From a virus (taxonomy: Duplodnaviria; Heunggongvirae; Uroviricota; Caudoviricetes): a stretch of 64,000 nt of DNA. Both the position numbers and the translations under genes were made by a program. How positions within the stretch are numbered: position 1 is the first letter of the stretch; each line of letters opens with the position of its first letter. The stretch is taken from IMG/VR virus record IMGVR_UViG_2932604667_000002, positions 17,261-81,260 of that record. One strand, written 5' to 3'. Positions 1 to 64,000 of the stretch are shown here, in pieces. A model generated the notes under the pieces. That model saw only the letters and a list, made by a program, of their open reading frames with translations. It had not been told where the DNA came from and did not search any database.

Positions 1-204
1 GGGGATGCCGGTCGCCCAGCAGATCCAGCGGGCGACGTCGCCGAGGGGGCGGCGCGTGGTGAGCACGTAGACGGCGTGCTTGGCCATCAGAGTCCGGAGC
101 GCCTCATCGGCGCCGGGGACGAGGGTCCCGTAGATCGTGCCGTCGTGCCAGCCGCGCTCGTAGCTGTGCAGGACTCGGTCGAAGTCGACAGCGATGGTCT
201 TCAT
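1..204 (-). CDS. HAD-superfamily hydrolase-like protein (N-terminus only; gene runs off window start)
   Basis: ATG at 204..202 gives MKTIAVDFDRVLHSYERGWHDGTIYGTLVPGADEALRTLMAKHAVYVLTTRR; DxD HAD motif I; ATGA overlap with stop of upstream gene. Confidence 0.5.
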   Translation of the reverse strand, partial: MKTIAVDFDRVLHSYERGWHDGTIYGTLVPGADEALRTLMAKHAVYVLTTRRPLGDVARWICWATGIP

Positions 205-479
205 GTGCGGTGCCTTCCTCGGGCCGCGCTGAGGAGGCGGCGCCAGGACGCCTGGGCCTGCCCGCCGGGCCAGTCAGGATGTGCTTCGTCGGCGACCTGG
301 CTCCAGACGAGGGCGTGGCAGAGGGTGCAGGTCTCGAACCAGGAGTCCGGGTGGCTGCACACGGTGTGGTAGCCGCGCGTCCAGCAGTAGGGGCGCAGCA
401 GGGCCAGGGCGGGCTCAGCGAGGCCGGCGCTGAGGTTGCGGAGCCAGTCCGGCAGCGTGCGCCAGGAAAGCGGGATCAT
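201..479 (-). CDS. hypothetical Cys-containing protein (92 aa)
   Basis: ORF in the dominant minus coding frame; stop overlaps next ATG; no clear SD. Confidence 0.4.
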   Translation of the reverse strand: MIPLSWRTLPDWLRNLSAGLAEPALALLRPYCWTRGYHTVCSHPDSWFETCTLCHALVWSQVADEAHPDWPGGQAQASWRRLLSAARGRHRT

Positions 480-505
480 GCGGTCACGGTGTCTCAGGTC
501 GGTGG

Positions 506-796
506 TTAGGGTCTCGGCTTGGAGGAGGCCATCTGCCGGCCGCGGTGAAGCTGGTCGAGGATCATGTCGGTGACCACGCCGACGGTCGTGATCTGGAGCT
601 GGTGGAGATATTCCACGGCCCTGCGTTCCGCGGGGCTGATGTCGGCTCGGAGGGCGGCGCTGGTGGCGGTCGATTCGAGCCAGCCGCGCAGGGTGTCGGC
701 GACGAGGCGGTGCGCGAGCGGCGTGCCGTGGACGTCGTGCTGTGCCGGGTCGGCGTGGTTCATGTCTGGGCTCAGTCGAGGAGGCGCTCCAGCCAT
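506..796 (-). CDS. hypothetical protein (96 aa; alt. ATG 763)
   Basis: minus-strand ORF, start uncertain. Confidence 0.4.
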   Translation of the reverse strand: MAGAPPRLSPDMNHADPAQHDVHGTPLAHRLVADTLRGWLESTATSAALRADISPAERRAVEYLHQLQITTVGVVTDMILDQLHRGRQMASSKPRP

Positions 797-1362
797 GCCC
801 GCTGGATCCGTGTGGCGTGGGCCTGGACGAGCTGCGTCAGCTCCGGCGGGGCGAGCTTGCGGAGCTTGGCGTCGATGCCGTCGGCGTCTCGGCGCCCCCA
901 GAACATCTCTGGCGCTTCGGCTCCGCGGGTGAGTACGGCCACGTAGACGCGGTCGTCGGCGTCCATGCAGATGATGACGCGCCGCTCCTGCCGTTCAGGG
1001 TGGGTGTCGAGCATCCTCGCCTCCGTCAGGCGCTCGGCCTCGGCGCGCTGCTCGGGCGTCGGGTCGTTGTAGGGCAGGTGCCAGAACTCCATGTCCATGG
1101 CGATGGCGTACACGTCGCGGGACTTTTCGAGCTCGCCGTCGATGAAGCGACGCACCGCATATTGGAAGGCGTCTTCCGGCACGGCGAGCATGCCTATGGC
1201 GATCGCGACCTTGTCGTCGTCGGGGTCGCGGTGGAACAGGATGACCCCGGGTGGGGTGTCCCAACCACCATCGTTGATCAGGTTGGTGATGGTGCGTTGG
1301 ATCTGCTCAGCGGCCGGATCCATCAGCGGTACAGCCTGTGCAGGTTCGCTCACGTGGCGCAT
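772..1362 (-). CDS. hypothetical protein (196 aa)
   Basis: clean ORF; degenerate promoter core GTACTGGTATCTAG (1363-1380) abuts the start, possible leaderless transcript. Confidence 0.5.
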   Translation of the reverse strand: MRHVSEPAQAVPLMDPAAEQIQRTITNLINDGGWDTPPGVILFHRDPDDDKVAIAIGMLAVPEDAFQYAVRRFIDGELEKSRDVYAIAMDMEFWHLPYNDPTPEQRAEAERLTEARMLDTHPERQERRVIICMDADDRVYVAVLTRGAEAPEMFWGRRDADGIDAKLRKLAPPELTQLVQAHATRIQRAWLERLLD

Positions 1363-1380
1363 AGTACTGGTATCTAGCTG
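1363..1380 (-). promoter_or_regulatory. degenerate promoter core without hairpin
   Basis: GTACTGGTATCTAGCTGG abutting ATG of 772..1362. Confidence 0.35.
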
Positions 1381-1411
1381 GGGTGGTCGTGGACTTCGCC
1401 CGGCGAGTCCG

Positions 1412-1588
1412 TCATGCGTTCACCTTGTCGTCGGCGCGTTTCTGGGCCATCAGCCACGCCTGTGACCGGAGCCGGGCTTCCCGTTCCCGCTGCTTGCCGT
1501 AGTGGGCCGCCAGCGTGAGCAGGACCAGCAGCGTCACTACGAGGCCCATCGGCAGCAGCACCATGTGCAGAGGTAGTTCGTCGCGCAT
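1412..1588 (-). CDS. small membrane protein (59 aa)
   Basis: ATG 1588 with AAGGAGA SD; single TM helix; downstream of cassette at 1783. Confidence 0.5.
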   Translation of the reverse strand: MRDELPLHMVLLPMGLVVTLLVLLTLAAHYGKQREREARLRSQAWLMAQKRADDKVNA

Positions 1589-1782
1589 CTTGGCTGTTCT
1601 CCTTGTCCGGGAATGAGTACGGCCCCCACCCGAATGCGGGTGAGGGCCGGTGTAGTCAGTCAATCGCGGCCGCGCGCTCATGTAGGACGATGAGCCACTG
1701 GCTGGGGTTGGTCACAGGAACTCCTTCGAGGGTGGTTGAGCCGCGGCAGCCTGGTGACTGCGTGCGGGTTTCCTCGTCCGGC

Positions 1783-1835
1783 GGGTTCGCTCTCCCAACA
1801 CCTCCGTCATAGCGCCGGTATTTAGCGTAGACAGG
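1783..1835 (-). promoter_or_regulatory. promoter/leader-hairpin cassette, variant (loop TTCGCTCT; core GCCGGTATTTAGCG)
   Basis: GGGTTCGCTCTCCCAACACC ... GCCGGTATTTAGCG. Confidence 0.5.
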
Positions 1836-1986
1836 AGGGTAGCGCGGAGGGCCGGGGATGGTCCTGAGCGACACGTTCCGAGGCCACCGACGAGGAAGGC
1901 CCCGCGCATGGCGGGGCCTTCGGACGGTCCGTGCTACGGGACGTGATCCACTTTACCGCGGGCGGTTATGCCTGCATATAGGTGGA

Positions 1987-2107
1987 TCAGTCCTCGTCGT
2001 CGCCCAGGTCGGTGTGCTCCGGGAGCGGGGTGGTCTCGACGCTGACGACGGTCTGGTGGACGACGGTGGTCTGCTGACCGACGGGGCCGTAGTTGTTGAC
2101 CTGCACG
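1987..2107 (-). CDS. small acidic protein (40 aa, GTG start)
   Basis: GTG preceded by AAGGAGAAG SD. Confidence 0.35.
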
Positions 2108-2168
2108 TGCTTCTCCTTCGTGTATGGGATGGGTCGGCCCGGCCTGGCGCCGGGTCGTGGGGGAGTGG

Positions 2169-2456
2169 TCAGAGCCGCTTGAGCGGCATGTACTGGGGAG
2201 AGGTCTCCAGGAACTTCAGGCACAGCGCCGCCGTCCACGGCGTGGAGCTGGTGGCCTCGCGGTCCTCCTCGGTGACGCCGAGGACCGTGGCCCACCAGCG
2301 TCCGGCCGGAGGGCAATCCGCGTGCTGCCCGGTGGTGTCGCAGTCGGCGTAGCCGGTCTCCATGACATGGACGTCCACGCCGTGCATCCGCAAGACGTCG
2401 TTGGTGTGGACGTCGGCGGGCGGGACGTGGGCGTACGCCTCGCTGGTGCTCATCAT
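2169..2456 (-). CDS. hypothetical protein (95 aa)
   Basis: ATG 2456, AGGAGA SD directly after leader hairpin of cassette 2474. Confidence 0.55.
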   Translation of the reverse strand: MMSTSEAYAHVPPADVHTNDVLRMHGVDVHVMETGYADCDTTGQHADCPPAGRWWATVLGVTEEDREATSSTPWTAALCLKFLETSPQYMPLKRL

Positions 2457-2473
2457 GGGTCTCCTGTTGTCGC

Positions 2474-2525
2474 GGGGTCGCTCTCCCCAACACCGTCGAA
2501 AGTACCGGTATCTAGTCGGCAAATC
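2474..2525 (-). promoter_or_regulatory. promoter/leader-hairpin cassette (stem GGGG/CCCC)
   Basis: GGGGTCGCTCTCCCCAACACC-N8-GTACCGGTATCTAG. Confidence 0.6.
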
Positions 2526-2806
2526 AAGGAGTCTGCCCTCGCCGCTGCAGGGGCATCCTGTCGGCCTCCGCGCGGGCCGTTCCGACCCCACCGCACGCCT
2601 GACAGAAGTCGCGCTCGCCGTTGCAGGTCTGGCACGGCTCCTCGTCGAGGTCGACGCGGATGAGTTCGACGTCGTCGTCCACCTCGAAGTAGGACGCCTG
2701 CGTGCTCCGGTCGACCTGGGCGGCGCGGGCCTTCTGCGCGGCCTCGATCGGGCTGTCGGCGGTGACGTCGATCTCCCAGACGACGCGGTATCCCCTGCTC
2801 ACCTGG
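2524..2806 (-). CDS. zinc-ribbon protein (94 aa)
   Basis: GTG with AGGAGG SD; CQTCNG...CQACGG. Confidence 0.5.
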
Positions 2807-3092
2807 GGTCCTCCTGTTCGTTGGTGGTTGCTGGCCATTCGGCGGCCAGGCGGGCGGCGTACTCCTGCATGCCGAGGATGGTGTCGGCGTGGCAGCAGTC
2901 CTCGCCGCAGCCGGGCATCTCGGCCTGCTCCGCGTCGGTCAGGGCCAGGTCACCGAGCAGGCGCCGGCGGATGTCGTCACGTACCCAGGCCGCGACCAGG
3001 GCAACGAGCTCGGGATCGGTCCCGGCCGGCAGGGCAGCCAGGAGACCGGCGGGGAGGTCCCCGCCGGTCAGCGCAGACGGCTGGACGGTCAC
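2799..3092 (-). CDS. hypothetical protein (97 aa)
   Basis: GTG in GTGA overlap with upstream stop (translational coupling). Confidence 0.45.
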   Translation of the reverse strand: MTVQPSALTGGDLPAGLLAALPAGTDPELVALVAAWVRDDIRRRLLGDLALTDAEQAEMPGCGEDCCHADTILGMQEYAARLAAEWPATTNEQEDPR

Positions 3093-3352
3093 GGCGCGTC
3101 CTGCCAGTCCACGACGGGGAGGCCCGCCGAGATCGGCGCCACGTAGACGTCGCCGCGGCAGTCCACGCGGGCGCATGACTCCTTGATGCGGACCGCGGGT
3201 CGCAGCACCTCCCGGACGAAGGTCACGCCGAGGGTGCCGGGGCCGCGCGGGACGGTCCACCTCTCCACGATGAGGTCGCCGGGCGTGATCTCGAAGATCG
3301 TGGCCAGGCGGTACCGCGGCTGCGGCGGCGCAGTGCAGATGGTGACGGGCAT
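3089..3352 (-). CDS. hypothetical protein (87 aa)
   Basis: ATG 3352 with GGGAGA SD. Confidence 0.5.
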   Translation of the reverse strand: MPVTICTAPPQPRYRLATIFEITPGDLIVERWTVPRGPGTLGVTFVREVLRPAVRIKESCARVDCRGDVYVAPISAGLPVVDWQDAP

Positions 3353-3366
3353 GGCGATCTCCCGTT

Positions 3367-3813
3367 TCAGTTGGTGAGGTCGACGATGACGTAGGCGTAC
3401 TGGTCCTCGGGTCCGTCGGGGCCTTCGGCGACCCAGATCTGCCAGGGCTCGGGCTCGCCGTAGGGGCCGCCGCGTTCGGCGCAGCGCAGGGTGACGGGCT
3501 CGACCTGGCCGTCGGCGATCCACCGCCACAGCTTCAGGCCCGCCGTACCACGGTCGCCTTTGACGTGGCGGCGCGTAACGGCGTGCAGGCCGGTCAGGTC
3601 GAGCACCTGGACGTCGTGGGGGTGGGTCCCGATGGCCATCAGGAAGCGGATGCCGGTCCCCTTGTCGCAGACGAACTCCGCCTTGGCCTCCTTGGGGCCG
3701 TCGTAGGTGGCCAGGCTCATGCAGTCGTGGCCCTCGCAGTAGCCGTACCACTGGCGGGGACCGCCGAGGGCTACGAACTCGCAGGGTTCGCTGCTGGTCG
3801 AGGTTGTGGTCAC
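3367..3813 (-). CDS. hypothetical protein (148 aa)
   Basis: GTG 3813 with GGAGGA SD. Confidence 0.55.
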   Translation of the reverse strand: MTTTSTSSEPCEFVALGGPRQWYGYCEGHDCMSLATYDGPKEAKAEFVCDKGTGIRFLMAIGTHPHDVQVLDLTGLHAVTRRHVKGDRGTAGLKLWRWIADGQVEPVTLRCAERGGPYGEPEPWQIWVAEGPDGPEDQYAYVIVDLTN

Positions 3814-3881
3814 GGGTCCTCCATAGGTGTCCGGTGTCGGGAACGGACCGGCCCGGCCGGTTGGCCGGGCCGGTGGGCGGG

Positions 3882-4475
3882 TCAGTCCTCGCCCGGGAAC
3901 TGAATCGTGATGACGGGCTCGAAGTTGTCGCCGGGGCCGATGACCATCTCAAGCGTGACCTGCTTGGCGGTGCGGGACCTGCCGTCGCGGGGGATGCGCG
4001 CCACGGTGAACCGGGACCGGTCGGTGTTCCCGGCGGTCAGGGCGGCTTTGCGGGCCATCCACAGGACGTCCCACAGACGGCCAGACTCGTCCTGGTAGGT
4101 GCGCTGGCAGGTGTCGTCGTCGTCGGTCCAGCGGACGGAGTCGCTCCAGACGGAGGCGGTCATGGCCATGGGGTGACGGAACCCGGCTTCGCGGGCGATG
4201 TTCTCGGGGACCTCCACCAGGGCGCCATCCTCGATCATCTGGGCGCGGGTGAAGACGTGGATGGGCTCGCCGTAGAGGGCGACAAGCTCGGCGGCGTGCT
4301 CCTCGGCGGTGAGGGTGTGCGTCTGGCCGCCGCCGATGTCGTTGCCGTCGGTGGTCCAGAACTCGCCGTCGTCCTCGGGGATGACGGTGCCGGGCGGCGC
4401 CCAGCGCATCATGTCTCCGGTGCCGGAGATGACGCCGTCGATCTGTTCGAGGATCTCGTTGGTGGACTTGGTCAC
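3882..4475 (-). CDS. hypothetical protein (197 aa)
   Basis: first gene after cassette 4492; GGAGG SD 6 nt after hairpin. Confidence 0.6.
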   Translation of the reverse strand: MTKSTNEILEQIDGVISGTGDMMRWAPPGTVIPEDDGEFWTTDGNDIGGGQTHTLTAEEHAAELVALYGEPIHVFTRAQMIEDGALVEVPENIAREAGFRHPMAMTASVWSDSVRWTDDDDTCQRTYQDESGRLWDVLWMARKAALTAGNTDRSRFTVARIPRDGRSRTAKQVTLEMVIGPGDNFEPVITIQFPGED

Positions 4476-4491
4476 GTGGGCCTCCTGTCTG

Positions 4492-4550
4492 GGTGTTGGG
4501 TCGCTCTCCCAACACCATTGAATGTACCGGTATTTAAGACCTGTGGCAAT
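4492..4550 (-). promoter_or_regulatory. promoter/leader-hairpin cassette (perfect 9-bp stem)
   Basis: GGTGTTGGG-TCGCTCT-CCCAACACC, GTACCGGTATTTAA, TGGCAA. Confidence 0.65.
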
Positions 4551-4617
4551 GTGGGTGAGCTGGCAGCCCAGCCGGAGAACAGCGCCCCCGTGTGGGTGGG
4601 GGCGCCGCCGGCAAGTG

Positions 4618-5763
4618 CTACTCGCCGCGTGCCTCGCGCTTCCGGCGGGCGATCAGCTCACGCGCCTGCCCGACCGTCAGCCCCTCCGCCAGCGCCTCCG
4701 CCCGGGAGATCCGGCCCTCCACCTTGTCGTACGGCACCGTGTCGGTGTGCATCTTCTCGTGGGCCAGCGCCTTGCACATTTCGACGGTCACGATCGGCCC
4801 GGCGTTGATCCAGTAGTGCGCCCACGGGATGGACACGCTCTTGGCGTTCGCCCGGACCACCTCGACTGCCTCCCCGAAGTAGATGACGAAGTCGCCCTTC
4901 TCGAAGTCGGCCTTGGACCACAGCTTGACGCCGCGCTGCTCGGCCTGGGCCAGGACCTCCCGCCAGTAGCCGAGTTCGTCGTCGATCTGGGCGAGGTCCG
5001 CCTCGCGGCTGGCCTTGTACCCCGGCGACGATGGCACCTTGCACCAGCGGTCGCCGTCGCCGTAGGTGTGGAGCACCCGCGCGCCCTCGGGCAACTCCTC
5101 ACCCGCGTGGACGGTGCGCTCCCAGCCGTCCTCCAGCACGCGGACGATGCGCCGCCGGTCGGCCTCCAGCTTCTCGATACGCCGGCGCGTGGTGCCCGGG
5201 TCCTCGCGGTGCCGCTGGTAGTTCTCGGCCGCCTGGGCACGGCCCGCCCAGTACTTGCCCTTCTTCGTCTCCTCGATGGCCTTGCCGTCCTGAGTGTGCG
5301 CCCAGTCGATCAGACGGCGGTGCCTGCGCTCGCTGTGGTGGCCGACGAGGATCGGCTGCCCCAGCGGAATGTGGCTCAGTCGCTCACGGGTGCGATCCCA
5401 GCGCGCGTTCCCGGCGGCGGTGTTGCGGTCGGCGCGCTCGCCGTACCGGTCGGCACGCTCCTCCGCCCGTTCGTTGCGGTCAGCCTCGGCCTCCGCGAAC
5501 GACCGGCCGAGGGTGACGTTGTCGATGTCGACCTCGACGGTGAATCCGGCGTCTCGGAGCGCCTGGGCGGCCCGGTCGATCGTCCACCGGTCAGCGGCCT
5601 TGTCGCGGGAGTTGCGGATGTAGAGGCCGACGTGGCGGGAGAATCGGAACCCGCGGGTGCGGACGATCTCCCACACTCCGTCCCCCTTCCGGCTGCCCTC
5701 GACGAGCGTGCCTTCCTCGCGGGTGTGGACGATCCGGATCGTCTGGCTGTTGGTGCTGGTCAC
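4618..5763 (-). CDS. hypothetical protein (381 aa), Arg/Glu-rich central region
   Basis: first gene after cassette 5780; long clean ORF. Confidence 0.6.
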   Translation of the reverse strand: MTSTNSQTIRIVHTREEGTLVEGSRKGDGVWEIVRTRGFRFSRHVGLYIRNSRDKAADRWTIDRAAQALRDAGFTVEVDIDNVTLGRSFAEAEADRNERAEERADRYGERADRNTAAGNARWDRTRERLSHIPLGQPILVGHHSERRHRRLIDWAHTQDGKAIEETKKGKYWAGRAQAAENYQRHREDPGTTRRRIEKLEADRRRIVRVLEDGWERTVHAGEELPEGARVLHTYGDGDRWCKVPSSPGYKASREADLAQIDDELGYWREVLAQAEQRGVKLWSKADFEKGDFVIYFGEAVEVVRANAKSVSIPWAHYWINAGPIVTVEMCKALAHEKMHTDTVPYDKVEGRISRAEALAEGLTVGQARELIARRKREARGE

Positions 5764-5779
5764 GTGGGTCTCCTGTCTG

Positions 5780-5840
5780 GGTGTTGGGTCGCTCTCCCAA
5801 CACCCCTCGAACGTTCCGGTATTTAAGAGCTATGGAAATG
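5780..5840 (-). promoter_or_regulatory. promoter/leader-hairpin cassette (perfect 9-bp stem)
   Basis: GGTGTTGGG-TCGCTCT-CCCAACACC, GTTCCGGTATTTAA. Confidence 0.65.
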
Positions 5841-5844
5841 GCGT

Positions 5845-6369
5845 CTAGCTGGCAGCCCAGCCGAAGAACAGCCAGCCCGTGTGCGTGGGGGCGCCGCCGG
5901 TCAGGGTGACGTACAGGGTGCCGGACAGGATCCGCTGCGGCTTCCTGACCCGGGCGTAGGGGGAGGAAGCGGGGGACAGCTCGTAGCTCCCGGCGGTGTA
6001 CTCCTTGACCTGCTCACCGTCCCGGAGCTGGCCGGCGACGGCGGCCTCGGCCGCCGCCTCGACGCTCTCGTAGCCGCCGGGGGTCTCCGGGATGGTGACG
6101 GTGACGGTGCGCTCGCTGGTGAGGACCGGGATCGCGCCGGCGCGGCCGCGGCGGGCGATCCGGGGGTCGTCCAGCAGGGTGTCAGCGAGCTGGTGGGCGT
6201 CGTCGAGGGGCATCGGGTCGCGCCGCATGACGATGTAGCCGTCGGTGGTGGAGATGGTGCCGTTGTAGGGGCTGGTGCCGTACTCGGCTTCGGCGTTGGC
6301 GACGGCTGCGCGGTAGGCGGTGGCGACGCGGGTTCCTTCGCCGATGGCGGAGAAGTTGTGTGCGCCCAT
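5845..6369 (-). CDS. hypothetical protein (174 aa)
   Basis: first gene after cassette 6388. Confidence 0.55.
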   Translation of the reverse strand: MGAHNFSAIGEGTRVATAYRAAVANAEAEYGTSPYNGTISTTDGYIVMRRDPMPLDDAHQLADTLLDDPRIARRGRAGAIPVLTSERTVTVTIPETPGGYESVEAAAEAAVAGQLRDGEQVKEYTAGSYELSPASSPYARVRKPQRILSGTLYVTLTGGAPTHTGWLFFGWAAS

Positions 6370-6387
6370 GCTGGTTCTCCTGTCTGG

Positions 6388-6445
6388 TGGGTCGCTCTCC
6401 CAACACCCCTAATAGTACCGGTATTTAACTCGCTTGGCGCTAGCT
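6388..6445 (-). promoter_or_regulatory. promoter/leader-hairpin cassette
   Basis: GGGTCGCTCTCCCAACACC, GTACCGGTATTTAA, TGGCGCTAGCTGG. Confidence 0.65.
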
Positions 6446-6922
6446 GGCGACCGCCAGGATGAAGTTCGCGACGTCCTTCAGCGCCTCCGCCGACCCGTAC
6501 GCGGTCACCTGGTAGTAGGTACGGCCCATGTCCTGCCCGGTCTCGGCGAGCGACACGACCGCGCCGGCCGATCTGGCGCGGTTCACCATCGCCCCGAGCT
6601 CCGACCGGTGGCGCCAGCCGCACAGCAGTGGCAGGTCGAACTCGCACCGAGCGGCCGGGTCGGTCCGGGCGAGGGTGACGATCTCTCTGAGCGCCTCGAA
6701 GATCTGATCATTGGTCATGGCTGGGTCTCCTTGGGATGGTTGTGAGTGCGCAGTGCAGGTCAGGTCGCCGACGGCGTCGGCTGCCCAGCCGCCGGCGACG
6801 GCCTGGTCCTCAGCGTCGTACTCGTCGGCAGGCGGGGCGGGGTGGGGGAAGGCGGTACCGCACCAGGCGCAGACGGCCTGGTGGGTGGATGCGCCTTTGA
6901 AGGTGTAGGAGACGACGCTCAC
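6440..6922 (-). CDS. hypothetical protein (160 aa; alternative ATG 6718 gives 92 aa)
   Basis: GTG 6922 in GTGA overlap with upstream stop; strong AAGGAGA SD before internal ATG 6718. Confidence 0.45.
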   Translation of the reverse strand: MSVVSYTFKGASTHQAVCAWCGTAFPHPAPPADEYDAEDQAVAGGWAADAVGDLTCTAHSQPSQGDPAMTNDQIFEALREIVTLARTDPAARCEFDLPLLCGWRHRSELGAMVNRARSAGAVVSLAETGQDMGRTYYQVTAYGSAEALKDVANFILAVAS

Positions 6923-7143
6923 GGCCGCATCTCGTGCAGGTCCTCGGCCTGCTCCTCGGCGTACAGGTAGGCCGCCAGGGCGCGGTCCGCGTCCTCGTCG
7001 GAGCCGCTGGTGCTCTCCCAGGCCAGTCGCCGGCGGGCGCGGTCGGCGTCCTCTTCGGCTTCCCGGCGGATCGCGTCGTAGTCGTACCGGCAGGGGCACT
7101 CGCTGGTCTCGTCGCAGGCGGAGTGGTCGGCGGTGACGTCCAT
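6919..7143 (-). CDS. small acidic Cys-containing protein (74 aa)
   Basis: first gene after cassette 7162. Confidence 0.5.
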   Translation of the reverse strand: MDVTADHSACDETSECPCRYDYDAIRREAEEDADRARRRLAWESTSGSDEDADRALAAYLYAEEQAEDLHEMRP

Positions 7144-7161
7144 GGTGGTCTCCTCGGTGGT

Positions 7162-7236
7162 GGTCGGGTCGCTCTCCCAACACCCCTAATGGTACCGGTA
7201 TCAAACTGGCCTGGCGCTAGCTGCGCCAGGCCAGTT
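7162..7236 (-). promoter_or_regulatory. promoter/leader-hairpin cassette; -35 region embedded in 29-bp palindrome
   Basis: core GTACCGGTATCAAA; CTGGCCTGGCGC-TAGCT-GCGCCAGGCCAG. Confidence 0.6.
7206..7234 (-). terminator. hairpin terminator overlapping cassette -35
   Basis: 29-bp perfect palindrome then TTTGATA on coding strand. Confidence 0.45.
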
Positions 7237-7247
7237 TTCGAGGTTCG

Positions 7248-7721
7248 TCAGGCCGCGGAGTATCCGAGGGCCGCCGCCCGGTGCTCGACCAGGTGGTCGA
7301 GGATGCGCGCGGTGGCCGCCCGCCGGTTGGGCGTCTGGGCCAGCATGTCCGCGTACAGCTCGACCGGGACGACGTCCGGGTCCGGGACGCTGAGAACCTC
7401 CGTGGCCGACCAGGGGCTCCCCTGGAGAGCGGAGGCCGCCGCCAGAACGGCCTGGGTCTCCCGTGCCGCCTTCGTCGGGGGGTTGTGTACCTCGGATAGG
7501 ACCCACTGCTCCGGGGAGGTGGCGGCCTCGACCTGGAGGAACGCGCCAGGCGACGCCCAGGCGCACCAGCCGCTCCCCACGACTGCGGGGAGGATCCTGC
7601 CGAGGGTCCGGAAGGTGTCGACCTTGACGACCCACCAGCCCCCGCCGGCCCGCTGCACGTAGTGGATCCCGACGGAGACGGTTCCCTTCCCGCTGGGGTT
7701 CGGGATGCTGAACGTCGTCAT
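7248..7721 (-). CDS. hypothetical protein (157 aa)
   Basis: ATG shares A with upstream TGA. Confidence 0.5.
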   Translation of the reverse strand: MTTFSIPNPSGKGTVSVGIHYVQRAGGGWWVVKVDTFRTLGRILPAVVGSGWCAWASPGAFLQVEAATSPEQWVLSEVHNPPTKAARETQAVLAAASALQGSPWSATEVLSVPDPDVVPVELYADMLAQTPNRRAATARILDHLVEHRAAALGYSAA

Positions 7722-7933
7722 CAGACCTCCTGCTGGGGCGGGGTGGCGGTGGCTGAGTCCTCAGCCTGGATGGTCTTCCAGGTGGCCGTGGCGAGGTTCA
7801 GCATCACCTGGACCTCTGGGGTGCTGGCCCATTCGGTGCCTTGCAGGCGGACGAGGTCGGCGCTGAACCCGGCGGCGAACCGGATCAGGGCTTCGGCTTG
7901 GGCCTCGGTGAGGCCGAAGGGCGGGTAGGTCAT
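7721..7933 (-). CDS. small protein, MTYPPFGLTE family (70 aa); paralog of 8583..8909
   Basis: GGAGG SD; N-terminal 25 aa near-identical to paralog. Confidence 0.55.
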   Translation of the reverse strand: MTYPPFGLTEAQAEALIRFAAGFSADLVRLQGTEWASTPEVQVMLNLATATWKTIQAEDSATATPPQQEV

Positions 7934-7994
7934 GGGGCCTCCGGTTGAGTTCGCGGGGTCTTGACGCGGTACTGCTCGCTGGGGCGGCTCGTCA

Positions 7995-8279
7995 TCAGAT
8001 CTCCTGTCGTGCGCAGGACTGGAGCATGGCCAGGGTGCCCTTCCAGGTGCCCAGCCGGTCCCCGCTCCTGTCGTAGTGGATGAAGCCGTGCGCGAACCGC
8101 AGATAGCCGCTGTCAGGGTTCGCCTTGAAGTGGACCTCGATGAGCTCGCCGTGTCCAGAGCAGTCGAGCATCACCGTGCCGTCGATGTCCGTGTGGTCGG
8201 CCTCGCGGACGGTGTAGCCCAGGTCTACGGCGGCCGTCGTGGCGGCCTCCAGGCTGGCCCGGGGATCCTTCGACGGCAC
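7995..8279 (-). CDS. hypothetical protein (94 aa, GTG)
   Basis: GTG 2 nt after upstream stop. Confidence 0.4.
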   Translation of the reverse strand: MPSKDPRASLEAATTAAVDLGYTVREADHTDIDGTVMLDCSGHGELIEVHFKANPDSGYLRFAHGFIHYDRSGDRLGTWKGTLAMLQSCARQEI

Positions 8280-8280
8280 G

Positions 8281-8586
8281 TCAGGCCATCTGCCGGTCGA
8301 CCCGCTCGGCGGGCCGGTCCGGGTGCGGGTAGAGCGGCGTCTCATTGATATCCCAGCCGTGCAGGGCCAGGACGACGCCGAGGACGATCCACACCTGGCG
8401 GCGGTCGCTGGCCGAGGTGCCGACGTAGTACTCGTAGAAGCCGTCGTGGAGACGGTGCTGGCCGGGCTGGACCGCGCCGACGCCCCAGTGGTTCGCCACC
8501 CAGCGCAGGGCGTTCTCCTTGGTGGGCTCGGCGCGGATGACGCCGTCGTCCATGTTGACGACGTACCAGGCGGCCATGTTCGTCAT
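8281..8586 (-). CDS. hypothetical protein (101 aa)
   Basis: ATGA overlap. Confidence 0.5.
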   Translation of the reverse strand: MTNMAAWYVVNMDDGVIRAEPTKENALRWVANHWGVGAVQPGQHRLHDGFYEYYVGTSASDRRQVWIVLGVVLALHGWDINETPLYPHPDRPAERVDRQMA

Positions 8587-8909
8587 CGGGCCGGACCTCT
8601 CTGTGCGGGGCGGCGGACCAGGTCGAGGGCGTCGGCCTCGGGGGTCCTGGTCCGCGCCTGCTGGGGCGGGGTGGCGGTGGCCGGTTCGCCGGTCTCGATG
8701 GTCTCGATGGTCTTCCAGGTGACTGCACCCAGCTTCAGCACCTCCATGCCGTCGGAGAACGACTCGATGGTCGCCCAGGCGGCATCGCTCAGTTCTCCGT
8801 TCCAGGATTCGGAGCGGCACGAGCTGAGTGCTTCGTCGCCGAACGCGGCGGCGAACCGGATCAGGGTTTCGGCCTCGGGCTCGGTGAGGCCGAAGGGTGG
8901 ATAGGTCAT
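8583..8909 (-). CDS. small protein, MTYPPFGLTE family (108 aa)
   Basis: first gene after cassette 8926; paralog of 7721..7933. Confidence 0.55.
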   Translation of the reverse strand: MTYPPFGLTEPEAETLIRFAAAFGDEALSSCRSESWNGELSDAAWATIESFSDGMEVLKLGAVTWKTIETIETGEPATATPPQQARTRTPEADALDLVRRPAQRGPAR

Positions 8910-8925
8910 GGGACCTCCTGTAGTA

Positions 8926-9000
8926 GGTCGGGTCGCTCTCCCAACGACACCGATGGTACCGGTATTGAGCTGGCCCTGGCGCTGGGTGCGCCAGGGCCAG
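8926..9000 (-). promoter_or_regulatory. promoter/leader-hairpin cassette; -35 region in 31-bp palindrome
   Basis: core GTACCGGTATTGAG; CTGGCCCTGGCGC-TGGGT-GCGCCAGGGCCAG. Confidence 0.6.
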
Positions 9001-9005
9001 GACTG

Positions 9006-9230
9006 TCACGGGGTTTTGATGCGGTACTGCTCACGGGGGCGGTGGAAGCGGAGTCGTCCGCGGCCGGTGACGACCGCGGAGAAGGTGTCGCCGTCGTCCC
9101 TCAAGAGCTGGGCGGTGCGGTGCATGACCCGGTCGTTCATCCACGAGTCCACGATGGTGACGCGGGTGCCATGGACGGCGCTGGTGTCATAGGGCTCGGG
9201 CGCGTCTCCGGGCGCCTGGGCGGCGGTCAT
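9006..9230 (-). CDS. hypothetical protein (74 aa)
   Basis: AGGAGA SD; ATGA overlap. Confidence 0.5.
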   Translation of the reverse strand: MTAAQAPGDAPEPYDTSAVHGTRVTIVDSWMNDRVMHRTAQLLRDDGDTFSAVVTGRGRLRFHRPREQYRIKTP

Positions 9231-9529
9231 GGGTTCTCCTGCCGGTAGAAGAAGACGCGGCCGGCGTACGTGACTTCGCTGCTGGTGTTGAGCTGGGCGC
9301 GGGCGGCGCCGTAGTCCTTGCACGGGCCGCACTGGTCCTGCTCGGCGACGTCGCGGGGCGGCTGCTTGTGCGGGAAGGCTCCGCAGGAGCAGATCCGCAG
9401 GGCGTGGTGGAAGCTCTCCAGTTCGCGAACGAGGAGCTGCACGCAGCGGTCGGGGTCGGCGGCTCGCAGCACCGGGTGGGGCTGCTGTCCGGGGCGATGT
9501 GAGCCCCAGCGCCATCCGCGGGCGGTCAC
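9227..9529 (-). CDS. Cys-containing protein (100 aa)
   Basis: GTGA-overlap start; CSCG...CGPC. Confidence 0.45.
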   Translation of the reverse strand: MTARGWRWGSHRPGQQPHPVLRAADPDRCVQLLVRELESFHHALRICSCGAFPHKQPPRDVAEQDQCGPCKDYGAARAQLNTSSEVTYAGRVFFYRQENP

Positions 9530-9978
9530 GGGATGTTCGGCCGGACGAAGGCGCGGCCGCGGTTGTAGTGCGGGATCGGGTCCCGCCCGGTCGGGACCAT
9601 GACGAGGTGGTCCGGCGAGACCTCGTTGCCGGTCGGGTCGTAGTACGTCGTCTCGTGCGGGCACGTCGGCGGCACGTGGACCACCTTGCCGCCGGACTCA
9701 GTGGAGTAGCAGTTGCAGAGGTCGACCTGATGGGTGTAGCCGGTCTGGGCGAGTTCCGCGGTGGTCAGGTTGCTGACCTCGCGCTCGGTGGCGGGCTCGA
9801 CGTTGTAGCACTCGGCCTGCTCGACGTGGTTGAAGGCGTCGTGGAGCTGGTTCAGGCAGGTGACGAAGCGGTTCTGCCACTCGTCGGGCATGGACTGGAG
9901 CAGGGTGCGGGGGAGTACCAGGTAGTTGGAGTAGGAGATGCCGAACCAGGCGTGGACGGCGTCGCGTTCGTGGGACAT
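9526..9978 (-). CDS. hypothetical protein (150 aa)
   Basis: ATG 9978 with AAGGAA SD. Confidence 0.55.
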   Translation of the reverse strand: MSHERDAVHAWFGISYSNYLVLPRTLLQSMPDEWQNRFVTCLNQLHDAFNHVEQAECYNVEPATEREVSNLTTAELAQTGYTHQVDLCNCYSTESGGKVVHVPPTCPHETTYYDPTGNEVSPDHLVMVPTGRDPIPHYNRGRAFVRPNIP

Positions 9979-10046
9979 CGTTTCGTTCCTTCCAGTGAGG
10001 TGATGCGCTGCCCTGTGTCGTGGGCTGGGCGCGGTGTAGAGGGGCG

Positions 10047-10081
10047 GGGCGTCCCGCCGCGCCGGGCAGGCGGGACGCCGA
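10047..10081 (-). terminator. GC-rich hairpin
   Basis: GGCGTCCCGCC...GGCGGGACGCC after 10099 gene stop. Confidence 0.45.
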
Positions 10082-10098
10082 AGGGTGGACGCCGCTGG

Positions 10099-10401
10099 TC
10101 AGTTCACGATGTCGTCGTCGCAGACGGCGTCGGCGACGATGCCCGCCAGCCCGTCCTCGTCGCCGGCCTGGGTGAACGCGTGCGCGATGATGCCGCGGAC
10201 GTCCTGCTCGGTGAATCCCTCGATGTTGCTGATGACGAGGTACTCGGCGATCGTGCGGGCGAGGAACCCGGGGACGATCGCGCGCAGCGGGTGTCCTTTC
10301 GGCCACTTCTGGTAGGCGGAGCGGATCCGGTCGGTCGTGGCTTCGAGGGCGACGGCGGTTTCGTCCGCCGTCGGGGTCGAGGAGCTGGGATAGGTGTACA
10401 T
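10099..10401 (-). CDS. hypothetical acidic protein (100 aa)
   Basis: ATG 10401 with GGAGAAG SD. Confidence 0.55.
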   Translation of the reverse strand: MYTYPSSSTPTADETAVALEATTDRIRSAYQKWPKGHPLRAIVPGFLARTIAEYLVISNIEGFTEQDVRGIIAHAFTQAGDEDGLAGIVADAVCDDDIVN

Positions 10402-10502
10402 ATCGGCTTCTCCGGTTGCTAGTGATGTTCCGCCTGCCGGAGGTCGGCGAGGCGGGGATGTGCGTCGTGGCACGTCCCAGGGGACGGCGTGGGCGGGCCA
10501 GG

Positions 10503-11012
10503 TCAGCGGGCGAGGCGGGCCATCCGGACGCGCAGAGTCGGATGGCCAGACAGCACCCAGCCGCCCCACCGGATCCAGCGCGGATCAGGTGGGGCGGCGG
10601 CGAGCGCCGCGATCGACAGGCCGGGGCCGTCCATGCCGGCAGCGTCCAGCGCGTCGGCAGCGACCTGGTCAGCGTCGAGTTCCTGTGCCCGGTGGATTGC
10701 CTGGCCAGTTAGGTACGCCGTAGCGGCACTGGCGGCCAGGAGGAGCCCGGCGAGCAGGCTGGCGGTGAAGGCGGCGACGACCGCCGCGCCGAGCGCCACC
10801 ATGGCCGCTTCCCGGAACCTGCTCGCGGTGTGGTCAGTAGTGTGGCCGAGCTCGTGATGGGCGAGCTCGTGCGCGACGACCGCGCGGCGTTCGCCAGGGT
10901 CACTCAGGTCGCCGCCGATGATGACGACAGGCATGCGCCCCTGGTGGCCGTGGTAGGTGTAGGCGTCCCTGCCGATCTCGGGGTCGGTGGCGAGAACGTG
11001 CGCCGTGTCCAT
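10503..11012 (-). CDS. putative membrane-associated Zn-metallopeptidase (HExxH)
   Basis: AVVAHELAHHELGH followed by hydrophobic segments; AGGAG SD. Confidence 0.45.
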   Translation of the reverse strand: MDTAHVLATDPEIGRDAYTYHGHQGRMPVVIIGGDLSDPGERRAVVAHELAHHELGHTTDHTASRFREAAMVALGAAVVAAFTASLLAGLLLAASAATAYLTGQAIHRAQELDADQVAADALDAAGMDGPGLSIAALAAAPPDPRWIRWGGWVLSGHPTLRVRMARLAR

Positions 11013-11062
11013 GGTGGCTCCTGTCTGAAGGGGCAGTGCCCCCGCCTGCGGTGGGGGTGTGG

Positions 11063-11374
11063 TCAGGCCGACGGGCGGGGAAGGAAGCTGCACCCGTTCG
11101 CGTGCGTCTGGGCCTCGTTCTTCGCCTCACGCTGGTCGCGGTAGCCCTTGCCGATGTAGTAGGACTCGTCGGCCTTACCGACCTCGTTGCAGCCGAGGCA
11201 GCGCCAGTTGAAGCCATCGACCTCGCGTCGCTCTCCTCCGAGCCACTTACCGTGAGCGTCGTACCCGGTCTTGAACGTGGTTTCGTACACGTCCACGGTC
11301 GTGGCGCCGGCAGTGATGCATCGGGCGACAACGCCCTCGGGCCAGGGTTCGGTCTCGTTCCTCTTGTTGAACAC
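11063..11374 (-). CDS. zinc-ribbon protein (103 aa, GTG)
   Basis: GGAGAC SD; CLGC plus further Cys. Confidence 0.45.
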   Translation of the reverse strand: MFNKRNETEPWPEGVVARCITAGATTVDVYETTFKTGYDAHGKWLGGERREVDGFNWRCLGCNEVGKADESYYIGKGYRDQREAKNEAQTHANGCSFLPRPSA

Positions 11375-11395
11375 GGTGGTCTCCGTTCGTGTGAG

Positions 11396-11429
11396 GTGTC
11401 CCGCCCGCAGGGAAGGGCGGGCGGGACAC
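11396..11429 (-). terminator. GC-rich hairpin
   Basis: GTGTCCCGCCCGC-AGGGAA-GGGCGGGCGGGACAC. Confidence 0.45.
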
Positions 11430-11508
11430 CGGGGTGGCGGGCCGGTCGGCCCCGGGGTGTTGGTCAGGTGGCGTTGGCCGTGGTGGGCCGGTCGCCGGCG
11501 CGGGTCGT

Positions 11509-11766
11509 TCAGCGGGTCGCGTACTTCGCGAGAACCTCGCGGCGGTACGTGCCGTACAGCGACTTCTCTTCGTCGGTCAGCGCGTCGAGTGCGGTGAACA
11601 GCTCCGTCTGAGCCCGCTTGGCGTTGTCGTGCATCTGCTGCTTCCGCCACAGCGGGACGCCGGCACCCTGGCAGGCGACCCCGGCCTTCTCCGACTTGGC
11701 GACGAACTCAAGGTCGAGCAGGTGCTCGAACGTCGTGATCTGGTCAGTGGTGGCCGTGGTCTGCAT
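11509..11766 (-). CDS. hypothetical protein (85 aa)
   Basis: first gene after cassette 11788; AAGGAGG SD. Confidence 0.6.
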   Translation of the reverse strand: MQTTATTDQITTFEHLLDLEFVAKSEKAGVACQGAGVPLWRKQQMHDNAKRAQTELFTALDALTDEEKSLYGTYRREVLAKYATR

Positions 11767-11787
11767 GGGTGCCTCCTTGGAGGTGGT

Positions 11788-11855
11788 GGTCGGGTCGCTC
11801 TCCCAACGCCTCTGATAGTACCGGTATTTAGCTGAGATGGCACCCCCTCCGATGA
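11788..11855 (-). promoter_or_regulatory. promoter/leader-hairpin cassette
   Basis: canonical hairpin; core GTACCGGTATTTAG. Confidence 0.6.
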
Positions 11856-11862
11856 TCGGCCA

Positions 11863-12273
11863 TCAGGACTTCCTTTCTCTGCTGGGGTCTGAGATGGAGG
11901 GGTCGGGGACGATCTCCCACCAGGCGTGCGGCGGGATGGCCATGGCGGTCCGGCCGAGGACGATCACGTCGCCGACTCGCGGGGCACGTAGCCCACGCGC
12001 GCGGTAGTCGAGGCCGATCGCGCGAGCGGGGTGGTCGTGGTCCCATCCGGCCGAGGTGTCGTAGCCGCCGGTCGGCGCCCGGAACTCGCGGCGGTCGGGG
12101 TTCTCGAGCAGCCGGTACAGGAAGGCGTGCCCCTGCGGGTCGCGGGCGGGCAGCTCAGCCTCGCCCTCGAATACCAGGGTCAGGCGGGTATAGCCGGGGA
12201 CGTAGCGGCCGGACGGGTTGTGCCAGACGGTGAAGCGACGGATGGTGCAGGGCCGGTCCAGGTCGCTGAGCAT
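11863..12273 (-). CDS. hypothetical protein (136 aa)
   Basis: ATG 5 nt after upstream stop. Confidence 0.45.
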   Translation of the reverse strand: MLSDLDRPCTIRRFTVWHNPSGRYVPGYTRLTLVFEGEAELPARDPQGHAFLYRLLENPDRREFRAPTGGYDTSAGWDHDHPARAIGLDYRARGLRAPRVGDVIVLGRTAMAIPPHAWWEIVPDPSISDPSRERKS

Positions 12274-12278
12274 GGGGA

Positions 12279-12527
12279 TCACACTGCTTTCGGGGTTGCG
12301 CCGGGGGCGACGTCGTAGGTGGAGCCGTCGTCGTAGTGCTCGACCCAGCCGTACGCCCCGTTGGCGTCGGGCAGGTGGCGGACTCGCCGGGTCAGGACGC
12401 GGCCGCACGTGGTGCAGCGGATGTGTGTCCTGGCGAACTGCTCCCAGGTGTCGGTGGCCGGGCAGAAGACCTCAGCGACCTTGATGGGTCGGCAACGGTT
12501 CTGATAGCGGGTTCGTCGGGCGGTCAT
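12279..12527 (-). CDS. zinc-ribbon protein (82 aa)
   Basis: first gene after cassette 12544; GAGGAG SD. Confidence 0.55.
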   Translation of the reverse strand: MTARRTRYQNRCRPIKVAEVFCPATDTWEQFARTHIRCTTCGRVLTRRVRHLPDANGAYGWVEHYDDGSTYDVAPGATPKAV

Positions 12528-12543
12528 CGTGACTCCTCGGGCT

Positions 12544-12600
12544 GGTCGGGTCGCTCTCCCAACACCTCTCAACGTACCGGTATCTAAGTCCTGTGGCAAC
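12544..12600 (-). promoter_or_regulatory. promoter/leader-hairpin cassette
   Basis: core GTACCGGTATCTAA; TGGCAAC. Confidence 0.65.
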
Positions 12601-12669
12601 GGCGACAGGCTGGGACGATGGAGGCCCACCAGGCATGACCTGGTGGGCCTCCGGTCCGCGTGCGCGCGG

Positions 12670-13092
12670 TCAGATGGTGATGGCGTCGGCGCCGTGCTGC
12701 TCGCCGTTGCAGGAGCACTCGCAGTTGGGGCCGGTCGCGCCGCGGCAGCGGCCGTCGCAGACCTTCTCCAGGTTGAACGTCGCCTGCAGGGTCTCCCACT
12801 TGAGCAGTCGTCGGTGGGTGGGGCAGCGGGGGCGGTCGTCGGGGGCGCCGGCGGGCCAGTCGATCTGGTCGAGCATGAACCAGTGCCAGTGCCACCATCC
12901 GGCGTCGGGGAACGCGGGGTGCTTGATGAGCGGACGCTGGTAGGTGCCGATGACGCTCTTACGGGCGTCGAGGATGTTCTCGGTGACGGCGGGGGCGTCG
13001 GTGACGTGGCGGTGGCGGCAGCCCTTGACGGGGCAGCGGCCGAAGATGCGGACGGTGGCCATGTCGTCGCGGATGCCGTAGCGGGGGTCCAT
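12670..13092 (-). CDS. Cys-rich protein (140 aa)
   Basis: CDGRCRG...CECSCNGEQHG cluster. Confidence 0.5.
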   Translation of the reverse strand: MDPRYGIRDDMATVRIFGRCPVKGCRHRHVTDAPAVTENILDARKSVIGTYQRPLIKHPAFPDAGWWHWHWFMLDQIDWPAGAPDDRPRCPTHRRLLKWETLQATFNLEKVCDGRCRGATGPNCECSCNGEQHGADAITI

Positions 13093-13097
13093 CGCGG

Positions 13098-13409
13098 TCA
13101 GATGCTTTCCAGGCGGGCGTGGGTGATGGCGGTGGGGTAGTGCGGGGGCCGGGCGGGGTAGGTCCACACGTCGGCGTCCTGGGCCTCGGCGGTCCATCCC
13201 TGCTGCATGTTCTCGTGGATGAACCAGCCGGTGACGTACTCGACGAACTCGGCGGCGGCCTCGGGGGTGCGGAAGACAGCGCCGGAGGCGGGGGCGCCGT
13301 AGGTGCCCTGGGTGGCCTCCTCGACGGTGTCGAAGACGCGGACGCCGTGGCGCGCGCCGAGCAGGGCGCCGTTGTGGAGCGGGACGTACAGGGTGGTCTT
13401 GGTGGCCAT
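13098..13409 (-). CDS. hypothetical protein (103 aa)
   Basis: first gene after cassette 13427; GAGGAGA SD. Confidence 0.55.
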   Translation of the reverse strand: MATKTTLYVPLHNGALLGARHGVRVFDTVEEATQGTYGAPASGAVFRTPEAAAEFVEYVTGWFIHENMQQGWTAEAQDADVWTYPARPPHYPTAITHARLESI

Positions 13410-13426
13410 CGTGTTTCTCCTCGGGT

Positions 13427-13484
13427 GGTCGGGTCGCTCTCCCAACACCTTCGAAGGTACCGGTATTTAAGTGGTGTGGCAATG
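13427..13484 (-). promoter_or_regulatory. promoter/leader-hairpin cassette
   Basis: core GTACCGGTATTTAA; TGGCAAT. Confidence 0.65.
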
Positions 13485-13513
13485 CGGCGCCCCGGGTGTC
13501 GAGACGATGAAAG

Positions 13514-13543
13514 GGGCGGCCAGGTGCTCGCCCTGGCCGCCCC
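13514..13543 (-). terminator. GC-rich hairpin (paralog of 13975)
   Basis: GGGGCGGCCAGG-N7-CCTGGCCGCCCC. Confidence 0.45.
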
Positions 13544-13557
13544 GCCGCTACTGCTGG

Positions 13558-13851
13558 TCAGGCGGGAGCGATCGGCGTGAACTCCAGGGTGCCGCCGTCG
13601 CGCTGGTAGGCATCCCACCGTTCCTGCCACTCGTTCACGAGGGGCTCGATGTCGGCGCCTGCGGCCTTGAGGATGCTCATCCTGTCCTGGAGGAGGCGCC
13701 GATCATCATGGCCCTGGTCGGGCAGGTTCTCGATGGTCCGCTGCCAGTGCCTCGCGATCATGCTCTTGGCCTGGCTGTGGATTCCGGTGATGGTCTGCAC
13801 GGCCCGCTGCGGGTCAATTGGCAGCGGGGGCGCGGGGATGGGGGTCGTCAA
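13558..13851 (-). CDS. hypothetical protein (97 aa, TTG start)
   Basis: TTG with AAGGAA SD; no cassette, lower-GC upstream region. Confidence 0.4.
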   Translation of the reverse strand: MTTPIPAPPLPIDPQRAVQTITGIHSQAKSMIARHWQRTIENLPDQGHDDRRLLQDRMSILKAAGADIEPLVNEWQERWDAYQRDGGTLEFTPIAPA

Positions 13852-13974
13852 TGCCGTGTTCCTTACTATCCGAACACGAGACCGATTTGATCTCTGTGTC
13901 CAGTGTGGGGCACACGCGCTCGCCGTTTATAACGCCCAGCTCAGTGGCCCTGATGCGTGGCCTGAGACGACGAC

Positions 13975-14004
13975 GGGGCGGCCAGGTGACAGCCTGGCCG
14001 CCCC
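13975..14004 (-). terminator. GC-rich hairpin (paralog of 13514)
   Basis: GGGGCGGCCAGG-TGACAG-CCTGGCCGCCCC. Confidence 0.45.
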
Positions 14005-14018
14005 GTCACTGCCGTTGG

Positions 14019-14180
14019 TCAGGCGGGCACGATCTGGAGGAAGATGTCCTCTCCGTTGTTGAGCTCGACGCCGATGACGACGTCGGTGGGGTGCTCTACG
14101 GCGCCGGCGGAGGCGACGCCGTCCATGTCCTGGACGACGTCCAGGAGCTTGTCACGGAACTCCTTGAGCTGGTCGTTCAC
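14019..14180 (-). CDS. small protein (53 aa, GTG)
   Basis: GGAGAC SD; C-terminus and downstream terminator paralogous to those of 13558 gene. Confidence 0.4.
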   Translation of the reverse strand: MNDQLKEFRDKLLDVVQDMDGVASAGAVEHPTDVVIGVELNNGEDIFLQIVPA

Positions 14181-14620
14181 TGTGCGGTCTCCGTTCTGTG
14201 TGGGTCGAGGTCGAGCGTGGGAGGGGTCTGGTTGTCGCGGCGGCCGCGGATGTAGGACATGACCTTGCTGCGCCGTCCGGTGCGGGTCACCTCGCCCAGC
14301 AGGCCCTGCACGGAAGGGTCGGCGCCGAGCACGGCAGTCTCCTCCACGACGAGACGCAGAGTCGACAGCTCCTCCCTCGGGATGCCGGCGTCGAGCAGCT
14401 TCTGGCGCTCCTCCATGAACCGAAGGGCGTCGCGGAGCATCTCCGCGATCCCCTCGGGCGTGGTAGCGGACCGGTCGACCTTCGCGAGCTCCGCCACAGG
14501 GGTGTTGCTGGTGGTCGCCCACCAGATGACATTGACGGGGCTGTGCTTGCCCGAGCTGGCCTCACCGACCTTCAGAGGGCCGGTGAGGACGAAGTGGGCG
14601 CCATGCGCCGGGGTGGTCAT
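14177..14620 (-). CDS. hypothetical protein (147 aa)
   Basis: AGGAGG SD. Confidence 0.5.
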   Translation of the reverse strand: MTTPAHGAHFVLTGPLKVGEASSGKHSPVNVIWWATTSNTPVAELAKVDRSATTPEGIAEMLRDALRFMEERQKLLDAGIPREELSTLRLVVEETAVLGADPSVQGLLGEVTRTGRRSKVMSYIRGRRDNQTPPTLDLDPHRTETAQ

Positions 14621-15153
14621 CTGACCTCCTGTCTCGGTCGGGGGAGTCGCAGAGCCGCGATCCGGGTGTAGTAGGCGTTCCTGTCGACGTCGAAGTAGCT
14701 GACGTCGTCGCTCCGGCCGGTGCTGCTGCACGCCGGGCATTCGACGAGGTTCCCCGCCATCGGCTGGCCGCCGTCACGCTCGGCCTGCTCGGGGACGAGG
14801 CCGGTTCCCTCGCAGTCCGGGCACGCGCCCGCCCTGTCGAGGTGGTCACGGGCGGCGAGGTCCTGTTCGGGGCGCCGGCCGCAACTGCAGATCAGCCGCG
14901 AGTCCGCGGGCCGGTCGGGGTTGACCAGGGACATGCGGTGCAGCACGCCGGGCCTGAACACGGCGAGGGTCTTCTCCGGCCGCGTGGGGCTATCCACGTC
15001 GACTTCGAGCAGGGTCGCTGTGCCGTCATTGCGGCTGATCATGCCAGCGAGTACCTCAGCGTCGCCCAGGAGCGCGAACGGCTGCCGGGTCTGGTCCTGG
15101 CCCGGGTACTGGTAGGCCACCCGGTACGGAAGGCGTGAGCCCTTCTTCGGCAT
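14617..15153 (-). CDS. zinc-binding protein (178 aa)
   Basis: CSCG, CPDCEG, CPACS pairs; ATGA overlap. Confidence 0.55.
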   Translation of the reverse strand: MPKKGSRLPYRVAYQYPGQDQTRQPFALLGDAEVLAGMISRNDGTATLLEVDVDSPTRPEKTLAVFRPGVLHRMSLVNPDRPADSRLICSCGRRPEQDLAARDHLDRAGACPDCEGTGLVPEQAERDGGQPMAGNLVECPACSSTGRSDDVSYFDVDRNAYYTRIAALRLPRPRQEVR

Positions 15154-15166
15154 GGCGTCCTCCCGT

Positions 15167-15589
15167 TCAGCCGGTGGTGTGGATGGCGCCGGCCTCGACG
15201 AGGCGGCGGTGGACCTCGCGGCCCTCGGCCTCGGTGTAGTCGCCGTCGGCGGGGGAGCCGATGGTGCGGCCCATCATCTGCGGCCACACCTTGACGGTCT
15301 TCGGGGACGCCTCCACGTCGATGAAGTAGACGCCGTACGGGTACCACTCGCGGGTGCCCGGGTGTCCGGCGTAGTCGATGGATTCGGTGGAGGTCGCCTG
15401 GATGGCCTTGACGGTCTCCTCGACGAGCCAGGCCGTGGCCTCGTCGCCGGTGAGGTCGGCGGGGACCTCCAGGACGACCTGACGCTCCTCCTGGCGCCAG
15501 CGGCCGTCGAAGAGGCCGTCGAGGACGTCGCCGATCTCGCCGCCTTCTCCCTCGGACCATTGCTCGGTGATGTGGATGATTCGCTTCAT
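15167..15589 (-). CDS. hypothetical protein (140 aa); same family as 16094..16453
   Basis: AGAGGAAG SD; shared C-terminal EAEGREVHRRL-type motif. Confidence 0.5.
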   Translation of the reverse strand: MKRIIHITEQWSEGEGGEIGDVLDGLFDGRWRQEERQVVLEVPADLTGDEATAWLVEETVKAIQATSTESIDYAGHPGTREWYPYGVYFIDVEASPKTVKVWPQMMGRTIGSPADGDYTEAEGREVHRRLVEAGAIHTTG

Positions 15590-15612
15590 GCGCTTCCTCT
15601 TTCTGGGGTGGG

Positions 15613-16071
15613 TCAGCCAGCGGTGCCGGCGTAGGGGCGCCGGACATACGAAGTGCGGGAACGGCCGAGGTGCACGGCCTTGTCCGCGAGCTGCGCGCAG
15701 GCCGGGTAGGTGGCCCGCAGGTGGCTGTAGGCGTCGGCCAGGGCGTCGGAGACCCCGTTGCCGACGTAGGTGGGGTCGCGGTGCGTGAACGCGTTGTGGT
15801 AGGCCCAGGCGCCGGCGCGGCAGTTGGGGCAGTGCTCGGGGATGACGGGCCGGGGCATGTCGTGGACGCAGGACCATAGGACGGTCTTGCCGCTGCAGCT
15901 GACGTCCAGGGACAAGATGATGGCGCCGTCGTCGGTGTACAGGCTCACCGTGGTGCCGCATCGGGAGCACTGGTCGTAGTGCTGGTAGCGGACGCCGACG
16001 AGGGACGCGGTGTGGTTGGTGAACAGGACGTCGGGGACGGGGGCGGTTGCGAAGTTGCCGAGGTCGGCCAC
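15613..16071 (-). CDS. Cys-rich protein (152 aa, GTG)
   Basis: CSRCG and further Cys. Confidence 0.45.
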   Translation of the reverse strand: MADLGNFATAPVPDVLFTNHTASLVGVRYQHYDQCSRCGTTVSLYTDDGAIILSLDVSCSGKTVLWSCVHDMPRPVIPEHCPNCRAGAWAYHNAFTHRDPTYVGNGVSDALADAYSHLRATYPACAQLADKAVHLGRSRTSYVRRPYAGTAG

Positions 16072-16093
16072 GGGGTGGGTCCCTTCATTCGGG

Positions 16094-16453
16094 TCAGCGG
16101 CGACCGAACAGGCGGCGGTGGATCTCGCGGCTCTCGGCCTCGCTGAACCCCTTCAGGTGGAGGGTCTTCTCCTCGCGGTCGCCGGAGTACGGGTTGGTGT
16201 AGGTCTCGGCGCTGTACCAGCCGTTGGGCTGCCAGTCCGGGTGGCTGGAGTACTCGTTGTCGCAGCCCGCGCGCTCGATCTGGTCGGCGGCGGCTTCGGC
16301 GACTTCCTTGACGGTGGCCGCGGGGCCGAGTTCGTCCAGCTCGATCTTGGTCTCCCACACGCTCTTGGTGGCGGGATTCCAGTCACCGTCCTCGGTGACC
16401 CGGCCGGACGTCGTGAAGATCTGCAGGGTGCGGCAGGTCGTGGACGTGGTCAC
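16094..16453 (-). CDS. hypothetical protein (119 aa, GTG)
   Basis: first gene after cassette 16473; AAGGAGG SD. Confidence 0.55.
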   Translation of the reverse strand: MTTSTTCRTLQIFTTSGRVTEDGDWNPATKSVWETKIELDELGPAATVKEVAEAAADQIERAGCDNEYSSHPDWQPNGWYSAETYTNPYSGDREEKTLHLKGFSEAESREIHRRLFGRR

Positions 16454-16472
16454 GATGAACCTCCTTCGGGGT

Positions 16473-16528
16473 GTCGGGTCGCTCTCCCAACACCTTCGAT
16501 AGTACGGGTATTTAACTACCGTGGCAAT
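16473..16528 (-). promoter_or_regulatory. promoter/leader-hairpin cassette
   Basis: core GTACGGGTATTTAA; TGGCAAT. Confidence 0.65.
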
Positions 16529-16796
16529 CAGCGTCGCCGCCTTCCAGCTCGGCCACGCGACGCGCCAGACGATCAGCCCGGACGATGTTGACCTGGGCAG
16601 ACGTCATGAGACCCCAGCAGATGGCCACCAGGCCGAACACGACCGCCTCCAGCTCTGCGCCGACCGCCCCGACACTGAGCACCACCAGGCCAACCAGAGT
16701 CAGCACCTGGGCCGCGAACTCCACACGCGCCATCGCCGGCGTACGGCCGCTCCGCGCCAGGAACGCCTCCCACCTGGCCCGCAGGTCACTCTCCAT
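16512..16796 (-). CDS. membrane protein (94 aa, 2 TM)
   Basis: GGGGAGA SD; stop codon lies inside the -35 of cassette 16473. Confidence 0.5.
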   Translation of the reverse strand: MESDLRARWEAFLARSGRTPAMARVEFAAQVLTLVGLVVLSVGAVGAELEAVVFGLVAICWGLMTSAQVNIVRADRLARRVAELEGGDADCHGS

Positions 16797-17352
16797 CGAC
16801 GATCTCCCCTTCCACGATGTTCTCCAGCGCGCCGCTCGCGCCCAGGTACTCGGCATGCAGTCTCGCGGCCAGGTCCGCGATCGTCGCGCCGTGCTCGACT
16901 TGGATCGGCCCGCCGCCGGGGCCGGACACCTCGATCGGCTGCCGGCGGCCCCACCGGTCGTGAAACCGCCTGGCGAGGAGTTCCAGGCCGACGCGCCCGT
17001 CCGCGGGTGCGATCTGTTCCTCGGTCTCTACGGTGCCGTCCGGCCTGGTCCGGGTAACCCGCTTGACGACGTAGCCGCCGATCGCTGCCTTCATCACCGA
17101 CCCGGCGACGACCCGCACCTCGACCTCGTCACGCGCGCGGTAGAGATCCTGGCGAAACTGGCGTTTCCATGCGGGGGCTCCGGAGGCTTCGGCTTCTCGG
17201 AGCCAGCGGTAGAGGGTGGATTCGTCGATACCAGCGGCTCCGGCGGCGCCTTCGAAGGTGGCGCCCGCTCGTACGGCCGCGACGATCCGTTCGTGGACGT
17301 CGGCCGTGAGCTTCGTGCGCCGTCCATGGCGCTGTGCCGGTGGGGCTGTCAT
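16786..17352 (-). CDS. helix-turn-helix DNA-binding protein (188 aa)
   Basis: HTH GATFEGAAGAAGIDESTLYRWL (transposase/terminase-small-subunit-like N-domain); no SD; CGCGACCTTAAC motif about 30 nt upstream. Confidence 0.45.
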   Translation of the reverse strand: MTAPPAQRHGRRTKLTADVHERIVAAVRAGATFEGAAGAAGIDESTLYRWLREAEASGAPAWKRQFRQDLYRARDEVEVRVVAGSVMKAAIGGYVVKRVTRTRPDGTVETEEQIAPADGRVGLELLARRFHDRWGRRQPIEVSGPGGGPIQVEHGATIADLAARLHAEYLGASGALENIVEGEIVDGE

Positions 17353-17379
17353 AGCCCGGTAAAGGTAGGTGGCCCGGAC

Positions 17380-17396
17380 CGTTAAGGTCGCGGGCC
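17380..17396 (-). promoter_or_regulatory. second motif class TTAAGGTCGCG (CGCGACCTTAA on coding strand)
   Basis: one of four copies (17380, 29383, 30972, 53205), upstream of SD-less genes. Confidence 0.35.
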
Positions 17397-17416
17397 ACCG
17401 TTGGAACTGGGAGGGC

Positions 17417-17755
17417 TCAGCCGATCGGGCGGAGGGCGGTCGGGTAGCGGTCACCGCCCTTGCAGGGGCCGGACGCGGCCGGGTGGACGGGGATCATCAT
17501 CTTCTCGTTGAGGGCCATGTCGTGGTTGCAGCCGCTGCAGGTGCCGTACCGGGCGAGGCGCTGCCAGGGCTCGTCGGGGCTGTAGCGGAAGACGACGTGC
17601 GCGTCTTTGGGGATGTCGCACCCTTCCTGCCAGGTGCGGCGGACGCCGGCCCAGTTGTCGACGGCCTGGGCGTTCGTCGGGTCAATCTTGTTGGGGTTGT
17701 AGTCGATCACGTCGCGAGCGGCCTCGTCGGTGAAGCGGACGGCGTACTCGGTCAT
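17417..17755 (-). CDS. hypothetical protein (112 aa)
   Basis: AAGGAGAG SD. Confidence 0.55.
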   Translation of the reverse strand: MTEYAVRFTDEAARDVIDYNPNKIDPTNAQAVDNWAGVRRTWQEGCDIPKDAHVVFRYSPDEPWQRLARYGTCSGCNHDMALNEKMMIPVHPAASGPCKGGDRYPTALRPIG

Positions 17756-17994
17756 TGGCTCTCCTTGTCGGTGGTGGGGGAGGGGGGAGTGGCGGCTGGG
17801 ATGTTGGCTTCCAGCAGTTTGTCGATCCGGTCTGGGATGTGGGCGGGGTCGATGTCCTTGCGCCGGTCGACCAGGCCGCCGGCGGCGTTGAGCAGGTCCA
17901 CGCGCCAGAGGTGGCCGTCCATTGGGTGCAGTTCGATTCGGTAGCCGAGCCGGGCGGCCCTGGCCATGAGGTTGCCGGTCGCCTGCTCAGCCAT
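17752..17994 (-). CDS. hypothetical protein (80 aa)
   Basis: AAGGAG SD. Confidence 0.5.
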   Translation of the reverse strand: MAEQATGNLMARAARLGYRIELHPMDGHLWRVDLLNAAGGLVDRRKDIDPAHIPDRIDKLLEANIPAATPPSPTTDKESQ

Positions 17995-18509
17995 CACCGG
18001 CTCCTTAAGGCGTCCTGGTGGCGGCGGTAGTGCGCCGGGTCGAGGCGCGGGGCGCCGGCGCGGTAGTCGCCGGTGCCGTCGCAGGACGGGCAGTTGATCC
18101 AGGTGTTGGTGTCGACGTTGCCTCGGATGACGGGGTGGACCGACTGGTCGCCCCGGCAGGCGAGGCACAGGCCCGCCGTGGCGATGTGGGCGTCGACCGC
18201 GTCGAGGTCGTAGCGGACTGCGCCGCAGGAGCAGGTGTGGCGGGCTCCCAGCGCGGTGGGGCGGGAGTCGGTGCCGATGGTGTGGGACTCGACCTCGTTG
18301 TAGCGGGCGTAGGTCGCGTTCAGGCCCTTCTCCGGGCCGAAGGCGATGACGTACTCGATGTGGACCCAGTCTCTCGGGTGTGCGTCGAGCGCGCGCCGGG
18401 CGGCCTGGTCCGCCTCCTCGCCGGTGCCGTGGGTCGTCATGGTCGGCGGCTCGCCGGTGCCGTAGTGGCAGACGTGGACTTTGAACTCAGTGGCGTCGAG
18501 GTACCTCAT
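17994..18509 (-). CDS. zinc-binding protein (171 aa)
   Basis: CSCGAVRYD, CLAC, CPSCDGTGD; strong SD. Confidence 0.55.
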   Translation of the reverse strand: MRYLDATEFKVHVCHYGTGEPPTMTTHGTGEEADQAARRALDAHPRDWVHIEYVIAFGPEKGLNATYARYNEVESHTIGTDSRPTALGARHTCSCGAVRYDLDAVDAHIATAGLCLACRGDQSVHPVIRGNVDTNTWINCPSCDGTGDYRAGAPRLDPAHYRRHQDALRSR

Positions 18510-18543
18510 GCCACCTTCTCCTCTCGTCGTAGGCGCTGGATGG

Positions 18544-19413
18544 TTACGCGGCTACCTGTCCGGCGGCCTGCCGGCAGGTCCGGTCCTTCGGGTACGGCTG
18601 GGCGGGCATGGCGATCGTCACGCGGCGGCGCTGGGCCTTGGTGCCGAGCCGGAAGAGGTAGCGGTGGTTGCCCGGGTGGTGGAGCGTCCGGACGTGGGCC
18701 TCGGCTCGGGCCTGGCGTAGCCAGTCGGCTCCGCTCTGGTCAGGGAGCCGGGGGGCGGCTCCGTGTGAGATGAGGAGCCGCTCGACGTACTCGTGGCCGC
18801 ACTCGCCCTTGGTGACCTTGGCGAGGGCGCGGTTCGACAGGGTGGTGCCGTCGGGGAGCAGGACGCGGGTCCCGGCCGTGCTGCGGCCGGCGTAGTCGGC
18901 GTTCGCTGCCTGGTAGATGGCGCCGCGGTGGCCGGTGAACACGGTGTGGCCGTCGATGGTGGTCCGGGGCAGGGGGTCGGCGAAGGAGACCAGGCCGCGG
19001 ACTCCCTGCTCGGCGGCCAGGCGGAACGCTTCGGCCAGGAAGAACGTCTCCCCGTTTCCGGGGACGTCGTCGGTCAGGACGAACCTGCCGAGTTCCAGGG
19101 ACTGGCTGTAGGCGTCCAGGTGGGGGAAGGCGTTGGTCAGGGTGCGCCGGTTGGTGGGGACGGACAGGACGGCGACGCCGACCAGGCGGGGGCTGGTCTT
19201 CACGTCCCACAGGCCGTAGCGGTGGACGGCGGCCGGGTAGGTGCCGCTGTAGTGGAGGCCGGTGACGAAGGTTTTCGCGTCGGCCTCGGGGAGCGGGGTG
19301 ACGCCGTAGCGGTCCCGGTCGAAGCCGCCTTCGTGGCGGTGTCGCCAGGAGTGGCGTCGGCCGGGGGACCAGCGCTGGCACCAGTCGGAGGCGGGGGACA
19401 GCTCGCGGGTCAT
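18544..19413 (-). CDS. hypothetical protein (289 aa) coupled to PAPS-reductase-like gene
   Basis: ATGA overlap with 19410..20324. Confidence 0.5.
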   Translation of the reverse strand: MTRELSPASDWCQRWSPGRRHSWRHRHEGGFDRDRYGVTPLPEADAKTFVTGLHYSGTYPAAVHRYGLWDVKTSPRLVGVAVLSVPTNRRTLTNAFPHLDAYSQSLELGRFVLTDDVPGNGETFFLAEAFRLAAEQGVRGLVSFADPLPRTTIDGHTVFTGHRGAIYQAANADYAGRSTAGTRVLLPDGTTLSNRALAKVTKGECGHEYVERLLISHGAAPRLPDQSGADWLRQARAEAHVRTLHHPGNHRYLFRLGTKAQRRRVTIAMPAQPYPKDRTCRQAAGQVAA

Positions 19414-20324
19414 GCTGTCACCTGTTCGGCGGCCTGGCGGGCGGCGGCGTCGATGTAGAACTTGATGGAGCGCTTGTGCTTGAACAGGTGGTTGATCCGC
19501 TGCTCCAGGTCGAGGTACTCCTGCGCGAGGTCGGGGCGGAGCAGGCAGGCGAGGGTGAGGTCGGCGACGGCGCCGAGGACGCAGATCGAGCAGGACAGGC
19601 GGGACATCCCGGCGTCGTAGGCCCAGTGCCATTCCAGGTCGTTCTCACGGTGGCAGTCCCAGACCTGCTCCAGCGTCCAGGAGTGGACGATGCGCCAGGT
19701 CCACACCGACCTCTTGGTCTTGTTGCTGGCCGGCCGGTTGAACTCGAACGCGGGCTTGCGCTTCCTCGCGGTCGACTCCTCGCCGCGCTCCCCGTTGACG
19801 TCGAGGATCCGGACCTTGCGGCCGAGGTTCGCGGCGCGGACGAGTTCGGTGAACAGCTTGTGCTTGGGGCCGCGCTTCTGCTCGCTCGTGCAGTGCCGGT
19901 TGTCCGCGTCGGGGAACTTCCCGTACTGCTCGATCTGCTGCAGCAGGTCACCCTGGGTGCGGCTGCGGACGAAGAACGGCAGCCCGTTGGCGGCGGCCTG
20001 CCGCTCGGCCACGCCCTTGGCGCTGGGGCGGTCGCCGAACCGTTCGACCAGGGTGGCGCCGAACACCGTGCGGTAGTGGTCGGCGTGGACGGCGTCGAGG
20101 TCGGCGGTGCCGGGCCATTCCACGCGGCCGAGGTCGTTGTGCAGGACGACGATGCGGTCCCGGACGCCGGCGGTGTCGGCCTCCTTCAGGAGCTCCTGCA
20201 GGGCGACGGTGGAGTCCTTACCGCCGCTGTGGTTGAGCACGATGATGTCGAAGTAGCCCAGGTTCGGCTGGTGCGGGCCGGTCTCGTCCAGGTGGATCGC
20301 GGTCCAGCGGGTCATCGTCTGCAT
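19410..20324 (-). CDS. PAPS-reductase-family PP-loop protein
   Basis: NHSGGKDSTV PP-loop, C-terminal CSIC. Confidence 0.6.
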   Translation of the reverse strand: MQTMTRWTAIHLDETGPHQPNLGYFDIIVLNHSGGKDSTVALQELLKEADTAGVRDRIVVLHNDLGRVEWPGTADLDAVHADHYRTVFGATLVERFGDRPSAKGVAERQAAANGLPFFVRSRTQGDLLQQIEQYGKFPDADNRHCTSEQKRGPKHKLFTELVRAANLGRKVRILDVNGERGEESTARKRKPAFEFNRPASNKTKRSVWTWRIVHSWTLEQVWDCHRENDLEWHWAYDAGMSRLSCSICVLGAVADLTLACLLRPDLAQEYLDLEQRINHLFKHKRSIKFYIDAAARQAAEQVTA

Positions 20325-20325
20325 G

Positions 20326-20637
20326 TCAGGCCGCCTTGTCGGTCAGCGGCTCGAAGCCGGAGTCATCGGCGGGCAGGTCGACGACGAAGGAGGCGCCCGG
20401 GTACGGCTGGCGCTCCACGGTGCAGTCGTAGGTGAAGAGCCACACCTGCAGGGCCTGCCAGCCGGTGAAGCGGAGCCACTCGGCGGGGGAGCCGGGCGCG
20501 TAGATGATGATCTCGCCGTCGGTGCGGCAGTAGCCGATGGTGTGGCCGCTGAAGTGGCGCGAGATGAGTTCCGCGGACCAGTCGGTGCCGGTCTCCTGTG
20601 ATGTTTCGTCGAGCCGGTAGTCGCCCCGGTAAAGCAT
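20326..20637 (-). CDS. hypothetical protein (103 aa)
   Basis: first gene after cassette 20652. Confidence 0.55.
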   Translation of the reverse strand: MLYRGDYRLDETSQETGTDWSAELISRHFSGHTIGYCRTDGEIIIYAPGSPAEWLRFTGWQALQVWLFTYDCTVERQPYPGASFVVDLPADDSGFEPLTDKAA

Positions 20638-20651
20638 GAGTCCTCCTGCGG

Positions 20652-20715
20652 TGGTCGGGTCGCTCTCCCAACACCTCTGATAGTACCGGTATTTAACCGT
20701 GTTGGCGCTAGCTGT
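20652..20715 (-). promoter_or_regulatory. promoter/leader-hairpin cassette
   Basis: core GTACCGGTATTTAA; TGGCGCTAGCTG. Confidence 0.65.
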
Positions 20716-21535
20716 GGAAGATCTCTGCCTGGACGTACTCCGGTCGCTGGGCGGCCCTCAGGACGCGCTCGTACCAGGCGAGGGCGAAGGTCATGCAGTT
20801 GGCTTCGTTCTTGTGGCTGGTCGAGCCGCACTGTGTGGGGGTGCGGCGGCCCTGGTAGCTCCAGGCCATGGAGTCGGCGGTGGTGAGCCACCGGCCGTAC
20901 CGCTCCAGGCCGTGAATCTTGACGCCGAAGCCGTGCAGGGGCAGGTCCCTGGCGGCGAGGGTGCGGAAGATCTCGCCGATCTCGGCGGAGTGCTGGCGGC
21001 GGCAGACGGAGCCGACACCGACGACGGGCCAGTCTTCGGCCAGGCGGACGCCGGCGGCCTCGTACAGGTCGACGCAGCGCAGGTAGTCGTCGATCGTCCA
21101 GCCCTGAATGACGGGCATGACGGGGCAGTCTCCGTATCCGTACTGCGGCCACAGCTCGACCAGGAGGACGAAGTTGTCGACGGTGCGCCGCTGGTGCTCG
21201 GCGACGGTGAGGCCGGTCCTGGCGAGCATGTCAGGCTCGCACATCCAGTCCTGCGGCGCTGCCCAGCCGATGTCGCCGATCTCGTCGTCGTAGCGCGCGA
21301 GCGCCTGGATGTACTGCTCGGGCGTTGTGGTGAACTCGCCGTACATGGACAGCTCGGTGAAGGCTCCGGAGTCGACCGCGTAGTGCCGGCCGGGCGGCGC
21401 CTTCGGGAGGGTCTTGCGGCCGGCGAGGATCCGGTGCGACACGAACAGGGACACCTCGATCGGAGCGATGGTCAGCCATCGCTCGCGGTGGGTTCCGAGG
21501 TAGAAGTTGAGCTCTGTCTCTTCGTCGCAGATCAC
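20708..21535 (-). CDS. dpdA: tRNA-guanine-transglycosylase-fold protein, DpdA-like (paralog 1)
   Basis: DSGAF (cf. TGT DSGGFQ), VMPVIQG (cf. GIVQGG); clearly homologous to 29387..30289. Confidence 0.5.
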   Translation of the reverse strand: MICDEETELNFYLGTHRERWLTIAPIEVSLFVSHRILAGRKTLPKAPPGRHYAVDSGAFTELSMYGEFTTTPEQYIQALARYDDEIGDIGWAAPQDWMCEPDMLARTGLTVAEHQRRTVDNFVLLVELWPQYGYGDCPVMPVIQGWTIDDYLRCVDLYEAAGVRLAEDWPVVGVGSVCRRQHSAEIGEIFRTLAARDLPLHGFGVKIHGLERYGRWLTTADSMAWSYQGRRTPTQCGSTSHKNEANCMTFALAWYERVLRAAQRPEYVQAEIFHS

Positions 21536-21571
21536 GGCGAGTCGGCCTTTCGCGGGGTCTCTGGTCGGGGG

Positions 21572-22678
21572 TCAGGCGGCGAACAGGGGAGCCTGGACCC
21601 AGTCCTGTTCGCCGGCGGGGTAGATGGTGGCGAGGTAGTCGCGGACGAGGGGCTCCCAGTCCATGGCGAGGGCTGTGCCGAGGACCGCGGCGGCGACCGG
21701 CGGGGCGACGACGTCGGCGATCTGCAGGAACGCCTTGCTGTTCGAGCCCTGCCACGGGTAGTCCGGCGGGAAGCCGTTTAACACTCCGGCCTCGGCTGGG
21801 GTGAGGCGGCGGCCGTCGGCGTCGCGTTCCCAGGAGCGGGCGCTGCCGGTGAGGCACCAGCACGGCCCGTCGGCGGAGAACAGGTTGCCGCCGCCGCCCT
21901 GCATGTTGCCTCGGGTCCGGACCTTGTGGCCGGGTTCCCAGTTGAGGGCTTGGGCCATGGTGGGGCCGGTGAACAGTGGCGGGGTGGGCTCTAAGTCCCG
22001 GGGAGGGGCTCCGAAGCGGCTGCAGATGAGCCCGGAGCGGAACGGAAGGTTGCCGAGGCGGGGGATGTAGTCCCTGGTGGCGATGAAGAACGTGCGTGAG
22101 CGTCGGGCGACGAGGCCGAGGTCTTCGGCGTGGATGGTGAGAACGTAGGCGATTTCAAAGCGGGCGTTGGTGACCATCTCGAAGGCCATCTCGACCCAGT
22201 AGTCGTGCGCGTTGGGGACCTGCTCGGCGATGAGGCAGACCAGGTTCGGCAGGCGCATCCCGAAGCGAATGTTCTCCAGCAGCAGGGCGGTGCGGGGGTC
22301 GGTGACCCGGTCGAACGCTTCGGTGTAGGCGGGGCACGGGTCTTCGCCGGGGTAGGACAGGGCGGCGATCCCGTCCATGATGACCGCGCGGTCGTGAGCC
22401 TTGGTGCCGGTAAGTAATCCGCTCCGGCTGAGGGTCGGGCACGGGGAGGAGATGAGCGCCAAGGTCACGTCTGGGAAGTCCTCGGGGTCGAGCGTGCGCA
22501 CGTCGGCCTGCGTGCGGAGGAACCCGGCGGCGCGGGCGGTCGCGCATGCGTCGCGGTCGATTTCGTAGCCGTGGATCGGGTCGCGCATCTTGAGGATGCG
22601 GCCGCCCTGATCCCAGCCAGCGGGGCCGGCGAACAGATCGATGTTCGTGATGCGCTCACGAGTGTCGTGTGCCGCCAT
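21572..22678 (-). CDS. DNA (cytosine-5) methyltransferase
   Basis: motif I DLFAGPAG, PC motif SSPCP, ENI motif. Confidence 0.65.
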   Translation of the reverse strand: MAAHDTRERITNIDLFAGPAGWDQGGRILKMRDPIHGYEIDRDACATARAAGFLRTQADVRTLDPEDFPDVTLALISSPCPTLSRSGLLTGTKAHDRAVIMDGIAALSYPGEDPCPAYTEAFDRVTDPRTALLLENIRFGMRLPNLVCLIAEQVPNAHDYWVEMAFEMVTNARFEIAYVLTIHAEDLGLVARRSRTFFIATRDYIPRLGNLPFRSGLICSRFGAPPRDLEPTPPLFTGPTMAQALNWEPGHKVRTRGNMQGGGGNLFSADGPCWCLTGSARSWERDADGRRLTPAEAGVLNGFPPDYPWQGSNSKAFLQIADVVAPPVAAAVLGTALAMDWEPLVRDYLATIYPAGEQDWVQAPLFAA

Positions 22679-22683
22679 GGGGA

Positions 22684-22986
22684 TCAGGCGGCGGTGCTGC
22701 GCGACGCGGCGGCCAGGCGGGCGGCGCCGACGATCGCGGCCACAGCGGACTTGGCGGCGGCGCCGTCCACGGCGGCGACGGCCCAGGCGGTGAACGCGGC
22801 GTCGACCTCGGGGTGGCGGTGCTCAAGCACGTCGATGATGGCGGCCCGTGCGGCGTTCTCCTGGGCGGTGCGCTCGGTGTTGGTGTCGAGCTCCTCCAGG
22901 GTGTCGCACAGGGCGTCGGTGGGCTGGGCGTCGGCGAGGGCTCGCAGCTCGGGGTCGATCTCGGGGAAGCTGTCGCGGCTGATCAT
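22684..22986 (-). CDS. hypothetical protein (100 aa)
   Basis: AAGGAA SD. Confidence 0.5.
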   Translation of the reverse strand: MISRDSFPEIDPELRALADAQPTDALCDTLEELDTNTERTAQENAARAAIIDVLEHRHPEVDAAFTAWAVAAVDGAAAKSAVAAIVGAARLAAASRSTAA

Positions 22987-23014
22987 CGGGGTGGTTCCTT
23001 CCAGGGGGAGGGGG

Positions 23015-23362
23015 TCAGCGGGGAAGGTGGCAGGCGAGGACGAGACCTTCCTCGGTGTAGACGGCGCTGAAGAACCGGCGGTCACCGCGGTGGGACTCGA
23101 CGATCTCGTGCAGCTTGTTCGCGAGGGCCTTGACGGGCTCGGAGGCGACCTTGCGCGGCCCCCAGGTCCCGTCGCCGGTCTCGAAATAGGTCCACTCGTC
23201 CGGGGCACCCTTGATGTAGACGTTGACGGAGGATCCCTGCGAGTAGGTCTCCATGCGGACGGAGAACGTGATGCCGGCGGGGTGCTCGGGGAGGGTTCCG
23301 GCCTTGGCGGCGGCGCGGATGTCGGCGCGGACGCGGGCGGTGACGTTCTTCAGGGGTTCCAT
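23015..23362 (-). CDS. hypothetical protein (115 aa)
   Basis: first gene after cassette 23386; AAGGAGG SD. Confidence 0.55.
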   Translation of the reverse strand: MEPLKNVTARVRADIRAAAKAGTLPEHPAGITFSVRMETYSQGSSVNVYIKGAPDEWTYFETGDGTWGPRKVASEPVKALANKLHEIVESHRGDRRFFSAVYTEEGLVLACHLPR

Positions 23363-23385
23363 GGGGTGCCTCCTTGGTGCGGGGT

Positions 23386-23452
23386 GTCGGGTCGCTCTCC
23401 CAACACCTCTGAATGTACCGGTATTTAGGAGCTGTGGCAACGGCGGTGGGGC
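23386..23452 (-). promoter_or_regulatory. promoter/leader-hairpin cassette
   Basis: core GTACCGGTATTTAG; TGGCAAC. Confidence 0.65.
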
Positions 23453-23456
23453 GGGG

Positions 23457-23771
23457 TTACCAGGGCGTGGCGGGAAGGGTTCGGATGGTGTCGCGCGTGG
23501 TGGGGCGGGCGATCAGGTACGGGGTGACGTGGCTTCCGCGGTTGAACTTCAGGGGGAGGGCCTCCTGGCAGTGGCTGCAGCGGCGGGCCACCAGGACGCA
23601 GCCGACGAACACGGCGCGGGTGTGGTGGTCGGTCGGGTGGTGGAAGTGGGGGGCCAGGGCGATGTTCAGGTCGAAGCACGCCTCGCAGTCGCGGAAGTAG
23701 CTGTCGCCGTCGGCGGTGGCGTCGTTGGTGTGGCAGGTCGCGCACTTGGGGGCGGTGGCGGTTCCGTTCAT
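23457..23771 (-). CDS. zinc-finger protein (104 aa)
   Basis: first gene after cassette 23791; CATCH...CEAC...CSHC. Confidence 0.55.
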   Translation of the reverse strand: MNGTATAPKCATCHTNDATADGDSYFRDCEACFDLNIALAPHFHHPTDHHTRAVFVGCVLVARRCSHCQEALPLKFNRGSHVTPYLIARPTTRDTIRTLPATPW

Positions 23772-23790
23772 GGTGGTCCTCCTGGTGGGG

Positions 23791-23848
23791 CCGGGTCGCT
23801 CTCCCGGACACACCTCGAACGTACCCGTATCTAACTGGTCTGGCAACG
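23791..23848 (-). promoter_or_regulatory. promoter/leader-hairpin cassette (stem CCGGG/CCCGG)
   Basis: CCGGG-TCGCTCT-CCCGG; core GTACCCGTATCTAA; TGGCAAC. Confidence 0.6.
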
Positions 23849-23921
23849 CGAAAACGGCCCGCCACCTGCGAAGATGGCGGGCCGTCCGCGCAACGTCAGC
23901 TCTGCCGCAGTCCTCGTGGTC

Positions 23922-24107
23922 TTACGACCATTTGCCGATGACCATGGTCTTGGCCCATGGGTACCGCTTCCGCCGGTCGATGACGATGTCGTGGTTATCC
24001 ATGAGCACGACCTCGTCGGGGGTGAGGTTGTCGCTCGCGAACTGCTCGCAAACCTTCTCCCGGATCTCCTGCTTCTTGGCTTCTCGCTCGCGCTCGGACT
24101 GGGCCAT
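23922..24107 (-). CDS. small protein (61 aa)
   Basis: GAGGAG SD. Confidence 0.45.
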   Translation of the reverse strand: MAQSEREREAKKQEIREKVCEQFASDNLTPDEVVLMDNHDIVIDRRKRYPWAKTMVIGKWS

Positions 24108-24205
24108 CTTGGGCTCCTCTCGGGGATAGATGGGTGGGGCGGCCGCCGCGGGCGCCTCACCCCGACACAAGGCTGGGAGAGTGCCCGCAGCGGCGGCGCC
24201 GGGGG

Positions 24206-24457
24206 TCAGACGGTGAGGAGCGGGCGCTCCGAAACGACGTGCACGGCGGTGGCGCCCCTCATCACCTCGCGCCAGGTCATCGGCTCCGACCAGCCGCCGT
24301 CGGGGGCGTGCTCCCACCAGTGGGCGCCGGTGGGGGCGTCGTCCTTGGCGGCCTGCTCGTCGTCGCGCCAGATCGCCAGCAGGGCGTCGGTCTTGGTGAC
24401 GAGGACGAGGCGGCTCTTGTTGTCGGGCTCGGGGATGACGTCGGCGAGGGTGGACAT
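24206..24457 (-). CDS. hypothetical protein (83 aa)
   Basis: AAGGAGAAG SD. Confidence 0.5.
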   Translation of the reverse strand: MSTLADVIPEPDNKSRLVLVTKTDALLAIWRDDEQAAKDDAPTGAHWWEHAPDGGWSEPMTWREVMRGATAVHVVSERPLLTV

Positions 24458-24522
24458 GGTCTTCTCCTTCTCTCGGGGGAGTGCGTGGTGTGTTGGATGT
24501 GCTGGTCGGGAGGTCGGGTTGG

Positions 24523-24771
24523 TCAGGTGCGGCGCAGGGCGAGCGGCTGGCCGACGGGGTAGATGGCCCAGGCGTCCTTGATGGCGACCGCCCATTCGAC
24601 GGGGTCGGCCTCGTAGTCGCCACCGGGGAACCAGCGCGCCTCGAAGTTCTCCGAGCCGCCCATGTTGGCGGCGATGTCGTTGCGGGCGATGACGGTCATC
24701 TGGGTGCCGACGTGGATGACGAGGCGGGTCGTGTCCGGCGGCTCGGGCAGGAGGATGTCGGAGGGGTTCAC
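24523..24771 (-). CDS. hypothetical protein (82 aa, GTG)
   Basis: GTGA overlap. Confidence 0.45.
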   Translation of the reverse strand: MNPSDILLPEPPDTTRLVIHVGTQMTVIARNDIAANMGGSENFEARWFPGGDYEADPVEWAVAIKDAWAIYPVGQPLALRRT

Positions 24772-25196
24772 GCGATCAGTCCCCTGTTCTGGGCGTGCTC
24801 GCGGAGCGCGTCCAGGGCGTGGCCTCCGCTCAGCCACCACTCTCGGCAGGCAGTGACGCCCAGGCCGGTGTGCGCGGAGAGGCGGTTGATCAGAGTAAGG
24901 GTGTCGGTGTGGTGCGCGTTGGTGTGGGAGAACAGGCGGCCGATCTGCTCGGGCGTCCAGCCGCGCGGCGCTGCGGCGGGCGCGCTGAGCGCGTTGTGAG
25001 TCAGGGCGAGCACGGTCCGCAGGATGTGCAGCACCTCGTCGGGCGTGGTCGGCGTCTGCAGGAGGCGGCGCCACTCGTCGGCGAGCTCGGTGGCGGCCTC
25101 GTGCTCGGCGTCGCCGCTGGAGCTCTGGGCCGCGGTGTCGAAGGCGTTGACGGCGTCGGCGACGTCCTTCAGGTACTTCGGCGCGCTGGTGATCAT
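24768..25196 (-). CDS. hypothetical protein (142 aa)
   Basis: ATGA overlap. Confidence 0.5.
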   Translation of the reverse strand: MITSAPKYLKDVADAVNAFDTAAQSSSGDAEHEAATELADEWRRLLQTPTTPDEVLHILRTVLALTHNALSAPAAAPRGWTPEQIGRLFSHTNAHHTDTLTLINRLSAHTGLGVTACREWWLSGGHALDALREHAQNRGLIA

Positions 25197-25417
25197 TCGT
25201 CGTCGTCCTCGTTGTCCTCGTTGTCCTCGCAGTACTGCTCGTAGGCGGCTGCCTCGGCGCCGTCTGGGCTGTCGGCCTCCACGGTGGTGGCGTAGCGCTG
25301 GAAGTCGCCGCTGTCGGACTCGCTGTCGACGCAGTTGTGGTCGCCTTCGATCACGCCGGCGACAAGGAATTCGTCCGCGTCGGGGTCGACGAGGGCGAAC
25401 ACGGTGTAGATGGTCAT
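25193..25417 (-). CDS. acidic protein (74 aa)
   Basis: AAGGAG SD; C-terminal DNEDNEDDDE. Confidence 0.5.
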   Translation of the reverse strand: MTIYTVFALVDPDADEFLVAGVIEGDHNCVDSESDSGDFQRYATTVEADSPDGAEAAAYEQYCEDNEDNEDDDE

Positions 25418-25647
25418 CGGATGGGCTCCTTTGCGGTTGAGTCGGCGAACATGCGCTCGCCCCAGGGGCCGAGCTTTCGGCACTCGGGGGAGCACCACAG
25501 GCGGCCGGTGCTCGGCTCGTAGATCCAGCCGTCGGCGACGGCGAGGTCGCGGATGTCGTCGGCGCTCACGCCGTCCTCGGCGGGGTCGTAGGACTCCATG
25601 CAGCCGTCGCACTCGGCGATGGGGACCGTTCGGCGTTCGATGGCCAC
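25414..25647 (-). CDS. Cys-containing protein (77 aa, GTG)
   Basis: GGGAG SD. Confidence 0.45.
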   Translation of the reverse strand: MAIERRTVPIAECDGCMESYDPAEDGVSADDIRDLAVADGWIYEPSTGRLWCSPECRKLGPWGERMFADSTAKEPIR

Positions 25648-25650
25648 GCT

Positions 25651-26025
25651 CTACTCCCAGTCCTCGGGCCGGAAGATCGGGACGTCGAGGTTGTCCCAGT
25701 TGGTGACGTGGTGCTCGCAGGTGACCGGTCCCCAGGTGCGGGCGATGGTGGAGCGGACGCGGTCCTGGTCCCGCAGGTGGGTGAGGGTGGGGTCGAAGGT
25801 GGTCTCGGCGACGAGCTGGCCGCCCTCGTAGAACGGGGGCTCGCCGCGCCAGTTGGCTCCGGTCTCGCCGTTGTCGATGTAGCGGACGCCCTCGTAGTAA
25901 AGGATGCGGCCGCCTGGGTTCTTGCGGGGCCGCCAGACGGCGGTGCGGGTGGTGCCGTCGGGGTGCGGCTCGATGCGGTAGACGTACAGGTGGCCCTCGA
26001 TGGGCCGGGAGTCCAGGTCGTTCAT
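25651..26025 (-). CDS. hypothetical protein (124 aa)
   Basis: ATGA overlap. Confidence 0.5.
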   Translation of the reverse strand: MNDLDSRPIEGHLYVYRIEPHPDGTTRTAVWRPRKNPGGRILYYEGVRYIDNGETGANWRGEPPFYEGGQLVAETTFDPTLTHLRDQDRVRSTIARTWGPVTCEHHVTNWDNLDVPIFRPEDWE

Positions 26026-26255
26026 CGGGGCTCTCCTTCGGCGGTCAGGGTGCGCAGCAGGTCCCGGGGGTCGGTCATGACCTCGTCGGGGCCGGTGCGC
26101 GCGGTCGCCAGGTCGCCCGTGGGGGAGTAGCTGGCGTGGATGGTCTGGTCGTCGCGGGTGTAGGTGACGGTGTGGTCGTCGCCCGCATTGGGCCGAGCGA
26201 TGGCCCATCTGTTTCGGCGGGCCACCGCGTTCAGCGCGGTGATTTCGCTGCCCAT
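26022..26255 (-). CDS. hypothetical protein (77 aa)
   Basis: first gene after cassette 26273. Confidence 0.5.
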   Translation of the reverse strand: MGSEITALNAVARRNRWAIARPNAGDDHTVTYTRDDQTIHASYSPTGDLATARTGPDEVMTDPRDLLRTLTAEGEPR

Positions 26256-26272
26256 GCAGCCTCCAGTCCGGG

Positions 26273-26320
26273 TGTCGGGTCGCTCTCCCAACACGGCTGA
26301 TTGTACCGGTATCTAGACGG
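26273..26320 (-). promoter_or_regulatory. promoter/leader-hairpin cassette (no TGGCAA box)
   Basis: core GTACCGGTATCTAG. Confidence 0.55.
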
Positions 26321-26684
26321 ATGCGGGCGGCTCGTCCAGCATCTGGAGGCGGGTCCAGGTGAGCAGGAGTTCGAGGGCCACGTACACGCCCTCGTCGCCG
26401 TCCCTCTGCTGCATGGTGGCGAGGGCGGGGGCCATATGGTCCAGGTGCTGGGTGTAGCAGCGGCCGCCGGGCAGGATCGCGCAGTCGTGCTGGACGAGGT
26501 CGCCGGTGGGGTTCAGACGGTGGACGCTGATCAGGCGTTCGCTCACGGTCGCGCCGAAACCCGCGGCCTGGAACAGGGGGAACGTCGTGTGGGTGGCGGC
26601 GTTCTCTCCGTCGGTGACGGTGTACGTCTTCTCGCCGGTCGCATCGTTGGCGTCCAGCTTCCGGGTCGGGGTGTTGGTGTCCAT
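26313..26684 (-). CDS. hypothetical protein (123 aa)
   Basis: first gene after cassette 26703. Confidence 0.55.
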   Translation of the reverse strand: MDTNTPTRKLDANDATGEKTYTVTDGENAATHTTFPLFQAAGFGATVSERLISVHRLNPTGDLVQHDCAILPGGRCYTQHLDHMAPALATMQQRDGDEGVYVALELLLTWTRLQMLDEPPASV

Positions 26685-26702
26685 CGTGGACCTCCTTGTT
26701 GT

Positions 26703-26760
26703 GGTCGGGTCGCTCTCCCAACACCCCTGATGGTACCGGTATTTAGTCAGGCTGGCGCCC
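26703..26760 (-). promoter_or_regulatory. promoter/leader-hairpin cassette
   Basis: core GTACCGGTATTTAG; TGGCGCC. Confidence 0.65.
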
Positions 26761-27400
26761 CTGTGCTGTCGAGGAGTTGGAAGAACTCGGCGCGTACGGC
26801 GGGGTCCTCGCGGAAGACGCCGGCGAGGTGAGAGGTGACCATGGCCGCGCCGGTCGCCCGAGCTCCACGCAGCGTCATGCAGGAGTGGACGGAGCGGATC
26901 ACGCAGGCCGCTCCGAGGATGTCGAGGTTGTCGGCGATGGCGGCCACGATCTGGTCGCCGAGTTTCTCCTGCATCTGTGGCCGGGCGGCGTACTCCTGGG
27001 TGATGCGGGCGAACTTCGACAGGCCCAGGACCTTTGCGCCTGGGGATGGGATGTAGCTGATGGAGGCCGTGCCGGTGAAGGGCAGGAGGTGGTGCTCGCA
27101 GATGGACACGAACGGAATCCCTGGCACCAGGATCATGCCGGGGTCGGGGCTCGGTGGCGGGAACGTCCGGGCGAGGTGGCGTGCCGGGTCCAGGGTCATG
27201 CCGCTGGTCAGCTCGGCCAGGGCGCGCACGAACCGTCCTGGGGTGTCGGCGGTGGACTCCTCGTCACACGGGATGCCGAGCGCGTCGAACATGTGCCGGG
27301 CGTGCCACTCCGCGCGGTTGTGCGGCGTGTCTTCGGTGAGCGCGTCGACGTAGTCGACGGCTTCGAGGATGGAGTAGACGTGGGTCTCGGGTGCGCCCAT
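26747..27400 (-). CDS. folE: GTP cyclohydrolase I
   Basis: FVSICEHHLLPF, GLSKFARI, QMQEKL motifs. Confidence 0.75.
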   Translation of the reverse strand: MGAPETHVYSILEAVDYVDALTEDTPHNRAEWHARHMFDALGIPCDEESTADTPGRFVRALAELTSGMTLDPARHLARTFPPPSPDPGMILVPGIPFVSICEHHLLPFTGTASISYIPSPGAKVLGLSKFARITQEYAARPQMQEKLGDQIVAAIADNLDILGAACVIRSVHSCMTLRGARATGAAMVTSHLAGVFREDPAVRAEFFQLLDSTGAPA

Positions 27401-28137
27401 CAGTGTCCTCTCTCGTCGCCCCAGAGGTGGATGTGGAGCCTCGGGGTGAAGTTGAACCGGTAGTGCAGCGCCCGGTCGATGATGCGGCGGGACACGTCGG
27501 CGAGCACGGACGCGCTCCGCCCCTCCGGCATGATCCACACGAGGCGGGAGGGGATGTCGTGGTCGACGGTCAGGCTGGCGACCTCGTCCACGTCGTCGGC
27601 GGTACGGCAGACGACCTTGAAGACGGCCTTGCCGCTGGCGTTGAACTCCCGCAGGGCCAGCGGGTTGATCCGCTTGGCCTCGAAGAGGTGGGAGTGCCCC
27701 AGCTTCGGGGACACGTTGAAGGCGTCGACCATGAGCACGCTCCGGCGGGTCGGCCGGACGGTGCCGTTGGTTTCGACCTCGATGCGGCGGCCCATGGCGG
27801 CCAGCCCGTCGAGGAGGAGGTCCCAGCCGTGCTGCTTCTGGTGGAGCAGCGGCTCGCCGCCGGTGATGACGACCATGCCGGCGCGGTGGCTCTCGACGGT
27901 CGTGAGGATCTCGGCGACGGGGACCCGCTGCAGTTCCTGGCGTAGGTCGAACCGGTCGGCGTCCCAGGTGTAGGCGGCATCGCACCAGGCACAGGCCAGA
28001 TTACAGCCGCTGAGCCGTACGAAGGAGGCTACGACGCCGAGCGATGGACCCTCGCCCTGGACGGTCGGGCCGAAGACTTCGGAGACGACGAGGGTCGTGT
28101 CTGTGGCGTGGGTGTCGGCGGTCGGTGTGGTGGTCAT
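27400..28137 (-). CDS. queE: 7-carboxy-7-deazaguanine synthase (radical SAM)
   Basis: CNLACAWCD, ITGGEPLL. Confidence 0.75.
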   Translation of the reverse strand: MTTTPTADTHATDTTLVVSEVFGPTVQGEGPSLGVVASFVRLSGCNLACAWCDAAYTWDADRFDLRQELQRVPVAEILTTVESHRAGMVVITGGEPLLHQKQHGWDLLLDGLAAMGRRIEVETNGTVRPTRRSVLMVDAFNVSPKLGHSHLFEAKRINPLALREFNASGKAVFKVVCRTADDVDEVASLTVDHDIPSRLVWIMPEGRSASVLADVSRRIIDRALHYRFNFTPRLHIHLWGDERGH

Positions 28138-28658
28138 GCGGGTGGGGCGCCTTCCTGTAGGAGGTGACGCAGCTCGTCCTGGGCCTGCGGTGGCAGGCCG
28201 GTCGGCTCGTCTTGGGCGGCCCATTCGGCGGCGTTGACGTGCGTCTCGCTGATGCGGACACGGGAGATGTGCGCGCCGGCGGCCAGCCCTGGGATCCCGT
28301 GGATCCAGGTGGCGGCCTGGGTGGCGATCAGGTGGGCGACCGCTTCGACCGTGGGCCAGGCGGCGCCTGGCCAGTCCTCTCCGAACACGAACACCTTCGA
28401 ATGGGCGGATCGGAGTGCGGAGACGAGGGGGTCTCGGTGGCCGAGCATAGCCCCGTGATCAAGGTGGGCGTCGATCCATCCGCGCATCGCTGCTTTGAAG
28501 AGGCCGAACTCGGCGACGGTGTAGTCCTCGGACAGGCCGGGGGCCAAGATGGTTACCTCTGCCCACCAGGAGTGGCCGTGCAGGCTCTGGCACTTGCCGC
28601 CGAGGTGGGGCAGGCGGTGGGCGGTCTCGAAGTTGTGCCGGCAGGTGACGGACGTCAT
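28134..28658 (-). CDS. queD: 6-carboxy-5,6,7,8-tetrahydropterin synthase
   Basis: CQSLHGHSW (CxxxHGH). Confidence 0.7.
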   Translation of the reverse strand: MTSVTCRHNFETAHRLPHLGGKCQSLHGHSWWAEVTILAPGLSEDYTVAEFGLFKAAMRGWIDAHLDHGAMLGHRDPLVSALRSAHSKVFVFGEDWPGAAWPTVEAVAHLIATQAATWIHGIPGLAAGAHISRVRISETHVNAAEWAAQDEPTGLPPQAQDELRHLLQEGAPPA

Positions 28659-29368
28659 GGCACCGCCGGGGCCTGGTAGGTGGTGGCGGCGTCGGCGTAG
28701 CCGGTGGGGTCGCCGACGCACGCTTCGGCGAACGCCTGGCGTCGTTCCTGGCAGGTGCCGCAGGTGCCGCAGTGGAGGTCACCGCCCTTGTAGCAGGACC
28801 AGGACAGGTACAGCGGCGCGTCGAGGTTGTGGCCGAGGTGGACGATGGCGGTCTTCGTCCAGCCGATGAACGGTGTTTCGACGGTGAAGCCGGGCCGGGC
28901 GAATCCTTCGTTGCCCAGGGCGACGGTGTCGCGGAACGCTTCGATGAAGGCGGGCCGGCAGTCCGGGTAGATGAAGTGGTCGCCGGCGTGGACGGCGGTG
29001 GCGATGCGGTCGCAGCCGCGGGCTACGGCGACGGCGGCCGCGGCGGAGAGCAGGACCATGTTGCGGTTCGGGACGACGGTGACCTTCATGGACGCTTCGG
29101 CGTAGTGGCCGTCGGGGACGGACACCGCGGTGTCGGTCAGCGCGGAGCCGGACAGGAGTTGGCCGAAGGCGCGCAGGTCGAGGGTGTCGTGGCGGATGCC
29201 GTAGTGGTCGGCGACGGCTCGCGCGGAGTCGAGCTCCCGGATGTGACGCTGGCCGTAGTCGACGGACAGGGCGTGCAGGTCGTCGCCGTTCTCGTAGTAG
29301 TGGGCCGCCAGGACGGTGGAGTCCAGTCCGCCGGACAGCAGGATGAGCGTCGTGGTCATGGCGGGCAT
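28655..29368 (-). CDS. queC: 7-cyano-7-deazaguanine synthase
   Basis: LLSGGLDST PP-loop, C-terminal 4-Cys site; alt. ATG 29359; no SD, CGCGACCTTAACC motif 15 nt upstream. Confidence 0.75.
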   Translation of the reverse strand: MPAMTTTLILLSGGLDSTVLAAHYYENGDDLHALSVDYGQRHIRELDSARAVADHYGIRHDTLDLRAFGQLLSGSALTDTAVSVPDGHYAEASMKVTVVPNRNMVLLSAAAAVAVARGCDRIATAVHAGDHFIYPDCRPAFIEAFRDTVALGNEGFARPGFTVETPFIGWTKTAIVHLGHNLDAPLYLSWSCYKGGDLHCGTCGTCQERRQAFAEACVGDPTGYADAATTYQAPAVP

Positions 29369-29382
29369 GCTCGCGATCGGGG

Positions 29383-29402
29383 GTGGTTAAGGTCGCGCCC
29401 TG
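29383..29402 (-). promoter_or_regulatory. second motif class GGTTAAGGTCGCGCCCTG upstream of queC
   Basis: 18/19 identical to copy at 30972. Confidence 0.4.
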
Positions 29403-30289
29403 GCATCGGCCGGGGTGGCGTCGGCGAGGTGTGCGTGGACGCCGGAGGCGCCGGCGGCGAGGTCATCGACGTTGGTGTCTGCGAGGTAGATGTGCGGGCC
29501 GGGCTGGTCCTCGGTGTGGCCGGGGATGGCGACGGGTCCGTGCCGGGCGCGGAGCCAGGTTTCGGCGCGGTGGAAGGCGGTGGCGGCCATGCGGCTCACC
29601 TCGTTGCGGGTGTAGGTCTTGCGGTCGGCCAGTCGTGCGGGGTCGCCGCCGTGGGCGCGGATGAGGTGGGTGTAGCGCCACACGTCCCGGCCTCCGATCT
29701 TGACGTTGATCCATCGGCTGCGGTGGTCGTCCCATAGCGCGACGGCGCCGAAGCGGTGGGCCTTGCTCCAGGAGGTGGAGTCGACGGAGTAGTACGGCAG
29801 GGCGGCGAGGTCTGTCCAGCGGGTCAGGCCCAGGCCGTGGAAGACGGCGCGGCCGCGGGCCTCGCGGAAGCAGCGGATCGCCCAGGGCATGACGGCTTTG
29901 TGGTGGCGTCCGACCAGGCCGCCGAGGCAGATGTAGGTGTATCCGGCGTCGAGGTAGCGGCGGAGTTCGGTGAAGTCGGATCCGGCGTGGAAGACAGGGA
30001 TGGGGCGGAGCCCTTCGGCTTCGAGCGCGCGCTGGTTACGCCAGGTCGCGGCCGGGTCTCCGATGACGTCGAGGTTGATGTAGTGCGTGATGTAGGGCTT
30101 CCACCTGTGGAGCCAGTCGGCGTACTCGTCGATATTGATCGCGGCGCCCTGGGTGTGAGCGGAGAACGCGCCGGAGTCGGCAAGGAAACGGTGCCCGGGG
30201 CCGAGCCTGCGGGTGAAGGCGGCGATGTCGACACTGCGGAAGTAGTGGAAGGACCCCAGCGCTTTGAAGCCCTCGCGCGGGGTGCTCAT
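29387..30289 (-). CDS. dpdA: DpdA-like transglycosylase (paralog 2)
   Basis: DSGAF, PVFHAG; ATGA overlap with ParB-like gene; adjacent to queC. Confidence 0.55.
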   Translation of the reverse strand: MSTPREGFKALGSFHYFRSVDIAAFTRRLGPGHRFLADSGAFSAHTQGAAINIDEYADWLHRWKPYITHYINLDVIGDPAATWRNQRALEAEGLRPIPVFHAGSDFTELRRYLDAGYTYICLGGLVGRHHKAVMPWAIRCFREARGRAVFHGLGLTRWTDLAALPYYSVDSTSWSKAHRFGAVALWDDHRSRWINVKIGGRDVWRYTHLIRAHGGDPARLADRKTYTRNEVSRMAATAFHRAETWLRARHGPVAIPGHTEDQPGPHIYLADTNVDDLAAGASGVHAHLADATPADARARP

Positions 30290-30954
30290 TCCTGCAGGGA
30301 CCTCATCTTGTTGAGCAGGGCGATGAAGCGCTCGGAGTCGTCGAACGCGCCGAACGGGTCGGTCAGGGTGTAGAAGTCGTCCTTGATGTTCGGCGGGACC
30401 TTGAAGCGCAGCGTCGGCCACATGTCGGCGTCGTCGGGCTCGCCGTACTCCTTCTCAAGGTCTTCCAGGGTGGGCGGGGCGCCCATGGTGGCGACCAGGT
30501 CTGCCAGGTCGTTGTGGCTGTAGCCGGTGAGGGGAAGCAGGTCGGGGTTGTCGTCGGCGATCTCGTCGAGGACTTCGGCGAGCAGCCGGTTGTCCCAGCC
30601 GCCGGTCTCTGAGAGCCGGTTGTCGGCGACCAGGTATGCCTCTGCTTCGGCGTCGGAGCGGGAGGACCAGCCGCGGACGATGGGGACGGCCCAGTCGTCG
30701 CCGTCGAGGTGGACGCCTTCGGGCGGTGTGGCGCCGGCGTCGCGCATCTCGGTGAGCGTATCCAGGCGGCCGTGCCCGGCGACGAGGCGGCCGGTGCGTT
30801 CGTCGAGCATGCCGGCGACCAGGCAGCCGAACTTCTCGATGGAGGCTCGGATGGCGGCGCTGTTGTGCGCTTTGGGGTTGCGGTTGGCCCGGGGGATGTC
30901 GTCGAGGCGGAGGTAGTCGACGTAGCGGCCCTTGGCCGGTGAGGTGGCGTTCAC
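30286..30954 (-). CDS. ParB-like nuclease-domain protein (DpdB-like)
   Basis: LVAGHGRL ParB/Srx motif; GTG start. Confidence 0.55.
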   Translation of the reverse strand: MNATSPAKGRYVDYLRLDDIPRANRNPKAHNSAAIRASIEKFGCLVAGMLDERTGRLVAGHGRLDTLTEMRDAGATPPEGVHLDGDDWAVPIVRGWSSRSDAEAEAYLVADNRLSETGGWDNRLLAEVLDEIADDNPDLLPLTGYSHNDLADLVATMGAPPTLEDLEKEYGEPDDADMWPTLRFKVPPNIKDDFYTLTDPFGAFDDSERFIALLNKMRSLQE

Positions 30955-30971
30955 AGGCCCGGACGGTAGGG

Positions 30972-30991
30972 CGCGGAGCTGGTTTAGGTCG
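30972..30991 (-). promoter_or_regulatory. second motif class GGTTTAGGTCGCGCCCTG upstream of ParB-like gene
   Basis: direct repeat of 29383 copy. Confidence 0.4.
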
Positions 30992-31008
30992 CGCCCTGCA
31001 GGCGCGGG

Positions 31009-31293
31009 TCAGCGGGTGTCGGTGTTGGGGTCCCCTGATGGGAGTTCGATCACCCGCGGAGGCCTGATGGGTTTGGTTTGAATAGGCGGGTGATCACAGA
31101 CGGGGCACTGGCAGCGGACGTAGCGCTCGCCGCGGCGGAGCTTGGGCAGCGCTACTCGGCCGTCGCATTTTTCGTGGCTTGCGTCGACCTGTTCGGGGTC
31201 GCCCATCTGGCAGGGAATCGACACGTGTGGCGGCAGTTTTGCGGATGCCGACTCTTGGTCGGGCGTCTGCCTGTGACGGCTTCTCCTGGGCAC
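31009..31293 (-). CDS. small zinc-ribbon protein (start uncertain)
   Basis: CQCPVCDH; in a lower-GC island; 23-bp palindrome upstream. Confidence 0.35.
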   Translation of the reverse strand: MPRRSRHRQTPDQESASAKLPPHVSIPCQMGDPEQVDASHEKCDGRVALPKLRRGERYVRCQCPVCDHPPIQTKPIRPPRVIELPSGDPNTDTR

Positions 31294-31305
31294 AGTCTCA
31301 CCTTG

Positions 31306-31328
31306 CCACGTTTCGCACTCATAGTGCG
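31306..31328. promoter_or_regulatory. 23-bp perfect palindrome (candidate operator)
   Basis: GTTTCGCACT-CAT-AGTGCGAAAC upstream of 31009..31293. Confidence 0.4.
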
Positions 31329-31466
31329 AAACATTGGCGGGTCGTGGACGACCTTGCGGAGCGTCCGGGGAAGTGATTCATGAGCTTTGTACCACCTGCC
31401 CCTTTCGAGTAGTAGAACGGGCCACCCCCAATGCGGGGATGGCCCGTTTTTCGTACGGTTCGGCTG

Positions 31467-32357
31467 CTACTTGGTCGGGGAGGTCATCTGGATGGATCCG
31501 CCCGAGGGCAGCGGCACGAACGGCGGGTGATCGCTGCTCTGGTAGATCTTGTAGAGGACGGCCCACTGTGCGCCGAGCACGCCCTCCAGTTGCCGCAGGG
31601 ATTTCATCTCGGTGTTGGTCCTGGCGTTGACTTGTTCCTGGACGGCCTTCTGGACCTTGGCGACCTGCTCGGCGGCGAGCGCCTCCTCCATCTCCTGCGG
31701 CGGGGAGGGCTTCTGCAGGACCAGCGTCGGCGAGCCGCAGTCCCCGGTCCCCTGGAAGGTCGGGGCGCAGAAGTAGTCGTCGCCGGCGAGCTCTCGGGTG
31801 TATTTGCTGGCGAGCTGGCCGACCTTGGTCGACCAGGCCGTGTAGGTCCTGGCGTCGTTGTAGAGGGCGCGCATGTTGTAGCCGGACGCGGCCTCCTTCA
31901 TGGCTCGCGCGAGCGGCTGGCCGAGGTAGGTGTTGACCAGCTTGTCCCACCCGTGCGGGTTGTTGTCGTCGGCGAAGTCGACCCCGTACCCCTTGGCGAT
32001 CCGCTCGTGGAAGGCGCGCAGCTTGTCGCAGGCCGTGTTGAGCGCGAAGTTGGCCGCCCCGGGCACGGTCATCTTGACGTTGTCGCGGGACACGATCTCG
32101 ATCGGGCCGGCCTGCGCGCCGTCCTCGCTGTCGAAGCGGTAGGCGAGCTGGCCGCGCCGGTAGACGTAGGCGGAGTCGTCCCAGCCCAGGGGCTGGACCT
32201 TGTTCGGCGGGATGCAGCGTAGGAAGGAAACGCCCTCGATCGGGCCGCCGGAGTAGTTGAGGGCGATCTCGTTGGCGTCGGTCTGGGCGCACGCCGCGGC
32301 GAGCAGGGCAGCGGCGGCCAGGGCCAGGGCGAGGCGCCCCGCCGTGGTGGTGGTCAT
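31467..32357 (-). CDS. lipoprotein (296 aa)
   Basis: signal peptide with LAAC lipobox. Confidence 0.65.
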   Translation of the reverse strand: MTTTTAGRLALALAAAALLAAACAQTDANEIALNYSGGPIEGVSFLRCIPPNKVQPLGWDDSAYVYRRGQLAYRFDSEDGAQAGPIEIVSRDNVKMTVPGAANFALNTACDKLRAFHERIAKGYGVDFADDNNPHGWDKLVNTYLGQPLARAMKEAASGYNMRALYNDARTYTAWSTKVGQLASKYTRELAGDDYFCAPTFQGTGDCGSPTLVLQKPSPPQEMEEALAAEQVAKVQKAVQEQVNARTNTEMKSLRQLEGVLGAQWAVLYKIYQSSDHPPFVPLPSGGSIQMTSPTK

Positions 32358-32516
32358 GTGGTTGGTTCCCCCGGATGGTGCAGCCCCGGGCAGGGCTGGA
32401 AAGGGCCAGGGCGCCGCTCCGGGGTGAGGTCCGGATGCGGCGCCCTGGTGATCGGTGGTGGCCGGGGGGCGATCGGATTCTGTGGTTCCGCGCTGGTGGG
32501 GCGTCCTCGCGGCGCG

Positions 32517-32535
32517 GGAAAGTGCCCGTATTTAG
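32517..32535 (-). promoter_or_regulatory. degenerate promoter core without hairpin, upstream of lipoprotein gene
   Basis: GTGCCCGTATTTAGCGG. Confidence 0.35.
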
Positions 32536-32546
32536 CGGAGGCTTGG

Positions 32547-32762
32547 TCAGACGTAGAAGTGGCGTTCGGCGTAGCTGTAGACCATGTCGTTGGCCTCGGC
32601 CCGGGTCTCGCAGTGGTCGCTGAGCACGACCGTGCCGTTCCAGTCGAGTGCGCGCCACATCAGGCTGCCGAGGTCGTCCTCGTACTCCTCGATGTAGCCG
32701 ATGACGTCGCCGTGCGGGTCGGTGATGGCCTCGGGCTCGGGGGCGGTCCTGGGTGTGGTCAC
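32547..32762 (-). CDS. hypothetical protein (71 aa, GTG)
   Basis: GTGA overlap. Confidence 0.4.
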   Translation of the reverse strand: MTTPRTAPEPEAITDPHGDVIGYIEEYEDDLGSLMWRALDWNGTVVLSDHCETRAEANDMVYSYAERHFYV

Positions 32763-33085
32763 TGGGGGTCTCCTTCGGCGGCCTTGCGCCAGGCCCGGAT
32801 GAGTATGGCGGTTGCTTCGGCGCGGGTGCCGGGCTGGCAGCGGTGCAGGGGCTCGGGGCTGGTGAACTCGGCCCGCAGGCGCCAGCCGTTGCGGTACCAC
32901 TTCCCGAAGCCGCGGGAGTCGGTGGCAGCTTCGACGACTCCGATCTTGCGGTCGTTCACGTACAGGTCGTACTCGTAGCGTTCGTTGTAGGTGTCTCGGC
33001 GGGGGCCGTACTCGACGGTGAGTTCCGCGGGCCACTGGCTGTTGCTGTAGCGGCCGGGCCGGGCTGTGGTGCGTCTGGCGGGCAT
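32759..33085 (-). CDS. hypothetical protein (108 aa)
   Basis: ATG 33085, AAAGGA SD. Confidence 0.5.
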   Translation of the reverse strand: MPARRTTARPGRYSNSQWPAELTVEYGPRRDTYNERYEYDLYVNDRKIGVVEAATDSRGFGKWYRNGWRLRAEFTSPEPLHRCQPGTRAEATAILIRAWRKAAEGDPQ

Positions 33086-33101
33086 CGGTGTCCTTTCGGG
33101 G

Positions 33102-33428
33102 TTATCGGCGGGTGGCCTGGAAGACGAGGCGGGTGATCGCGGCCTGGCGGGCGCCGTACTGGCGGGGGGTCATGGTGGAGTCTTCGGCGTAGTACTCGTC
33201 GTCCAGGGCGGTGCTGGCGGCGACGTGGTAGGCGGCGAGGGCCTGGCCGATCGTGGGAGTCTGTCCGTCGCGCACCGCCCGCTGGAAGCCGCCGAAGTGC
33301 TCCTCAAGGTCGTCGGAGTTCCGGATCAGCCGGGTCATTCCGGAGGCCTTGAGGCTGTTGACGGCCTCGGCCAGGGTCCAGGAGCCCAGGGAGTGCGGGA
33401 CCTGCATGTCCAGGGTGATTGCGATCAT
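33102..33428 (-). CDS. hypothetical protein (108 aa)
   Basis: first gene after cassette 33452; GGAGG SD. Confidence 0.55.
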   Translation of the reverse strand: MIAITLDMQVPHSLGSWTLAEAVNSLKASGMTRLIRNSDDLEEHFGGFQRAVRDGQTPTIGQALAAYHVAASTALDDEYYAEDSTMTPRQYGARQAAITRLVFQATRR

Positions 33429-33451
33429 GGCGGTGCCTCCGGTTCGGGGGT

Positions 33452-33507
33452 GTCGGGTCGCTCTCCCAACACCCTCAAAGGTACCGGTATTTAACTGGCC
33501 TGGCAAT
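33452..33507 (-). promoter_or_regulatory. promoter/leader-hairpin cassette
   Basis: core GTACCGGTATTTAA; TGGCAAT. Confidence 0.65.
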
Positions 33508-33838
33508 CGGCGCGGGCCTGCTGGCGGGCGGCTCGGGCTGCTCGCGCGCCGACGTAGCGGCCGTTCTTGTAGGCATTCATGTTCCCCAGCGGCGGCCCGG
33601 CCTTGCGCAGGCCGGCGGACAGGAACCAGGCCAGGGCGGTGTTGAGATCCCACAGCCGCGGCCTGCCCTTGCCGGGCGCGTGCACGCCGGGGATCGGCTC
33701 GGGGAAGCCTGTGGTGGCGCGGCGGTCGTACCAGGTGCGGACGTGCTTGGGCGTGATGGTGCGCGCGCCGAGTTCGGTCATGGCGCTGAAGGTCGTGAAG
33801 ACCTCAGCGAGGTCCTTGGCGGTCACCCGTCCGGACAT
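33491..33838 (-). CDS. HTH_17/excisionase-family DNA-binding protein (115 aa)
   Basis: AKDLAEVFTTFSAMTELGARTITPKHVRTWYDRRATTGFPEP; stop is the TAA inside TTAAATA of cassette 33452. Confidence 0.5.
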   Translation of the reverse strand: MSGRVTAKDLAEVFTTFSAMTELGARTITPKHVRTWYDRRATTGFPEPIPGVHAPGKGRPRLWDLNTALAWFLSAGLRKAGPPLGNMNAYKNGRYVGARAARAARQQARADCQAS

Positions 33839-33851
33839 CCCCGCCGGCAGA

Positions 33852-34331
33852 TCAGCGTGGGCGGGTGGGGCCGTAGGCGTGCCAGGTTCGATGGTTGATC
33901 CGGTTCCGGCGGGTGTGCTCAATGGTCTTCGTCGTTCCGCTCGAATCGTTCCAGCAGAACGCGAGAACCAGATGGACGCCGGCGACGACCTCGGGGTTGC
34001 GCCGGTGCCCAGCGGACGGGCACCAGGTGGTGCCGTCGTCTCGCGTCCGCCGATGGTCGGGTTTACAGGTAGGGGCACAGGTGTCCCAGTCCGCCGGCAC
34101 CGGATCCTCGAGCACGGTGACGTCCGGACGGGACGGATTGGCTTTCTGGTGCCTGACCCATTGGTGGGCGATGTGGTCGGCGCCGCGTTTCGCGGCGCCG
34201 TGCCTGACCAGCAGGGTAGCGCCGGGCCGGGTCTTGGTCAGTTGCTCGTCCAGCGCGTCGGTGACGATGTAAGCGAGTTCTTGGGGCCAGTCTTGGGATC
34301 CGGTGACGGCGACCAGGCGGGCGTTCATCAT
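33852..34331 (-). CDS. SLOG/DUF2493-like protein (159 aa)
   Basis: VAVTGSQDW motif. Confidence 0.4.
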   Translation of the reverse strand: MMNARLVAVTGSQDWPQELAYIVTDALDEQLTKTRPGATLLVRHGAAKRGADHIAHQWVRHQKANPSRPDVTVLEDPVPADWDTCAPTCKPDHRRTRDDGTTWCPSAGHRRNPEVVAGVHLVLAFCWNDSSGTTKTIEHTRRNRINHRTWHAYGPTRPR

Positions 34332-34338
34332 GGCGAGG

Positions 34339-34575
34339 TTACGACTCGGGAGGGGTCTGCTTCTCGTCGAGCTCGGCGACCTCCTTGCGGGTGCGCTGCA
34401 GCTCGTCGTCGACCCAGAGAAGCTGGGCGATGACCGCCAGGACGGAGCCGGTGATCAGGCCGACGGCGGCGAGGTCCTTCGGGTCGCCGACGATCCCCAT
34501 GCGCAGCAGGCCGACGGTGACGCCGGCGGTGGCGGTGGCGACCGAGGTGTAGGTCATTTTCCTTGAGCGGGACAT
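34339..34575 (-). CDS. small membrane protein (78 aa)
   Basis: AAGGAAG SD. Confidence 0.5.
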   Translation of the reverse strand: MSRSRKMTYTSVATATAGVTVGLLRMGIVGDPKDLAAVGLITGSVLAVIAQLLWVDDELQRTRKEVAELDEKQTPPES

Positions 34576-34643
34576 GCGGGGCACTTCCTTCGATAAGAGA
34601 GAGGCCCCGGCCGGGTGGCCGAGGCTGTTGGGGGATGGCGGGG

Positions 34644-34754
34644 TCAGGAGTAGAACCGGCGCAGCAGGTTCCTCACCAGACGCAGCCTGTGGGCTCGGGT
34701 CTGGCAGTTGCGGGTCTGACACCAGCACATCGCCGAGTCGTTGGGCATTCCCAT
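34644..34754 (-). CDS. small basic Cys-containing peptide (36 aa)
   Basis: strong AAGGAGA SD; MGMPNDSAMCWCQTRNCQTRAHRLRLVRNLLRRFYS; below ORF-track size cutoff. Confidence 0.35.
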   Translation of the reverse strand: MGMPNDSAMCWCQTRNCQTRAHRLRLVRNLLRRFYS

Positions 34755-34810
34755 GAGGGTCTCCTTTGGTGGGGGTCGTGCGGGGGTTAGGGGAAGGGTT
34801 CGGTGGGCTT

Positions 34811-35185
34811 CTACGGGAGGCTGTCCACGCGGTCGGGGCAGTGGCGCGCGACGACGTACACGGCGAGGTGGCCTGCCTCGCCGCCGGAGAGGCCCTCATC
34901 CGCGACGACTTTGATCATGCGTAGCCAGCCGTCCCGCATGGCCAGGACTTCGCAGGCGGCCTTGCCGATCGTGTCCAGGTCCGCATCCGGCCGGTTCGCC
35001 AACGAGGGCACGTGCTCTCGGACGAGTCGGTAGTAGTCCTCAGCCGAGAGCGGGCCAGCCACGGCGAGCTGGTCACGCAGGTGGGCGTTCTGCGGGGGCG
35101 GATCAGGTGAGCATGCGGCCAGGGCGAGCGCGGCGGCCGCGAAGGCGAGGACGCGACGCACTGCGCGGATGGTGGCCTGGTTCAT
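34811..35185 (-). CDS. lipoprotein (124 aa)
   Basis: signal peptide with LAAC lipobox; AGGAGA SD; hairpin-only element 35209 upstream. Confidence 0.6.
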   Translation of the reverse strand: MNQATIRAVRRVLAFAAAALALAACSPDPPPQNAHLRDQLAVAGPLSAEDYYRLVREHVPSLANRPDADLDTIGKAACEVLAMRDGWLRMIKVVADEGLSGGEAGHLAVYVVARHCPDRVDSLP

Positions 35186-35208
35186 GGTGTCTCCTGTTCG
35201 GCGAGGGT

Positions 35209-35229
35209 GTCGGGTCGCTCTCCCAACAC
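35209..35229 (-). promoter_or_regulatory. leader hairpin only (promoter core replaced by terminator hairpin)
   Basis: GGGTCGCTCTCCCAACAC immediately followed by GTCCCGCC...GGCGGGAC stem. Confidence 0.5.
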
Positions 35230-35235
35230 GTGCGG

Positions 35236-35272
35236 GGGAGGTGTCCCGCCCTCCGTGCGGCGGGCGGGACCG
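35236..35272 (-). terminator. GC-rich hairpin abutting leader hairpin 35209
   Basis: GTCCCGCC...GGCGGGAC. Confidence 0.4.
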
Positions 35273-35277
35273 GTGGT

Positions 35278-35472
35278 TCAGCTCTGGATGATGCGCTGCA
35301 TCTCGTCGAGGATCCGGCGGGCGTTGGCGAGGCCGTCGTCGACCAGGGCGAGCAGGCCCTCGGCCTGGTGGAGCCGCTGCCGTTCGGTGTCGAGCGCCTG
35401 GCGCTCGATCGTCAGCAGCTCGCTCTCCAGGTCGACGACCGCTGTCGTCGCCGGGTCGTTGGGCAGGTCCAT
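35278..35472 (-). CDS. small coiled-coil protein (64 aa)
   Basis: GAAGGAGA SD. Confidence 0.5.
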   Translation of the reverse strand: MDLPNDPATTAVVDLESELLTIERQALDTERQRLHQAEGLLALVDDGLANARRILDEMQRIIQS

Positions 35473-35503
35473 GGGTCTCCTTCGGAGGGGGATCGTGCGG
35501 GGG

Positions 35504-36076
35504 TTAGGCGTTGCGGAACAGGTCGGTGATCCGGGCGGCCTTGGTGGTGTAGGTGATGTGGGCCAGGTGGTCGGGGGACTCGGCCTTGCGCTGAGCCAGG
35601 GCGGTCAGGGCCGCCTCGACGCAGGAGCGGACGTAGGTGGCGACCTGGTTGCCGTGCTCGGCCATCCGGGCGGCGTAGTCGGCCATCTCCTTGGCCTTGC
35701 GCTCCGGCGTGTAGACGCTGGCGAACCGGCGGTAGGTCGAGCAGGTGCCGTCGGCCATCTCCGCGTAGAACTTCCAGTTGCGGCGGGCCTGACGTTCGGC
35801 GCTGGCGGCGGTGTCGGCCTCGCTGGTGCCGCGGATGATGGCGTGGATCTTGGCGGACTCTTCGATGGCGGATGCGGTGGTGTAGCGCACCTCGGCCCGG
35901 GTCGGGGTGACCTTGACGACGACGCCGCGGCGGTACTGGCCTCGGGAGTAGATCCAGACGATGTCGCCCTCGGCGGCGGTGGTCATCGGTTCCATGCCCC
36001 GCTCGCCGGGGCCGACGCCCTTGGGCAGGGCAGCGACGACGGCGCGGGCGGTGGCTTCGATGGTGGCCTGGTCCAT
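35504..36076 (-). CDS. hypothetical protein (190 aa)
   Basis: first gene after cassette 36101; N-terminus MDQAT(I/V)EA shared with 36246 gene. Confidence 0.55.
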   Translation of the reverse strand: MDQATIEATARAVVAALPKGVGPGERGMEPMTTAAEGDIVWIYSRGQYRRGVVVKVTPTRAEVRYTTASAIEESAKIHAIIRGTSEADTAASAERQARRNWKFYAEMADGTCSTYRRFASVYTPERKAKEMADYAARMAEHGNQVATYVRSCVEAALTALAQRKAESPDHLAHITYTTKAARITDLFRNA

Positions 36077-36160
36077 GGCGTCTCCTGTTCGACTGGGGTG
36101 TCGGGTCGCTCTCCCAACACCTCTGAATGTACCGGTATTTAAGTCGACTGGCAACCTTCT
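36040..36160 (-). repeat. near-identical ~115-bp repeat (copy 1) spanning cassette and first 5 codons
   Basis: GGTGGCCTGGTCCATGGCGTCTCCTGTTCGACTG...GGTCGCTCTCCCAACACC; second copy 36495-36610. Confidence 0.5.
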
Positions 36161-36166
36161 CGGGCC
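36101..36166 (-). promoter_or_regulatory. promoter/leader-hairpin cassette
   Basis: core GTACCGGTATTTAA; TGGCAAC. Confidence 0.65.
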
Positions 36167-36198
36167 TGCCGGCGAGTTCCTTGGAGGTCTCGATTCAA

Positions 36199-36230
36199 GG
36201 GAAGCCCCGGCGTCCGGGCCGGGGCTTCCT
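36199..36230 (-). terminator. GC-rich hairpin
   Basis: GAAGCCCCGGC-GTCCG-GGCCGGGGCTTC. Confidence 0.5.
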
Positions 36231-36245
36231 GGGCAGGGTCCGGGG

Positions 36246-36527
36246 TCAGAACCCCCGGGAGTAGTGGTCTGGCCCCATGCACAGGGCTTCCCGGAGGCCG
36301 TGATCGCACGTCGGGTCCAGGGTCTCCCAGAGCCGCGCGTACTGGTCGTCGATCGGGAACTCCGGGAGTGTGTGGAAGGCGTGGGTTGCGCTCTTGCGCT
36401 CGATGAACGCTATGGCCTGGTCCTCCGTGGCGAACGTGGCCAGGTAGCTCCGGCGCTGGTCGCAGATGTGGATCTCAAGGGTGATCGCCCCCTCCTGCCC
36501 GGGGGCTTCGACGGTGGCCTGGTCCAT
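36246..36527 (-). CDS. hypothetical protein (93 aa)
   Basis: first gene after cassette 36552. Confidence 0.5.
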   Translation of the reverse strand: MDQATVEAPGQEGAITLEIHICDQRRSYLATFATEDQAIAFIERKSATHAFHTLPEFPIDDQYARLWETLDPTCDHGLREALCMGPDHYSRGF

Positions 36528-36610
36528 GGCGTCTCCTGTTCGACTGCGGTGGTCGGGTCGCTCTCCCAACACCCATGAACGTACCGGTATTTAACTCTCC
36601 TGGCAATCGG
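36495..36610 (-). repeat. near-identical ~115-bp repeat (copy 2)
   Basis: see 36040-36160. Confidence 0.5.
36552..36607 (-). promoter_or_regulatory. promoter/leader-hairpin cassette
   Basis: core GTACCGGTATTTAA; TGGCAAT. Confidence 0.65.
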
Positions 36611-36611
36611 C

Positions 36612-36855
36612 TCGGGCCAGACGGCGGGCCTTCATCCGGGCCAGGCGCTGCTCGTCGGTCGGGGCGGTCCACAGGTGGTAGCCCTCGCCGAGGGCCTCAT
36701 GCCGTGCGGTCGACCAGCAACTGAAGTGGCCGCGTTCCTCCAGCCCGCACCATGCGCACCCGTTGGGGTCTGGGATCCGGGGCTCTATCGGCCACCTCCT
36801 GAAGGCGGAGGGGCCGGGCTCGGCGCCCAGCCCCTCGAAGCGGGATCGGCGGCGT
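36612..36855 (-). pseudogene. 3' remnant of a paralog of the 33491..33838 HTH gene (no start codon)
   Basis: open frame ...GYHLWTAPTDEQRLARMKARRLARADCQES* ends on the cassette TAA exactly like 33491 gene (...ARAARQQARADCQAS*) but has no ATG/GTG/TTG upstream. Confidence 0.4.
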
Positions 36856-37692
36856 TCAGGCCGCCATCGCCTCGCGGACCAGGGCGAGCCTGGTCAGCAG
36901 GTCGTCACGCTCGCGCCGGAGCTCGCTCACCTGCGCCCGGAGCTCCTCGACTTCTCTGGTGTCGGCCTGGCTCGTTTTGAGGTCCCTGTACTCCCTGAAG
37001 ATTCGCGTGATCGCGGGGAGCAGGTCGGCTGGCTCCAGGGATTCGGGGGCCGGCGACGGGCGGTGCGTGATGCGGAAGCGCTCAGGCACTGAGTCGGGGT
37101 GTTCGGTGTTGAGGTGCGCAACCCATTCGGCGTGAGCGGGAAGCCAGATGAGGCAGGTATGACACATGAAGCCGCTGTAGTCGTGCCGGGTGGCCAGGTG
37201 TCGCTGGTAGCCGTCTGCGGTTGAGCGTACGGCTGGGCAGTGCGGGCAGGGGTATTCGCCCTGCGGGTGGGGCGTGTCCTTCAGCCGGGCGGCGTGCATG
37301 GATACGGCCTGTTTCCGCGGGTCGGCGAACCGGCACTGGCCACACTGGTGGATCTTCATGGTGGGTTCCTCGGCCTCCTGTTCGCCGGTGCTGGTGCTAT
37401 CGGACGCTGCATCTTCGGGTTCGGGGTCCGCCGGCGCGTCGGGCACTGGTTCGGTCGCGGGGTCCGGCTGCTCGGCGGCCTGGTCCTCAGTGAGGGCATC
37501 GGGGATGTCGACGCCGATCCGCTGCAGGTCCTTGACGGCCTCGTCGAGCGCCGGGCCTGCGAGGTCGCGACGGAAGATCAGCCATTCGCCAGTTCGCGGG
37601 TTCGTCACTTTGATCCGGCTCTTGCGGGCCTTCCACGTGCATCCCTGATGTGTGACGGCGCGTTTGAGCGTCGAGAGGTTTCGCGCGGTCAT
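36856..37692 (-). CDS. C2H2 zinc-finger protein (278 aa)
   Basis: two canonical Cx2Cx12Hx4H fingers (CPHC...HLATRH; CHTC...HLNTEH) plus one degenerate; AAGGAGG SD. Confidence 0.55.
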   Translation of the reverse strand: MTARNLSTLKRAVTHQGCTWKARKSRIKVTNPRTGEWLIFRRDLAGPALDEAVKDLQRIGVDIPDALTEDQAAEQPDPATEPVPDAPADPEPEDAASDSTSTGEQEAEEPTMKIHQCGQCRFADPRKQAVSMHAARLKDTPHPQGEYPCPHCPAVRSTADGYQRHLATRHDYSGFMCHTCLIWLPAHAEWVAHLNTEHPDSVPERFRITHRPSPAPESLEPADLLPAITRIFREYRDLKTSQADTREVEELRAQVSELRRERDDLLTRLALVREAMAA

Positions 37693-37817
37693 GGGCCTCC
37701 TTGGGGTGTGCGGCTGTGGTTTGAGCAGCGCCCGGAGGAGGCCAGGAGGAGGCTGGGTGCCACCGTAGCGGGCGGTTGTGCAATGGGAGGCAAAGGCCGC
37801 TACCTGCGAAAACAGCG

Positions 37818-37843
37818 ACGCCCCGGCGTGGGGCCGGGGCGTC
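37818..37843 (-). terminator. GC-rich hairpin
   Basis: GACGCCCCGGC-GTGG-GGCCGGGGCGTC. Confidence 0.5.
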
Positions 37844-37857
37844 ACTGGTCGGGGGTG

Positions 37858-38196
37858 TCAGCCGGTGGCGGCGAGGTGCAGGTTGTCGAAGGCGAGGGAG
37901 AAGAACGCGGTCTTGGCCGCGGCCTCGCCGAGGACGTGGGAGCCGTACACGTCGGTGTCGGTGACGTAGAGGATCCGGTAGCGGTCGCCGTGGCGCTTGA
38001 GGAGATACACCGGCAGGCGGATCGGGTCGTCGCTGTCGGGCAGCGGGTAAACGTCCTCGGATGTGACCTCGACGGGGCCGCCGTCGGAGTCGTGCTCGTA
38101 GAGCCAGAAGGCGCGCTCCTCGTCGGTGAGGCGGCGGGTGATGGTCTGGTCGTGGACGGACATGGTGGTCTGGTCGGTGGCGGGCTGGGTGGTCAT
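37858..38196 (-). CDS. hypothetical acidic protein (112 aa)
   Basis: strong SD; terminator downstream. Confidence 0.55.
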   Translation of the reverse strand: MTTQPATDQTTMSVHDQTITRRLTDEERAFWLYEHDSDGGPVEVTSEDVYPLPDSDDPIRLPVYLLKRHGDRYRILYVTDTDVYGSHVLGEAAAKTAFFSLAFDNLHLAATG

Positions 38197-38253
38197 GGGT
38201 CTCCTGGGTCGGATCGAGGGGCCGGGGCGGCGCCCCGGGGTGGATGGGGCGGG

Positions 38254-38832
38254 TCAGGCGGCGGGCTTGCCCTTGATGGACTGGCACTCGTGGTAGGCGG
38301 TCCAGTCGACGATGTCGCCGGCGACGCCCTCGAACTCGGCGTAGGCGCCGCGCAGGTCCTTGCGCGGGCGCTGGACGTTCGCGGCCGCCACGGTCAGCGG
38401 CAGGGACTGCCAGTCCTTCTGCTTGACGAGGTGGGAGTAGAACTTGCGGGCGGAGATGGTCGGGTCCAGGCGCTCGGACAGCGGTCCCCAGCCGGAGACG
38501 CCGCGCTGCTGGAAGATGCCGTGGGCGGTGCCCTTGTCGCCGACGACTCCGGTGTGGAGCCAGGACTCCCGGAGGGTGGTGGCGATGGCGATGACGGCGG
38601 CGCGCTCGGGCAGGTGGCGCCGGGCGGCCTCGTTGACGACGGCGGTGGCGTTGGTGCGCTGCTCGGTGTTCAGGGGCTTCTTGGGTGAGCCGATCTTCGG
38701 CTTGGCCGGCGCGGCGACGGGCGCGTAGTCGCAGATGCCCTTGACGGGTCCGGCGGGCTCGCAGGAGGCCGCGGTGGCGGCCAGCACCGCGGCGGGTACC
38801 GCGACGGCGACGGCGAGTTTGGTCTTCAGCAT
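38254..38832 (-). CDS. secreted lysozyme-like / lytic-transglycosylase-like protein (192 aa)
   Basis: signal peptide; RES...GIFQQRG resembles SLT catalytic region; AAGGAGA SD. Confidence 0.35.
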   Translation of the reverse strand: MLKTKLAVAVAVPAAVLAATAASCEPAGPVKGICDYAPVAAPAKPKIGSPKKPLNTEQRTNATAVVNEAARRHLPERAAVIAIATTLRESWLHTGVVGDKGTAHGIFQQRGVSGWGPLSERLDPTISARKFYSHLVKQKDWQSLPLTVAAANVQRPRKDLRGAYAEFEGVAGDIVDWTAYHECQSIKGKPAA

Positions 38833-38854
38833 GGGATCTCCTTGGGTGGGGGTC

Positions 38855-38871
38855 GCCGGTCGCTCTCCGGC
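38855..38871 (-). promoter_or_regulatory. leader hairpin variant (stem GCCGG/CCGGC, same loop), no recognisable core
   Basis: GCCGG-TCGCTCT-CCGGC just upstream of SD of 38254..38832. Confidence 0.45.
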
Positions 38872-38947
38872 GAGGGGGTGGCCGATCGGCCTGGGGAGGT
38901 TCGCCACGTATGGCGGTGTCCGGGACGGGGGTCCCGGGCGGGGTGGG

Positions 38948-39478
38948 TCAGGTGGTGATGGTCCAGAAGCCGCGCTCGCCCCACTTGTCGGCGAAGTACG
39001 GGTTTCCGGTGCTGGGGGTGTACCTGACGTGGACGCGGGTGGCGTCCAGGGGCTCGGCCTTCCAGGAGCCCCACTGGCGGCCGGTGGACTCGGCGTAGAG
39101 GTCCTGGGCCGTGGTGATGGCCTTGCTGCCCTGCTCGCGGTAGGAGTCCAGGGCGATCCACTTCGCGTCGCGGGCCGTGGTGTCGTCGAGGGGCAGGATC
39201 ATGCCGAGGTCGACGACCGGGAACCGGGTCTGCTGCTCGGTGCCGTTGGACACCGTGGTGGCGATCAGGACCTCTCCGCAGGCGTAGCTGCCGCTGAAAG
39301 AGGTGGACTTCAGGACGGCGTCGAGGAGGGTCGTGCCGGTGCCGCGGGCCACGGTGACCGCGACGCGGGCGCCGTCGAGGGCCTTGATGACGTGATGGAG
39401 CTTGCCGACGCTCCAGCGGTCGCGCAGGGGGTCGGTCGTGTCGGAGCAGAAGTCACGGGCGTTGATCACGCAGGTCAC
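38948..39478 (-). CDS. hypothetical protein (176 aa, GTG)
   Basis: first gene after cassette 39497; GAGGAGG SD. Confidence 0.5.
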   Translation of the reverse strand: MTCVINARDFCSDTTDPLRDRWSVGKLHHVIKALDGARVAVTVARGTGTTLLDAVLKSTSFSGSYACGEVLIATTVSNGTEQQTRFPVVDLGMILPLDDTTARDAKWIALDSYREQGSKAITTAQDLYAESTGRQWGSWKAEPLDATRVHVRYTPSTGNPYFADKWGERGFWTITT

Positions 39479-39496
39479 GGGGTGCCTCCTCGGGTG

Positions 39497-39552
39497 GTCG
39501 GGTCGCTCTCCCAACACCCATGAATGTACCGGTATTTAATCAGAGTGGCAAC
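39497..39552 (-). promoter_or_regulatory. promoter/leader-hairpin cassette
   Basis: core GTACCGGTATTTAA; TGGCAAC. Confidence 0.65.
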
Positions 39553-39591
39553 TAGTTCGGACGGGTTAGTTTGTGCTGGTCCGAACAAAAG

Positions 39592-39624
39592 GGGGGACCC
39601 CAGGACGCCGGTCCTGGGGACCCA
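39592..39624 (-). terminator. hairpin (paralog of 40020)
   Basis: GGGGACCCCAGGAC-GCC-GGTCCTGGGGACCC. Confidence 0.5.
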
Positions 39625-39629
39625 TCTGG

Positions 39630-39911
39630 TCAGACGTTGACGTCCTTCGACTCGCGCGCGGCGCGGTACGCCGTCACCCGCTGGAAGGTGGCGCGCTGAG
39701 CCGCTGCCTCGGCCCGCAGGCAGATGACGATCAGGGCGGGGGTCAGCATTGCGATCGCAGTCAGGACGCCGACGGCGACGGTGGCCACAGCGGAGTCGCC
39801 GAACCCGAACAGGCCCGGGATCAGTCGGGCGGCAGCCCAGGTGATGCCGGTGGCGGTGACGGTGTAGATGGCGGCGACGGTCCGGGGCCGGTTGAGCTTC
39901 CGGAGTGTCAT
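39630..39911 (-). CDS. small 2-TM membrane protein (93 aa), tandem paralog A
   Basis: first gene after cassette 39934; AGGAGG SD. Confidence 0.55.
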   Translation of the reverse strand: MTLRKLNRPRTVAAIYTVTATGITWAAARLIPGLFGFGDSAVATVAVGVLTAIAMLTPALIVICLRAEAAAQRATFQRVTAYRAARESKDVNV

Positions 39912-39933
39912 GCAAGCCTCCTGGTGAAGTGGG

Positions 39934-39992
39934 GTGTCGGGTCGCTCTCCCAACATCGGCTGACGGTACCGGTATTTAACCGACGGGGCAAC
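39934..39992 (-). promoter_or_regulatory. promoter/leader-hairpin cassette
   Basis: loop-proximal CCCAACATC; core GTACCGGTATTTAA; GGGCAAC. Confidence 0.6.
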
Positions 39993-40019
39993 CAGTTCGA
40001 GCCGGTTGGTCCACATACA

Positions 40020-40055
40020 GAGGAGACCCCAGGACGCCGGTCCTGGGGTCTCCTC
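40020..40055 (-). terminator. hairpin with 16-bp stem
   Basis: GAGGAGACCCCAGGAC-GCC-GGTCCTGGGGTCTCCTC. Confidence 0.5.
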
Positions 40056-40059
40056 TTGG

Positions 40060-40347
40060 TCAGGCGGCGACCTTCGACTCCTGCGCGGCGCGGTACGCCT
40101 TCGCGGCCTGGAAGGTGGCGCGCTTGGCCGCGGCCTCGGCCCGCAGGAGGATGACGATCAGGGCGGGAACCAGCACGGTGACCGCGGCCAGGACGCCGAC
40201 GGCGGCGCCGACCGCCGGGGAGTCGCCGAACCCGTACAGGGCCGGGATGAATCGGCCGGCGGCCCAGACGATGCCGATGGCGACGATGGCGGCGGCGGTG
40301 TGGGCGACGACGACGGTCCGCATCTGGCTGGGCTTCCGAGTGGTCAT
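40060..40347 (-). CDS. small 2-TM membrane protein (95 aa), tandem paralog B
   Basis: first gene after cassette 40368. Confidence 0.55.
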   Translation of the reverse strand: MTTRKPSQMRTVVVAHTAAAIVAIGIVWAAGRFIPALYGFGDSPAVGAAVGVLAAVTVLVPALIVILLRAEAAAKRATFQAAKAYRAAQESKVAA

Positions 40348-40367
40348 GCGAGCCTCCTGGTGAAGTG

Positions 40368-40428
40368 GGTGTTGGGTCGCTCTCCCAACACCTCTGACTG
40401 TACCGGTATTTAACTCGCCTGGCAACGC
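40368..40428 (-). promoter_or_regulatory. promoter/leader-hairpin cassette (perfect 9-bp stem)
   Basis: GGTGTTGGG-TCGCTCT-CCCAACACC; core GTACCGGTATTTAA; TGGCAAC. Confidence 0.65.
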
Positions 40429-40439
40429 GCTTGCGAGGC

Positions 40440-40660
40440 TGTTTCCGCAGGTCGCCTCAAACCTGTAGGGGTTCCTGTCGGGTCACAGGTAGAAGCCCTG
40501 GTAGGTGGTTCGAATGGACTTCCCGTCGTGGCTGCAGAAGGTGATCCGGTAGTCGATCCGGCCGTCGATCCCCTCGGGGACCCATAGGGAGTCCAGTCGC
40601 GGATCCGGAGGCGTTCCTGTCGCCGGACCTGTAGGAGGACCGTCCTGTAGGACGAAAGGG
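40440..40660. repeat. CCTGTAGG / GTTCCTGTCG repeat cluster upstream of parA
   Basis: 4 copies of CCTGTAGG (one inverted as CACAGGTAG), 2 of GGTTCCTGTCG; at strand-switch point. Confidence 0.5.
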
Positions 40661-40702
40661 CTGACGGTCGTCCAGTGGGCGGGAAGTCAGAGCGGGAGCC
40701 CG

Positions 40703-40720
40703 TGTCCGCCACCACGCGAG
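40703..40720 (+). promoter_or_regulatory. promoter core in + orientation at strand switch (candidate par-operon promoter)
   Basis: CTTAAATACCGGTCGCGAC on + strand. Confidence 0.35.
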
Positions 40721-40899
40721 GACTTAAATACCGGTCGCGACACGCCGACCCCGGAGCGGGCACCCGAGACGTGATCCTGGTAGGAAAGTGCCGCAATACC
40801 AAGAACATCAGGAGTCACGTCAACAGGAAGCTGATCCCTCCTCTCCGCGACGCGACCCCCTGACCATCCCCTCCCCCTGTCACACCGCGAGGAGACGAA

Positions 40900-41916
40900 G
40901 TGCGCACCACCCCAGCCAACGGGTTGACGACGCAGCAAATCCTGCAGATGATCCGGCCGCGACTCAGGCGAGTCATCATCGTCCTGAACAACAAGGGCGG
41001 TGCGGGAAAGACGACCACCGTCGCGAATTTTGCCTGCACGGTGGCAGCAGCGCTGAAGAAGAGCGGCTCGAAGAAACGAATCCTGGCTATGGACCTTGAC
41101 CCGCAGGGCAACCTGGGGCTCGACCTCGGCTACCAGGGAAGCGAGGGTGACGACAAGGGGGCGTCGATCCTCCAGGTCATCGACGGCGTCGGGAATCTGA
41201 ACGTGATCCGGGACGTACGGCCCAACCTCGACGTGATCCCTGGTGGCCGGTTGCTCAAGCCCATCGCCATTCGGATGTATGCGGCCGCGCAGGCCGACCC
41301 GCGTCGTGAGGTACGGCTGGCGCTCGCGCAGGCCATCGCTGAGATCGCCGGCGACTACGAGTGGATCATCATCGACTGCCCGCCCAACGTCGCGGAGCTT
41401 CAGGACCTGGCCGCGATCATCGGCCGCTACGTCCTGATCCCGGTCACCTTCGACGAGGGTTCGATTCAGGGCATGCAGGGTGTCGGCGAGGTCTTCGATA
41501 AGGCGGCCGACCTCAACGACGAGCTCATTCCGCTGGCGGCCCTGCTGTTCGGCTTCGACCGGCAGAACAACTTCCGGAAAATTCGGGACGAAAGCGGAGA
41601 AGTCGTCGGGGTCAGGGAGATCGGACTCCTGGCCAGCACCCGCGCCGAGGTTCAGTCGCTGCTCGCCGACCTCGAAATTCCAGTCCTGGAGACGGTGGTG
41701 ACGCGCGCGGTCAACGTCGCCAAGCACTGCCGCAAGCGCGGGCTGAGCTATGCCGAGCTCGCTGACGCCACGGCGTCGGAGAACTGGCGCGAGGTGGCCA
41801 AGCAGAGCGGCATCGCGAACATCTCCGCGGACTCCGCCGAGGTGTCGGCCTATGAGATGGAGCAGGTCGCGGCAGAGGTGATCCGGCTCGTCATGAAGCA
41901 GGAGGCAGCGGCATGA
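40900..41916 (+). CDS. parA: ParA/Soj-family partition ATPase (GTG start)
   Basis: deviant Walker A NNKGGAGKTT; GAGGAGACGAA SD. Confidence 0.85.
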   Translation: MRTTPANGLTTQQILQMIRPRLRRVIIVLNNKGGAGKTTTVANFACTVAAALKKSGSKKRILAMDLDPQGNLGLDLGYQGSEGDDKGASILQVIDGVGNLNVIRDVRPNLDVIPGGRLLKPIAIRMYAAAQADPRREVRLALAQAIAEIAGDYEWIIIDCPPNVAELQDLAAIIGRYVLIPVTFDEGSIQGMQGVGEVFDKAADLNDELIPLAALLFGFDRQNNFRKIRDESGEVVGVREIGLLASTRAEVQSLLADLEIPVLETVVTRAVNVAKHCRKRGLSYAELADATASENWREVAKQSGIANISADSAEVSAYEMEQVAAEVIRLVMKQEAAA

Positions 41917-42749
41917 CGAACCTTCTCGGGCACGAGGCACCGAAGCCGAATCTGGGCGGGTTGGGGCGTCGGCGTCGTACGGGTGCGCTGGACAACCTCG
42001 TCGGGGACACCACCACCGAGACACCGGAGGCACCCGCAGAGGTTCCCGCCGCCACCGTGGATGCGCCCGCTGTGCCTGTAGAGCCGCCCGCGCCTGCCAC
42101 TCTGGAGGGCCAGGAGGAGCCGCCGACGGAGTCGGAGGCATCCCCGGCCGATCAGGCCCCTACAGCGCCCCTGGAGCCCGCTGAGGCCCCTGTAGCCGTT
42201 GAGAGCCAGGAGGAGCCGGAGGAGCAGGAGACGGCCGCGCAGGCGGCCCCTGAAGCGCCTCAGGACGCGGAGCAGCCGCCCACGTCGAAGAAGCCGGAGC
42301 GGGAGAAGCCGAAGAAGGCGGCCACCGCGCGCAAGCCCGCCCCCCGGCAGGCCAGGCCCGCGCCGGTCGCGGCCGCGCTGCCCACCAAGGGTCGGCAGAT
42401 CAACGTCTACATCACGCCCGAGGCGTACGCCCTGGCCGAGCGTGACGGCCGCCTGTACGCCGAGATCGCGATGGATGCCATCGAATGGGCGCTGGATGAG
42501 GGGATCCTGGGCCACCTTGTCGAGGAGCGGACCAGCCGCACGCGGCCGGCGGGAGGACGCTTCCCGGGGCGCCGACTGGCGCGGTCCCGGCCAGAGGAGG
42601 GCACGTCGCGGGTGCCGTGGCCGACACAGTTCAGCCCGGACCAGCGCGCCGTGCTGGAGGAGATCAAAACCGAGGTCGGTGTCCGGCACCTGTCGGCGCT
42701 CATCGGCGCCGCGGTCGAGGGATACCTCACTGCCGAGGACGACGAGTGA
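41913..42749 (+). CDS. ParA partner / putative centromere-binding protein with long acidic Pro-rich linker
   Basis: ATGA overlap with parA; N-terminal Arg cluster; C-terminal INVYITPEAYALAE possible RHH-like domain; not a classical ParB. Confidence 0.4.
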   Translation: MTNLLGHEAPKPNLGGLGRRRRTGALDNLVGDTTTETPEAPAEVPAATVDAPAVPVEPPAPATLEGQEEPPTESEASPADQAPTAPLEPAEAPVAVESQEEPEEQETAAQAAPEAPQDAEQPPTSKKPEREKPKKAATARKPAPRQARPAPVAAALPTKGRQINVYITPEAYALAERDGRLYAEIAMDAIEWALDEGILGHLVEERTSRTRPAGGRFPGRRLARSRPEEGTSRVPWPTQFSPDQRAVLEEIKTEVGVRHLSALIGAAVEGYLTAEDDE

Positions 42750-42832
42750 TCCAACTGGGCGGCTTTACAGCGTAATTGAAACATGCGATCGAGTCAGCGA
42801 AGGGGCGCCCCGATGGGGCGCCCCTTCGCTGT

Positions 42833-43609
42833 TCACGCCTCGATGCTCACTATGTGTCCCGGGCCGCCGGCGATGATGCTGTGGCGGACCTCGACGCAGC
42901 GGCCTTCCCCGGTGTAGCTGCGCGCGACGATCTCCGTCACCGGGGTCGCCGGCAGGAGCTGCAACCGCTCGGACTCGGCAGGCCGGGGCATCCGGGAGCT
43001 GATTTCCAGGTCCTGGTGGACGCAGGCGTTCCCGGCATCGGCCAACACCGGGTAGGCGTCCACGTGGGTGACCGACGAGCTCCGGAGCACGGTGCCGTCC
43101 ACGACATCCTCGGGGTAGTAGGCGCGTGTCCACTCGACCGGCGCCCCGTCCGAGCGGCTGCGCAGACACTCGCGGACGAGGATGTGCCCGTCTCCCACGC
43201 CGAGCAGGTTGCCGACGGTGTCGCTCCGGATCGGGGTGTCACCCGGGGGGAGTCCGACGCTGACGTCCTCTGGCCAGGTCGCCCCTGAGTCGGCCATGGC
43301 GGCGATCCATGGATCAGCCAGCGGCACGGCGGGGCGTTTGCGGCCACGCCGGATCAGGCGCCAGGTCATCGCGGCGTAGCGCCGCACCCAGGACCCGACG
43401 CGCGGTTCGGATGCGATGAGCCCTTCGCCAGCCAGTTGGGCGTAGGCCCGGCCGACGGTGATGCGGGTTGTGCCGCGGTCTGCGGCCATCTGCACCTCGC
43501 TGGGCAACGGGTCTCCTGGCGCGAGCTCACCACTGGCGATGGCCGCGCGGAGCTCGGCGGCCAGGGCGCGGTAGGACACGCCGCCTGTGCGCTCAGCGCT
43601 CACGAACAC
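42833..43609 (-). CDS. GntR/HutC-family transcriptional regulator (KorA-like)
   Basis: GntR HTH plus UTRA-type C-domain; GTG with AAGGAGG SD; divergent from transfer operon. Confidence 0.8.
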   Translation of the reverse strand: MFVSAERTGGVSYRALAAELRAAIASGELAPGDPLPSEVQMAADRGTTRITVGRAYAQLAGEGLIASEPRVGSWVRRYAAMTWRLIRRGRKRPAVPLADPWIAAMADSGATWPEDVSVGLPPGDTPIRSDTVGNLLGVGDGHILVRECLRSRSDGAPVEWTRAYYPEDVVDGTVLRSSSVTHVDAYPVLADAGNACVHQDLEISSRMPRPAESERLQLLPATPVTEIVARSYTGEGRCVEVRHSIIAGGPGHIVSIEA

Positions 43610-43648
43610 CTCCTTTGAAGATCAGCAAAAACCAAGTGTGGCAACGGC

Positions 43649-43681
43649 TTGACATTGCGGCAAGCATAGGCTGCATAATCT
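43649..43681 (+). promoter_or_regulatory. sigma70-like promoter of transfer operon
   Basis: TTGACA-17-TGCATAAT in AT-richer divergent region. Confidence 0.45.
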
Positions 43682-43682
43682 G

Positions 43683-43690
43683 GTGTACAC
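43683..43690. promoter_or_regulatory. candidate HutC/GntR operator GTGTACAC
   Basis: perfect 8-bp palindrome matching GT-N-TA-N-AC HutC consensus, between korA-like gene and tra promoter. Confidence 0.45.
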
Positions 43691-43734
43691 AAGGTATGGT
43701 AGTGAGTATGTTCGAAACCAGGAAGCACGAGACG

Positions 43735-43967
43735 TGAGCTCGGCAGCGCAGCGCCGAAAGGAGAAGGCCCAGGCCAAGAAGGCCTGGCACCAGAACCGGA
43801 TCGACGAGGCGCCCGACCGGCGAACGCGACTCATGCGGGCGACCGACCAGCTCGCCTCAGCGCTGAAGCGGCTTCCGGACCAGGAAGCCGATCGGCTCGC
43901 CGACGAGGTCATCGCCTACCTGGCCCGAAAGAGCGATTCGGCCAACAGAAGGAGACACGCTCGATGA
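43735..43967 (+). CDS. small basic protein (77 aa, GTG)
   Basis: AGGAAG SD; ATGA overlap with next gene. Confidence 0.45.
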
Positions 43968-44419
43968 CTGACGACACCTCGGTGGTCGACCCGACCACCG
44001 ACCTGCCGGGGGAGCAGCCCCCGCCGCAGGACACCCCGGAGCAGGAGGACGCCCCCCAGGCTCCTCCCGCCAAGACGACGAGTAACCCGCTGCGCCTGTG
44101 GTGGGACCTCGCCGTCGAGAACTGGCGGAACCGCGCGACCAAGGACCTCGGGTTCTGGGGCGTGCAGCCGCCGTCCCTCGGCAGCCTGGTCCGCTACTAC
44201 ACCTCCGACGTGTGGGTGCCGAAGACGGCGTTCCCGATCGTCGATGGGATCTTCCGCTGGGGCGGCCGCCTGTACGGCTTCACGTTCGGCCTGCTCGGCA
44301 CCCTGGCGGCGCGGGCTCTGGAGTGGACGACCAACCGGCCGACTCACTTCTTCGCCGCCCTGGCGGTCTTCTTGATCGTCAAGGCGAACCTCACGACCTT
44401 CTTCGGTCAGGCGGGCTAG
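43964..44419 (+). CDS. membrane protein (151 aa), Spd-like
   Basis: acidic N-terminus, C-terminal TM helices. Confidence 0.5.
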   Translation: MTDDTSVVDPTTDLPGEQPPPQDTPEQEDAPQAPPAKTTSNPLRLWWDLAVENWRNRATKDLGFWGVQPPSLGSLVRYYTSDVWVPKTAFPIVDGIFRWGGRLYGFTFGLLGTLAARALEWTTNRPTHFFAALAVFLIVKANLTTFFGQAG

Positions 44420-44421
44420 CC

Positions 44422-44568
44422 ATGAGGAAGCGCGCCCTGACCAGCATCACCGCGATCATCCTCGCCCTGGCGGCCTTCGCCACGCGGGGCCACACGATCT
44501 CCATCTTCCTCTGCGCGGCCGCGATCTTCGTGGTCGTCCACCACACCTTCTTCGGAAAGGAGGGTTAA
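44422..44568 (+). CDS. small TM protein (48 aa)
   Basis: ATG right after upstream stop; hydrophobic. Confidence 0.4.
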   Translation: MRKRALTSITAIILALAAFATRGHTISIFLCAAAIFVVVHHTFFGKEG

Positions 44569-44570
44569 CC

Positions 44571-44987
44571 ATGACGCCATTCACCGCAGGCTGCCTCGCC
44601 ATTGGGCTGGCCGCCGTCCTGATGTGGCAGGGGCAGCGGATCCGCAAGCTGCCCGCCGACAAGCGGCAGGTCATCCAGCTCATCCTGATGCTGATCGGTG
44701 GCGCCGGCCTGGTCGGCACGATCTTCACCAACTGGGTCACCCGGATGAACTTCAAGTTCGGTGACCTCAACTCGCACACTGTCCAGCTCGTCACCGCCGG
44801 AGTGCTCCTCCTGCTGCTGATCATCGACTTCTGCGACGGTCACGGGATCAAGAAGCGGAGCTACGTCTTCGCGATCCTGACCCCGGCCCTGCTCGCCGGC
44901 GGCACCGGCGCGGTGGGCAGCCAGATCGTCGAGCTGCTCAACGCCGCCAACGGCGCGTTCGGCTCCGTCGCCAGCACGGTCCTGTAA
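44571..44987 (+). CDS. integral membrane protein (138 aa)
   Basis: AAGGAGGG SD; 4 TM. Confidence 0.55.
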   Translation: MTPFTAGCLAIGLAAVLMWQGQRIRKLPADKRQVIQLILMLIGGAGLVGTIFTNWVTRMNFKFGDLNSHTVQLVTAGVLLLLLIIDFCDGHGIKKRSYVFAILTPALLAGGTGAVGSQIVELLNAANGAFGSVASTVL

Positions 44988-45000
44988 GGGGTGACTACAG

Positions 45001-46218
45001 ATGCTCCTCCTGGCACTGGCCACCGCCTGGCTCATCATGCGGACCCTGCGCGAGATGGGCTACACCTTCGACGACGTGGCCAGCATCCCCAAGCGGATCA
45101 AGGGGGAGGACGTCGACCCGGGTGAGCCCAAGCTCACCTGGGAGACGGTCAAGGAGCGGCGCCACAGCGGCCAGTGGGACTGGCCGCTGTGGCTCGGTTC
45201 CTGGCTGATCGCCGGTCCCACCCGAGCAGGACACGCCCGCTACAAGGCGCGCAAGGCGGCACGGGAGGCCAAGGCCGCCGAGGAGGCCGCTGGCGCCGAG
45301 CAGGCCCAGCCCACCTCCGAGCAGACCGAGAAGCCCCCGACCGCCGCCGACGCCCCGAAGCAGCCGGAAGACGAGACCGGAGCCGACGGCAAGCAGCGGC
45401 GCTGGTGGAAGAAGGAGACCCCCGAGGCCGACCGGCCGGCGGGGGAGTCGTCTCCTGAGCCGCCGCTCGCTGGTGTCGGCGAGTGGGAGGTGGCCCGCGA
45501 GGGCTGGACCCCTGGCCCTGACGTCCCGGCCCACAACCCTGACGACGACATCGTCGACGCCGAAATCGTGCCTCCCCGCGCGATCACTGAAGGAGAAGAC
45601 CCTATGGCCAACGACCTTGCTGCCCCGCAGACTCCGGCTCCGCCCGTACCTGGCCCGCCTCCCGGTCCGGCTCCTGCTCCGCTGCCTGGCCCGGCTCCGA
45701 CCCCGCTGCCGACGCCCGTGACCGCGGCCAGCCCGATCCAGCCGGGCCTGCCCGCGGGCACCGTCGTGTTCGGCATTTGTGATGACTCCGGCAAGGAGAT
45801 CGGGGTTGTCACCAACGACGGCCAGGTCAAGTACCACAACCCGGCCGACGAGCCCGGCGCTGGGCAGGTCCCCTCGACCACTCCCCAGGCTGCCGTGGCC
45901 GCCAGTGTGCCCGCTCAGCGCAGGGGAGGTGAGCTTGCTTTGGACTCCGTCCGCGCGATCGACGACCGCCTCGTACAGGTCCTGTCGGCCTGTGATGCAG
46001 CGGTCATGAACCTGATCGAGCAGCTCCACGGTGAGGGCATCACCGGGTCGATCTCCACCAGCTACATGGCGGTCCTGGAGGGCCTCTCCGCCACGCTCGG
46101 GCTGCGGCAGGGGGCTCGCCAGGAGCTGGAGCGGCACAGCAATCCGATCCAGGAGGCCGTCACCTCCGCGACGCCGAGCAACGTCGCGAACAACACCAGC
46201 TTCTACCAGCACCAGTAA
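45001..46218 (+). CDS. membrane-anchored proline-rich protein (405 aa), Spd-like
   Basis: N-terminal TM, PAPxP repeats. Confidence 0.5.
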   Translation: MLLLALATAWLIMRTLREMGYTFDDVASIPKRIKGEDVDPGEPKLTWETVKERRHSGQWDWPLWLGSWLIAGPTRAGHARYKARKAAREAKAAEEAAGAEQAQPTSEQTEKPPTAADAPKQPEDETGADGKQRRWWKKETPEADRPAGESSPEPPLAGVGEWEVAREGWTPGPDVPAHNPDDDIVDAEIVPPRAITEGEDPMANDLAAPQTPAPPVPGPPPGPAPAPLPGPAPTPLPTPVTAASPIQPGLPAGTVVFGICDDSGKEIGVVTNDGQVKYHNPADEPGAGQVPSTTPQAAVAASVPAQRRGGELALDSVRAIDDRLVQVLSACDAAVMNLIEQLHGEGITGSISTSYMAVLEGLSATLGLRQGARQELERHSNPIQEAVTSATPSNVANNTSFYQHQ

Positions 46219-46236
46219 CTCCGGAAGGAGGAGGTC

Positions 46237-48357
46237 ATGAGCACGAACCGCTCCACCCCCCGGCCGCCCGTGGCCTCCACGGCGCCGCAGACCGGCGCAC
46301 GTCTTGGGGCTCCAACCGCACCGCCGGCGAACCTGCCGGCGGTGCCGCCCGGCCACACCCTGGTTCCCAAGGAGCCAGCCGGGCCGACGGTCGGCGGCGA
46401 GCTCCAGCGTGCGGCCAAGAAGGTCGGCTACCGGATTCGTTACGGTGCCGCCCCTCTCATGACGATGGGCGGCCTGTGGGGCGCCACCGCCTGGGCGACC
46501 ACGCAGGCCGGTATGGGGCCGGTCACGGTCGGCGCGGGCACGGTCGCCCTGGCCGCCGCGCCGCTCATCAAGAAGAAGCTCCGCCTGGCCGTCCGCAAGG
46601 CGCTGTGCACGATGCGGCGCAAGGTCTGGGCAGGTGGCGCGCTGACTGCGGCCACCACCTGGACGATGGCGGCCGCGGAGGTCGGCGTCGGGTTCGACAC
46701 GCTGATGCCGGCGGCGCTGGTCGTCGGCGGGTCGGTGATCTCGATCCCGTTCTGGTGGAGGTACCGCAACCAGATCCCCGCGGCTCCGCTCAAGGCCGTC
46801 GAACCTCCGCCGGCGCAGCCCGCGCTGCCTGCTCCCGAGCCGCCGCGTGAGCTGCCGCCTGCGCCGCATGAGGACCAGATCGAGTGGGACGAGTTCGTCG
46901 GCTGCTCTGGCGGCGCCCTCCCCGGGACGTGCCTGCTGGACCGTGAGGAGCTGTTCGACCTGGACGGCAACCCCAACGGGTCCGCCTGGACGATCAAGCT
47001 GGTGCGGGGCAAGCAGACCACGATGTCGGCCATCGCGCAGAGCGAGAACATCCAGTCGGCCTACGACACGACGGGCGGCCTGCTGTACGTCGAGCGGCAC
47101 CCGTCGGGCAAGCAGTCGCTGGCTCGGCTGGTCAAGATGACGCGCAACCCGCTGTCGACCGAGTCGATCATCTACAAGGGTCCGCGGCTCGACCTCAAGA
47201 CCGGCATCGCGCCGATCTCGCTGTACCCCGACGGGTCCGGATACGCCTACTACCGGTTCTGGGAGCCCAAGTCTGGAAGCTGCCACACCCTGGTGTCGGG
47301 CACCACCGGCGCCGGCAAGTCCGGCGTGCTGACGTGGATCATCACGGAGGCCGCCGAGTCCGGTGTGGTCGCGACCTGGCTGCTGGACCCGCAGCACGGC
47401 ATCTCGGTGCCCGCGTGGGTCAAGCACGTCGACCGGGCCGCCCTGGAGATGGAGGAGATCAAGGCGTACCTGTACGCGGCGGCCGCCGTTCTGGAGGCGC
47501 GCGGGCGCTACCAGAAGACGCTGCGCTGGTACGACGCGGAGATCGACGAGTGGTGCGAGGGCAAGGGCTTCTTCGAGCCCACGCCGGAGTACCCGCTGCT
47601 CATGGTCGTCATCGACGAGGCCCACAAGGTCCTCCTCGACCAGGAGTGCGTGAACCTGGTGGCCTACCTCGCCAAGGAAGGCCGCAAGGTCGGCATCAAG
47701 ATCGTGCTTGCGACGCAGGTGCCGTCGGTGACCGAGCTCGGTGGCAACGTCGTCATCCGCGACCAGGTCGCCAGCGGAAACATCATCGTCCTTCGGACCG
47801 CCAACAGGTTGTCCGGACAGATGGCGTACTCCGGCTCGCTGCCGATCGACCCGGGCGCGATCCCGAAGGTGTTCGAGGGGACCACCATCCCCACCAAGGG
47901 ACTGGGGTATGTCCTGTCCGCGACCGAGCGGCCGGTGCCCTCGCGGGTGCTGTACGTGCGGGACGCGGTCAAGCGGGCCAGGGCGGTGGACGTCAAGCGG
48001 CTGGACGCGATGAGCGAGCAGGCCGCCGCGGCGATCCTCGAGCAGATGCTGGGCGCTCCGCGGGCCGCTGGTGCTGCCCCTGGCCAGCCCGTGGCGCCGG
48101 TGGTGCCGCTGCATGTGGTGCCGGTCCAGGGTGGCGACGACACCCGGGCCACTGCCAAGCACGCGGTCCTGGACTACATGCGACGGGTCGGCAGGCCCGT
48201 GCCGGCCGGTGAGTTCAACGACAACCTCGAATACAGCCCGGCGCAGATCCACAAGGCCCTGAACGCACTGAAGGACACGAAGCAGATCCGGCAGGGCGGA
48301 TGGGGTCAGCCGTACGAACTCGCCGACTCCGTGGCCGGGGTCGGCGCCGCCCAGTGA
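46237..48357 (+). CDS. traB: FtsK/SpoIIIE-family DNA translocase (TraB-like)
   Basis: TM N-domain; Walker A GTTGAGKSGV; Walker B LMVVIDEAHK. Confidence 0.8.
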   Translation: MSTNRSTPRPPVASTAPQTGARLGAPTAPPANLPAVPPGHTLVPKEPAGPTVGGELQRAAKKVGYRIRYGAAPLMTMGGLWGATAWATTQAGMGPVTVGAGTVALAAAPLIKKKLRLAVRKALCTMRRKVWAGGALTAATTWTMAAAEVGVGFDTLMPAALVVGGSVISIPFWWRYRNQIPAAPLKAVEPPPAQPALPAPEPPRELPPAPHEDQIEWDEFVGCSGGALPGTCLLDREELFDLDGNPNGSAWTIKLVRGKQTTMSAIAQSENIQSAYDTTGGLLYVERHPSGKQSLARLVKMTRNPLSTESIIYKGPRLDLKTGIAPISLYPDGSGYAYYRFWEPKSGSCHTLVSGTTGAGKSGVLTWIITEAAESGVVATWLLDPQHGISVPAWVKHVDRAALEMEEIKAYLYAAAAVLEARGRYQKTLRWYDAEIDEWCEGKGFFEPTPEYPLLMVVIDEAHKVLLDQECVNLVAYLAKEGRKVGIKIVLATQVPSVTELGGNVVIRDQVASGNIIVLRTANRLSGQMAYSGSLPIDPGAIPKVFEGTTIPTKGLGYVLSATERPVPSRVLYVRDAVKRARAVDVKRLDAMSEQAAAAILEQMLGAPRAAGAAPGQPVAPVVPLHVVPVQGGDDTRATAKHAVLDYMRRVGRPVPAGEFNDNLEYSPAQIHKALNALKDTKQIRQGGWGQPYELADSVAGVGAAQ

Positions 48358-48537
48358 TTACGGGCCGTGGTCAATCTCTCGCGAGATATCTCCACGGCCC
48401 CCACTCCCTCCACTTGGAGTCTCAGGCGGTCGTACGCGCGGGCGCGACGCGCACGCGCGCGCGAAGTTAGCACAAGAGATCGAGACATTGAGACATTCAC
48501 GACCACTACAGCGAGTAACGGAAGGACTGTGATCGAA

Positions 48538-49620
48538 ATGGCTAGGAAGCAGAGCAAAAGGACCGCGGTGATCCTGCTTGTCGGAGCAGGTATCGGCACG
48601 ATCACCTTGAACGTCTGGCACGCCGTGGAGAAGCTGACTGCCCTGCACAAGGCGGGCGAGACACTGGAGGCCAAGGACTACCTGGGCATTGCCGCGTTGG
48701 CGCTGATCGCTGGCGTTTTGCCGGTCTTCCTGGCCGGATTCATGTCGGAGCTGGCCGACTCGCACCCGAAGGGGCGAGGCAAGGCCGTGTGGCTCGTCAT
48801 GGGCATGGCGATGGCCCTGTCCATCCAGGCCCAGGCCGAGATGCTTGAGCCAATCTTCGGGGAGTTGGTGGAGGGCAAGCCACTGCTCAGCCTGCGGTGG
48901 CTCTTCCCACTCATGTGCGACATCGCCGTGATGAAGTCTCTTCAGGTGCTCCTGGCTCCCGACGACGACACGGCGGAGAACGCCGCCAGCGGGGTCACCA
49001 CCCCGGCTCTGGTGACGTACGTCAACCGCCCCGACGGCCTCACCGGGGGGACCGCTCCTGCCGCCGGGGGAGCCTCACTCACCCCTCACCCGGGCGGCTT
49101 ACCCGGCTCACCGGGGACCCTCACCGGGCAGGGATCCGCCCCTCACCGGAACCTCACCGACCCTCACCCGGTGAGCCCTTCCAGTGAGGCACCGCAGAAC
49201 CCCGCCGCCCCCTCACCGAACACCCCTCACCCGCCCCTCACTGGGGAGGGAAACCAGGGCGGCGGTGAGGCCCCGACCGGCCCCGCACCCAAGCCCCAGG
49301 CGGAAGTTCCGGCCCCCCGGCAGCCGAAGAAGCCCGCGACCAGAAAGCCCCAGAGCAAGAAGGTCCGGAGCGCCACGGAGACGGACCCCGACCGGATCGA
49401 CATCATGGCCCTGCACGGCCCTGACCTGGTCCGACAGATCAACGCCGACCTGGCCACGGGCAAGCTGGAGCGCCTCTCCGGAGCGCAGATCCGCATGCGT
49501 TACGGCCCCCTCGGCAGCGACAACGCCTCAATCGTCTTGGCCCGATACAACGAGGCGAACGAGCGCCTGGCCGCCCCCAGTGAGGACGTCACCGGCGACC
49601 TCACCGAGCGGGTCGGGTGA
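48538..49620 (+). CDS. membrane protein with Pro/His-rich repetitive C-terminal half (Spd-like)
   Basis: GGAAGGA SD; C-terminal half is encoded by the CCTCACCG repeat array. Confidence 0.45.
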   Translation: MARKQSKRTAVILLVGAGIGTITLNVWHAVEKLTALHKAGETLEAKDYLGIAALALIAGVLPVFLAGFMSELADSHPKGRGKAVWLVMGMAMALSIQAQAEMLEPIFGELVEGKPLLSLRWLFPLMCDIAVMKSLQVLLAPDDDTAENAASGVTTPALVTYVNRPDGLTGGTAPAAGGASLTPHPGGLPGSPGTLTGQGSAPHRNLTDPHPVSPSSEAPQNPAAPSPNTPHPPLTGEGNQGGGEAPTGPAPKPQAEVPAPRQPKKPATRKPQSKKVRSATETDPDRIDIMALHGPDLVRQINADLATGKLERLSGAQIRMRYGPLGSDNASIVLARYNEANERLAAPSEDVTGDLTERVG

Positions 49621-49930
49621 CCCTCACCCACCCCCTCACCGAACCTCACCGGTGACCCTCACCCGAGCCTCACCGGTGAGGTGCCCAGTGAGCCTCTACC
49701 ACCCTCACCGGTGAGGCTCGCCGGGTGCCTCACCGAGACACCGCCCCAAGACCAAACGCCCTCACCGAGCAGCATCAGCGGACCTCACCCAGCGCCTGCC
49801 GGGACCACCCCCGCGAGCCGCTCCAGTGAGCACCCTCGCCCCTCACCGAGTGACGGCCCGACGGCGGCCGCCCTCACCGCGAAACCTCACCGACTCGACA
49901 TCACCGGAGGAGACCCCAGTGACTCTCACC
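49060..49930. repeat. array of >20 direct and inverted CCTCACCG octamers (clt-like)
   Basis: CCTCACCG / CGGTGAGG repeated through 3' half of 48538 gene, intergenic region and start of next gene; directly downstream of traB. Confidence 0.55.
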
Positions 49931-50623
49931 ACCACGCCCACCCCGCTCACCGCCGCGGCGCTCGGCGCGCTCAGCGGCGACGGCAACATCCTCGTCGCCG
50001 GGCCGCCCCAGTCGGGCAAGACCTCGCTCCTGGCGGCGCTGGTCGAGTCCTACCGCCAGGAGGCGCGCGTGTACGTGCTCGGCGCCTTCAAGGGGTTCGA
50101 CACCTACCGCGCCGCGGTCGACGGCCGCCGCGTGGGCCTCGGCGGTTTCGACGACAAGAACCTCTCGCAGTGGCTCGACGACCCCACGGAGGCGCTGGGT
50201 CCCTACGACGGCATCGGCGAGGTCATCAAGAGCCGGATGCTCTACGTCCACCTCTGCCACGAGCCCATCGTCGTCGTCTGGGACAACCTCAACGTGTTCC
50301 ACCACGGTGGCGACCTCGACAAGCTGGTCGCCCTGTCGCGCCGGATCAACGTCAAGGTGATCGCCGCCATCACCACGCCGATCTCGCCGATGGCGATCTA
50401 CAACACCACGACGGCGCAGATGGCCACCCGGGTCCTCCTCGCGCCGCACCGAGAGAAGGAGCACCGGACGGCCGACCTGTTCCCCTGGTACGAGCTCACG
50501 CACCAGCCGTGCCCGCGGTCGTGGGAGATGCCGCGCACCCCGGGGACGGCGCTCATCACGCCCGACGCCACCGGCGAGGCCCCGCTCCTGTACACCCTCG
50601 CTGGCCCGAAGGGCGCCCACTGA
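49919..50623 (+). CDS. P-loop NTPase (234 aa, GTG)
   Basis: GPPQSGKTS Walker A, VVVWDNL Walker B; GGAGGAG SD. Confidence 0.5.
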   Translation: MTLTTTPTPLTAAALGALSGDGNILVAGPPQSGKTSLLAALVESYRQEARVYVLGAFKGFDTYRAAVDGRRVGLGGFDDKNLSQWLDDPTEALGPYDGIGEVIKSRMLYVHLCHEPIVVVWDNLNVFHHGGDLDKLVALSRRINVKVIAAITTPISPMAIYNTTTAQMATRVLLAPHREKEHRTADLFPWYELTHQPCPRSWEMPRTPGTALITPDATGEAPLLYTLAGPKGAH

Positions 50624-50691
50624 CCCCCGGCCAACCGTCCAGGACCGACCCCGGCGCACGCCGGAACCCCCGTAGAAGGGACAACACCCCG

Positions 50692-50922
50692 ATGTCCGAT
50701 GTCCGAGTGGCGATCGTCTTCGACCCCGACGACGGCCCCGAGCAGACCCTGTACGCCTACCTGCCCCCGAAGGACTTGGACGCGCTGGCGGCCGAGGTCG
50801 GCAAGCCGGAGAGGGCTGAGGAGGTCCTGGTGATCGACGCCGCTCTCCAGCCCAGCGGGCCGTACCTGCAGCGTGTCTTCCGCTGGGGCCGGATCAAGAG
50901 CATCAAGCGCGCCACCTCTTGA
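50692..50922 (+). CDS. hypothetical protein (76 aa)
   Basis: AAGGGA SD. Confidence 0.5.
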   Translation: MSDVRVAIVFDPDDGPEQTLYAYLPPKDLDALAAEVGKPERAEEVLVIDAALQPSGPYLQRVFRWGRIKSIKRATS

Positions 50923-50984
50923 CCCTCCAGTCGCCGGCCGCCGGGACTCACGTCCTGGCGGCCGGCCCCCACCAAGGAGAACCG

Positions 50985-51215
50985 ATGTCCAGCGAGAGCA
51001 ACAGCAACGACGTCCCCATCCACCGCCGGTCCTGGAAGTCCTACACCGAGGGCTATGACATCTACTGCGCCAGCTCGTGGGTGCAGGTCGGCAACCTCGG
51101 CCAGTGGGTCTGCGGCAACTGCCAGAAAACCACCACGGACCCGCTGTCTCCGCACCAGCCCGACACGCTCGCCGACTGCAGGGAGTGCGGCCGGACCAAC
51201 CGCATCTCCCTCTGA
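50985..51215 (+). CDS. zinc-ribbon protein (76 aa)
   Basis: CGNC...CRECG; AAGGAGA SD. Confidence 0.5.
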   Translation: MSSESNSNDVPIHRRSWKSYTEGYDIYCASSWVQVGNLGQWVCGNCQKTTTDPLSPHQPDTLADCRECGRTNRISL

Positions 51216-51236
51216 CCCGCCCCGAGGAGGAACCCC

Positions 51237-51359
51237 GTGGATGTCACCTGCCCGTGCGGCAACAGCACGCAGTGGAAGAACGTCCGCCTTGAAGACAGCA
51301 CCGCAAGCGTCACCTGCGCCGTCTGCGACACCGTCCATGTCACCGAGGTCGAGTGGTAG
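51237..51359 (+). CDS. mini zinc-ribbon protein (40 aa, GTG)
   Basis: CPCG...CAVC; GAGGAGG SD. Confidence 0.4.
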   Translation: MDVTCPCGNSTQWKNVRLEDSTASVTCAVCDTVHVTEVEW

Positions 51360-51409
51360 CAGGCGAGCCTACATAAGGCCCATCAATCCCCGAAGGAGAT
51401 CACCACCAG

Positions 51410-51690
51410 TGAGCATCGCGAACACAACCACGCCCCGCCCGTCCGTCTCCGTCCCCGCCTGCAACGTCGGCGCCCTCCGCAACGCCCTCGCCGGGCTTCC
51501 CGACGACATGCGGATCGTCCTCATGACCACCGACGCCGACGAGGGGACCAGCTACGCCGACCTGTACATGGCTGAGGTCGCCACCTACGTGGAGGAGCCG
51601 GACGACAAGGGCGCGCGGTACATCCCCGAGGTCCGCGACCTCGGGGACGAGGACGACGCCGAGACGGTGCTCTTCCTGATCCCGTGCTGA
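51410..51690 (+). CDS. hypothetical acidic protein (93 aa, GTG)
   Basis: GAAGGAGA SD. Confidence 0.45.
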
Positions 51691-51817
51691 CCACCAGTCC
51701 GACCGGCAGCCACGACTGACAGGCCAGCCATAACGCCCCACTTCCTCAACCTCCTCGGGGGTCTCACCGGACGCCGGCGAGACCCCCGATCCACGACCTG
51801 CCCACCCCGGAGGAACC

Positions 51818-52462
51818 ATGCTCACGATCGACGCCACGCCCACGCCGTACCAGATCCCGGCCACCGTGCCGCTCAACACGCTGATCGCCGACCAGTGCGG
51901 CTGCCGCGCCGGCCGCCTCCTGGCGGCCTACCTCGACGTCCTGGCCGCCCAGGGCTGCCAGGTCCAGGTCCTGACCCCGTCAGAGTCGTCCGCAATGAAG
52001 GAGCACGCCCCCAAGGGGACCTTCGTGGCCGTGGGCGACCCGAAAGAGGACCTGAAGGACCTTCTCGCCGACGTCTTCCCCGAGCGCCGCGCACACGAGC
52101 CGTCCGCGCCGCTGGTGGTGCTGTGGGAGGACGCTCACGTCTACCCGAACAAGCTGCTCCTGGCTCTCGTGGCCCGCCAAGCGGCAGCGTCCAAGGTGAG
52201 CCTGATCGTGTCCATGGCGAACATGCTCGACACGAACGTCATCGACAACGAGACACGGGACTTCTTCAGGGGACGGATCCTGTTCGAGCCGTGGAACCTC
52301 GACCGGTCCAGGCTCTGCGGAGTCGTGCCGCGTTTCTGGAACATGCCGGAGGAGGAGATCCCACACCCAGCTTCCCTGTGGTCCGGCGACGACCAGGCGG
52401 CGCTGATGGTGCAGCCGTACAACGACACCCCGCGGATGGTCACCTTCCCCCAGATCGGCTGA
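51818..52462 (+). CDS. hypothetical protein (214 aa)
   Basis: GGAGGAA SD; followed by terminator 52478-52514. Confidence 0.55.
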   Translation: MLTIDATPTPYQIPATVPLNTLIADQCGCRAGRLLAAYLDVLAAQGCQVQVLTPSESSAMKEHAPKGTFVAVGDPKEDLKDLLADVFPERRAHEPSAPLVVLWEDAHVYPNKLLLALVARQAAASKVSLIVSMANMLDTNVIDNETRDFFRGRILFEPWNLDRSRLCGVVPRFWNMPEEEIPHPASLWSGDDQAALMVQPYNDTPRMVTFPQIG

Positions 52463-52477
52463 CCTCCTGGACGTGCA

Positions 52478-52514
52478 GAGAGGCCCTCGCCCATCTCTCG
52501 GGCGGGGGCCTCTC
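52478..52514 (+). terminator. hairpin after 51818..52462
   Basis: GAGAGGCCC...GGGCCTCTC. Confidence 0.45.
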
Positions 52515-52519
52515 TCATG

Positions 52520-52575
52520 CTCGCGAAGGATAGATAGATGAAATGAAAAGATAGATAGAGAGATAGATTCTCGAT
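52520..52575. repeat. AT-rich (GATA)n-like microsatellite island
   Basis: GGATAGATAGATG...AAGATAGATAGAGAGATAGATT between convergent genes. Confidence 0.45.
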
Positions 52576-52576
52576 C

Positions 52577-53143
52577 TCACACCGCGTACGGCAGCCCGTC
52601 GAGCGGGGCGAGGTAACAGGGGTTGACCGGGTCCAGCCGTACCCGTCGGCCCGAGGCCAGGACCAGGGGGACCTGGGTCGGGTCTGTGGCCGCCGTCAGC
52701 TTCCCGGGGACGCCCTGGGGGACGAGGAGCCCGCGCGTGACGGCCTGGCCGCCCTGGGGGTCGTTGTAGCCGTGATGCTCAATCCAGCCATGACAGCCGC
52801 GGGTTCCATGGCCGCAGGAGATGACCAGGTTGGCCAGAGAGTTGATCGCCGGGTTCGTAGTGCCGCCCATCCGCCGGCCGGAGCGGTGGTGCAGCGACAC
52901 CAGGTCGCGGGGGAGTACCGCGAGCAGACCGCCGGGGGTGAGGCAGTCGGGGGAGCGGACCTCGCACAGGCCGCCGGAACGGGTGAGCAGGAGCAGCATC
53001 AGGAGGTCCCACTCTTCCCGCGACAGCTCGGCGCGGGGGAACGGGGCGAGCACGCGCCAGGGCTGGCCACAGGCGCAGATGTTGTCATCGCCCGGGTGGG
53101 ACAGGTAGGCCAGGCCGCAGGCCGGGCACAGGCTTCGAGCCAT
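52577..53143 (-). CDS. HNH endonuclease (188 aa)
   Basis: LHHRSGRRMGG..N..N..C..CH; N-terminal CxxC...CxC; GGAGAC SD; hairpin variant 53168 upstream. Confidence 0.6.
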   Translation of the reverse strand: MARSLCPACGLAYLSHPGDDNICACGQPWRVLAPFPRAELSREEWDLLMLLLLTRSGGLCEVRSPDCLTPGGLLAVLPRDLVSLHHRSGRRMGGTTNPAINSLANLVISCGHGTRGCHGWIEHHGYNDPQGGQAVTRGLLVPQGVPGKLTAATDPTQVPLVLASGRRVRLDPVNPCYLAPLDGLPYAV

Positions 53144-53167
53144 CGTCGTCTCCAAAAAAGAGGTAGG

Positions 53168-53216
53168 CCCCAGGTCGCTCTCCCGGGGCCTACCGGTCTG
53201 TGGGGTCTTAGGTCGC
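53168..53216 (-). promoter_or_regulatory. leader hairpin variant (stem CCCCAGG/CCCGGGG) plus TAGGTCGCG box
   Basis: CCCCAGG-TCGCTCT-CCCGGGG then CTACCGGTCT and TTAGGTCGCG; upstream of HNH gene. Confidence 0.45.
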
Positions 53217-53420
53217 GGGGCGGCGCCCGCGAGCCTGGCTCCTCAGCTTGATCACGAGGTCATGCACTGCCCGTTCAAGGGCGTAGACATCCGGGTGCCG
53301 GTCTTCGCCGACCCACTCGGGGAGCTGCAGGAAGTTCGCCATCGCGTCCTCGTTGGACTGGGCCTCAACCAGCCGCGCCACGTACAGGTATGCCGCGCGC
53401 TTGGCCTGCTGCTGGTTCAC
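53208..53420 (-). CDS. hypothetical protein (70 aa, GTG)
   Basis: AAGGAAG SD; GTGA overlap. Confidence 0.5.
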   Translation of the reverse strand: MNQQQAKRAAYLYVARLVEAQSNEDAMANFLQLPEWVGEDRHPDVYALERAVHDLVIKLRSQARGRRPAT

Positions 53421-54304
53421 CCCGCGTCTTCCTTCTGAAGGTTGGCGGGGATCCGCTCGTGCCGGGTGGCGTACGCCGGGCCGCCGGCAGCGGCGGATCC
53501 GGCGTCGAGCACGGGCGCTGTCCTGGCTCCTGCCTTCGCGAGCCGGGCGGAGGCCGACCGGGTCACGAGCGGCGCCTTGGCGAACACCACTCCGCCGGGG
53601 GCGCGCTTGAAGTACTGGCCAGGGTGCTCGAGGTCATGGATGTCGACCTTCTCGGCGTCCGCGCCGAGGACCATGGTGGCAGTCAACTGGGACCGGGTGC
53701 GGAGCAGGTAGCGCGCGGTGAACTTCTCCCCGGTTGCGCCCCACGTGCGGGGGATGGCGACGGTCCCGTAGCGGGTGGCGAAGACGAGCGACACCGCGGC
53801 CTCCTGTCCGCGGTGGACGACTGAGCCGAGGTGGGCCGCGAGCTCGGCGCGGTCGGAGTGGACGGCGAGCGCGGCGGCCTCCGGCAGGACGTAGACGATC
53901 GCGGGCCTGTCGCAGGACGGGGTGAGCTTGTCCCGGCGGGCGAGGGTGTTGAGTCGGTGCTCGATGATATTGGTCAGTGCGGCCACCTGCCGGGCGGCCT
54001 CGTCGATGGTCGTTGCCGCCCAGTCGAGGCGGGGCATCCACGGCTGGAGGTGCCAGCCGTGGTGCAGCGGGTCGGCGCCCCAGATCATGGTGTCGGCGCA
54101 CCGGTGCAGGTTGGCGAGGGCGACGTAGACCATGTTGGTCAGGCCGCCGCCGCTTTCGGCGTCCATGAACCAGTGCTGGTGTAGCAGCGGCTGCTCATCG
54201 CGGGTGCCATCGTTGCGGGTGCCCGTGAGGAGCGGCTGGGTGATGCTGTGCGGCAGGTGCTGCTCGATGTCGCCGCCGAACAGGATCGCGCCGGTCGGGT
54301 TCAC
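53417..54304 (-). CDS. hypothetical protein (295 aa)
   Basis: GTGA overlap; replication-module context. Confidence 0.5.
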   Translation of the reverse strand: MNPTGAILFGGDIEQHLPHSITQPLLTGTRNDGTRDEQPLLHQHWFMDAESGGGLTNMVYVALANLHRCADTMIWGADPLHHGWHLQPWMPRLDWAATTIDEAARQVAALTNIIEHRLNTLARRDKLTPSCDRPAIVYVLPEAAALAVHSDRAELAAHLGSVVHRGQEAAVSLVFATRYGTVAIPRTWGATGEKFTARYLLRTRSQLTATMVLGADAEKVDIHDLEHPGQYFKRAPGGVVFAKAPLVTRSASARLAKAGARTAPVLDAGSAAAGGPAYATRHERIPANLQKEDAG

Positions 54305-54660
54305 TTCGCGTCCTCCTCCGACTCGGTGGCGTCCTCGATCTCCGCCAAGACCTTGCGGCCGCAGTCGAAGCGGGTTGCGTCCACCAGGGTGGCGCCGGGG
54401 ATGGAAGCCAGGGCCACCCAGCCCTCGGCCAGGGTGCGAAGCCGGGCGAGAGCGGCCTCGGCGAAGGCCAGGCGCTCATCGCGGGTCGGCTGGAGCGGGG
54501 CGACGGTCTCGCCCATCTCGACCCGGTGCGCGCGGTGGGCGGTCCGCTGCTTCCGGATGGTCTGGGTGCGGTCGGCCTTCCACTTCCCGCACATGCAGAC
54601 CAGACCGGAGCCGTCGCGCCCGTAGAAGCGGCGGGCGAGGTGCTGGCGCGTATTGGTCAT
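54301..54660 (-). CDS. hypothetical protein (119 aa)
   Basis: CMCGKW; ORF in operon. Confidence 0.5.
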   Translation of the reverse strand: MTNTRQHLARRFYGRDGSGLVCMCGKWKADRTQTIRKQRTAHRAHRVEMGETVAPLQPTRDERLAFAEAALARLRTLAEGWVALASIPGATLVDATRFDCGRKVLAEIEDATESEEDAK

Positions 54661-54680
54661 CTGGGATGTCTCCTTGGTGG

Positions 54681-54839
54681 TCAGCGTGAGGAGTCCGCGA
54701 TGGCGCCGCGTCGGGCGTCCCCGCGGCTGCGGCGCCGGCGGGGTCGGGAGTCGTGCCGTCCGGCGGCGTTGCTGCGGCGCAGCTCGGCGAGCCGGGTACC
54801 GGTCGTCTCACGGTGTGCCTGGGTGGTGCGGCGGGCCAT
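54681..54839 (-). CDS. small arginine-rich basic protein (52 aa; ARM-like)
   Basis: first gene after cassette 54858; AGGAGG SD; MARRTTQAHRETTGTRLAELRR...RPRRRRSRGDARRG. Confidence 0.45.
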   Translation of the reverse strand: MARRTTQAHRETTGTRLAELRRSNAAGRHDSRPRRRRSRGDARRGAIADSSR

Positions 54840-54857
54840 GGTGGTCCTCCTGCGATG

Positions 54858-54912
54858 GTCGGGTCGCTCTCCCAACGAACCTGATAGTACCGGTATTTAG
54901 GGCCGGTGGCGC
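54858..54912 (-). promoter_or_regulatory. promoter/leader-hairpin cassette
   Basis: core GTACCGGTATTTAG; upstream of ARM-like gene. Confidence 0.6.
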
Positions 54913-54974
54913 CCCCTGGCGGGGGTTCTTGTCGTTGAGGTTTTCCGGTGGGCAGGGGCAGGCCCTGGCCGCGG

Positions 54975-55742
54975 TCACCAGCCCGCGCGGGTCCGCCGGT
55001 CCGGGCCGGTGATTTGCACGACGGTGATCTGCTGGCTGATCCGGGAGATGATCCGCTCGTCGTACAGCCGCTCGAGTTCGGCCGGGCCGAGGTTCGTCGT
55101 GATGATCAGCCGCTTGCCCCGTCCGAGCCGGGGGGAGAACAGGTCGCAGAGCTCGCGCTGGACGAACTCGGTGGCGGCTCCGCGCTCAAGGTCGCGGTTG
55201 GCGCCCAGGTCGTCTACGAGCAGGTCCTGGACTCGCGCCGCGCCGTCGCGGACCTTCCACGCCGGTTCTGGTCCGCCGTCGGGCAGGAGCGCGTCCAGGT
55301 AGGACTTCTCCTTCCACGCCTTCACGGTGCGGCCCTGCTCGGCGAAGTGCCTGAGCAGGGCGAACGCCACGTGCGTCTTGCCGACGCCCGTGGCTCCGGA
55401 CAGCAGCAGCGTGCGGCCGTTCGGGTCCTCGGCCCACGCCCGGATCCGGGCGACGTGCTGGTGGCGCGGGTCGAGGGCATCCAGCGACGCCGTGGAGTAG
55501 TCCTCGTACGGCCAGGACGCCAGCAGCTTCTCCCAGCCCTGCGACGACGTCCGCGCCTGGAGCGCTGACACCTCGGCCCGTACCTGCTCGCGGTCCGGCT
55601 CGTCGTCGACCGCGTGCAGGTGCCCGCCACGTTCCCGGGTGATCCGGTCGCTCATCTCGCGTATCCGGGCCAGGCCCGAGGTCGTGCGCCCCTCGGCGCC
55701 CGGCTGCTCCCCGAGGACGTCACCGATGGTCATGTCACTCAC
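54975..55742 (-). CDS. DnaC/IstB-like AAA+ helicase loader (GTG)
   Basis: LLLSGATGVGKTHVAFAL Walker A, LLVDDLG Walker B; GTGA overlap with initiator gene. Confidence 0.7.
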   Translation of the reverse strand: MSDMTIGDVLGEQPGAEGRTTSGLARIREMSDRITRERGGHLHAVDDEPDREQVRAEVSALQARTSSQGWEKLLASWPYEDYSTASLDALDPRHQHVARIRAWAEDPNGRTLLLSGATGVGKTHVAFALLRHFAEQGRTVKAWKEKSYLDALLPDGGPEPAWKVRDGAARVQDLLVDDLGANRDLERGAATEFVQRELCDLFSPRLGRGKRLIITTNLGPAELERLYDERIISRISQQITVVQITGPDRRTRAGW

Positions 55743-57415
55743 TGCGCATCTCCTGCAACGCTGGGCCAGTCAGCCCACAGGTCGTCGTTCTCGGTTTCGT
55801 CGGAGGGTCCGCCCCAGTCGGGCGCGGACCCCTGGGAGCTGCCGGCGTGCTTGGCCGCCCACGCGGCCCAGTCGCCGCCCGAGCTCTGCTTCGCCGACCC
55901 GGCGGTGTCGGCCTCGCCAGGTGCATCGGCGCCGCGCTCGGCCGCCCACGCATCCCACGCCGCCGACGTCGACCCGTCGTGCCAGCCCTGGTTCGTGTAG
56001 GCCGTGCGCTGGGTCTGGGCCTGCCCGCCCAGCGCGCCGTGCAGCGCCCGCATGAGCAGCCACTGCGGCGGGACCAGCTCGGCCCGCCCGGCTGCGGCGA
56101 TGCTCTGGAGCGCCTCCCGCACCGACACCGGGGTGGCCGGGTTCTCGGCGGCCATCATCGGCGCCAGCAGGCCCTCGACCAGGGTGTCGTGGGTGCTGGT
56201 GCGGTCCGGGATCGGGCCGACCTTCGCGCACATGTCCAGCCACCAGGTCGCCAGCCGCTCAGCGGCGACGAGGGTCTCCTGCGGGGCCGCGTCAGCGAGC
56301 CGGGCCGGGCGTCGGCCGGCGTAGCGCTCGGCCTTGGTCTGCTCGCTCAGCATCCAGTTTTCCCAGGTCTGGCCCCACAGGGACTTCTTGCCGTCCTTCG
56401 TGTCGGCCTTGTCCCACCAGAAATTGCAGAACCGCATGTGCTCACGGTCGAGGTTCAGCGCCGGGGCGTGCTCGGCAGCCCAGGCCCGCATCTCGTCCAG
56501 GAGCGGGAAGTTCTCCGGCAGCGGGATGCGCGGCCGCCGCTGGCGGGACTTCCGGGAGGACTTCCCGCCCTCCCCGCCGCCGGTTGGCGCTTTGGCATCG
56601 CCAACAGCGTCCGCGTCCCGGTCCGCTTGGTCGTCGTCGATGTCGCGATGCCCAGACTCCAACCCGGGGACGAGGGTCAGGTGGGGCTGGCCGGGCTCCT
56701 CGTGTGCGCGCGCATGCGCGCCCACTACACCCCGAAGGGGTGTAGTGGGGGTACCGAAGTGAGAGGTACTGAAGGGGTCTTGTGGAGTGGACCCTTCCGC
56801 GTCCTCCAGTGGACCCTTTCCTTCGGATGGGTCTGCTGCGCTGGACCCTTCGGGCGAGATTGGGTCTGCTGAGTTGGACCCATCTTCCTGTGATGGGTCT
56901 GCTTGGCTGGACCCTTCCTGATGGGTCTGCTTGGCTGGACCCTTCTCGGATGGGTCTGCTGTAGTGGACTCTTCCGAGGTCTTGCCGTCGACCCCGTCGA
57001 TGTAGTTTTTGACGTCCTCGGCCGTCGGGATCGCGGGCACGCCGGCGAACCACTCGGCCCCCGGGCAGATGTCGCGGATGCCCTTGGCGATCTTCTGGGG
57101 GTCGGGGGCGTACAGGGTGGCGTCCCCGGCGGCCGGGAACGCCTTGTAGACCGTGCGGTGGCCGCGGTAGGCCCGTTCGGTCACCAGGACGTAGCCCATG
57201 GACTGCAGGTCGGTGAGGATGGCGGCGGCGCGGGCCTTCTTGACTCCGGCCCAGGCGCGGATGGCGGCCTGGCCCGGGAGCCCGAGTCGGGTCTCGTGGT
57301 CCGCGCTGTCGCAGATCTTCATGAGGGCGAGCTTGTGGGCGGGCGTGAAGTTGATTCCGCTCGGGTGCGGGCCGATGGGCAGGTACCCGGCGACGATCAT
57401 CAGGTGGGCGCTCAT
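55739..57415 (-). CDS. replication initiator (558 aa) with internal iterons
   Basis: N-terminal wHTH-like domain; central acidic repeat region encoded by tandem DNA repeats 56760-56990; followed by DnaC-like loader (lambda O/P-like layout). Confidence 0.55.
   Translation of the reverse strand: MSAHLMIVAGYLPIGPHPSGINFTPAHKLALMKICDSADHETRLGLPGQAAIRAWAGVKKARAAAILTDLQSMGYVLVTERAYRGHRTVYKAFPAAGDATLYAPDPQKIAKGIRDICPGAEWFAGVPAIPTAEDVKNYIDGVDGKTSEESTTADPSEKGPAKQTHQEGSSQADPSQEDGSNSADPISPEGSSAADPSEGKGPLEDAEGSTPQDPFSTSHFGTPTTPLRGVVGAHARAHEEPGQPHLTLVPGLESGHRDIDDDQADRDADAVGDAKAPTGGGEGGKSSRKSRQRRPRIPLPENFPLLDEMRAWAAEHAPALNLDREHMRFCNFWWDKADTKDGKKSLWGQTWENWMLSEQTKAERYAGRRPARLADAAPQETLVAAERLATWWLDMCAKVGPIPDRTSTHDTLVEGLLAPMMAAENPATPVSVREALQSIAAAGRAELVPPQWLLMRALHGALGGQAQTQRTAYTNQGWHDGSTSAAWDAWAAERGADAPGEADTAGSAKQSSGGDWAAWAAKHAGSSQGSAPDWGGPSDETENDDLWADWPSVAGDAQ
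56760..56990. repeat. about 7 tandem ~27-30-bp iterons inside initiator gene
   Basis: unit TGGACCCTTC-N-GATGGGTCTGCTG; each unit has GGACCC/GGGTCT dyad symmetry. Confidence 0.6.
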
Positions 57416-57827
57416 GAGGCCACCGCCAGCGCGCTGTGTGCACGGCCGGTCACGGCGCGGTGAGATCGGGGGGCGACGAGGAACTGTCGCGACGACACAT
57501 CGGTACCGGTTTGCGTGTCGCGGGTTGCGACCCAGCGCGCAACAGGTACCCTGAAGCCAAGCTTCATCGGGTTACTCGCTTTCCTAGCGATGGAGCGGCT
57601 CGAGAAGGGACCGCTAATCCCCTCGGGCCAGACACGGCGGCTGTTCGCCTTCGCCCGGTTCGCACCCGGGCGCGGACGAGCCGCCGTCGTCGTTTCTATG
57701 GACTTTTCATGGTGCTGCCTCTTCCGAGGCGTGAGGGAACCGTACCGCGCCTGTGGGGACTTTGTATCCCGACACACCGACCTTGGGGGCGTAGATCCGG
57801 TCGCAGTGGGTACCTCGTGACGTCGCA
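57416..57827. other. ~410-bp non-coding, lower-GC region upstream of initiator gene
   Basis: no credible ORF; contains GGTACCGGT, GTTGCG...CGCAAC palindromes and AGCAGGTATTTAGCC core-like box. Confidence 0.35.
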
Positions 57828-58232
57828 TCACACCTCACCGCCGTGCGTCGTGTGGGCTATGAGCAGGTATTTAGCCAAGTTCAGGCGGGCGAGCAGGTCC
57901 TCTTCGCCGGGGCCGGCAAGCGCCAGCGCCTTGTTGACGGCGATCTCGATGTCGGTCGGGTGCTGGCGTAGGTGCCGCCAGCCGTCGCCGTCGCAGTAGC
58001 GGGGGAAGCGGGACACCTCCGCGAGCCACTGCGCCGCCTGGTCCAGCTCCTCCGGCGTCGGCTGCCGGGAGGGGTCGTTGACGTAACCCGCGCTGGTCAG
58101 GGCCTTCAAGAACGCCCACAGGGCCGTGTCGAGGCGCTCCATGACCGGGACCGCCTCCAGGGTGCCGTCCATGAACGCGGTGTGCGCGGCAGCGAACGCC
58201 TCGTCCAGGGCGGGAGTGTGTGCGTCGGTCAT
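57828..58232 (-). CDS. hypothetical protein (134 aa)
   Basis: ATG overlapping exonuclease stop; C-terminal part of the spurious 411-aa ORF in the track. Confidence 0.5.
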   Translation of the reverse strand: MTDAHTPALDEAFAAAHTAFMDGTLEAVPVMERLDTALWAFLKALTSAGYVNDPSRQPTPEELDQAAQWLAEVSRFPRYCDGDGWRHLRQHPTDIEIAVNKALALAGPGEEDLLARLNLAKYLLIAHTTHGGEV

Positions 58233-59572
58233 GCGGCGGCCTCCATGGCGGTCTGCTTGGCGACGCGGACCGGCCGGACTTCGGTCCACACGTCGACTCG
58301 GAAGGGAAGCTCGATCTTGTCGAGCCAGGTCTGGAACTCCCCGCGGAGCGCGGGTGGCGAGGTCTCCCATTGCTGTCGCGCCTTGGCGACGGCGAGGAAG
58401 TAGGCCTTGTGGTCGGGCATCCTGCGGCGCCGCTCGGTGATGACCCACTTGCCGTAGGTGCCGTCGGGCAGTCCGGCGACGAGCGGGGCGGTGGCTTCGT
58501 ACTCGCGGACGGCTTCCTTGCGGTTTTCCTTCCACTCCCAGGTCAACGACGCCGCCCACTCGATCTTGGCGGCGTCGGGGTCTGGGCCGAGGATGGTGTA
58601 GCCCTGGGGGGAGCGGCCGGCGGCCTTGGCGGCGGGGATGTTCCAGCAGTGCGAGCGGAACGGGCACCGGTCGCAGATCGGGTCCCTGTCGGGGCCGCGG
58701 CCGTCGCGGGGCAGGTCGACGCCGAGTTCGATCGCGGCGGACAGCGCCTGGAGCTCGCCGAGGGCGGAGCGGGCGAAGTCCTCGTCGTAGGGCTCGGTGA
58801 AGACCTCGTTGTCGCCGTCCACGCGCGAGATGTAGTCGATCTCGATCCAGTCGACCGGTCGGCCTGTCGCGCGCATCCCGTAGCCGTAGACGGCCGCCTG
58901 CTTCCAGTGCTCGATCCGAGGTCCGTAGATGCCGATGTGCTCCCAGGCGTAGGCGCCGGCGGATTTGCGGTCGCCGACGATGGCGAGGATCTGGTCGTAG
59001 CGGTCGATGTGGCCGATGGCGTCCAGGCCGGGGATCGCAACCGGCAGCTCGTGCTGGACCCACTTGTAGAAGTGGGCGTCAGCGAGACGGCCCAGGTGGT
59101 GGAAGGCGGTGCCGAGGTCGGCGGCGGAGGTGTCGACCGGGTCCCGGACCAGGTCAAGCGGCGGATTGAGCCGGTATTGAACAGCGCGACGGCAGCGGCC
59201 GGAGTCGGAGGGGCGGACGCCCGTGCCGCTGGTCGCCTGCTCGCGCCGGTTGATCTCGTCCAAGTAGCGCTTGACGTCGTCACGGAACCGAGGCCGCGCG
59301 GCGAGCACCTGCTCGGCGAGCTTGTAGGCCGGGTGGGGCGCGTAGCGCTTGCAGCCGGTGTCCTTGTTGCCGCCGCCGCCCTTGGCGCCGGCGTGTTCGG
59401 TCAGGGGAGCCCCGCACATGCAGGGCGTGCCGCCGGGGGTCGGCTGGTACCCGGATTCGATGACGGTTCGGGCCGCGTTGATCGGAAGGCTCATGGGGCC
59501 TCCCACAGACTTTCGGGCATGCGTGTCTCCTGCTCGGCTGCCACCGGATCGCTCGGCCGGTGGTGTCGACAT
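58229..59572 (-). CDS. Cas4/RecB-family (PD-D/ExK) exonuclease (447 aa)
   Basis: C-terminal CDRCPFRSHCW Cys cluster typical of Cas4/RecB nucleases; recT nearby. Confidence 0.55.
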   Translation of the reverse strand: MSTPPAERSGGSRAGDTHARKSVGGPMSLPINAARTVIESGYQPTPGGTPCMCGAPLTEHAGAKGGGGNKDTGCKRYAPHPAYKLAEQVLAARPRFRDDVKRYLDEINRREQATSGTGVRPSDSGRCRRAVQYRLNPPLDLVRDPVDTSAADLGTAFHHLGRLADAHFYKWVQHELPVAIPGLDAIGHIDRYDQILAIVGDRKSAGAYAWEHIGIYGPRIEHWKQAAVYGYGMRATGRPVDWIEIDYISRVDGDNEVFTEPYDEDFARSALGELQALSAAIELGVDLPRDGRGPDRDPICDRCPFRSHCWNIPAAKAAGRSPQGYTILGPDPDAAKIEWAASLTWEWKENRKEAVREYEATAPLVAGLPDGTYGKWVITERRRRMPDHKAYFLAVAKARQQWETSPPALRGEFQTWLDKIELPFRVDVWTEVRPVRVAKQTAMEAAA

Positions 59573-60022
59573 GGGGTGGTGCTCATGGCCCGGACGCTAG
59601 ACCGGACCTGCGGTTACTGTCTGCGCTCACTCGTGTGCGCGCAGGTAGTTACCACGTTGAATCATGGTATCGCCATGACCCGGGCGGGTGGCAAGGCGTA
59701 CCCACGCAGGGAACGGACCTCTGCCTCAAGTGGACAGGGATCGAACATCTCGTAGCCGCGGGCGTAGTCAACCAGTTACCGTTCTTTGCGGAACTCGACA
59801 ACCGTCCAGGGGACTGGGGGGAGGGGGCGGCCAGCATGCTGAGCGTGAACGTCCCACTCCTGCTCACGACGCCCTTTTGGGAGATAGACCTCCGGTTGGC
59901 TGCCCATCGCGCACTCACCTCTGTCTGGGACTTCGCGGCGGACGCCTGGGACACGCTGCGAGGGCGATGCAGAGACCCTCTACGGGGGCACTTATCCCTG
60001 ACCAGCAAATGGCGGCACACCA

Positions 60023-60510
60023 TGACCGGTGACCAACGGGGCACAACCACCCCGCCAGAACAGGATCTCTCGCTGGCACAACGAACTACCCTGGCCCGGC
60101 GACTCGCGGCTCGGGACATCAGCGCTCACATGGCCTACGTGGCCGCACAGGACGCCGATGGTCTCGCCGAGTCGCTGGATCCATGCAAAACGCTGGACGT
60201 CCTCGCCCAGCGGTACCGGACCCTGGCAGTGCTCCACGCGCGGATCGTGAACGGCGCGAGCTGGGCACAGGTCGCCGGACGCCTCGGTATCGAGGCATCG
60301 ACCGCGCGGGCGCTGTATGAGGAACCCGAGAAGCGGTGGCGGCAAGGGGACCCGCGGCCGTGGGCGGTGCAGGCCGCTCGGCTCGCCCTGGCTGCCGCAC
60401 GCGCGGACCTGCCGCCGGCGGACCTGGACATCAACCCCGGCAACGCCGCAGACCTCGCGGCCGAACTCGAAAGGTTCGTGGCCGTCTACCCGTTCGAGGC
60501 GCCCGAGTAG
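60023..60510 (+). CDS. putative HTH regulator (sigma-70 region-4-like), 162 aa
   Basis: LAQRYRTLAVLHARIVNGASWAQVAGRLGIEASTARALYEE; atypical codon usage; longer ORF 59560..60510 possible; sits between exo and recT. Confidence 0.4.
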
Positions 60511-60553
60511 GCGCGCGGCCGACCCCGCCAGGTGGGCCAGCCGCGCGCACGGT

Positions 60554-62003
60554 TCAGGACACGTGTGTGGCGTCCTCAGCGGGGCGACCACACCCCGGAG
60601 CGGCACACTCGGCGCCGTCCTCGCCCTCCACGAACAGGTGCAGCGGTGACCCCTCCGCCTCCGCCTCCGCCTCCGCCGCGACGCGGCCCAGCAGCACCGG
60701 CACCGGAGCGATCAGCATCCGACCGGCCTCCCGGTACGCCTGCGCCTCCTCCGCTCTGCCGGACTTGGCGAGCAGGTCGGCGACTGCGTCCCGCATCGGC
60801 CCGACGATCGCGACCATCTCGGCGGCAGTCGCGTCGTCGAGGTTCTTTCTGAGCTGCCGGACGACGATGTTGCCGTACGGCTTGCCGATCGCCTCAGAGA
60901 TCATGGCGATCTCGTCGCGCATCCACTGGGCCAGCTCATCGGCGGTCGGCGTCTGCTCGCTGGCACCATCCGGCGTCGCGTCCTGCCCGGCCTCCTGGAC
61001 GTCGTCGGGGGCGACCTCCACCGTGACCTCCGCCGTGGTCTCCGTCGTGGTGTCCGGTGCGGGACTCGTGCGGGTCCGCATGCTGGGGACCTGGACGGCC
61101 GTCACCGCCGACCGGTACTTGTCCTGGCGGGCACGGACCCCATCGGCGATCTGCTCGCGGGCGGCCGTCGCGTCGGCCTGCATCATCTCCTCGTTGGTGT
61201 AGATCCCCGACAGCCGCTCCGGGCACGCCTTGCGCAGGACGAGCGCTTCGGCGCACTTCCCGGGCATCAGGGCCTGCCCCTTCTCCCACATCTCCGACAG
61301 CTCCATGGCGATGCTGCCGTCAGGGTTGTAGACCTTCTCCCGGTACCACTTGTCGTTCTTGGTCTGCTTCCACTCGCCCTTGGCGGGGAAGTACGGCGCG
61401 TACATCTTCCAGTTCGCGATTGCAGTGGTGACGGCGTCGTTACCGTAGGGGTCGTAGTGCTCGAGGACGGCCTTGGCCGCGCCCGGGTGGTCGCGGATGT
61501 CGGGCCACTGCTCCCACCAGATGCGCCGCATGACCAGCTCGCCGGTGCGGGGGTCCTCCACGGCCCGCCAGGAGGAGTCGTCGTCGTCGTCCCCGGTCCA
61601 GTAGATCGTTGCGCCGCCCTTGATGCGGCCGGTGTCGTTGGCGAGGATCCGGAAGCCGTCGATGCCGGTCTGAATCGTGAAACTCGCGTTGTCTCCGTCG
61701 CCGCGCTTGATCAGGTAGATCTGCCGCAGGAACGGGTTGAGACCCCTGGACGTGCATGCCTCAATGAACACCTCCATGTGAGGCCACGCCTGGCGGTCCA
61801 TCGGGTCGAAGTTGACGATGCCCTTGAACGCCTCCAGTTGGCGGGCGGTCATGTCGCCTATCCCCTGGTCGCGGCGAAACACCAAGACGCCACCGGAGGC
61901 GGGGGTGAAGGCGACCGCGCTCTCGGTGCGTTCGATGCCTTCGTCGTCGGGGATGGGGGCGTTCGGCTCGCGGGTCTGGACGGGCGATGCGTGATCGGCT
62001 GTC
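60554..62003 (-). CDS. recT: RecT-family single-strand annealing protein
   Basis: EVFIEACTSRGLNPFLRQIYLI...FTIQTGIDGFRILA matches the RecT core; AAAAAGGAGA SD directly after hairpin 62043; track start 62011 is a GTG. Confidence 0.7.
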
Positions 62004-62042
62004 ATGCACACTCTCCTTTTTAGGCCCGGTCGCTCTCCGGGC

Positions 62043-62063
62043 CTATCGTTGCTGGCAGGCGGC
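62043..62063 (-). promoter_or_regulatory. leader hairpin variant (stem GGCCCGG/CCGGGCC) upstream of recT
   Basis: GGCCCGG-TCGCTCT-CCGGGCC 12 nt before recT SD. Confidence 0.5.
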
Positions 62064-62089
62064 CTTTTGGTCGCCTCCCGCTCACCTCC

Positions 62090-62108
62090 AGGGTACTAAA
62101 TACCCGTA
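62090..62108 (+). promoter_or_regulatory. promoter core in + orientation upstream of 62232 gene
   Basis: GGGTACTAAATACCCGTAC on + strand. Confidence 0.35.
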
Positions 62109-62231
62109 CTTTTGGCAGCAGTCGGGGATGCATGGCAGGGCACGAACGGCTTACGCTTGGGCGCGTGAGGACGAGCGATCCTCACGCTTGCGCGGGCATC
62201 CCGGCCCGCCATCACACAGGAGCCCATCACC

Positions 62232-63251
62232 ATGACTGTCCATACGCCCAGTTCAGACGCGCCTGCCGGACGTCCGAAGAGGCGCCCCCGCTTCCCCACG
62301 ATCGAGCCGGTGACCAGCCCCACGGCCGAGGACCTCGCCACGATTGACGCGCTGCTCGCGCTGAACGAGCAGGAGTACGCCGATCGAGTGTGGGACTACG
62401 TGTTCAACCCCGACCGCGCCGGCAACCGCGTGTTCGGCGCCCCGGCGCTCGCGCAGCACACCCTCATCGCGCTCGCCCAGTTGATCGACCGGGAGAACCA
62501 GGCGATCAACACCGCCCGGGGCAAGCCGGCGACCGACCGGCACTACCGGTGCCGTACCCGGCTGAGGGGATACCGCAAGCAGCTCCAGTCCCGGCTGATC
62601 ACCTCCACCAGCCGCCGCCGCGCCGAGCGCATCCTCGGCCACATCATGTACGAGGACGTCGCCGCGGTGGAGCACGCCCTGCGCGCCGGCGAGAGCGACC
62701 AGGCCGCCGAACTCGCCGTCTGCTGCCGCCTCGCCCGGCCGGTCCCCGCCCCGCCGGTGCCAGCCGACGCTGGCCAGCCCGATGCCGAGGAGTTGACGGC
62801 TGCCGATGCGCGGGAGATCGACGTCCTGGTCGAGATGGACGACGAGGAGTTCACCAGCGTCCTGACCGGCTGGGTGTTCGCGCCAGACCGGTCCGGCAAC
62901 CGCGTGTTCACCTCGCCCGCACTGGTGAACCGCACCTACACCACCCTCATGCACCTGATCAAGGTCGAGAATCACGCCATCGCGTCATCCCGCAGCCTCA
63001 AGTCGAGGGAGCGGCACGAGCGGCGCCGTACCCGTCTGGCCGCCTACCTCAAGCAGGTCCAGGCCGCGCTGCCGGCCGAGCTCACCGTGCGCCGGCGTGC
63101 CGAGCAGATCATCGCGCGGGTCATGGCCGACACTCTGGCGGAGCTCATCCAGGATCTGGAGGCGGGGAAGACGGCGGCTCAGGCCGAACGGGCGGCACGT
63201 CAGCGGCTCGGGCTGCCCTTCAAGCCCGCGCCGAAGCGGGGCCGGAAATGA
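62232..63251 (+). CDS. protein with internal ~150-aa duplication (339 aa)
   Basis: repeat 1 WDYVFNPDRAGNRVFGAPALAQHTLIALAQLIDRENQAIN / repeat 2 WVFAPDRSGNRVFTSPALVNRTYTTLMHLIKVENHAIA; AGGAG SD. Confidence 0.55.
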   Translation: MTVHTPSSDAPAGRPKRRPRFPTIEPVTSPTAEDLATIDALLALNEQEYADRVWDYVFNPDRAGNRVFGAPALAQHTLIALAQLIDRENQAINTARGKPATDRHYRCRTRLRGYRKQLQSRLITSTSRRRAERILGHIMYEDVAAVEHALRAGESDQAAELAVCCRLARPVPAPPVPADAGQPDAEELTAADAREIDVLVEMDDEEFTSVLTGWVFAPDRSGNRVFTSPALVNRTYTTLMHLIKVENHAIASSRSLKSRERHERRRTRLAAYLKQVQAALPAELTVRRRAEQIIARVMADTLAELIQDLEAGKTAAQAERAARQRLGLPFKPAPKRGRK

Positions 63252-63465
63252 AGAACCACCCCTAACCGGCCTGTTCGGGACTATCGCTAGTCCAGGCCGA
63301 TGTGCTCTGGCAGCAGGTCGGCCAGGGTCATCGCAGAGAGCGAATCCGCCTTAGCCTCGCCGTTGATAGCGACCCGCCCAGGAGACCCGGCGAGCCCGCC
63401 TCTCGAACCCACTGCGAGGGGGTGGTTGCGGCACCCATGCTAGACCATGGTTGGGGAGCCGCAAA

Positions 63466-63675
63466 TCACCCATCTCGCGGGGTGTGTTTGGCCAGCCAGC
63501 CCGCGACGAACGCGCACACCGGCGGCGTCACCACCGTCACCAGCATCTGGAGCGGCTCTGGTACGGCGCCATGGAGCACGTACTCCTGCAACAGCCACAC
63601 GATCACCCCGGCAACTGCGGCAGCGCTGGTCGAGGCTTTGACCTTCACCTCGACCGGCTGCTTCCGATCGTTCAC
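63466..63675 (-). CDS. small membrane protein (69 aa)
   Basis: two hydrophobic segments. Confidence 0.45.
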   Translation of the reverse strand: MNDRKQPVEVKVKASTSAAAVAGVIVWLLQEYVLHGAVPEPLQMLVTVVTPPVCAFVAGWLAKHTPRDG

Positions 63676-63678
63676 GGT

Positions 63679-64000
63679 CTACCGTCCCTCCCCCGCCTGC
63701 GGAGTGATCCCGGCCGAGATGAGCTGCCGTCGCAGCGTGCCGACCGTCCGCTCCAGCGTCGAGATCTGCCCCTGCAACGCCCGCACCTGATCACGCATCG
63801 TGTTGGAGGCGTCCTGCTCTTGGGCCAACTGGGCGGACAATCTGTCAGCCTGGGCCTGGACCCGATCCAATTGCTTCTCTAGCTGGGCCAGGGCGTCCTC
63901 GTAGATCTGCCGCGCCCTCGCGAACGCCTCGGCGTCGACCTTCGTCCGCTCCAACTCGGCCTGCCGCTCGGCCGCCGTGACCGCGGTTTCCTGCGTCCGC
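63679..64000 (-). CDS. coiled-coil protein (3' part; likely extends beyond window end)
   Basis: heptad-like LAQLEKQLDRVQAQADRLSAQLAQEQ; listed start is TTG, frame stays open to 64000. Confidence 0.4.
   Translation of the reverse strand, partial: RTQETAVTAAERQAELERTKVDAEAFARARQIYEDALAQLEKQLDRVQAQADRLSAQLAQEQDASNTMRDQVRALQGQISTLERTVGTLRRQLISAGITPQAGEGR

Follow-up and report, generated by a model that had tools for sequence, protein, structure and literature searches.

The module described here lies in a 64,000-nucleotide stretch of DNA, called the window throughout. It opens with a ParA gene and its coupled 278-aa partner (40900-42749), followed by a divergently oriented GntR/UTRA regulator (42833-43609); then come small genes together with one of 405 aa, a 706-aa TraB-like protein (46237-48357), a 360-aa gene that bears a dense array of short repeats, and a 234-aa P-loop protein; several small uncharacterised ORFs follow downstream of the array. 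Elsewhere the window has accessory genes of phage or plasmid type, and the ORFs scanned included no gene for a capsid, a portal or a terminase. The features of the module are as follows:

42833..43609, minus strand: GntR/UTRA regulator (TraR/KorA-like), divergent from the transfer operon
43680-43693: candidate operator palindrome of the GntR regulator, CTGGTGTACACAAG
46237..48357, plus strand: TraB-like protein, 706 aa, with predicted membrane helices, FtsK-type motor and C-terminal winged helix
48538..49620, plus strand: DUF2637-type protein, 360 aa, with 3-4 predicted N-terminal membrane helices, a ~135-aa disordered linker and a small helical C-terminus (putative helix-turn-helix, HTH)
49038..49270, plus strand: array block A, with 6 exact and 13 one-mismatch copies of the octamer CCTCACCG, in the linker-coding part of CDS 48538-49620
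~49161-49178: composite palindrome CCCTCACCCGGTGAGCCC, in block A
49599..49892, plus strand: array block B, in the final 22 bases of the CDS and on into the 298-bp spacer; CCTCACCG is present here in 12 exact and 16 one-mismatch copies
49668..49681: perfect 14-bp palindrome CCTCACCGGTGAGG, copy 1, formed by two head-to-head octamers with a common CCGG
49703..49716: perfect 14-bp palindrome CCTCACCGGTGAGG, copy 2, of the same form (head-to-head octamers, common CCGG)
49919..50623, plus strand: P-loop protein, 234 aa (GPPQSGKTS), with a weak EccCb match and a weak AAA_16 match; its RBS and start stand directly after block B

A preliminary description of this stretch had called the gene upstream of the array TraB-like, and the predicted architecture of its product, C-terminal winged helix included, agrees with that name. 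The 706-aa protein matched Pfam FtsK_SpoIIIE (E=4e-6) and begins with hydrophobic helices; in the AF2 model the motor was predicted at pLDDT 80-90 and a C-terminal helix-helix-helix-strand-strand domain at ~80, and the top Foldseek matches were TcpA and the FtsK motor. Tra of pIJ101 is laid out in the same way, with FtsK_SpoIIIE and a C-terminal MarR_2 domain. Judged by its score against NCBIfam plasmid_TraB (48 bits, with a cutoff of 800), the window translocase is only a distant relative of TraB. The protein is 100% identical to ACFY05_31995 of Microtetraspora fusca, encoded on a 151,757-bp contig, and an identical copy is present in a second assembly. Only a handful of homologues were found in the protein database; tblastn recovered 137 actinomycete plasmids, at no more than 39% identity. 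A megablast of positions 46237-50700 against plasmid and phage collections gave no match, and a scan of viral contigs with the TraB-like protein gave no relatives. The candidate operator of the GntR regulator resembles the TraR repeat of pSVH1, TTTGGTACACAACT, as quoted in PMC4447253.

Counting of the octamer, as proposed in the preliminary description, gave 33 exact copies of CCTCACCG in the 64-kb window, against 6.9 +/- 2.7 expected; none of 100 shuffles reached 33. Eighteen exact copies fall within 49038-49892 (15 on the plus strand, 3 on the minus strand), and with up to one mismatch allowed the interval 49030-49960 holds 33 (27 plus, 6 minus). The density of exact copies is 19.3 per kb in the array and 0.24 per kb elsewhere in the window, a difference of ~80-fold. 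Between 49000 and 49960 the core CCTCACC occurs 24 times, CTCACC 29 times and CTCAC 35 times, and the listed copies of the array yield the consensus (A/C)CCTCACCG(A/G). The original count of more than 20 octamers is thus right for the 7-mer core and near-copies, and slightly too high for the exact octamer; the use of both direct and inverted orientations was borne out by the strand counts.

The first copy lies 680 bp downstream of the traB-like gene. The array is divided into two blocks, A and B, between which the stretch coding for the C-terminal domain (49281-49590) contains no exact copy. The downstream gene starts at a GTG at 49919, with GGAGGAG in front of it; an ORF at 49681-50922 was considered as the next gene and rejected, being Arg-rich and in the wrong frame. 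Because the next gene starts at 49919, the spacer measures 298 bp. Block B occupies all of it as far as the RBS of the gene at 49919..50623, and the array ends at that gene's start codon, with only one copy of up to one mismatch reaching into the gene. The extent first given to the array therefore stands for gene 48538-49620 and the spacer, and needs correction in two respects: the spacer is 298 and not 200 bp long, and the next gene is barely entered.

Plus-strand copies within CDS 48538-49620 are spread over all three reading frames (4/2/7), CCTCACCG being translated as LT, PHP or SP according to frame. The resulting Pro/His/Leu/Thr-rich reading confirms the Pro/His-rich translation said earlier to be forced on the overlapping gene. 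Of the exact copies, twelve are non-coding or sit at the extreme end of the CDS, and the array has no fixed-length tandem unit. The copies of block B keep a phase of ~11.4 bp (R=0.82; p about 0.002 when compared with random placement). The three frames, both strands, the non-coding continuation and the phasing in the spacer together argue that the repeat is selected as DNA. As a null comparison, we took ~80 unrelated FtsK-encoding loci from a genome-contig scan, many of them high-GC and mostly chromosomal FtsK genes; the most clustered 7-mer in these loci typically numbered 4-9 per 700 bp and in no case exceeded 12, and that of the window numbered 16 at a 600-bp setting. The array is real, is selected at the DNA level, is phased and is of the protein-binding-site type, and it stands in a transfer module of the TraB type (FtsK-like, double-stranded DNA).

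Fifteen related TraB-like modules, the window included, were compared. A motif array of their own was found in 10 of the 15, always in or beside a DUF2637-type gene; five (L009, L010, L092, L094 and L217) had no clear array, and none was clear in L011, the one closer relative (39% identity). A tblastn search with the L007 TraB gave no further close relatives with which to extend the pair L001/L007. The arrays are as follows:

Window: CCTCACCG, in and after a DUF2637-type gene downstream of traB
L001/L002 and L007: GCGGAAC(T/C), with 7-8 copies inside the gene; a further 11-13, inverted, occupy the following spacer at 12-14 or 21-23 bp spacing
L003: CCGCAACC, ~30 copies
L004: CGGACCGC, ~22 copies
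L008 and L216: GCGGACAA, ~24-30 copies
L091, L215 and L093 (S. rimosus pPZG101): CCGAAACG, at exactly 21-bp spacing

The layout in L001/L002 and L007, gene plus following spacer, is that of the window. In L091, L215 and L093, 7-9 copies extend over the promoter, RBS and 5' coding sequence, and 2-3 inverted copies stand near the 3' end; in the promoter of the window's own array-bearing gene, by contrast, CCTCACCG is absent. The exact 21-bp spacing of the L091 group is kept through promoter, RBS and coding DNA. Among relatives that share a motif, the non-coding arrays of L001 and L007 included, motif units are kept and the spacers between them have diverged. A scan of viral contigs for CCTCACCG-N2-5-CCTCACCG returned chance matches only, apart from an unrelated tandem in L135, a low-GC phage, where a 12-bp repeat lies in coding sequence.

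Two arrangements with respect to traB were seen. In the window, L001 and L007, traB precedes the DUF2637 gene, which is the next gene and within which the array begins, 0.5-0.7 kb past traB; in L003, L004, L008, L216, L091, L093 and L215 the DUF2637 gene and its array lie 2-5 kb upstream of traB. Across the modules compared, array position evidently follows the DUF2637 gene and not traB. The initial assumption that adjacency to traB is the relevant association finds no support in the relatives, whose arrays stay with the DUF2637 gene wherever it is located.

The product of the array-bearing gene bears the UniRef name 'DUF2637 domain-containing protein'. The window protein itself gave no match to Pfam DUF2637 (PF10935) at E<=1, and a homologue search with it returned only itself; its N-terminus aligns with that of the syntenic L001 protein (E=6e-6). 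Among the relatives, the DUF2637 profile matched strongly in L008, L009, L091 and L216 and passed more weakly in L010 (24.3 bits, cutoff 22.8), while L004 scored 22.4 bits against the same cutoff. Hydrophobic segments of the window protein were predicted at residues 8-30, 45-74 and 121-140, with a weaker one at ~83-100; only three segments passed a strict threshold, and an AF2 single-sequence model gave four N-terminal helices at low confidence. A disordered linker of ~135 residues, rich in P, G, A and T, separates these from the C-terminus. The C-terminal domains of several relatives' DUF2637-type proteins match Sigma70_r4, HTH_11 or MarR_2; the C-terminus of the window protein had no Pfam or PDB match, and a profile of the DUF2637 C-terminal domains had no match among PDB sequences. 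Single-sequence structure prediction was set aside as confirmation of an HTH in the 360-aa protein, its confidence being too low. An equation of DUF2637 with SpdB/SpdB2 was also dropped, as SpdB of pIJ101 has no DUF2637 match.

Several relatives differ in either motif or TraB sequence alone. The TraB-like proteins of L216, L091 and L215 are 93-95% identical and have an identical recognition region (IPLSTVSSTLTRAAKK); that of L008 is near-identical. This one TraB helix occurs with two motifs, GCGGACAA in L216 and L008 versus CCGAAACG in L091 and L215. L093 has a different TraB helix (PNPRVRTALGRMKDD), yet its motif is CCGAAACG, as in L091, and L009 and L217 have the L093-type helix without a CCGAAACG array. 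Throughout the 197,776 bp of the L091 plasmid (NZ_CP108855.1) there is no cluster of GCGGACA(A) / GCGGACAA, the densest 700 bp holding no more than 3 copies; the L216 motif cluster is thus missing from a complete plasmid that has the L216-type helix, and repeats can apparently be absent from a relative that has the same traB. Between L001 and L007, which have a common motif, the TraB recognition helix is identical at only 8 of 15 positions, with an Arg-to-Tyr change among the differences, whereas the DUF2637 helix-turn-helix is nearly identical (INGAELGRAL.VSDRYGR.LL).

Each motif pairs with one type of DUF2637 C-terminal HTH: GCGGACAA with '...VITDRLSxALGLSVDKKxVARxVRRE', CCGAAACG with '...LADIQxEL.V.S..TAS.YRQEAAELL', and GCGGAAC with the 'INGAELGRAL.VSDRYGR.LL' type just mentioned. 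The DNA itself is mosaic. From the stop codon of the DUF2637 gene on, traB included, L091 matches L216 at 88-90% identity, but the DUF2637 gene and its array show no detectable similarity between the two at the DNA level; L093 resembles L091 (82% identity) in array and DUF2637 gene only. The mosaics show DUF2637 gene and array to be exchanged together, as a cassette, over a constant traB backbone, and to work with different TraB backbones. A conserved gene of ~90 aa after the DUF2637 gene tracks the backbone and not the motif. The DUF2637 gene is the only constant companion of the array. A separate shared repeat was sought at the 3' end of traB in L008, L216, L091 and L215, and nothing convincing was found. 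As judged by these comparisons, the element-specific arrays are tied to the DUF2637 gene and not to the TraB winged helix.

These observations bear most directly on the reading offered in the preliminary description, namely that the array is a candidate clt recognised by TraB; in a clt model the translocase would assemble on the array and pump the plasmid as double-stranded DNA. TraB of Streptomyces plasmids reads plasmid-specific direct 8-bp clt repeats by way of helix alpha-3 of its winged HTH (PMC4447253, PMC3583192, PMC4170104); that this helix sets repeat specificity was established for pSVH1, as quoted in PMC3583192 and PMC4447253. The window has several of the same properties: a cluster of ~8-bp repeats in direct and inverted copies, at one cis locus of a replicon with a TraB-type winged-helix translocase, of the kind described in conjugative plasmids of Streptomyces (pSVH1, pJV1, pWTY27 and their clt or TRS loci), where the clustered repeats are plasmid-specific and 7-9 bp long and where a multimeric nucleoprotein complex is expected. 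The architecture is common to the 706-aa protein and pIJ101 Tra, the array starts within 0.7 kb of traB, the motif is 8-9 bp long, element-specific and mostly in one orientation, and the recognition helices of homologues do differ among elements with different motifs. Set against this are the identical helices with different motifs and different helices with the same motif; co-variation of motif and TraB helix 3, as the clt model predicts it, is not seen in the relatives, in which the array is exchanged together with the DUF2637 gene. The window also departs from clt in having the array within the gene for a membrane protein, a translocase far under the NCBIfam TraB cutoff, and ~33 copies over 850 bp, far more than the 4-9 repeats of described clt loci. 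Because the TraB-like proteins of the tested relatives are only ~32-39% identical to that of the window, we infer the dissociation for the window element from theirs. Direct reading by TraB is on this balance unlikely, although it is the foremost of the alternatives. The kind of element and module named at the outset were right; the reader named with them was probably wrong. A clt-like role may nevertheless be exerted through an adaptor protein.

Somewhat less likely again is that the sites belong to another protein, either as a partition centromere for the ParA encoded at 40900-42749 or as a regulator's operator array for the operon at 49919. Plasmid centromeres such as parC and tubC typically consist of iterated repeats at intervals of about one helical turn, a ParA gene with its translationally coupled 278-aa partner lies 7.6 kb upstream, block B reaches through the spacer to the RBS of the gene at 49919, and small uncharacterised ORFs are present downstream of the array. 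The region upstream of parA, however, has distinct repeats of its own (ACCTGTAGG three times, CCTGGTAGG twice), and the GntR regulator has its own palindrome. Nor is parA linked to the array elsewhere: in L004 it follows traB, with the array 4.5 kb away, and in NZ_CP108855.1 parAB lies ~38 kb from the array. The constancy of the DUF2637 gene beside the array, and the failure of the ~90-aa neighbour to follow the motif, also count against another reader. The FtsK gamma domain was considered and rejected as reader: in L001 and L007 the gene after the array encodes a full FtsK with such a domain, and the 234-aa P-loop protein in that place in the window has no gamma domain and no detectable homology to the FtsK of L001. 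An iteron replication origin does not fit the locus, where no rep gene adjoins, the spacer has 70.8% G+C and half of the array is coding. That the array has no function as DNA, and is a by-product of a slippage-prone, low-complexity coding region or of a peptide repeat, is highly improbable: the host segment is indeed a low-complexity Pro-rich linker, and the in-gene copies of L001, L007 and L008 are mostly in one frame and might specify repeated AEL or ADN peptides, but the window copies use three frames and both strands without a tandem unit and continue, helically phased, in non-coding DNA, and the relatives keep motif units between diverged spacers or, from promoter through RBS into coding sequence, an exact 21-bp spacing.

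The reading we prefer, to which we assign a probability of about 0.5, is that the array consists of the cognate sites of the C-terminal HTH of the DUF2637 protein, by which plasmid DNA would be tethered to the membrane beside the pump. The choice of the C-terminal domain as reader, its cytoplasmic orientation and the role of the complex are all predictions. Since motif and DUF2637 gene overlap in the DNA, any hypothesis would have them inherited together; the case for the DUF2637 protein as reader rests instead on co-location, on the HTH-like C-terminus and on the exclusion of TraB.

The tether would work as follows. DUF2637 proteins would be anchored in the membrane with the C-terminus in the cytoplasm, if there are four membrane helices and if MARKQSKR obeys the positive-inside rule; three helices rather than four would place the C-terminus outside the cell. 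The long flexible linker would let the putative HTH domains reach the sites of the array, and because a disordered linker tolerates almost any sequence, sites in the DNA that encodes it would be cheap. Many HTH domains would fill sites set roughly one turn of the helix apart, some of them palindromic double sites; as the period is 11.4 and not 10.5 bp, the bound proteins would spiral around the DNA. The outcome would be a nucleoprotein complex that holds the plasmid at the membrane, adjacent to the TraB-like pump for double-stranded DNA whose gene lies immediately upstream, and gene and sites would together make a self-contained module. Its likely role would be to bring the plasmid to the membrane or hold it there, either for transfer or spreading (in the manner of clt, with the protein as adaptor) or to secure its stable inheritance, and the genes downstream may be under its control as well.

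Assemblies of the proposed kind are familiar. In parC/ParR, tubC/TubR, RacA-ram and Noc-NBS, many short sites at approximately helical spacing are bound by small HTH, winged-HTH or RHH proteins side by side, and RacA and Noc attach a DNA region to the cell envelope. The window module differs from these in that no partition NTPase is adjacent, the putative reader is an integral membrane protein and the sites overlap its own gene. For sites inside the coding region of their own reader there is a precedent in SpdA2 of pIJ101, which binds sps palindromes inside its own gene (PMC4170104). As in pIJ101 and related plasmids, the sites of the window lie in a coding region of the transfer or spread gene set and impose a peptide motif on it; the likeness extends to site co-location, and that the encoded protein reads the sites in the window we infer. 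The differences are considerable: sps is a 12-bp palindrome in 2-3 copies, conserved across plasmids, whereas the window motif is 8-9 bp long, element-specific and present in ~33 copies; SpdA is small (117-163 aa), soluble and N-terminally DNA-binding, whereas the window protein has 360 residues, a predicted membrane anchor and its candidate DNA-binding domain at the C-terminus. By motif length and by protein size and layout, the array and its gene do not match the sps/SpdA type.

TraB-type conjugation moves double-stranded DNA with a single FtsK-like pump, and drives gene flow among actinomycetes, antibiotic gene clusters included. To our knowledge, how a plasmid is recognised for transfer is understood only for a few small Streptomyces plasmids. 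The present comparison detaches a conspicuous array of repeats from the TraB winged helix, shows that the gene and its sites are moved together, as a single cassette, and ties the array to a family of unknown function, DUF2637, for which a concrete hypothesis can now be stated: a membrane tether with its own array of sites. It also carries the warning that not every octamer array near traB is a TraB recognition locus. More speculatively, the TraB motor could be indifferent to sequence, with DNA recognition outsourced to the exchangeable DUF2637 tether and its sites, which would then be the true clt determinant and would pass the tethered plasmid on to the motor; that this holds for many large actinomycete plasmids and phage-plasmid-like elements, as a widespread class, is equally tentative. 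If true, the cassette reading would give DUF2637 a function and would explain why the cassette can be swapped between backbones.

In three related plasmids the DUF2637 gene is flanked by oppositely oriented sets of CCGAAACG, located as follows.

Sets of CCGAAACG in the three plasmids (each in its own numbering)
2793-3120 and 4466-4613, L093 (S. rimosus pPZG101)
3295-3633 and 4838-5269, L091
3665-4002 and 5201-5369, L215

Copies are spaced at exactly 21 bp, or two helical turns, and in all three plasmids the 5' set has been kept over the promoter, the ribosome-binding site, and the first ~40 codons. This placement suggests that the DUF2637 gene is autoregulated in this group. In the window, the relatively AT-rich 180-bp spacer directly 5' of the DUF2637-type gene start contains no copies of CCTCACCG, the octamer of the dense array; it carries a tandem GAGACATTGAGACATT (48482-48497), possibly a promoter element or an operator. 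Upstream of the array (1-46036), 12 of 13 CCTCACCG copies were located on the minus strand, which is also the coding strand for nearly all genes in 1-40000; the excess probably reflects Leu-Thr codon usage and not a polar signal.

Other short repeats were observed near regulatory and partition genes. The 550-bp region 5' of parA contains, at 40461-40784, three copies of ACCTGTAGG/TCCTGTAGG, two of CCTGGTAGG, and three of TCCGG..GATCCGG; these repeats differ from CCTCACCG and are candidates for a centromere or an operator. The palindrome CTGGTGTACACAAG (43680-43693), within the divergent GntR promoter region, is similar to the TTTGGTACACAACT repeats, 14 bp long, to which TraR of pSVH1 binds, and is likely the operator of the GntR regulator.

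The replicon that bears the CCTCACCG array also encodes, on the minus strand at 18544-30289, what looks like a 7-deazaguanine DNA-modification system.

DNA-modification genes in the window
18544-19413, minus, Mom-like protein
19410-20324, minus, PAPS-reductase-like protein
20708-21535, minus, DpdA (E=6e-94)
21572-22678, minus, C5 cytosine methylase
26747-27400, minus, GTP cyclohydrolase I
27400-28137, minus, radical-SAM QueE-like protein
28655-29368, minus, QueC
29387-30289, minus, TGT-like protein

A second set, for replication and recombination (53417-62011, minus strand), is phage-like; no capsid, portal, or terminase genes were found among the scanned ORFs of the window.

Replication and recombination genes in the window
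53417-54304, minus, short FtsK-like ATPase, the second in the window (phrog_31069)
54975-55742, minus, DnaC/IstB-like loader
58229-59506, minus, PD-(D/E)XK nuclease
60554-62011, minus, RecT

Large actinomycete plasmids carry, besides the TraB-like translocase, an additional full-length FtsK with alpha, motor, and gamma domains (L001, 13892-16357; L007, 11182-13794; L008, 13752-16235), which in L001 and L007 lies directly 3' of the non-coding motif array. On a Streptomyces canus linear plasmid (L217), a gene for the RNA-guided endonuclease IscB was inserted directly after the traB-like gene (10855-12150).

On one metagenomic contig (L003, 8019-17725), the GntR, DUF2637, and TraB-like module directly adjoins phage tail genes, whose products are a PG-binding protein and a tape-measure protein carrying PhageMin_Tail. 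Prophage or phage-plasmid contexts thus also harbour transfer modules of the TraB-like type.

Follow-up and report, generated by a model that had tools for sequence, protein, structure and literature searches.

In bacteriophage lambda, the replication origin lies in the middle of gene O, where inverted-repeat iterons are followed by an AT-rich tract (PMC7466680). Variants of this origin in Stx phages carry six iterons (PMC6022878). In Bacillus phage SPP1 (G38P, G39P and G40P; oriL) and Listeria phage B054, a gene for an origin-binding 'replisome organiser' is followed by a loader gene. The oriL of SPP1 lies inside gene 38, and G39P is not known to be an AAA+ protein. For initiators of the RepA_N type, the iterons are likewise located inside the rep coding sequence. 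Temperate actinophages kept as plasmids include Streptomyces pZL12, which also has transfer genes, and the extrachromosomal cluster A mycobacteriophages. PMC7157519 cites pZL12 as the sole plasmid-maintained temperate actinophage outside cluster A and describes RepA or RNA-based origins, with no iterons found, for the cluster A phages. PMC2974207 describes a replicon from an actinomycete in which iterons are associated with Rep1, a DNA-binding protein, and with a helicase, rep2. Overall, hardly any replication origins have been charted in actinobacteriophages or in the phage-plasmids of actinomycetes.

We analyzed a 64-kb stretch of DNA (hereafter the window; GC content 69%) from a large phage-plasmid-like element of Microtetraspora fusca, an actinomycete. 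This circular host replicon is about 151.7 kb long, and its gene content includes ParA-like, TraB-like and phage genes. One locus in the window is probably the vegetative or plasmid-type replication origin of this replicon, situated inside its own initiator gene (Table 1). The observations behind this reading are the anatomy of the locus, selective constraint at the DNA level, predicted domain folds and conserved synteny of initiator and loader. From these, we infer that it is the initiator that binds the iterons, that the adjacent tract unwinds, that helicase loading follows and that this locus is where replication begins. An earlier note on this DNA had proposed a lambda-like arrangement, which holds for the architecture and probably for the mechanism, but the proteins are not homologues of O or P. 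The likeness to lambda is architectural only.

Table 1. Features of the putative origin locus and related genes (positions in the window; -, minus strand;., no strand assigned).
Feature	Position	Strand	Evidence or remark
Initiator gene, 558 aa	55739..57415	-	ORF, GC3, exact database match
N-terminal winged-helix domain, aa 1-145, presumed iteron-binding domain	56981..57415	-	AlphaFold, Foldseek, conservation
Putative DnaT-like three-helix domain, aa 297-367, candidate ssDNA or primosome-contact domain	56315..56527	-	
Iteron array, six 20-bp dyads GGGTC-N10-GACCC plus lone half-site	56775..56971	.	Repeat and pattern searches
Dyads 1-3	56775-56794, 56829-56848, 56862-56881		
Dyads 4-6	56895-56914, 56923-56942, 56952-56971		Last: one mismatch
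Lone right half-site	56810-56816		
G-poor, lower-GC tract, candidate DNA-unwinding element	56735..56774	.	Directly after last iteron, gene sense
Perfect palindrome, 13-bp arms, CCCACTACACCCC-GAA-GGGGTGTAGTGGG (+ strand)	56721..56749	.	Overlaps end of G-poor tract
DnaC/IstB-type AAA+ helicase-loader gene	54975..55742	-	Pfam, PHROG, Walker motifs
Non-coding region, 412 bp, probable regulatory region	57416..57827	.	Annotation gap
TraB/FtsK-like translocase genes	46237-48357; 53417-54304		
ParA system gene	40900-41916		

The initiator is identical to the NCBI hypothetical protein ACFY05_32065 (Microtetraspora fusca), and its start, MSAHLMIVAGY, is common to its homologues. GC3 values of the initiator and loader ORFs were 0.87-0.93, as expected for real genes in 69% GC sequence. 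The overlap of the initiator with an IstB/DnaC-family AAA+ gene, claimed in the earlier note, was confirmed by the ORF calls, in which the initiator stop and the loader GTG start share GTGA (55739-55742), and by the Pfam and PHROG matches. The loader scored 27.7 bits against IstB_IS21 (cut-off 24.1) and 27.8 bits against Bac_DnaA (cut-off 23), and it matched PHROG 50, a DnaC-like loader, at 1e-24; its NCBIfam matches were all under the equivalog cut-offs. It is 255 aa long when read from the GTG, or 252 aa from an ATG 9 nt further in, which is the NCBI call, and has the Walker A motif GATGVGKT and the Walker B motif LLVDD. Judged by these motifs and profile matches, it is a member of the DnaC/DnaI/IstB clade of AAA+ ATPases, with helicase loading as its predicted function. 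Its best phage match was the B054 loader (about 25% identity); the gene upstream of that loader carries the annotation 'replication initiation protein'. A loader homologue lies downstream of the initiator in all four relatives with a complete downstream gene (L083, L084, L087 and L088). In L088, a DnaB gene follows the loader homologue; the 64-kb window contains no DnaB gene.

AlphaFold predicted an H-H-H-strand-strand topology for the N-terminal domain of the initiator, with pLDDT values of 89-97 at residues 1-100 and 121-140 and of 70-78 at residues 101-120. This domain was conserved across 17 homologues; the homologues of the initiator were gathered by exhaustive HMMER search. Foldseek returned generic winged-helix matches only, including RepA_N initiators (E 0.05-0.4), and none was a specific similarity to a proven initiator (E 0.05 or worse). 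In a Pfam scan of residues 1-145, the sole match was HTH_36, at 20.3 bits and under its cut-off; the E-value limit was 10, although HMMER's own filters remove most matches with E above about 0.1. The initiator corresponded to no family in PHROGs or NCBIfam. Searching with the N-terminal domain by tblastn gave no match in 50,697 phage records or in the plasmid collection, and no protein homology was detected in the latter. At the DNA level, positions 54400-58000 had zero blastn matches in the phage and plasmid collections, and an Rfam scan of 54000-59000 produced no meaningful match. A word-indexed protein search with the initiator recovered the query alone among 8000 candidates; the low-complexity linker probably swamped this search. 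For the middle domain, the top fold matches were DnaT, and Foldseek with the middle-domain model returned no match. A protein sharing this domain (P0026) matched Phage_rep_org_N weakly (2e-4). When a middle-domain profile was run on the sequences of the PDB, its sole match, MAK16, was rejected as spurious.

The earlier note had described about seven dyad-bearing repeats of 27-30 bp inside the initiator ORF. Their location and symmetry were borne out, and the number and length proved roughly right: there are six full dyads and one half-site, with a period of 28-33 nt. Tandem Repeats Finder (TRF) reported an array of 28-33 bp period at 56826-56976, and a repeat search located a 27-nt unit six times, at start positions 56771, 56825, 56858, 56891, 56919 and 56948 (spacings of 54, 33, 33, 28 and 29 nt). 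Five exact matches to GGGTC-N10-GACCC occur in the 64 kb, compared with 0.35 expected, and none of 100 shuffles reached five. All five fall within 170 bp (56775-56942), with none elsewhere in the window. The 27-mers that start at 56891 and 56919 are identical, and the gene reads them in different frames, as EGSSQADPS and EKGPAKQTHQ. The encoded linker (residues 146-217) is indeed acidic, as had been claimed, with 16 D+E and 3 K+R, and it is predicted to be disordered (AlphaFold pLDDT below 50).

The tract adjoining the array has a coding-strand G fraction of 0.07, against 0.34 for the gene, and a modestly reduced GC content (0.60 versus 0.705 for the gene). The 40-mer at 56752-56791 has 23 nt in the G-poor tract and runs on into the adjoining last iteron; its duplex instability ranks at the 99.2nd percentile for the window, a level that several other 40-mers of the gene and intergenic regions equal. 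In every lineage, the last repeat is followed by a G-poor tract of low stability, with an equivalent in 8 out of 8 close family members. Coding-strand G content there is 3-15%, against 28-35% gene-wide. The lowest-GC 40-mer of the gene comes directly after the last iteron, at a median offset of +1 nt in the close group and -6 nt in the distant group, and in 24 Streptomyces orthologues the third-position identity of the 62-nt tract after the last iteron was 0.984. In gene sense, the GAA loop of the neighbouring palindrome is TTC. At the equivalent place, L082, the closest relative, carries a palindrome of different sequence with 10-bp arms and the same TTC loop; the other relatives have no palindrome after the tract. 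Because it is common to the closest relative only, we did not count the palindrome as a family feature.

The initiator family comprised 98 confirmed loci in a set of bacterial and archaeal genomes with one genome per species, plus metagenomic relatives. Seven homologous genes, with about 40-49% amino-acid identity, carry the same GGGTC-N10-GACCC dyad in 4-7 copies at the same place. In a more distant clade, made up of 80 loci from Streptomycetaceae, chiefly Streptomyces and Kitasatospora, GGGTTCC-N6-GGAACCC occupies that place at 3.3 copies per gene, using all three frames, and its density is 3.57 per kb in the gene versus 0.014 per kb in the flanks. Both iteron types share an outer GGGT-N12-ACCC frame, and their correspondence with initiator clade amounts to one phylogenetic split. 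Across 88 loci, the array is always inside the initiator's own linker. Inner arm positions vary without matching changes in the protein. We also tried fine covariation of recognition-helix residues with inner arm bases, which was unconvincing.

Could these repeats be a feature of the protein only, an acidic linker produced by slippage, with the DNA likeness a by-product of duplication or concerted evolution? The region does encode a disordered, acidic, repetitive linker, and two copies are 100% identical, as they would be after recent duplication. However, the window gene uses two reading frames for the motif and relatives use three, yielding unrelated peptides. In the window gene and the seven homologues, GGGTC starts at codon positions 1, 2 and 3 in 26, 6 and 15 cases, respectively, and since it falls in all three frames, the dyad peptide is EGS, KGP or ERV. 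Moreover, the arms are kept across lineages, whereas the spacers diverge and are lineage-specific. In a synonymous-site test of 24 ungapped Streptomyces orthologues from the distant clade, third-codon-position identity was 0.986 in the iteron arms, compared with 0.713 for the N-terminal domain and 0.634 for the C-terminal portion of the gene (p = 1e-8, Mann-Whitney). Because identical copies are read in different frames and synonymous sites in the arms are near-invariant, sequence comparison indicates that the constraint on the repeats acts on their DNA and not on the encoded peptide. A protein-only explanation, which we regard as extremely improbable, is thus largely refuted by the tests of frame and synonymous sites.

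Alternatively, the initiator could bind the repeats as a control element (for autoregulation, a transcriptional roadblock, titration, or handcuffing that controls copy number), with the true origin elsewhere on the element. Copy control by iterons is established for P1 and other iteron plasmids. Such control in P1 is cited in PMC7157519, and our inspection covered 64 of the 152 kb. We nevertheless consider this unlikely, as a G-poor, low-stability tract with invariant synonymous sites, unneeded for titration, adjoins the array in every lineage and the layout agrees with ori-lambda point for point. It is possible that a second or principal origin is located elsewhere on the 152-kb element; repeat arrays were sought in the 64 kb. 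Very unlikely, in our judgement, is a site for some other DNA-handling protein, such as a clt-like TraB/FtsK locus, a ParA partition centromere or a packaging site. Family scans did identify TraB-like, FtsK-like and ParA-like proteins encoded on the element. The recognition repeat of pSVH1 TraB, GACCCGGA, has GACCC in common with the window iterons; guide sequences of translocases are 8-bp asymmetric words. Streptomyces TraB proteins recognize direct-repeat clt loci (PMC9513070). A clt locus would be expected to show short asymmetric direct repeats at or beside traB. By contrast, each window unit is a symmetric dyad of 20 bp within the initiator gene. The TraB-like gene is about 8 kb away, and the distances to the traB-like and parA-like genes together span 8-15 kb. 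The symmetry and fixed arm spacing of the units are typical of a site for a dimeric winged-helix protein. The constant position of the array in the linker also argues against such a site, as do Streptomyces prophage-like loci with no recognized TraB/ParA gene within 4 kb (ORF lists of three loci, inspected by eye).

Compared with lambda, the putative origin shares its position in the middle of the initiator gene, in the portion for an inter-domain linker. As in lambda and the Stx phages, the iterons number four to six, and each forms an imperfect inverted repeat some 19-20 bp long; an easily melted tract lies downstream of them, and the next gene would supply helicase loading. Unlike in lambda, the proteins have no sequence match to the O (Pfam Phage_rep_O) or P families, the loader belongs to the DnaC/IstB type of AAA+ ATPases, whereas lambda P is not known to be an AAA+ protein, and the initiator appears to carry a DnaT-like domain. 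The tract, too, differs, being G-poor and pyrimidine/A-rich at 69% GC, not truly AT-rich. The lambda layout is already known, and here it appears to be built from unrelated, uncharacterized proteins. The order of initiator and loader genes also recalls SPP1 and B054. The winged-helix N-terminal domain resembles that of RepA_N initiators (pSK41/pTZ2162 RepA; PDB 4pql, 4pt7 and 5kbj), which are among the Foldseek matches, but at E 0.07-0.2 these were no better than MarR repressors; there was no Pfam RepA_N match, and the C-terminal architecture differs. According to PMC2974207, the actinomycete replicon described there also pairs iterons with a DNA-binding Rep1 and a second replication protein, but its second protein is the helicase rep2, whereas that of the window is a DnaC-type loader. 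As a phage-plasmid-like replicon, the element recalls pZL12 and the extrachromosomal cluster A mycobacteriophages.

If the locus is an origin, as we favour, initiator dimers would bind the six 20-bp dyad iterons through the N-terminal winged-helix domain, on the very DNA that encodes the initiator's own disordered acidic linker. The resulting nucleoprotein array would destabilize the G-poor tract, and the putative DnaT-like domain may then contact the exposed single strand or the primosome. A DnaB-type helicase, supplied by the host or encoded elsewhere on the element, would be delivered by the translationally coupled DnaC/IstB-type AAA+ protein.

More broadly, and with confidence that stops just short of an even balance, we suggest that the locus may represent a widespread, seemingly undescribed initiator family of actinobacterial phages, prophages and phage-plasmids in which the whole origin is translated as a disordered linker in three frames. 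The complete origin in this family would combine an unwinding tract with palindromic 20-bp iterons that fit a GGGT-N12-ACCC frame, the linker peptide would be largely a by-product of the DNA, and the element, a circular phage-plasmid of ~152 kb with Streptomyces-type (TraB-like) transfer genes, would be only the second such type of actinophage after pZL12. The rule of a winged-helix initiator with GGGT-N12-ACCC dyads in its linker, followed by a G-poor tract, would allow direct prediction of origins in many Streptomyces, Kitasatospora and Microtetraspora prophages. Compact cassettes of initiator plus origin are candidate vector replicons for genetically difficult actinomycetes. With the same 20-mer used in three frames, the family offers an unusually clean natural case in which a DNA element shares its bases with coding sequence, useful for studying overlapping constraints and the origin of disordered linkers.

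Upstream of the initiator, the earlier note had pointed to a 410-bp non-coding stretch of lower GC. A gap of 412 bp with no annotated gene is indeed present, but its GC content is only marginally lower than that of the window (0.66 versus 0.69). This stretch has no demonstrable role, and a scan for sigma-70-type promoters found no match in it. It does contain an imperfect palindrome of ~50 bp, at 57502-57550.

The repeat array inside the initiator gene consisted of six 27-nt units with start-to-start spacings of 54, 33, 33, 28 and 29 nt, and TRF detected it as well. The constant core of these iterons was a 20-bp dyad, GGGTC-N10-GACCC. We found five exact dyads, all within 56775-56942, against 0.35 expected per 64 kb, and none of 100 shuffles reached five; one more copy carried one mismatch, and there was one lone half-site. 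These counts confirmed the repeats with internal dyad symmetry that an earlier note had placed in this ORF, and the register reported there (TGGACCC...GGGTCTGCTG) represented the same array from the opposite arm.

To distinguish a DNA element from a peptide repeat, we compared reading frames. Two identical 27-mers, at 56891 and 56919, were translated as EGSSQADPS and EKGPAKQTHQ, because array spacings of 28 and 29 nt, neither divisible by three, shift the reading frame. An exhaustive profile search returned 16 proteins of 329-411 aa that shared the N-terminal 230 residues (~36-49% identity) and whose linkers alternated KGP, EGS and ERV motifs, the three frame translations of RAAGGGTCC. We retrieved DNA for seven of these close homologues, and in all seven genes the equivalent position contained four to seven copies of the GGGTC-N10-GACCC dyad. 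Across the window gene and these seven relatives, GGGTC started at codon positions 1, 2 and 3 in 26, 6 and 15 cases, respectively; the dyad arms were common to the lineages, and the 8-10-nt spacers were lineage-specific.

A scan of bacteria and archaea with one genome per species gave 98 further loci, of which we kept 80. All 80 were from Streptomycetaceae, mostly Streptomyces and Kitasatospora, and encoded initiators of ~300-330 aa. The dyad of this distant clade was GGGTTCC-N6-GGAACCC, often a perfect 20-bp palindrome, which retains the outer GGGT-N12-ACCC frame of the window iterons. At least three copies were present in 65 of the 80 genes, in all three codon positions (133, 67 and 64 cases). 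The density was 3.57 per kb within the gene, compared with 0.014 per kb across 8-kb flanking regions. We compared third codon positions pairwise among 24 distinct equal-length Streptomyces orthologues, which averaged 84% nucleotide identity. Mean identity at these positions was 0.713 in the N-domain, 0.634 in the C-terminal part and 0.986 in the iteron arms (arms versus non-iteron third positions, Mann-Whitney p = 1e-8). Judged from these sequences, selection acts on the iteron DNA. Slippage or concerted evolution was ruled out because neither yields invariant synonymous sites across orthologues. A pure peptide repeat was excluded by the reading-frame and synonymous-site results.

The initiators of the distant clade had a cysteine-rich C-terminal motif, CPKH...CRACGT (L003-L081; for example, L011 550-2772). 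Two ORFs lay upstream of the initiator, one with a GxxGxGK Walker-A-type motif and the other of ~380-400 aa; in L011, the Walker-A-type ORF was about double length (740 aa versus 385 aa). The N-terminus of the ORF downstream of the initiator looks like that of a cytosine-5 DNA methyltransferase, and the ORF lists of this clade showed no evident DnaC-type loader. In the metagenomic relatives L083, L084 and L085, a WhiB-family gene lay one or two genes upstream of the initiator; the window had none at the corresponding position.

A G-poor tract adjoined the array. In all eight close family members, a stretch starting CTTC(G)GTACC (gene sense) followed the last iteron, with 3-15% coding-strand G versus 28-35% for the gene. 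Relative to the end of the last iteron, the gene's lowest-GC 40-mer had a median start of +1 nt for the close group and -6 nt for the distant one. In the 24 Streptomyces orthologues, third-position identity over this tract, 62 nt long and pyrimidine-rich, was 0.984. The window tract was less extreme than its counterparts in relatives, at 0.60 GC across the 45 nt that follow the last iteron; the 40-mer at 56752-56791, comprising the proximal tract and part of the last iteron, ranked at the 99.2nd percentile of nearest-neighbor duplex instability window-wide. The perfect palindrome at the end of the tract had a counterpart in the closest relative, with 10-bp arms, the same position and TTC loop (gene sense) and another sequence, and was absent from the other relatives.

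Both ORFs proposed in the earlier note proved genuine by codon-position GC (GC3 0.87 and 0.93), and their overlap was indeed GTGA. Through AlphaFold modeling with a 17-sequence alignment, we obtained a confident winged-helix domain for initiator aa 1-145 (pLDDT mostly 89-97, and 70-78 at aa 101-120), no predicted structure for aa 149-303, which the putative origin encodes, and helical C-terminal regions of low confidence. Foldseek matches of the N-domain were generic winged-helix proteins, namely MarR-type repressors, with RepA_N plasmid initiators equally weak. The DnaC-like identity of the loader was upheld: the 255-aa protein scored above the Pfam cut-offs for IstB_IS21 and Bac_DnaA, hit the PHROG family of DnaC-like loaders at 1e-24 and carried Walker A and Walker B motifs, and a homologue lay 3' of the initiator in all four relatives with a complete downstream gene. 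In one of these four, L088, a DnaB helicase gene came directly after it. In its acidic C-terminal tail, the initiator carries a tryptophan-rich motif twice (AAWDAWAAE and DWAAWAAKH), encoded by an in-frame 28-nt direct repeat with copies 87 nt apart; it may be a partner-binding motif.

In lambda, the origin occupies the central part of gene O, with four 19-bp inverted-repeat iterons and then an AT-rich tract, and Stx phages have six iterons and an O longer by 13 residues (PMC7466680). The window has the same order of N-domain codons, iterons, meltable tract and C-domain codons. An origin inside the initiator gene with the loader next is a textbook feature of lambda and lambdoid phages. The initiator-then-loader order also resembles that of Listeria phage B054 and other Gram-positive phages, and intragenic origins are known for SPP1 gene 38 and RepA_N plasmids. 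In a Pfam scan, the initiator itself matched none of the O, P, RepA_N or replisome-organiser families, and neither PHROG nor NCBIfam has a family for it; searches of 50,697 phage records and 72,556 plasmid records yielded no N-domain homologue. By its sequence, it lies outside the lambda, Gram-positive phage and RepA_N families. The reading given in the earlier note is upheld, except that the label "lambda O/P-like origin" holds for the probable mode of action and fails for relatedness. A literature search, with most subscription journals outside its coverage, found no description of this initiator family, which is weak evidence. Most interesting is the family-wide reading of a palindromic iteron in three frames, together with its synonymous-site signature.

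Beyond the anatomy, selective constraint, predicted folds and synteny established here, we propose a lambda-like series of events at the iteron array, replication initiation included. Winged-helix dimers of the initiator would bind the dyads, and the oligomeric complex would strain the adjacent G-poor tract, leading to unwinding. A putative DnaT-like domain in the middle of the initiator (aa 297-367) would contact the opened strand or the primosome, and the coupled loader would recruit a DnaB-type helicase.

The iterons could conceivably have a purely regulatory role, in autoregulation, titration or handcuffing, and the true origin would then lie elsewhere, although such a role leaves the conserved meltable tract unexplained. 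We also considered whether they are the site of another protein, as a TraB-type clt locus, a centromere or a pac site, since the element encodes TraB-like, FtsK-like and ParA-like proteins and the pSVH1 TraB recognition word contains GACCC, as the iterons do. However, the iteron unit is a symmetric 20-bp dyad that always lies within the initiator's own linker, and the dyad also occurs in Streptomyces loci where reading the ORF lists of three loci by eye gave no recognised TraB or ParA gene nearby.

The 558-aa initiator was identical to a Microtetraspora fusca hypothetical protein, ACFY05_32065, on contig JBIAXI010000024.1 (151,757 bp). The window (69% GC) aligned to this contig as two blocks, both 100% identical, with offsets 151,662 bp apart (window 1 = contig 134,299; window 45,739 = contig 28,375). 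The replicon is indicated to be circular, or circularly assembled, at ~151.7 kb, because the window spans the contig ends, which share a 95-bp overlap (junction near window 17365-17459); it is also indicated to be assembled apart from the chromosome. On the minus strand, the order was RecT, exonuclease, a 134-aa ORF, a 412-bp gap, initiator, loader, small ORFs and the FtsK-like protein. Because partition, transfer-like and phage genes (ParA-like, TraB-like and FtsK-like; tail, lysin, SSB and RecT) share one replicon, it may be a conjugative phage-plasmid comparable to Streptomyces pZL12. No integrase was seen among the subset of replicon ORFs scanned.

Features of the window and its replicon (window coordinates)
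Feature	Position	Strand	Remark
16-mer GGGTCGCTCTCCCAAC, copies 1-11 of 21	4498, 5786, 6389, 7166, 8930, 11792, 12548, 13431, 16476, 20657, 23389		+ strand coordinates
16-mer GGGTCGCTCTCCCAAC, copies 12-21 of 21	26277, 26707, 33455, 35212, 36103, 36555, 39500, 39939, 40374, 54861		+ strand coordinates
ParA-like partition ATPase gene	40900-41916	+	
706-aa protein	46237-48357	+	weak similarity to Streptomyces plasmid TraB
FtsK-like 295-aa protein	53417-54304	-	second translocase-like protein
28-nt direct repeat	55843-55870 and 55930-55957		in initiator gene
Perfect 13-bp-arm palindrome	56721-56749		overlaps end of G-poor tract
G-poor tract	56735-56774		candidate unwinding element
Imperfect ~50-bp palindrome	57502-57550		non-coding region upstream of initiator
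PD-(D/E)XK exonuclease	58229-59572	-	
RecT	60554-62011	-	
HNH nuclease gene			on same replicon
Tail Dit gene, lysin, SSB			just beyond window, on same replicon

A 16-mer, GGGTCGCTCTCCCAAC (gene sense GTTGGGAGAGCGACCC), was repeated near gene starts, with 21 exact and two near copies in the window, all in the same orientation; with up to two mismatches allowed, 0.12 copies were expected. Each copy lay ~10-25 nt upstream of a Shine-Dalgarno sequence and the start codon of a minus-strand gene. It resembles the cluster K mycobacteriophage start-associated sequences, or else a promoter or operator present in many copies.

The imperfect palindrome upstream of the initiator may be an operator. It is flanked by two GGTACC sites, and its center, GGGTCGCAACCC, has the outer iteron bases GGGT/ACCC at a spacing of 4 instead of 12.
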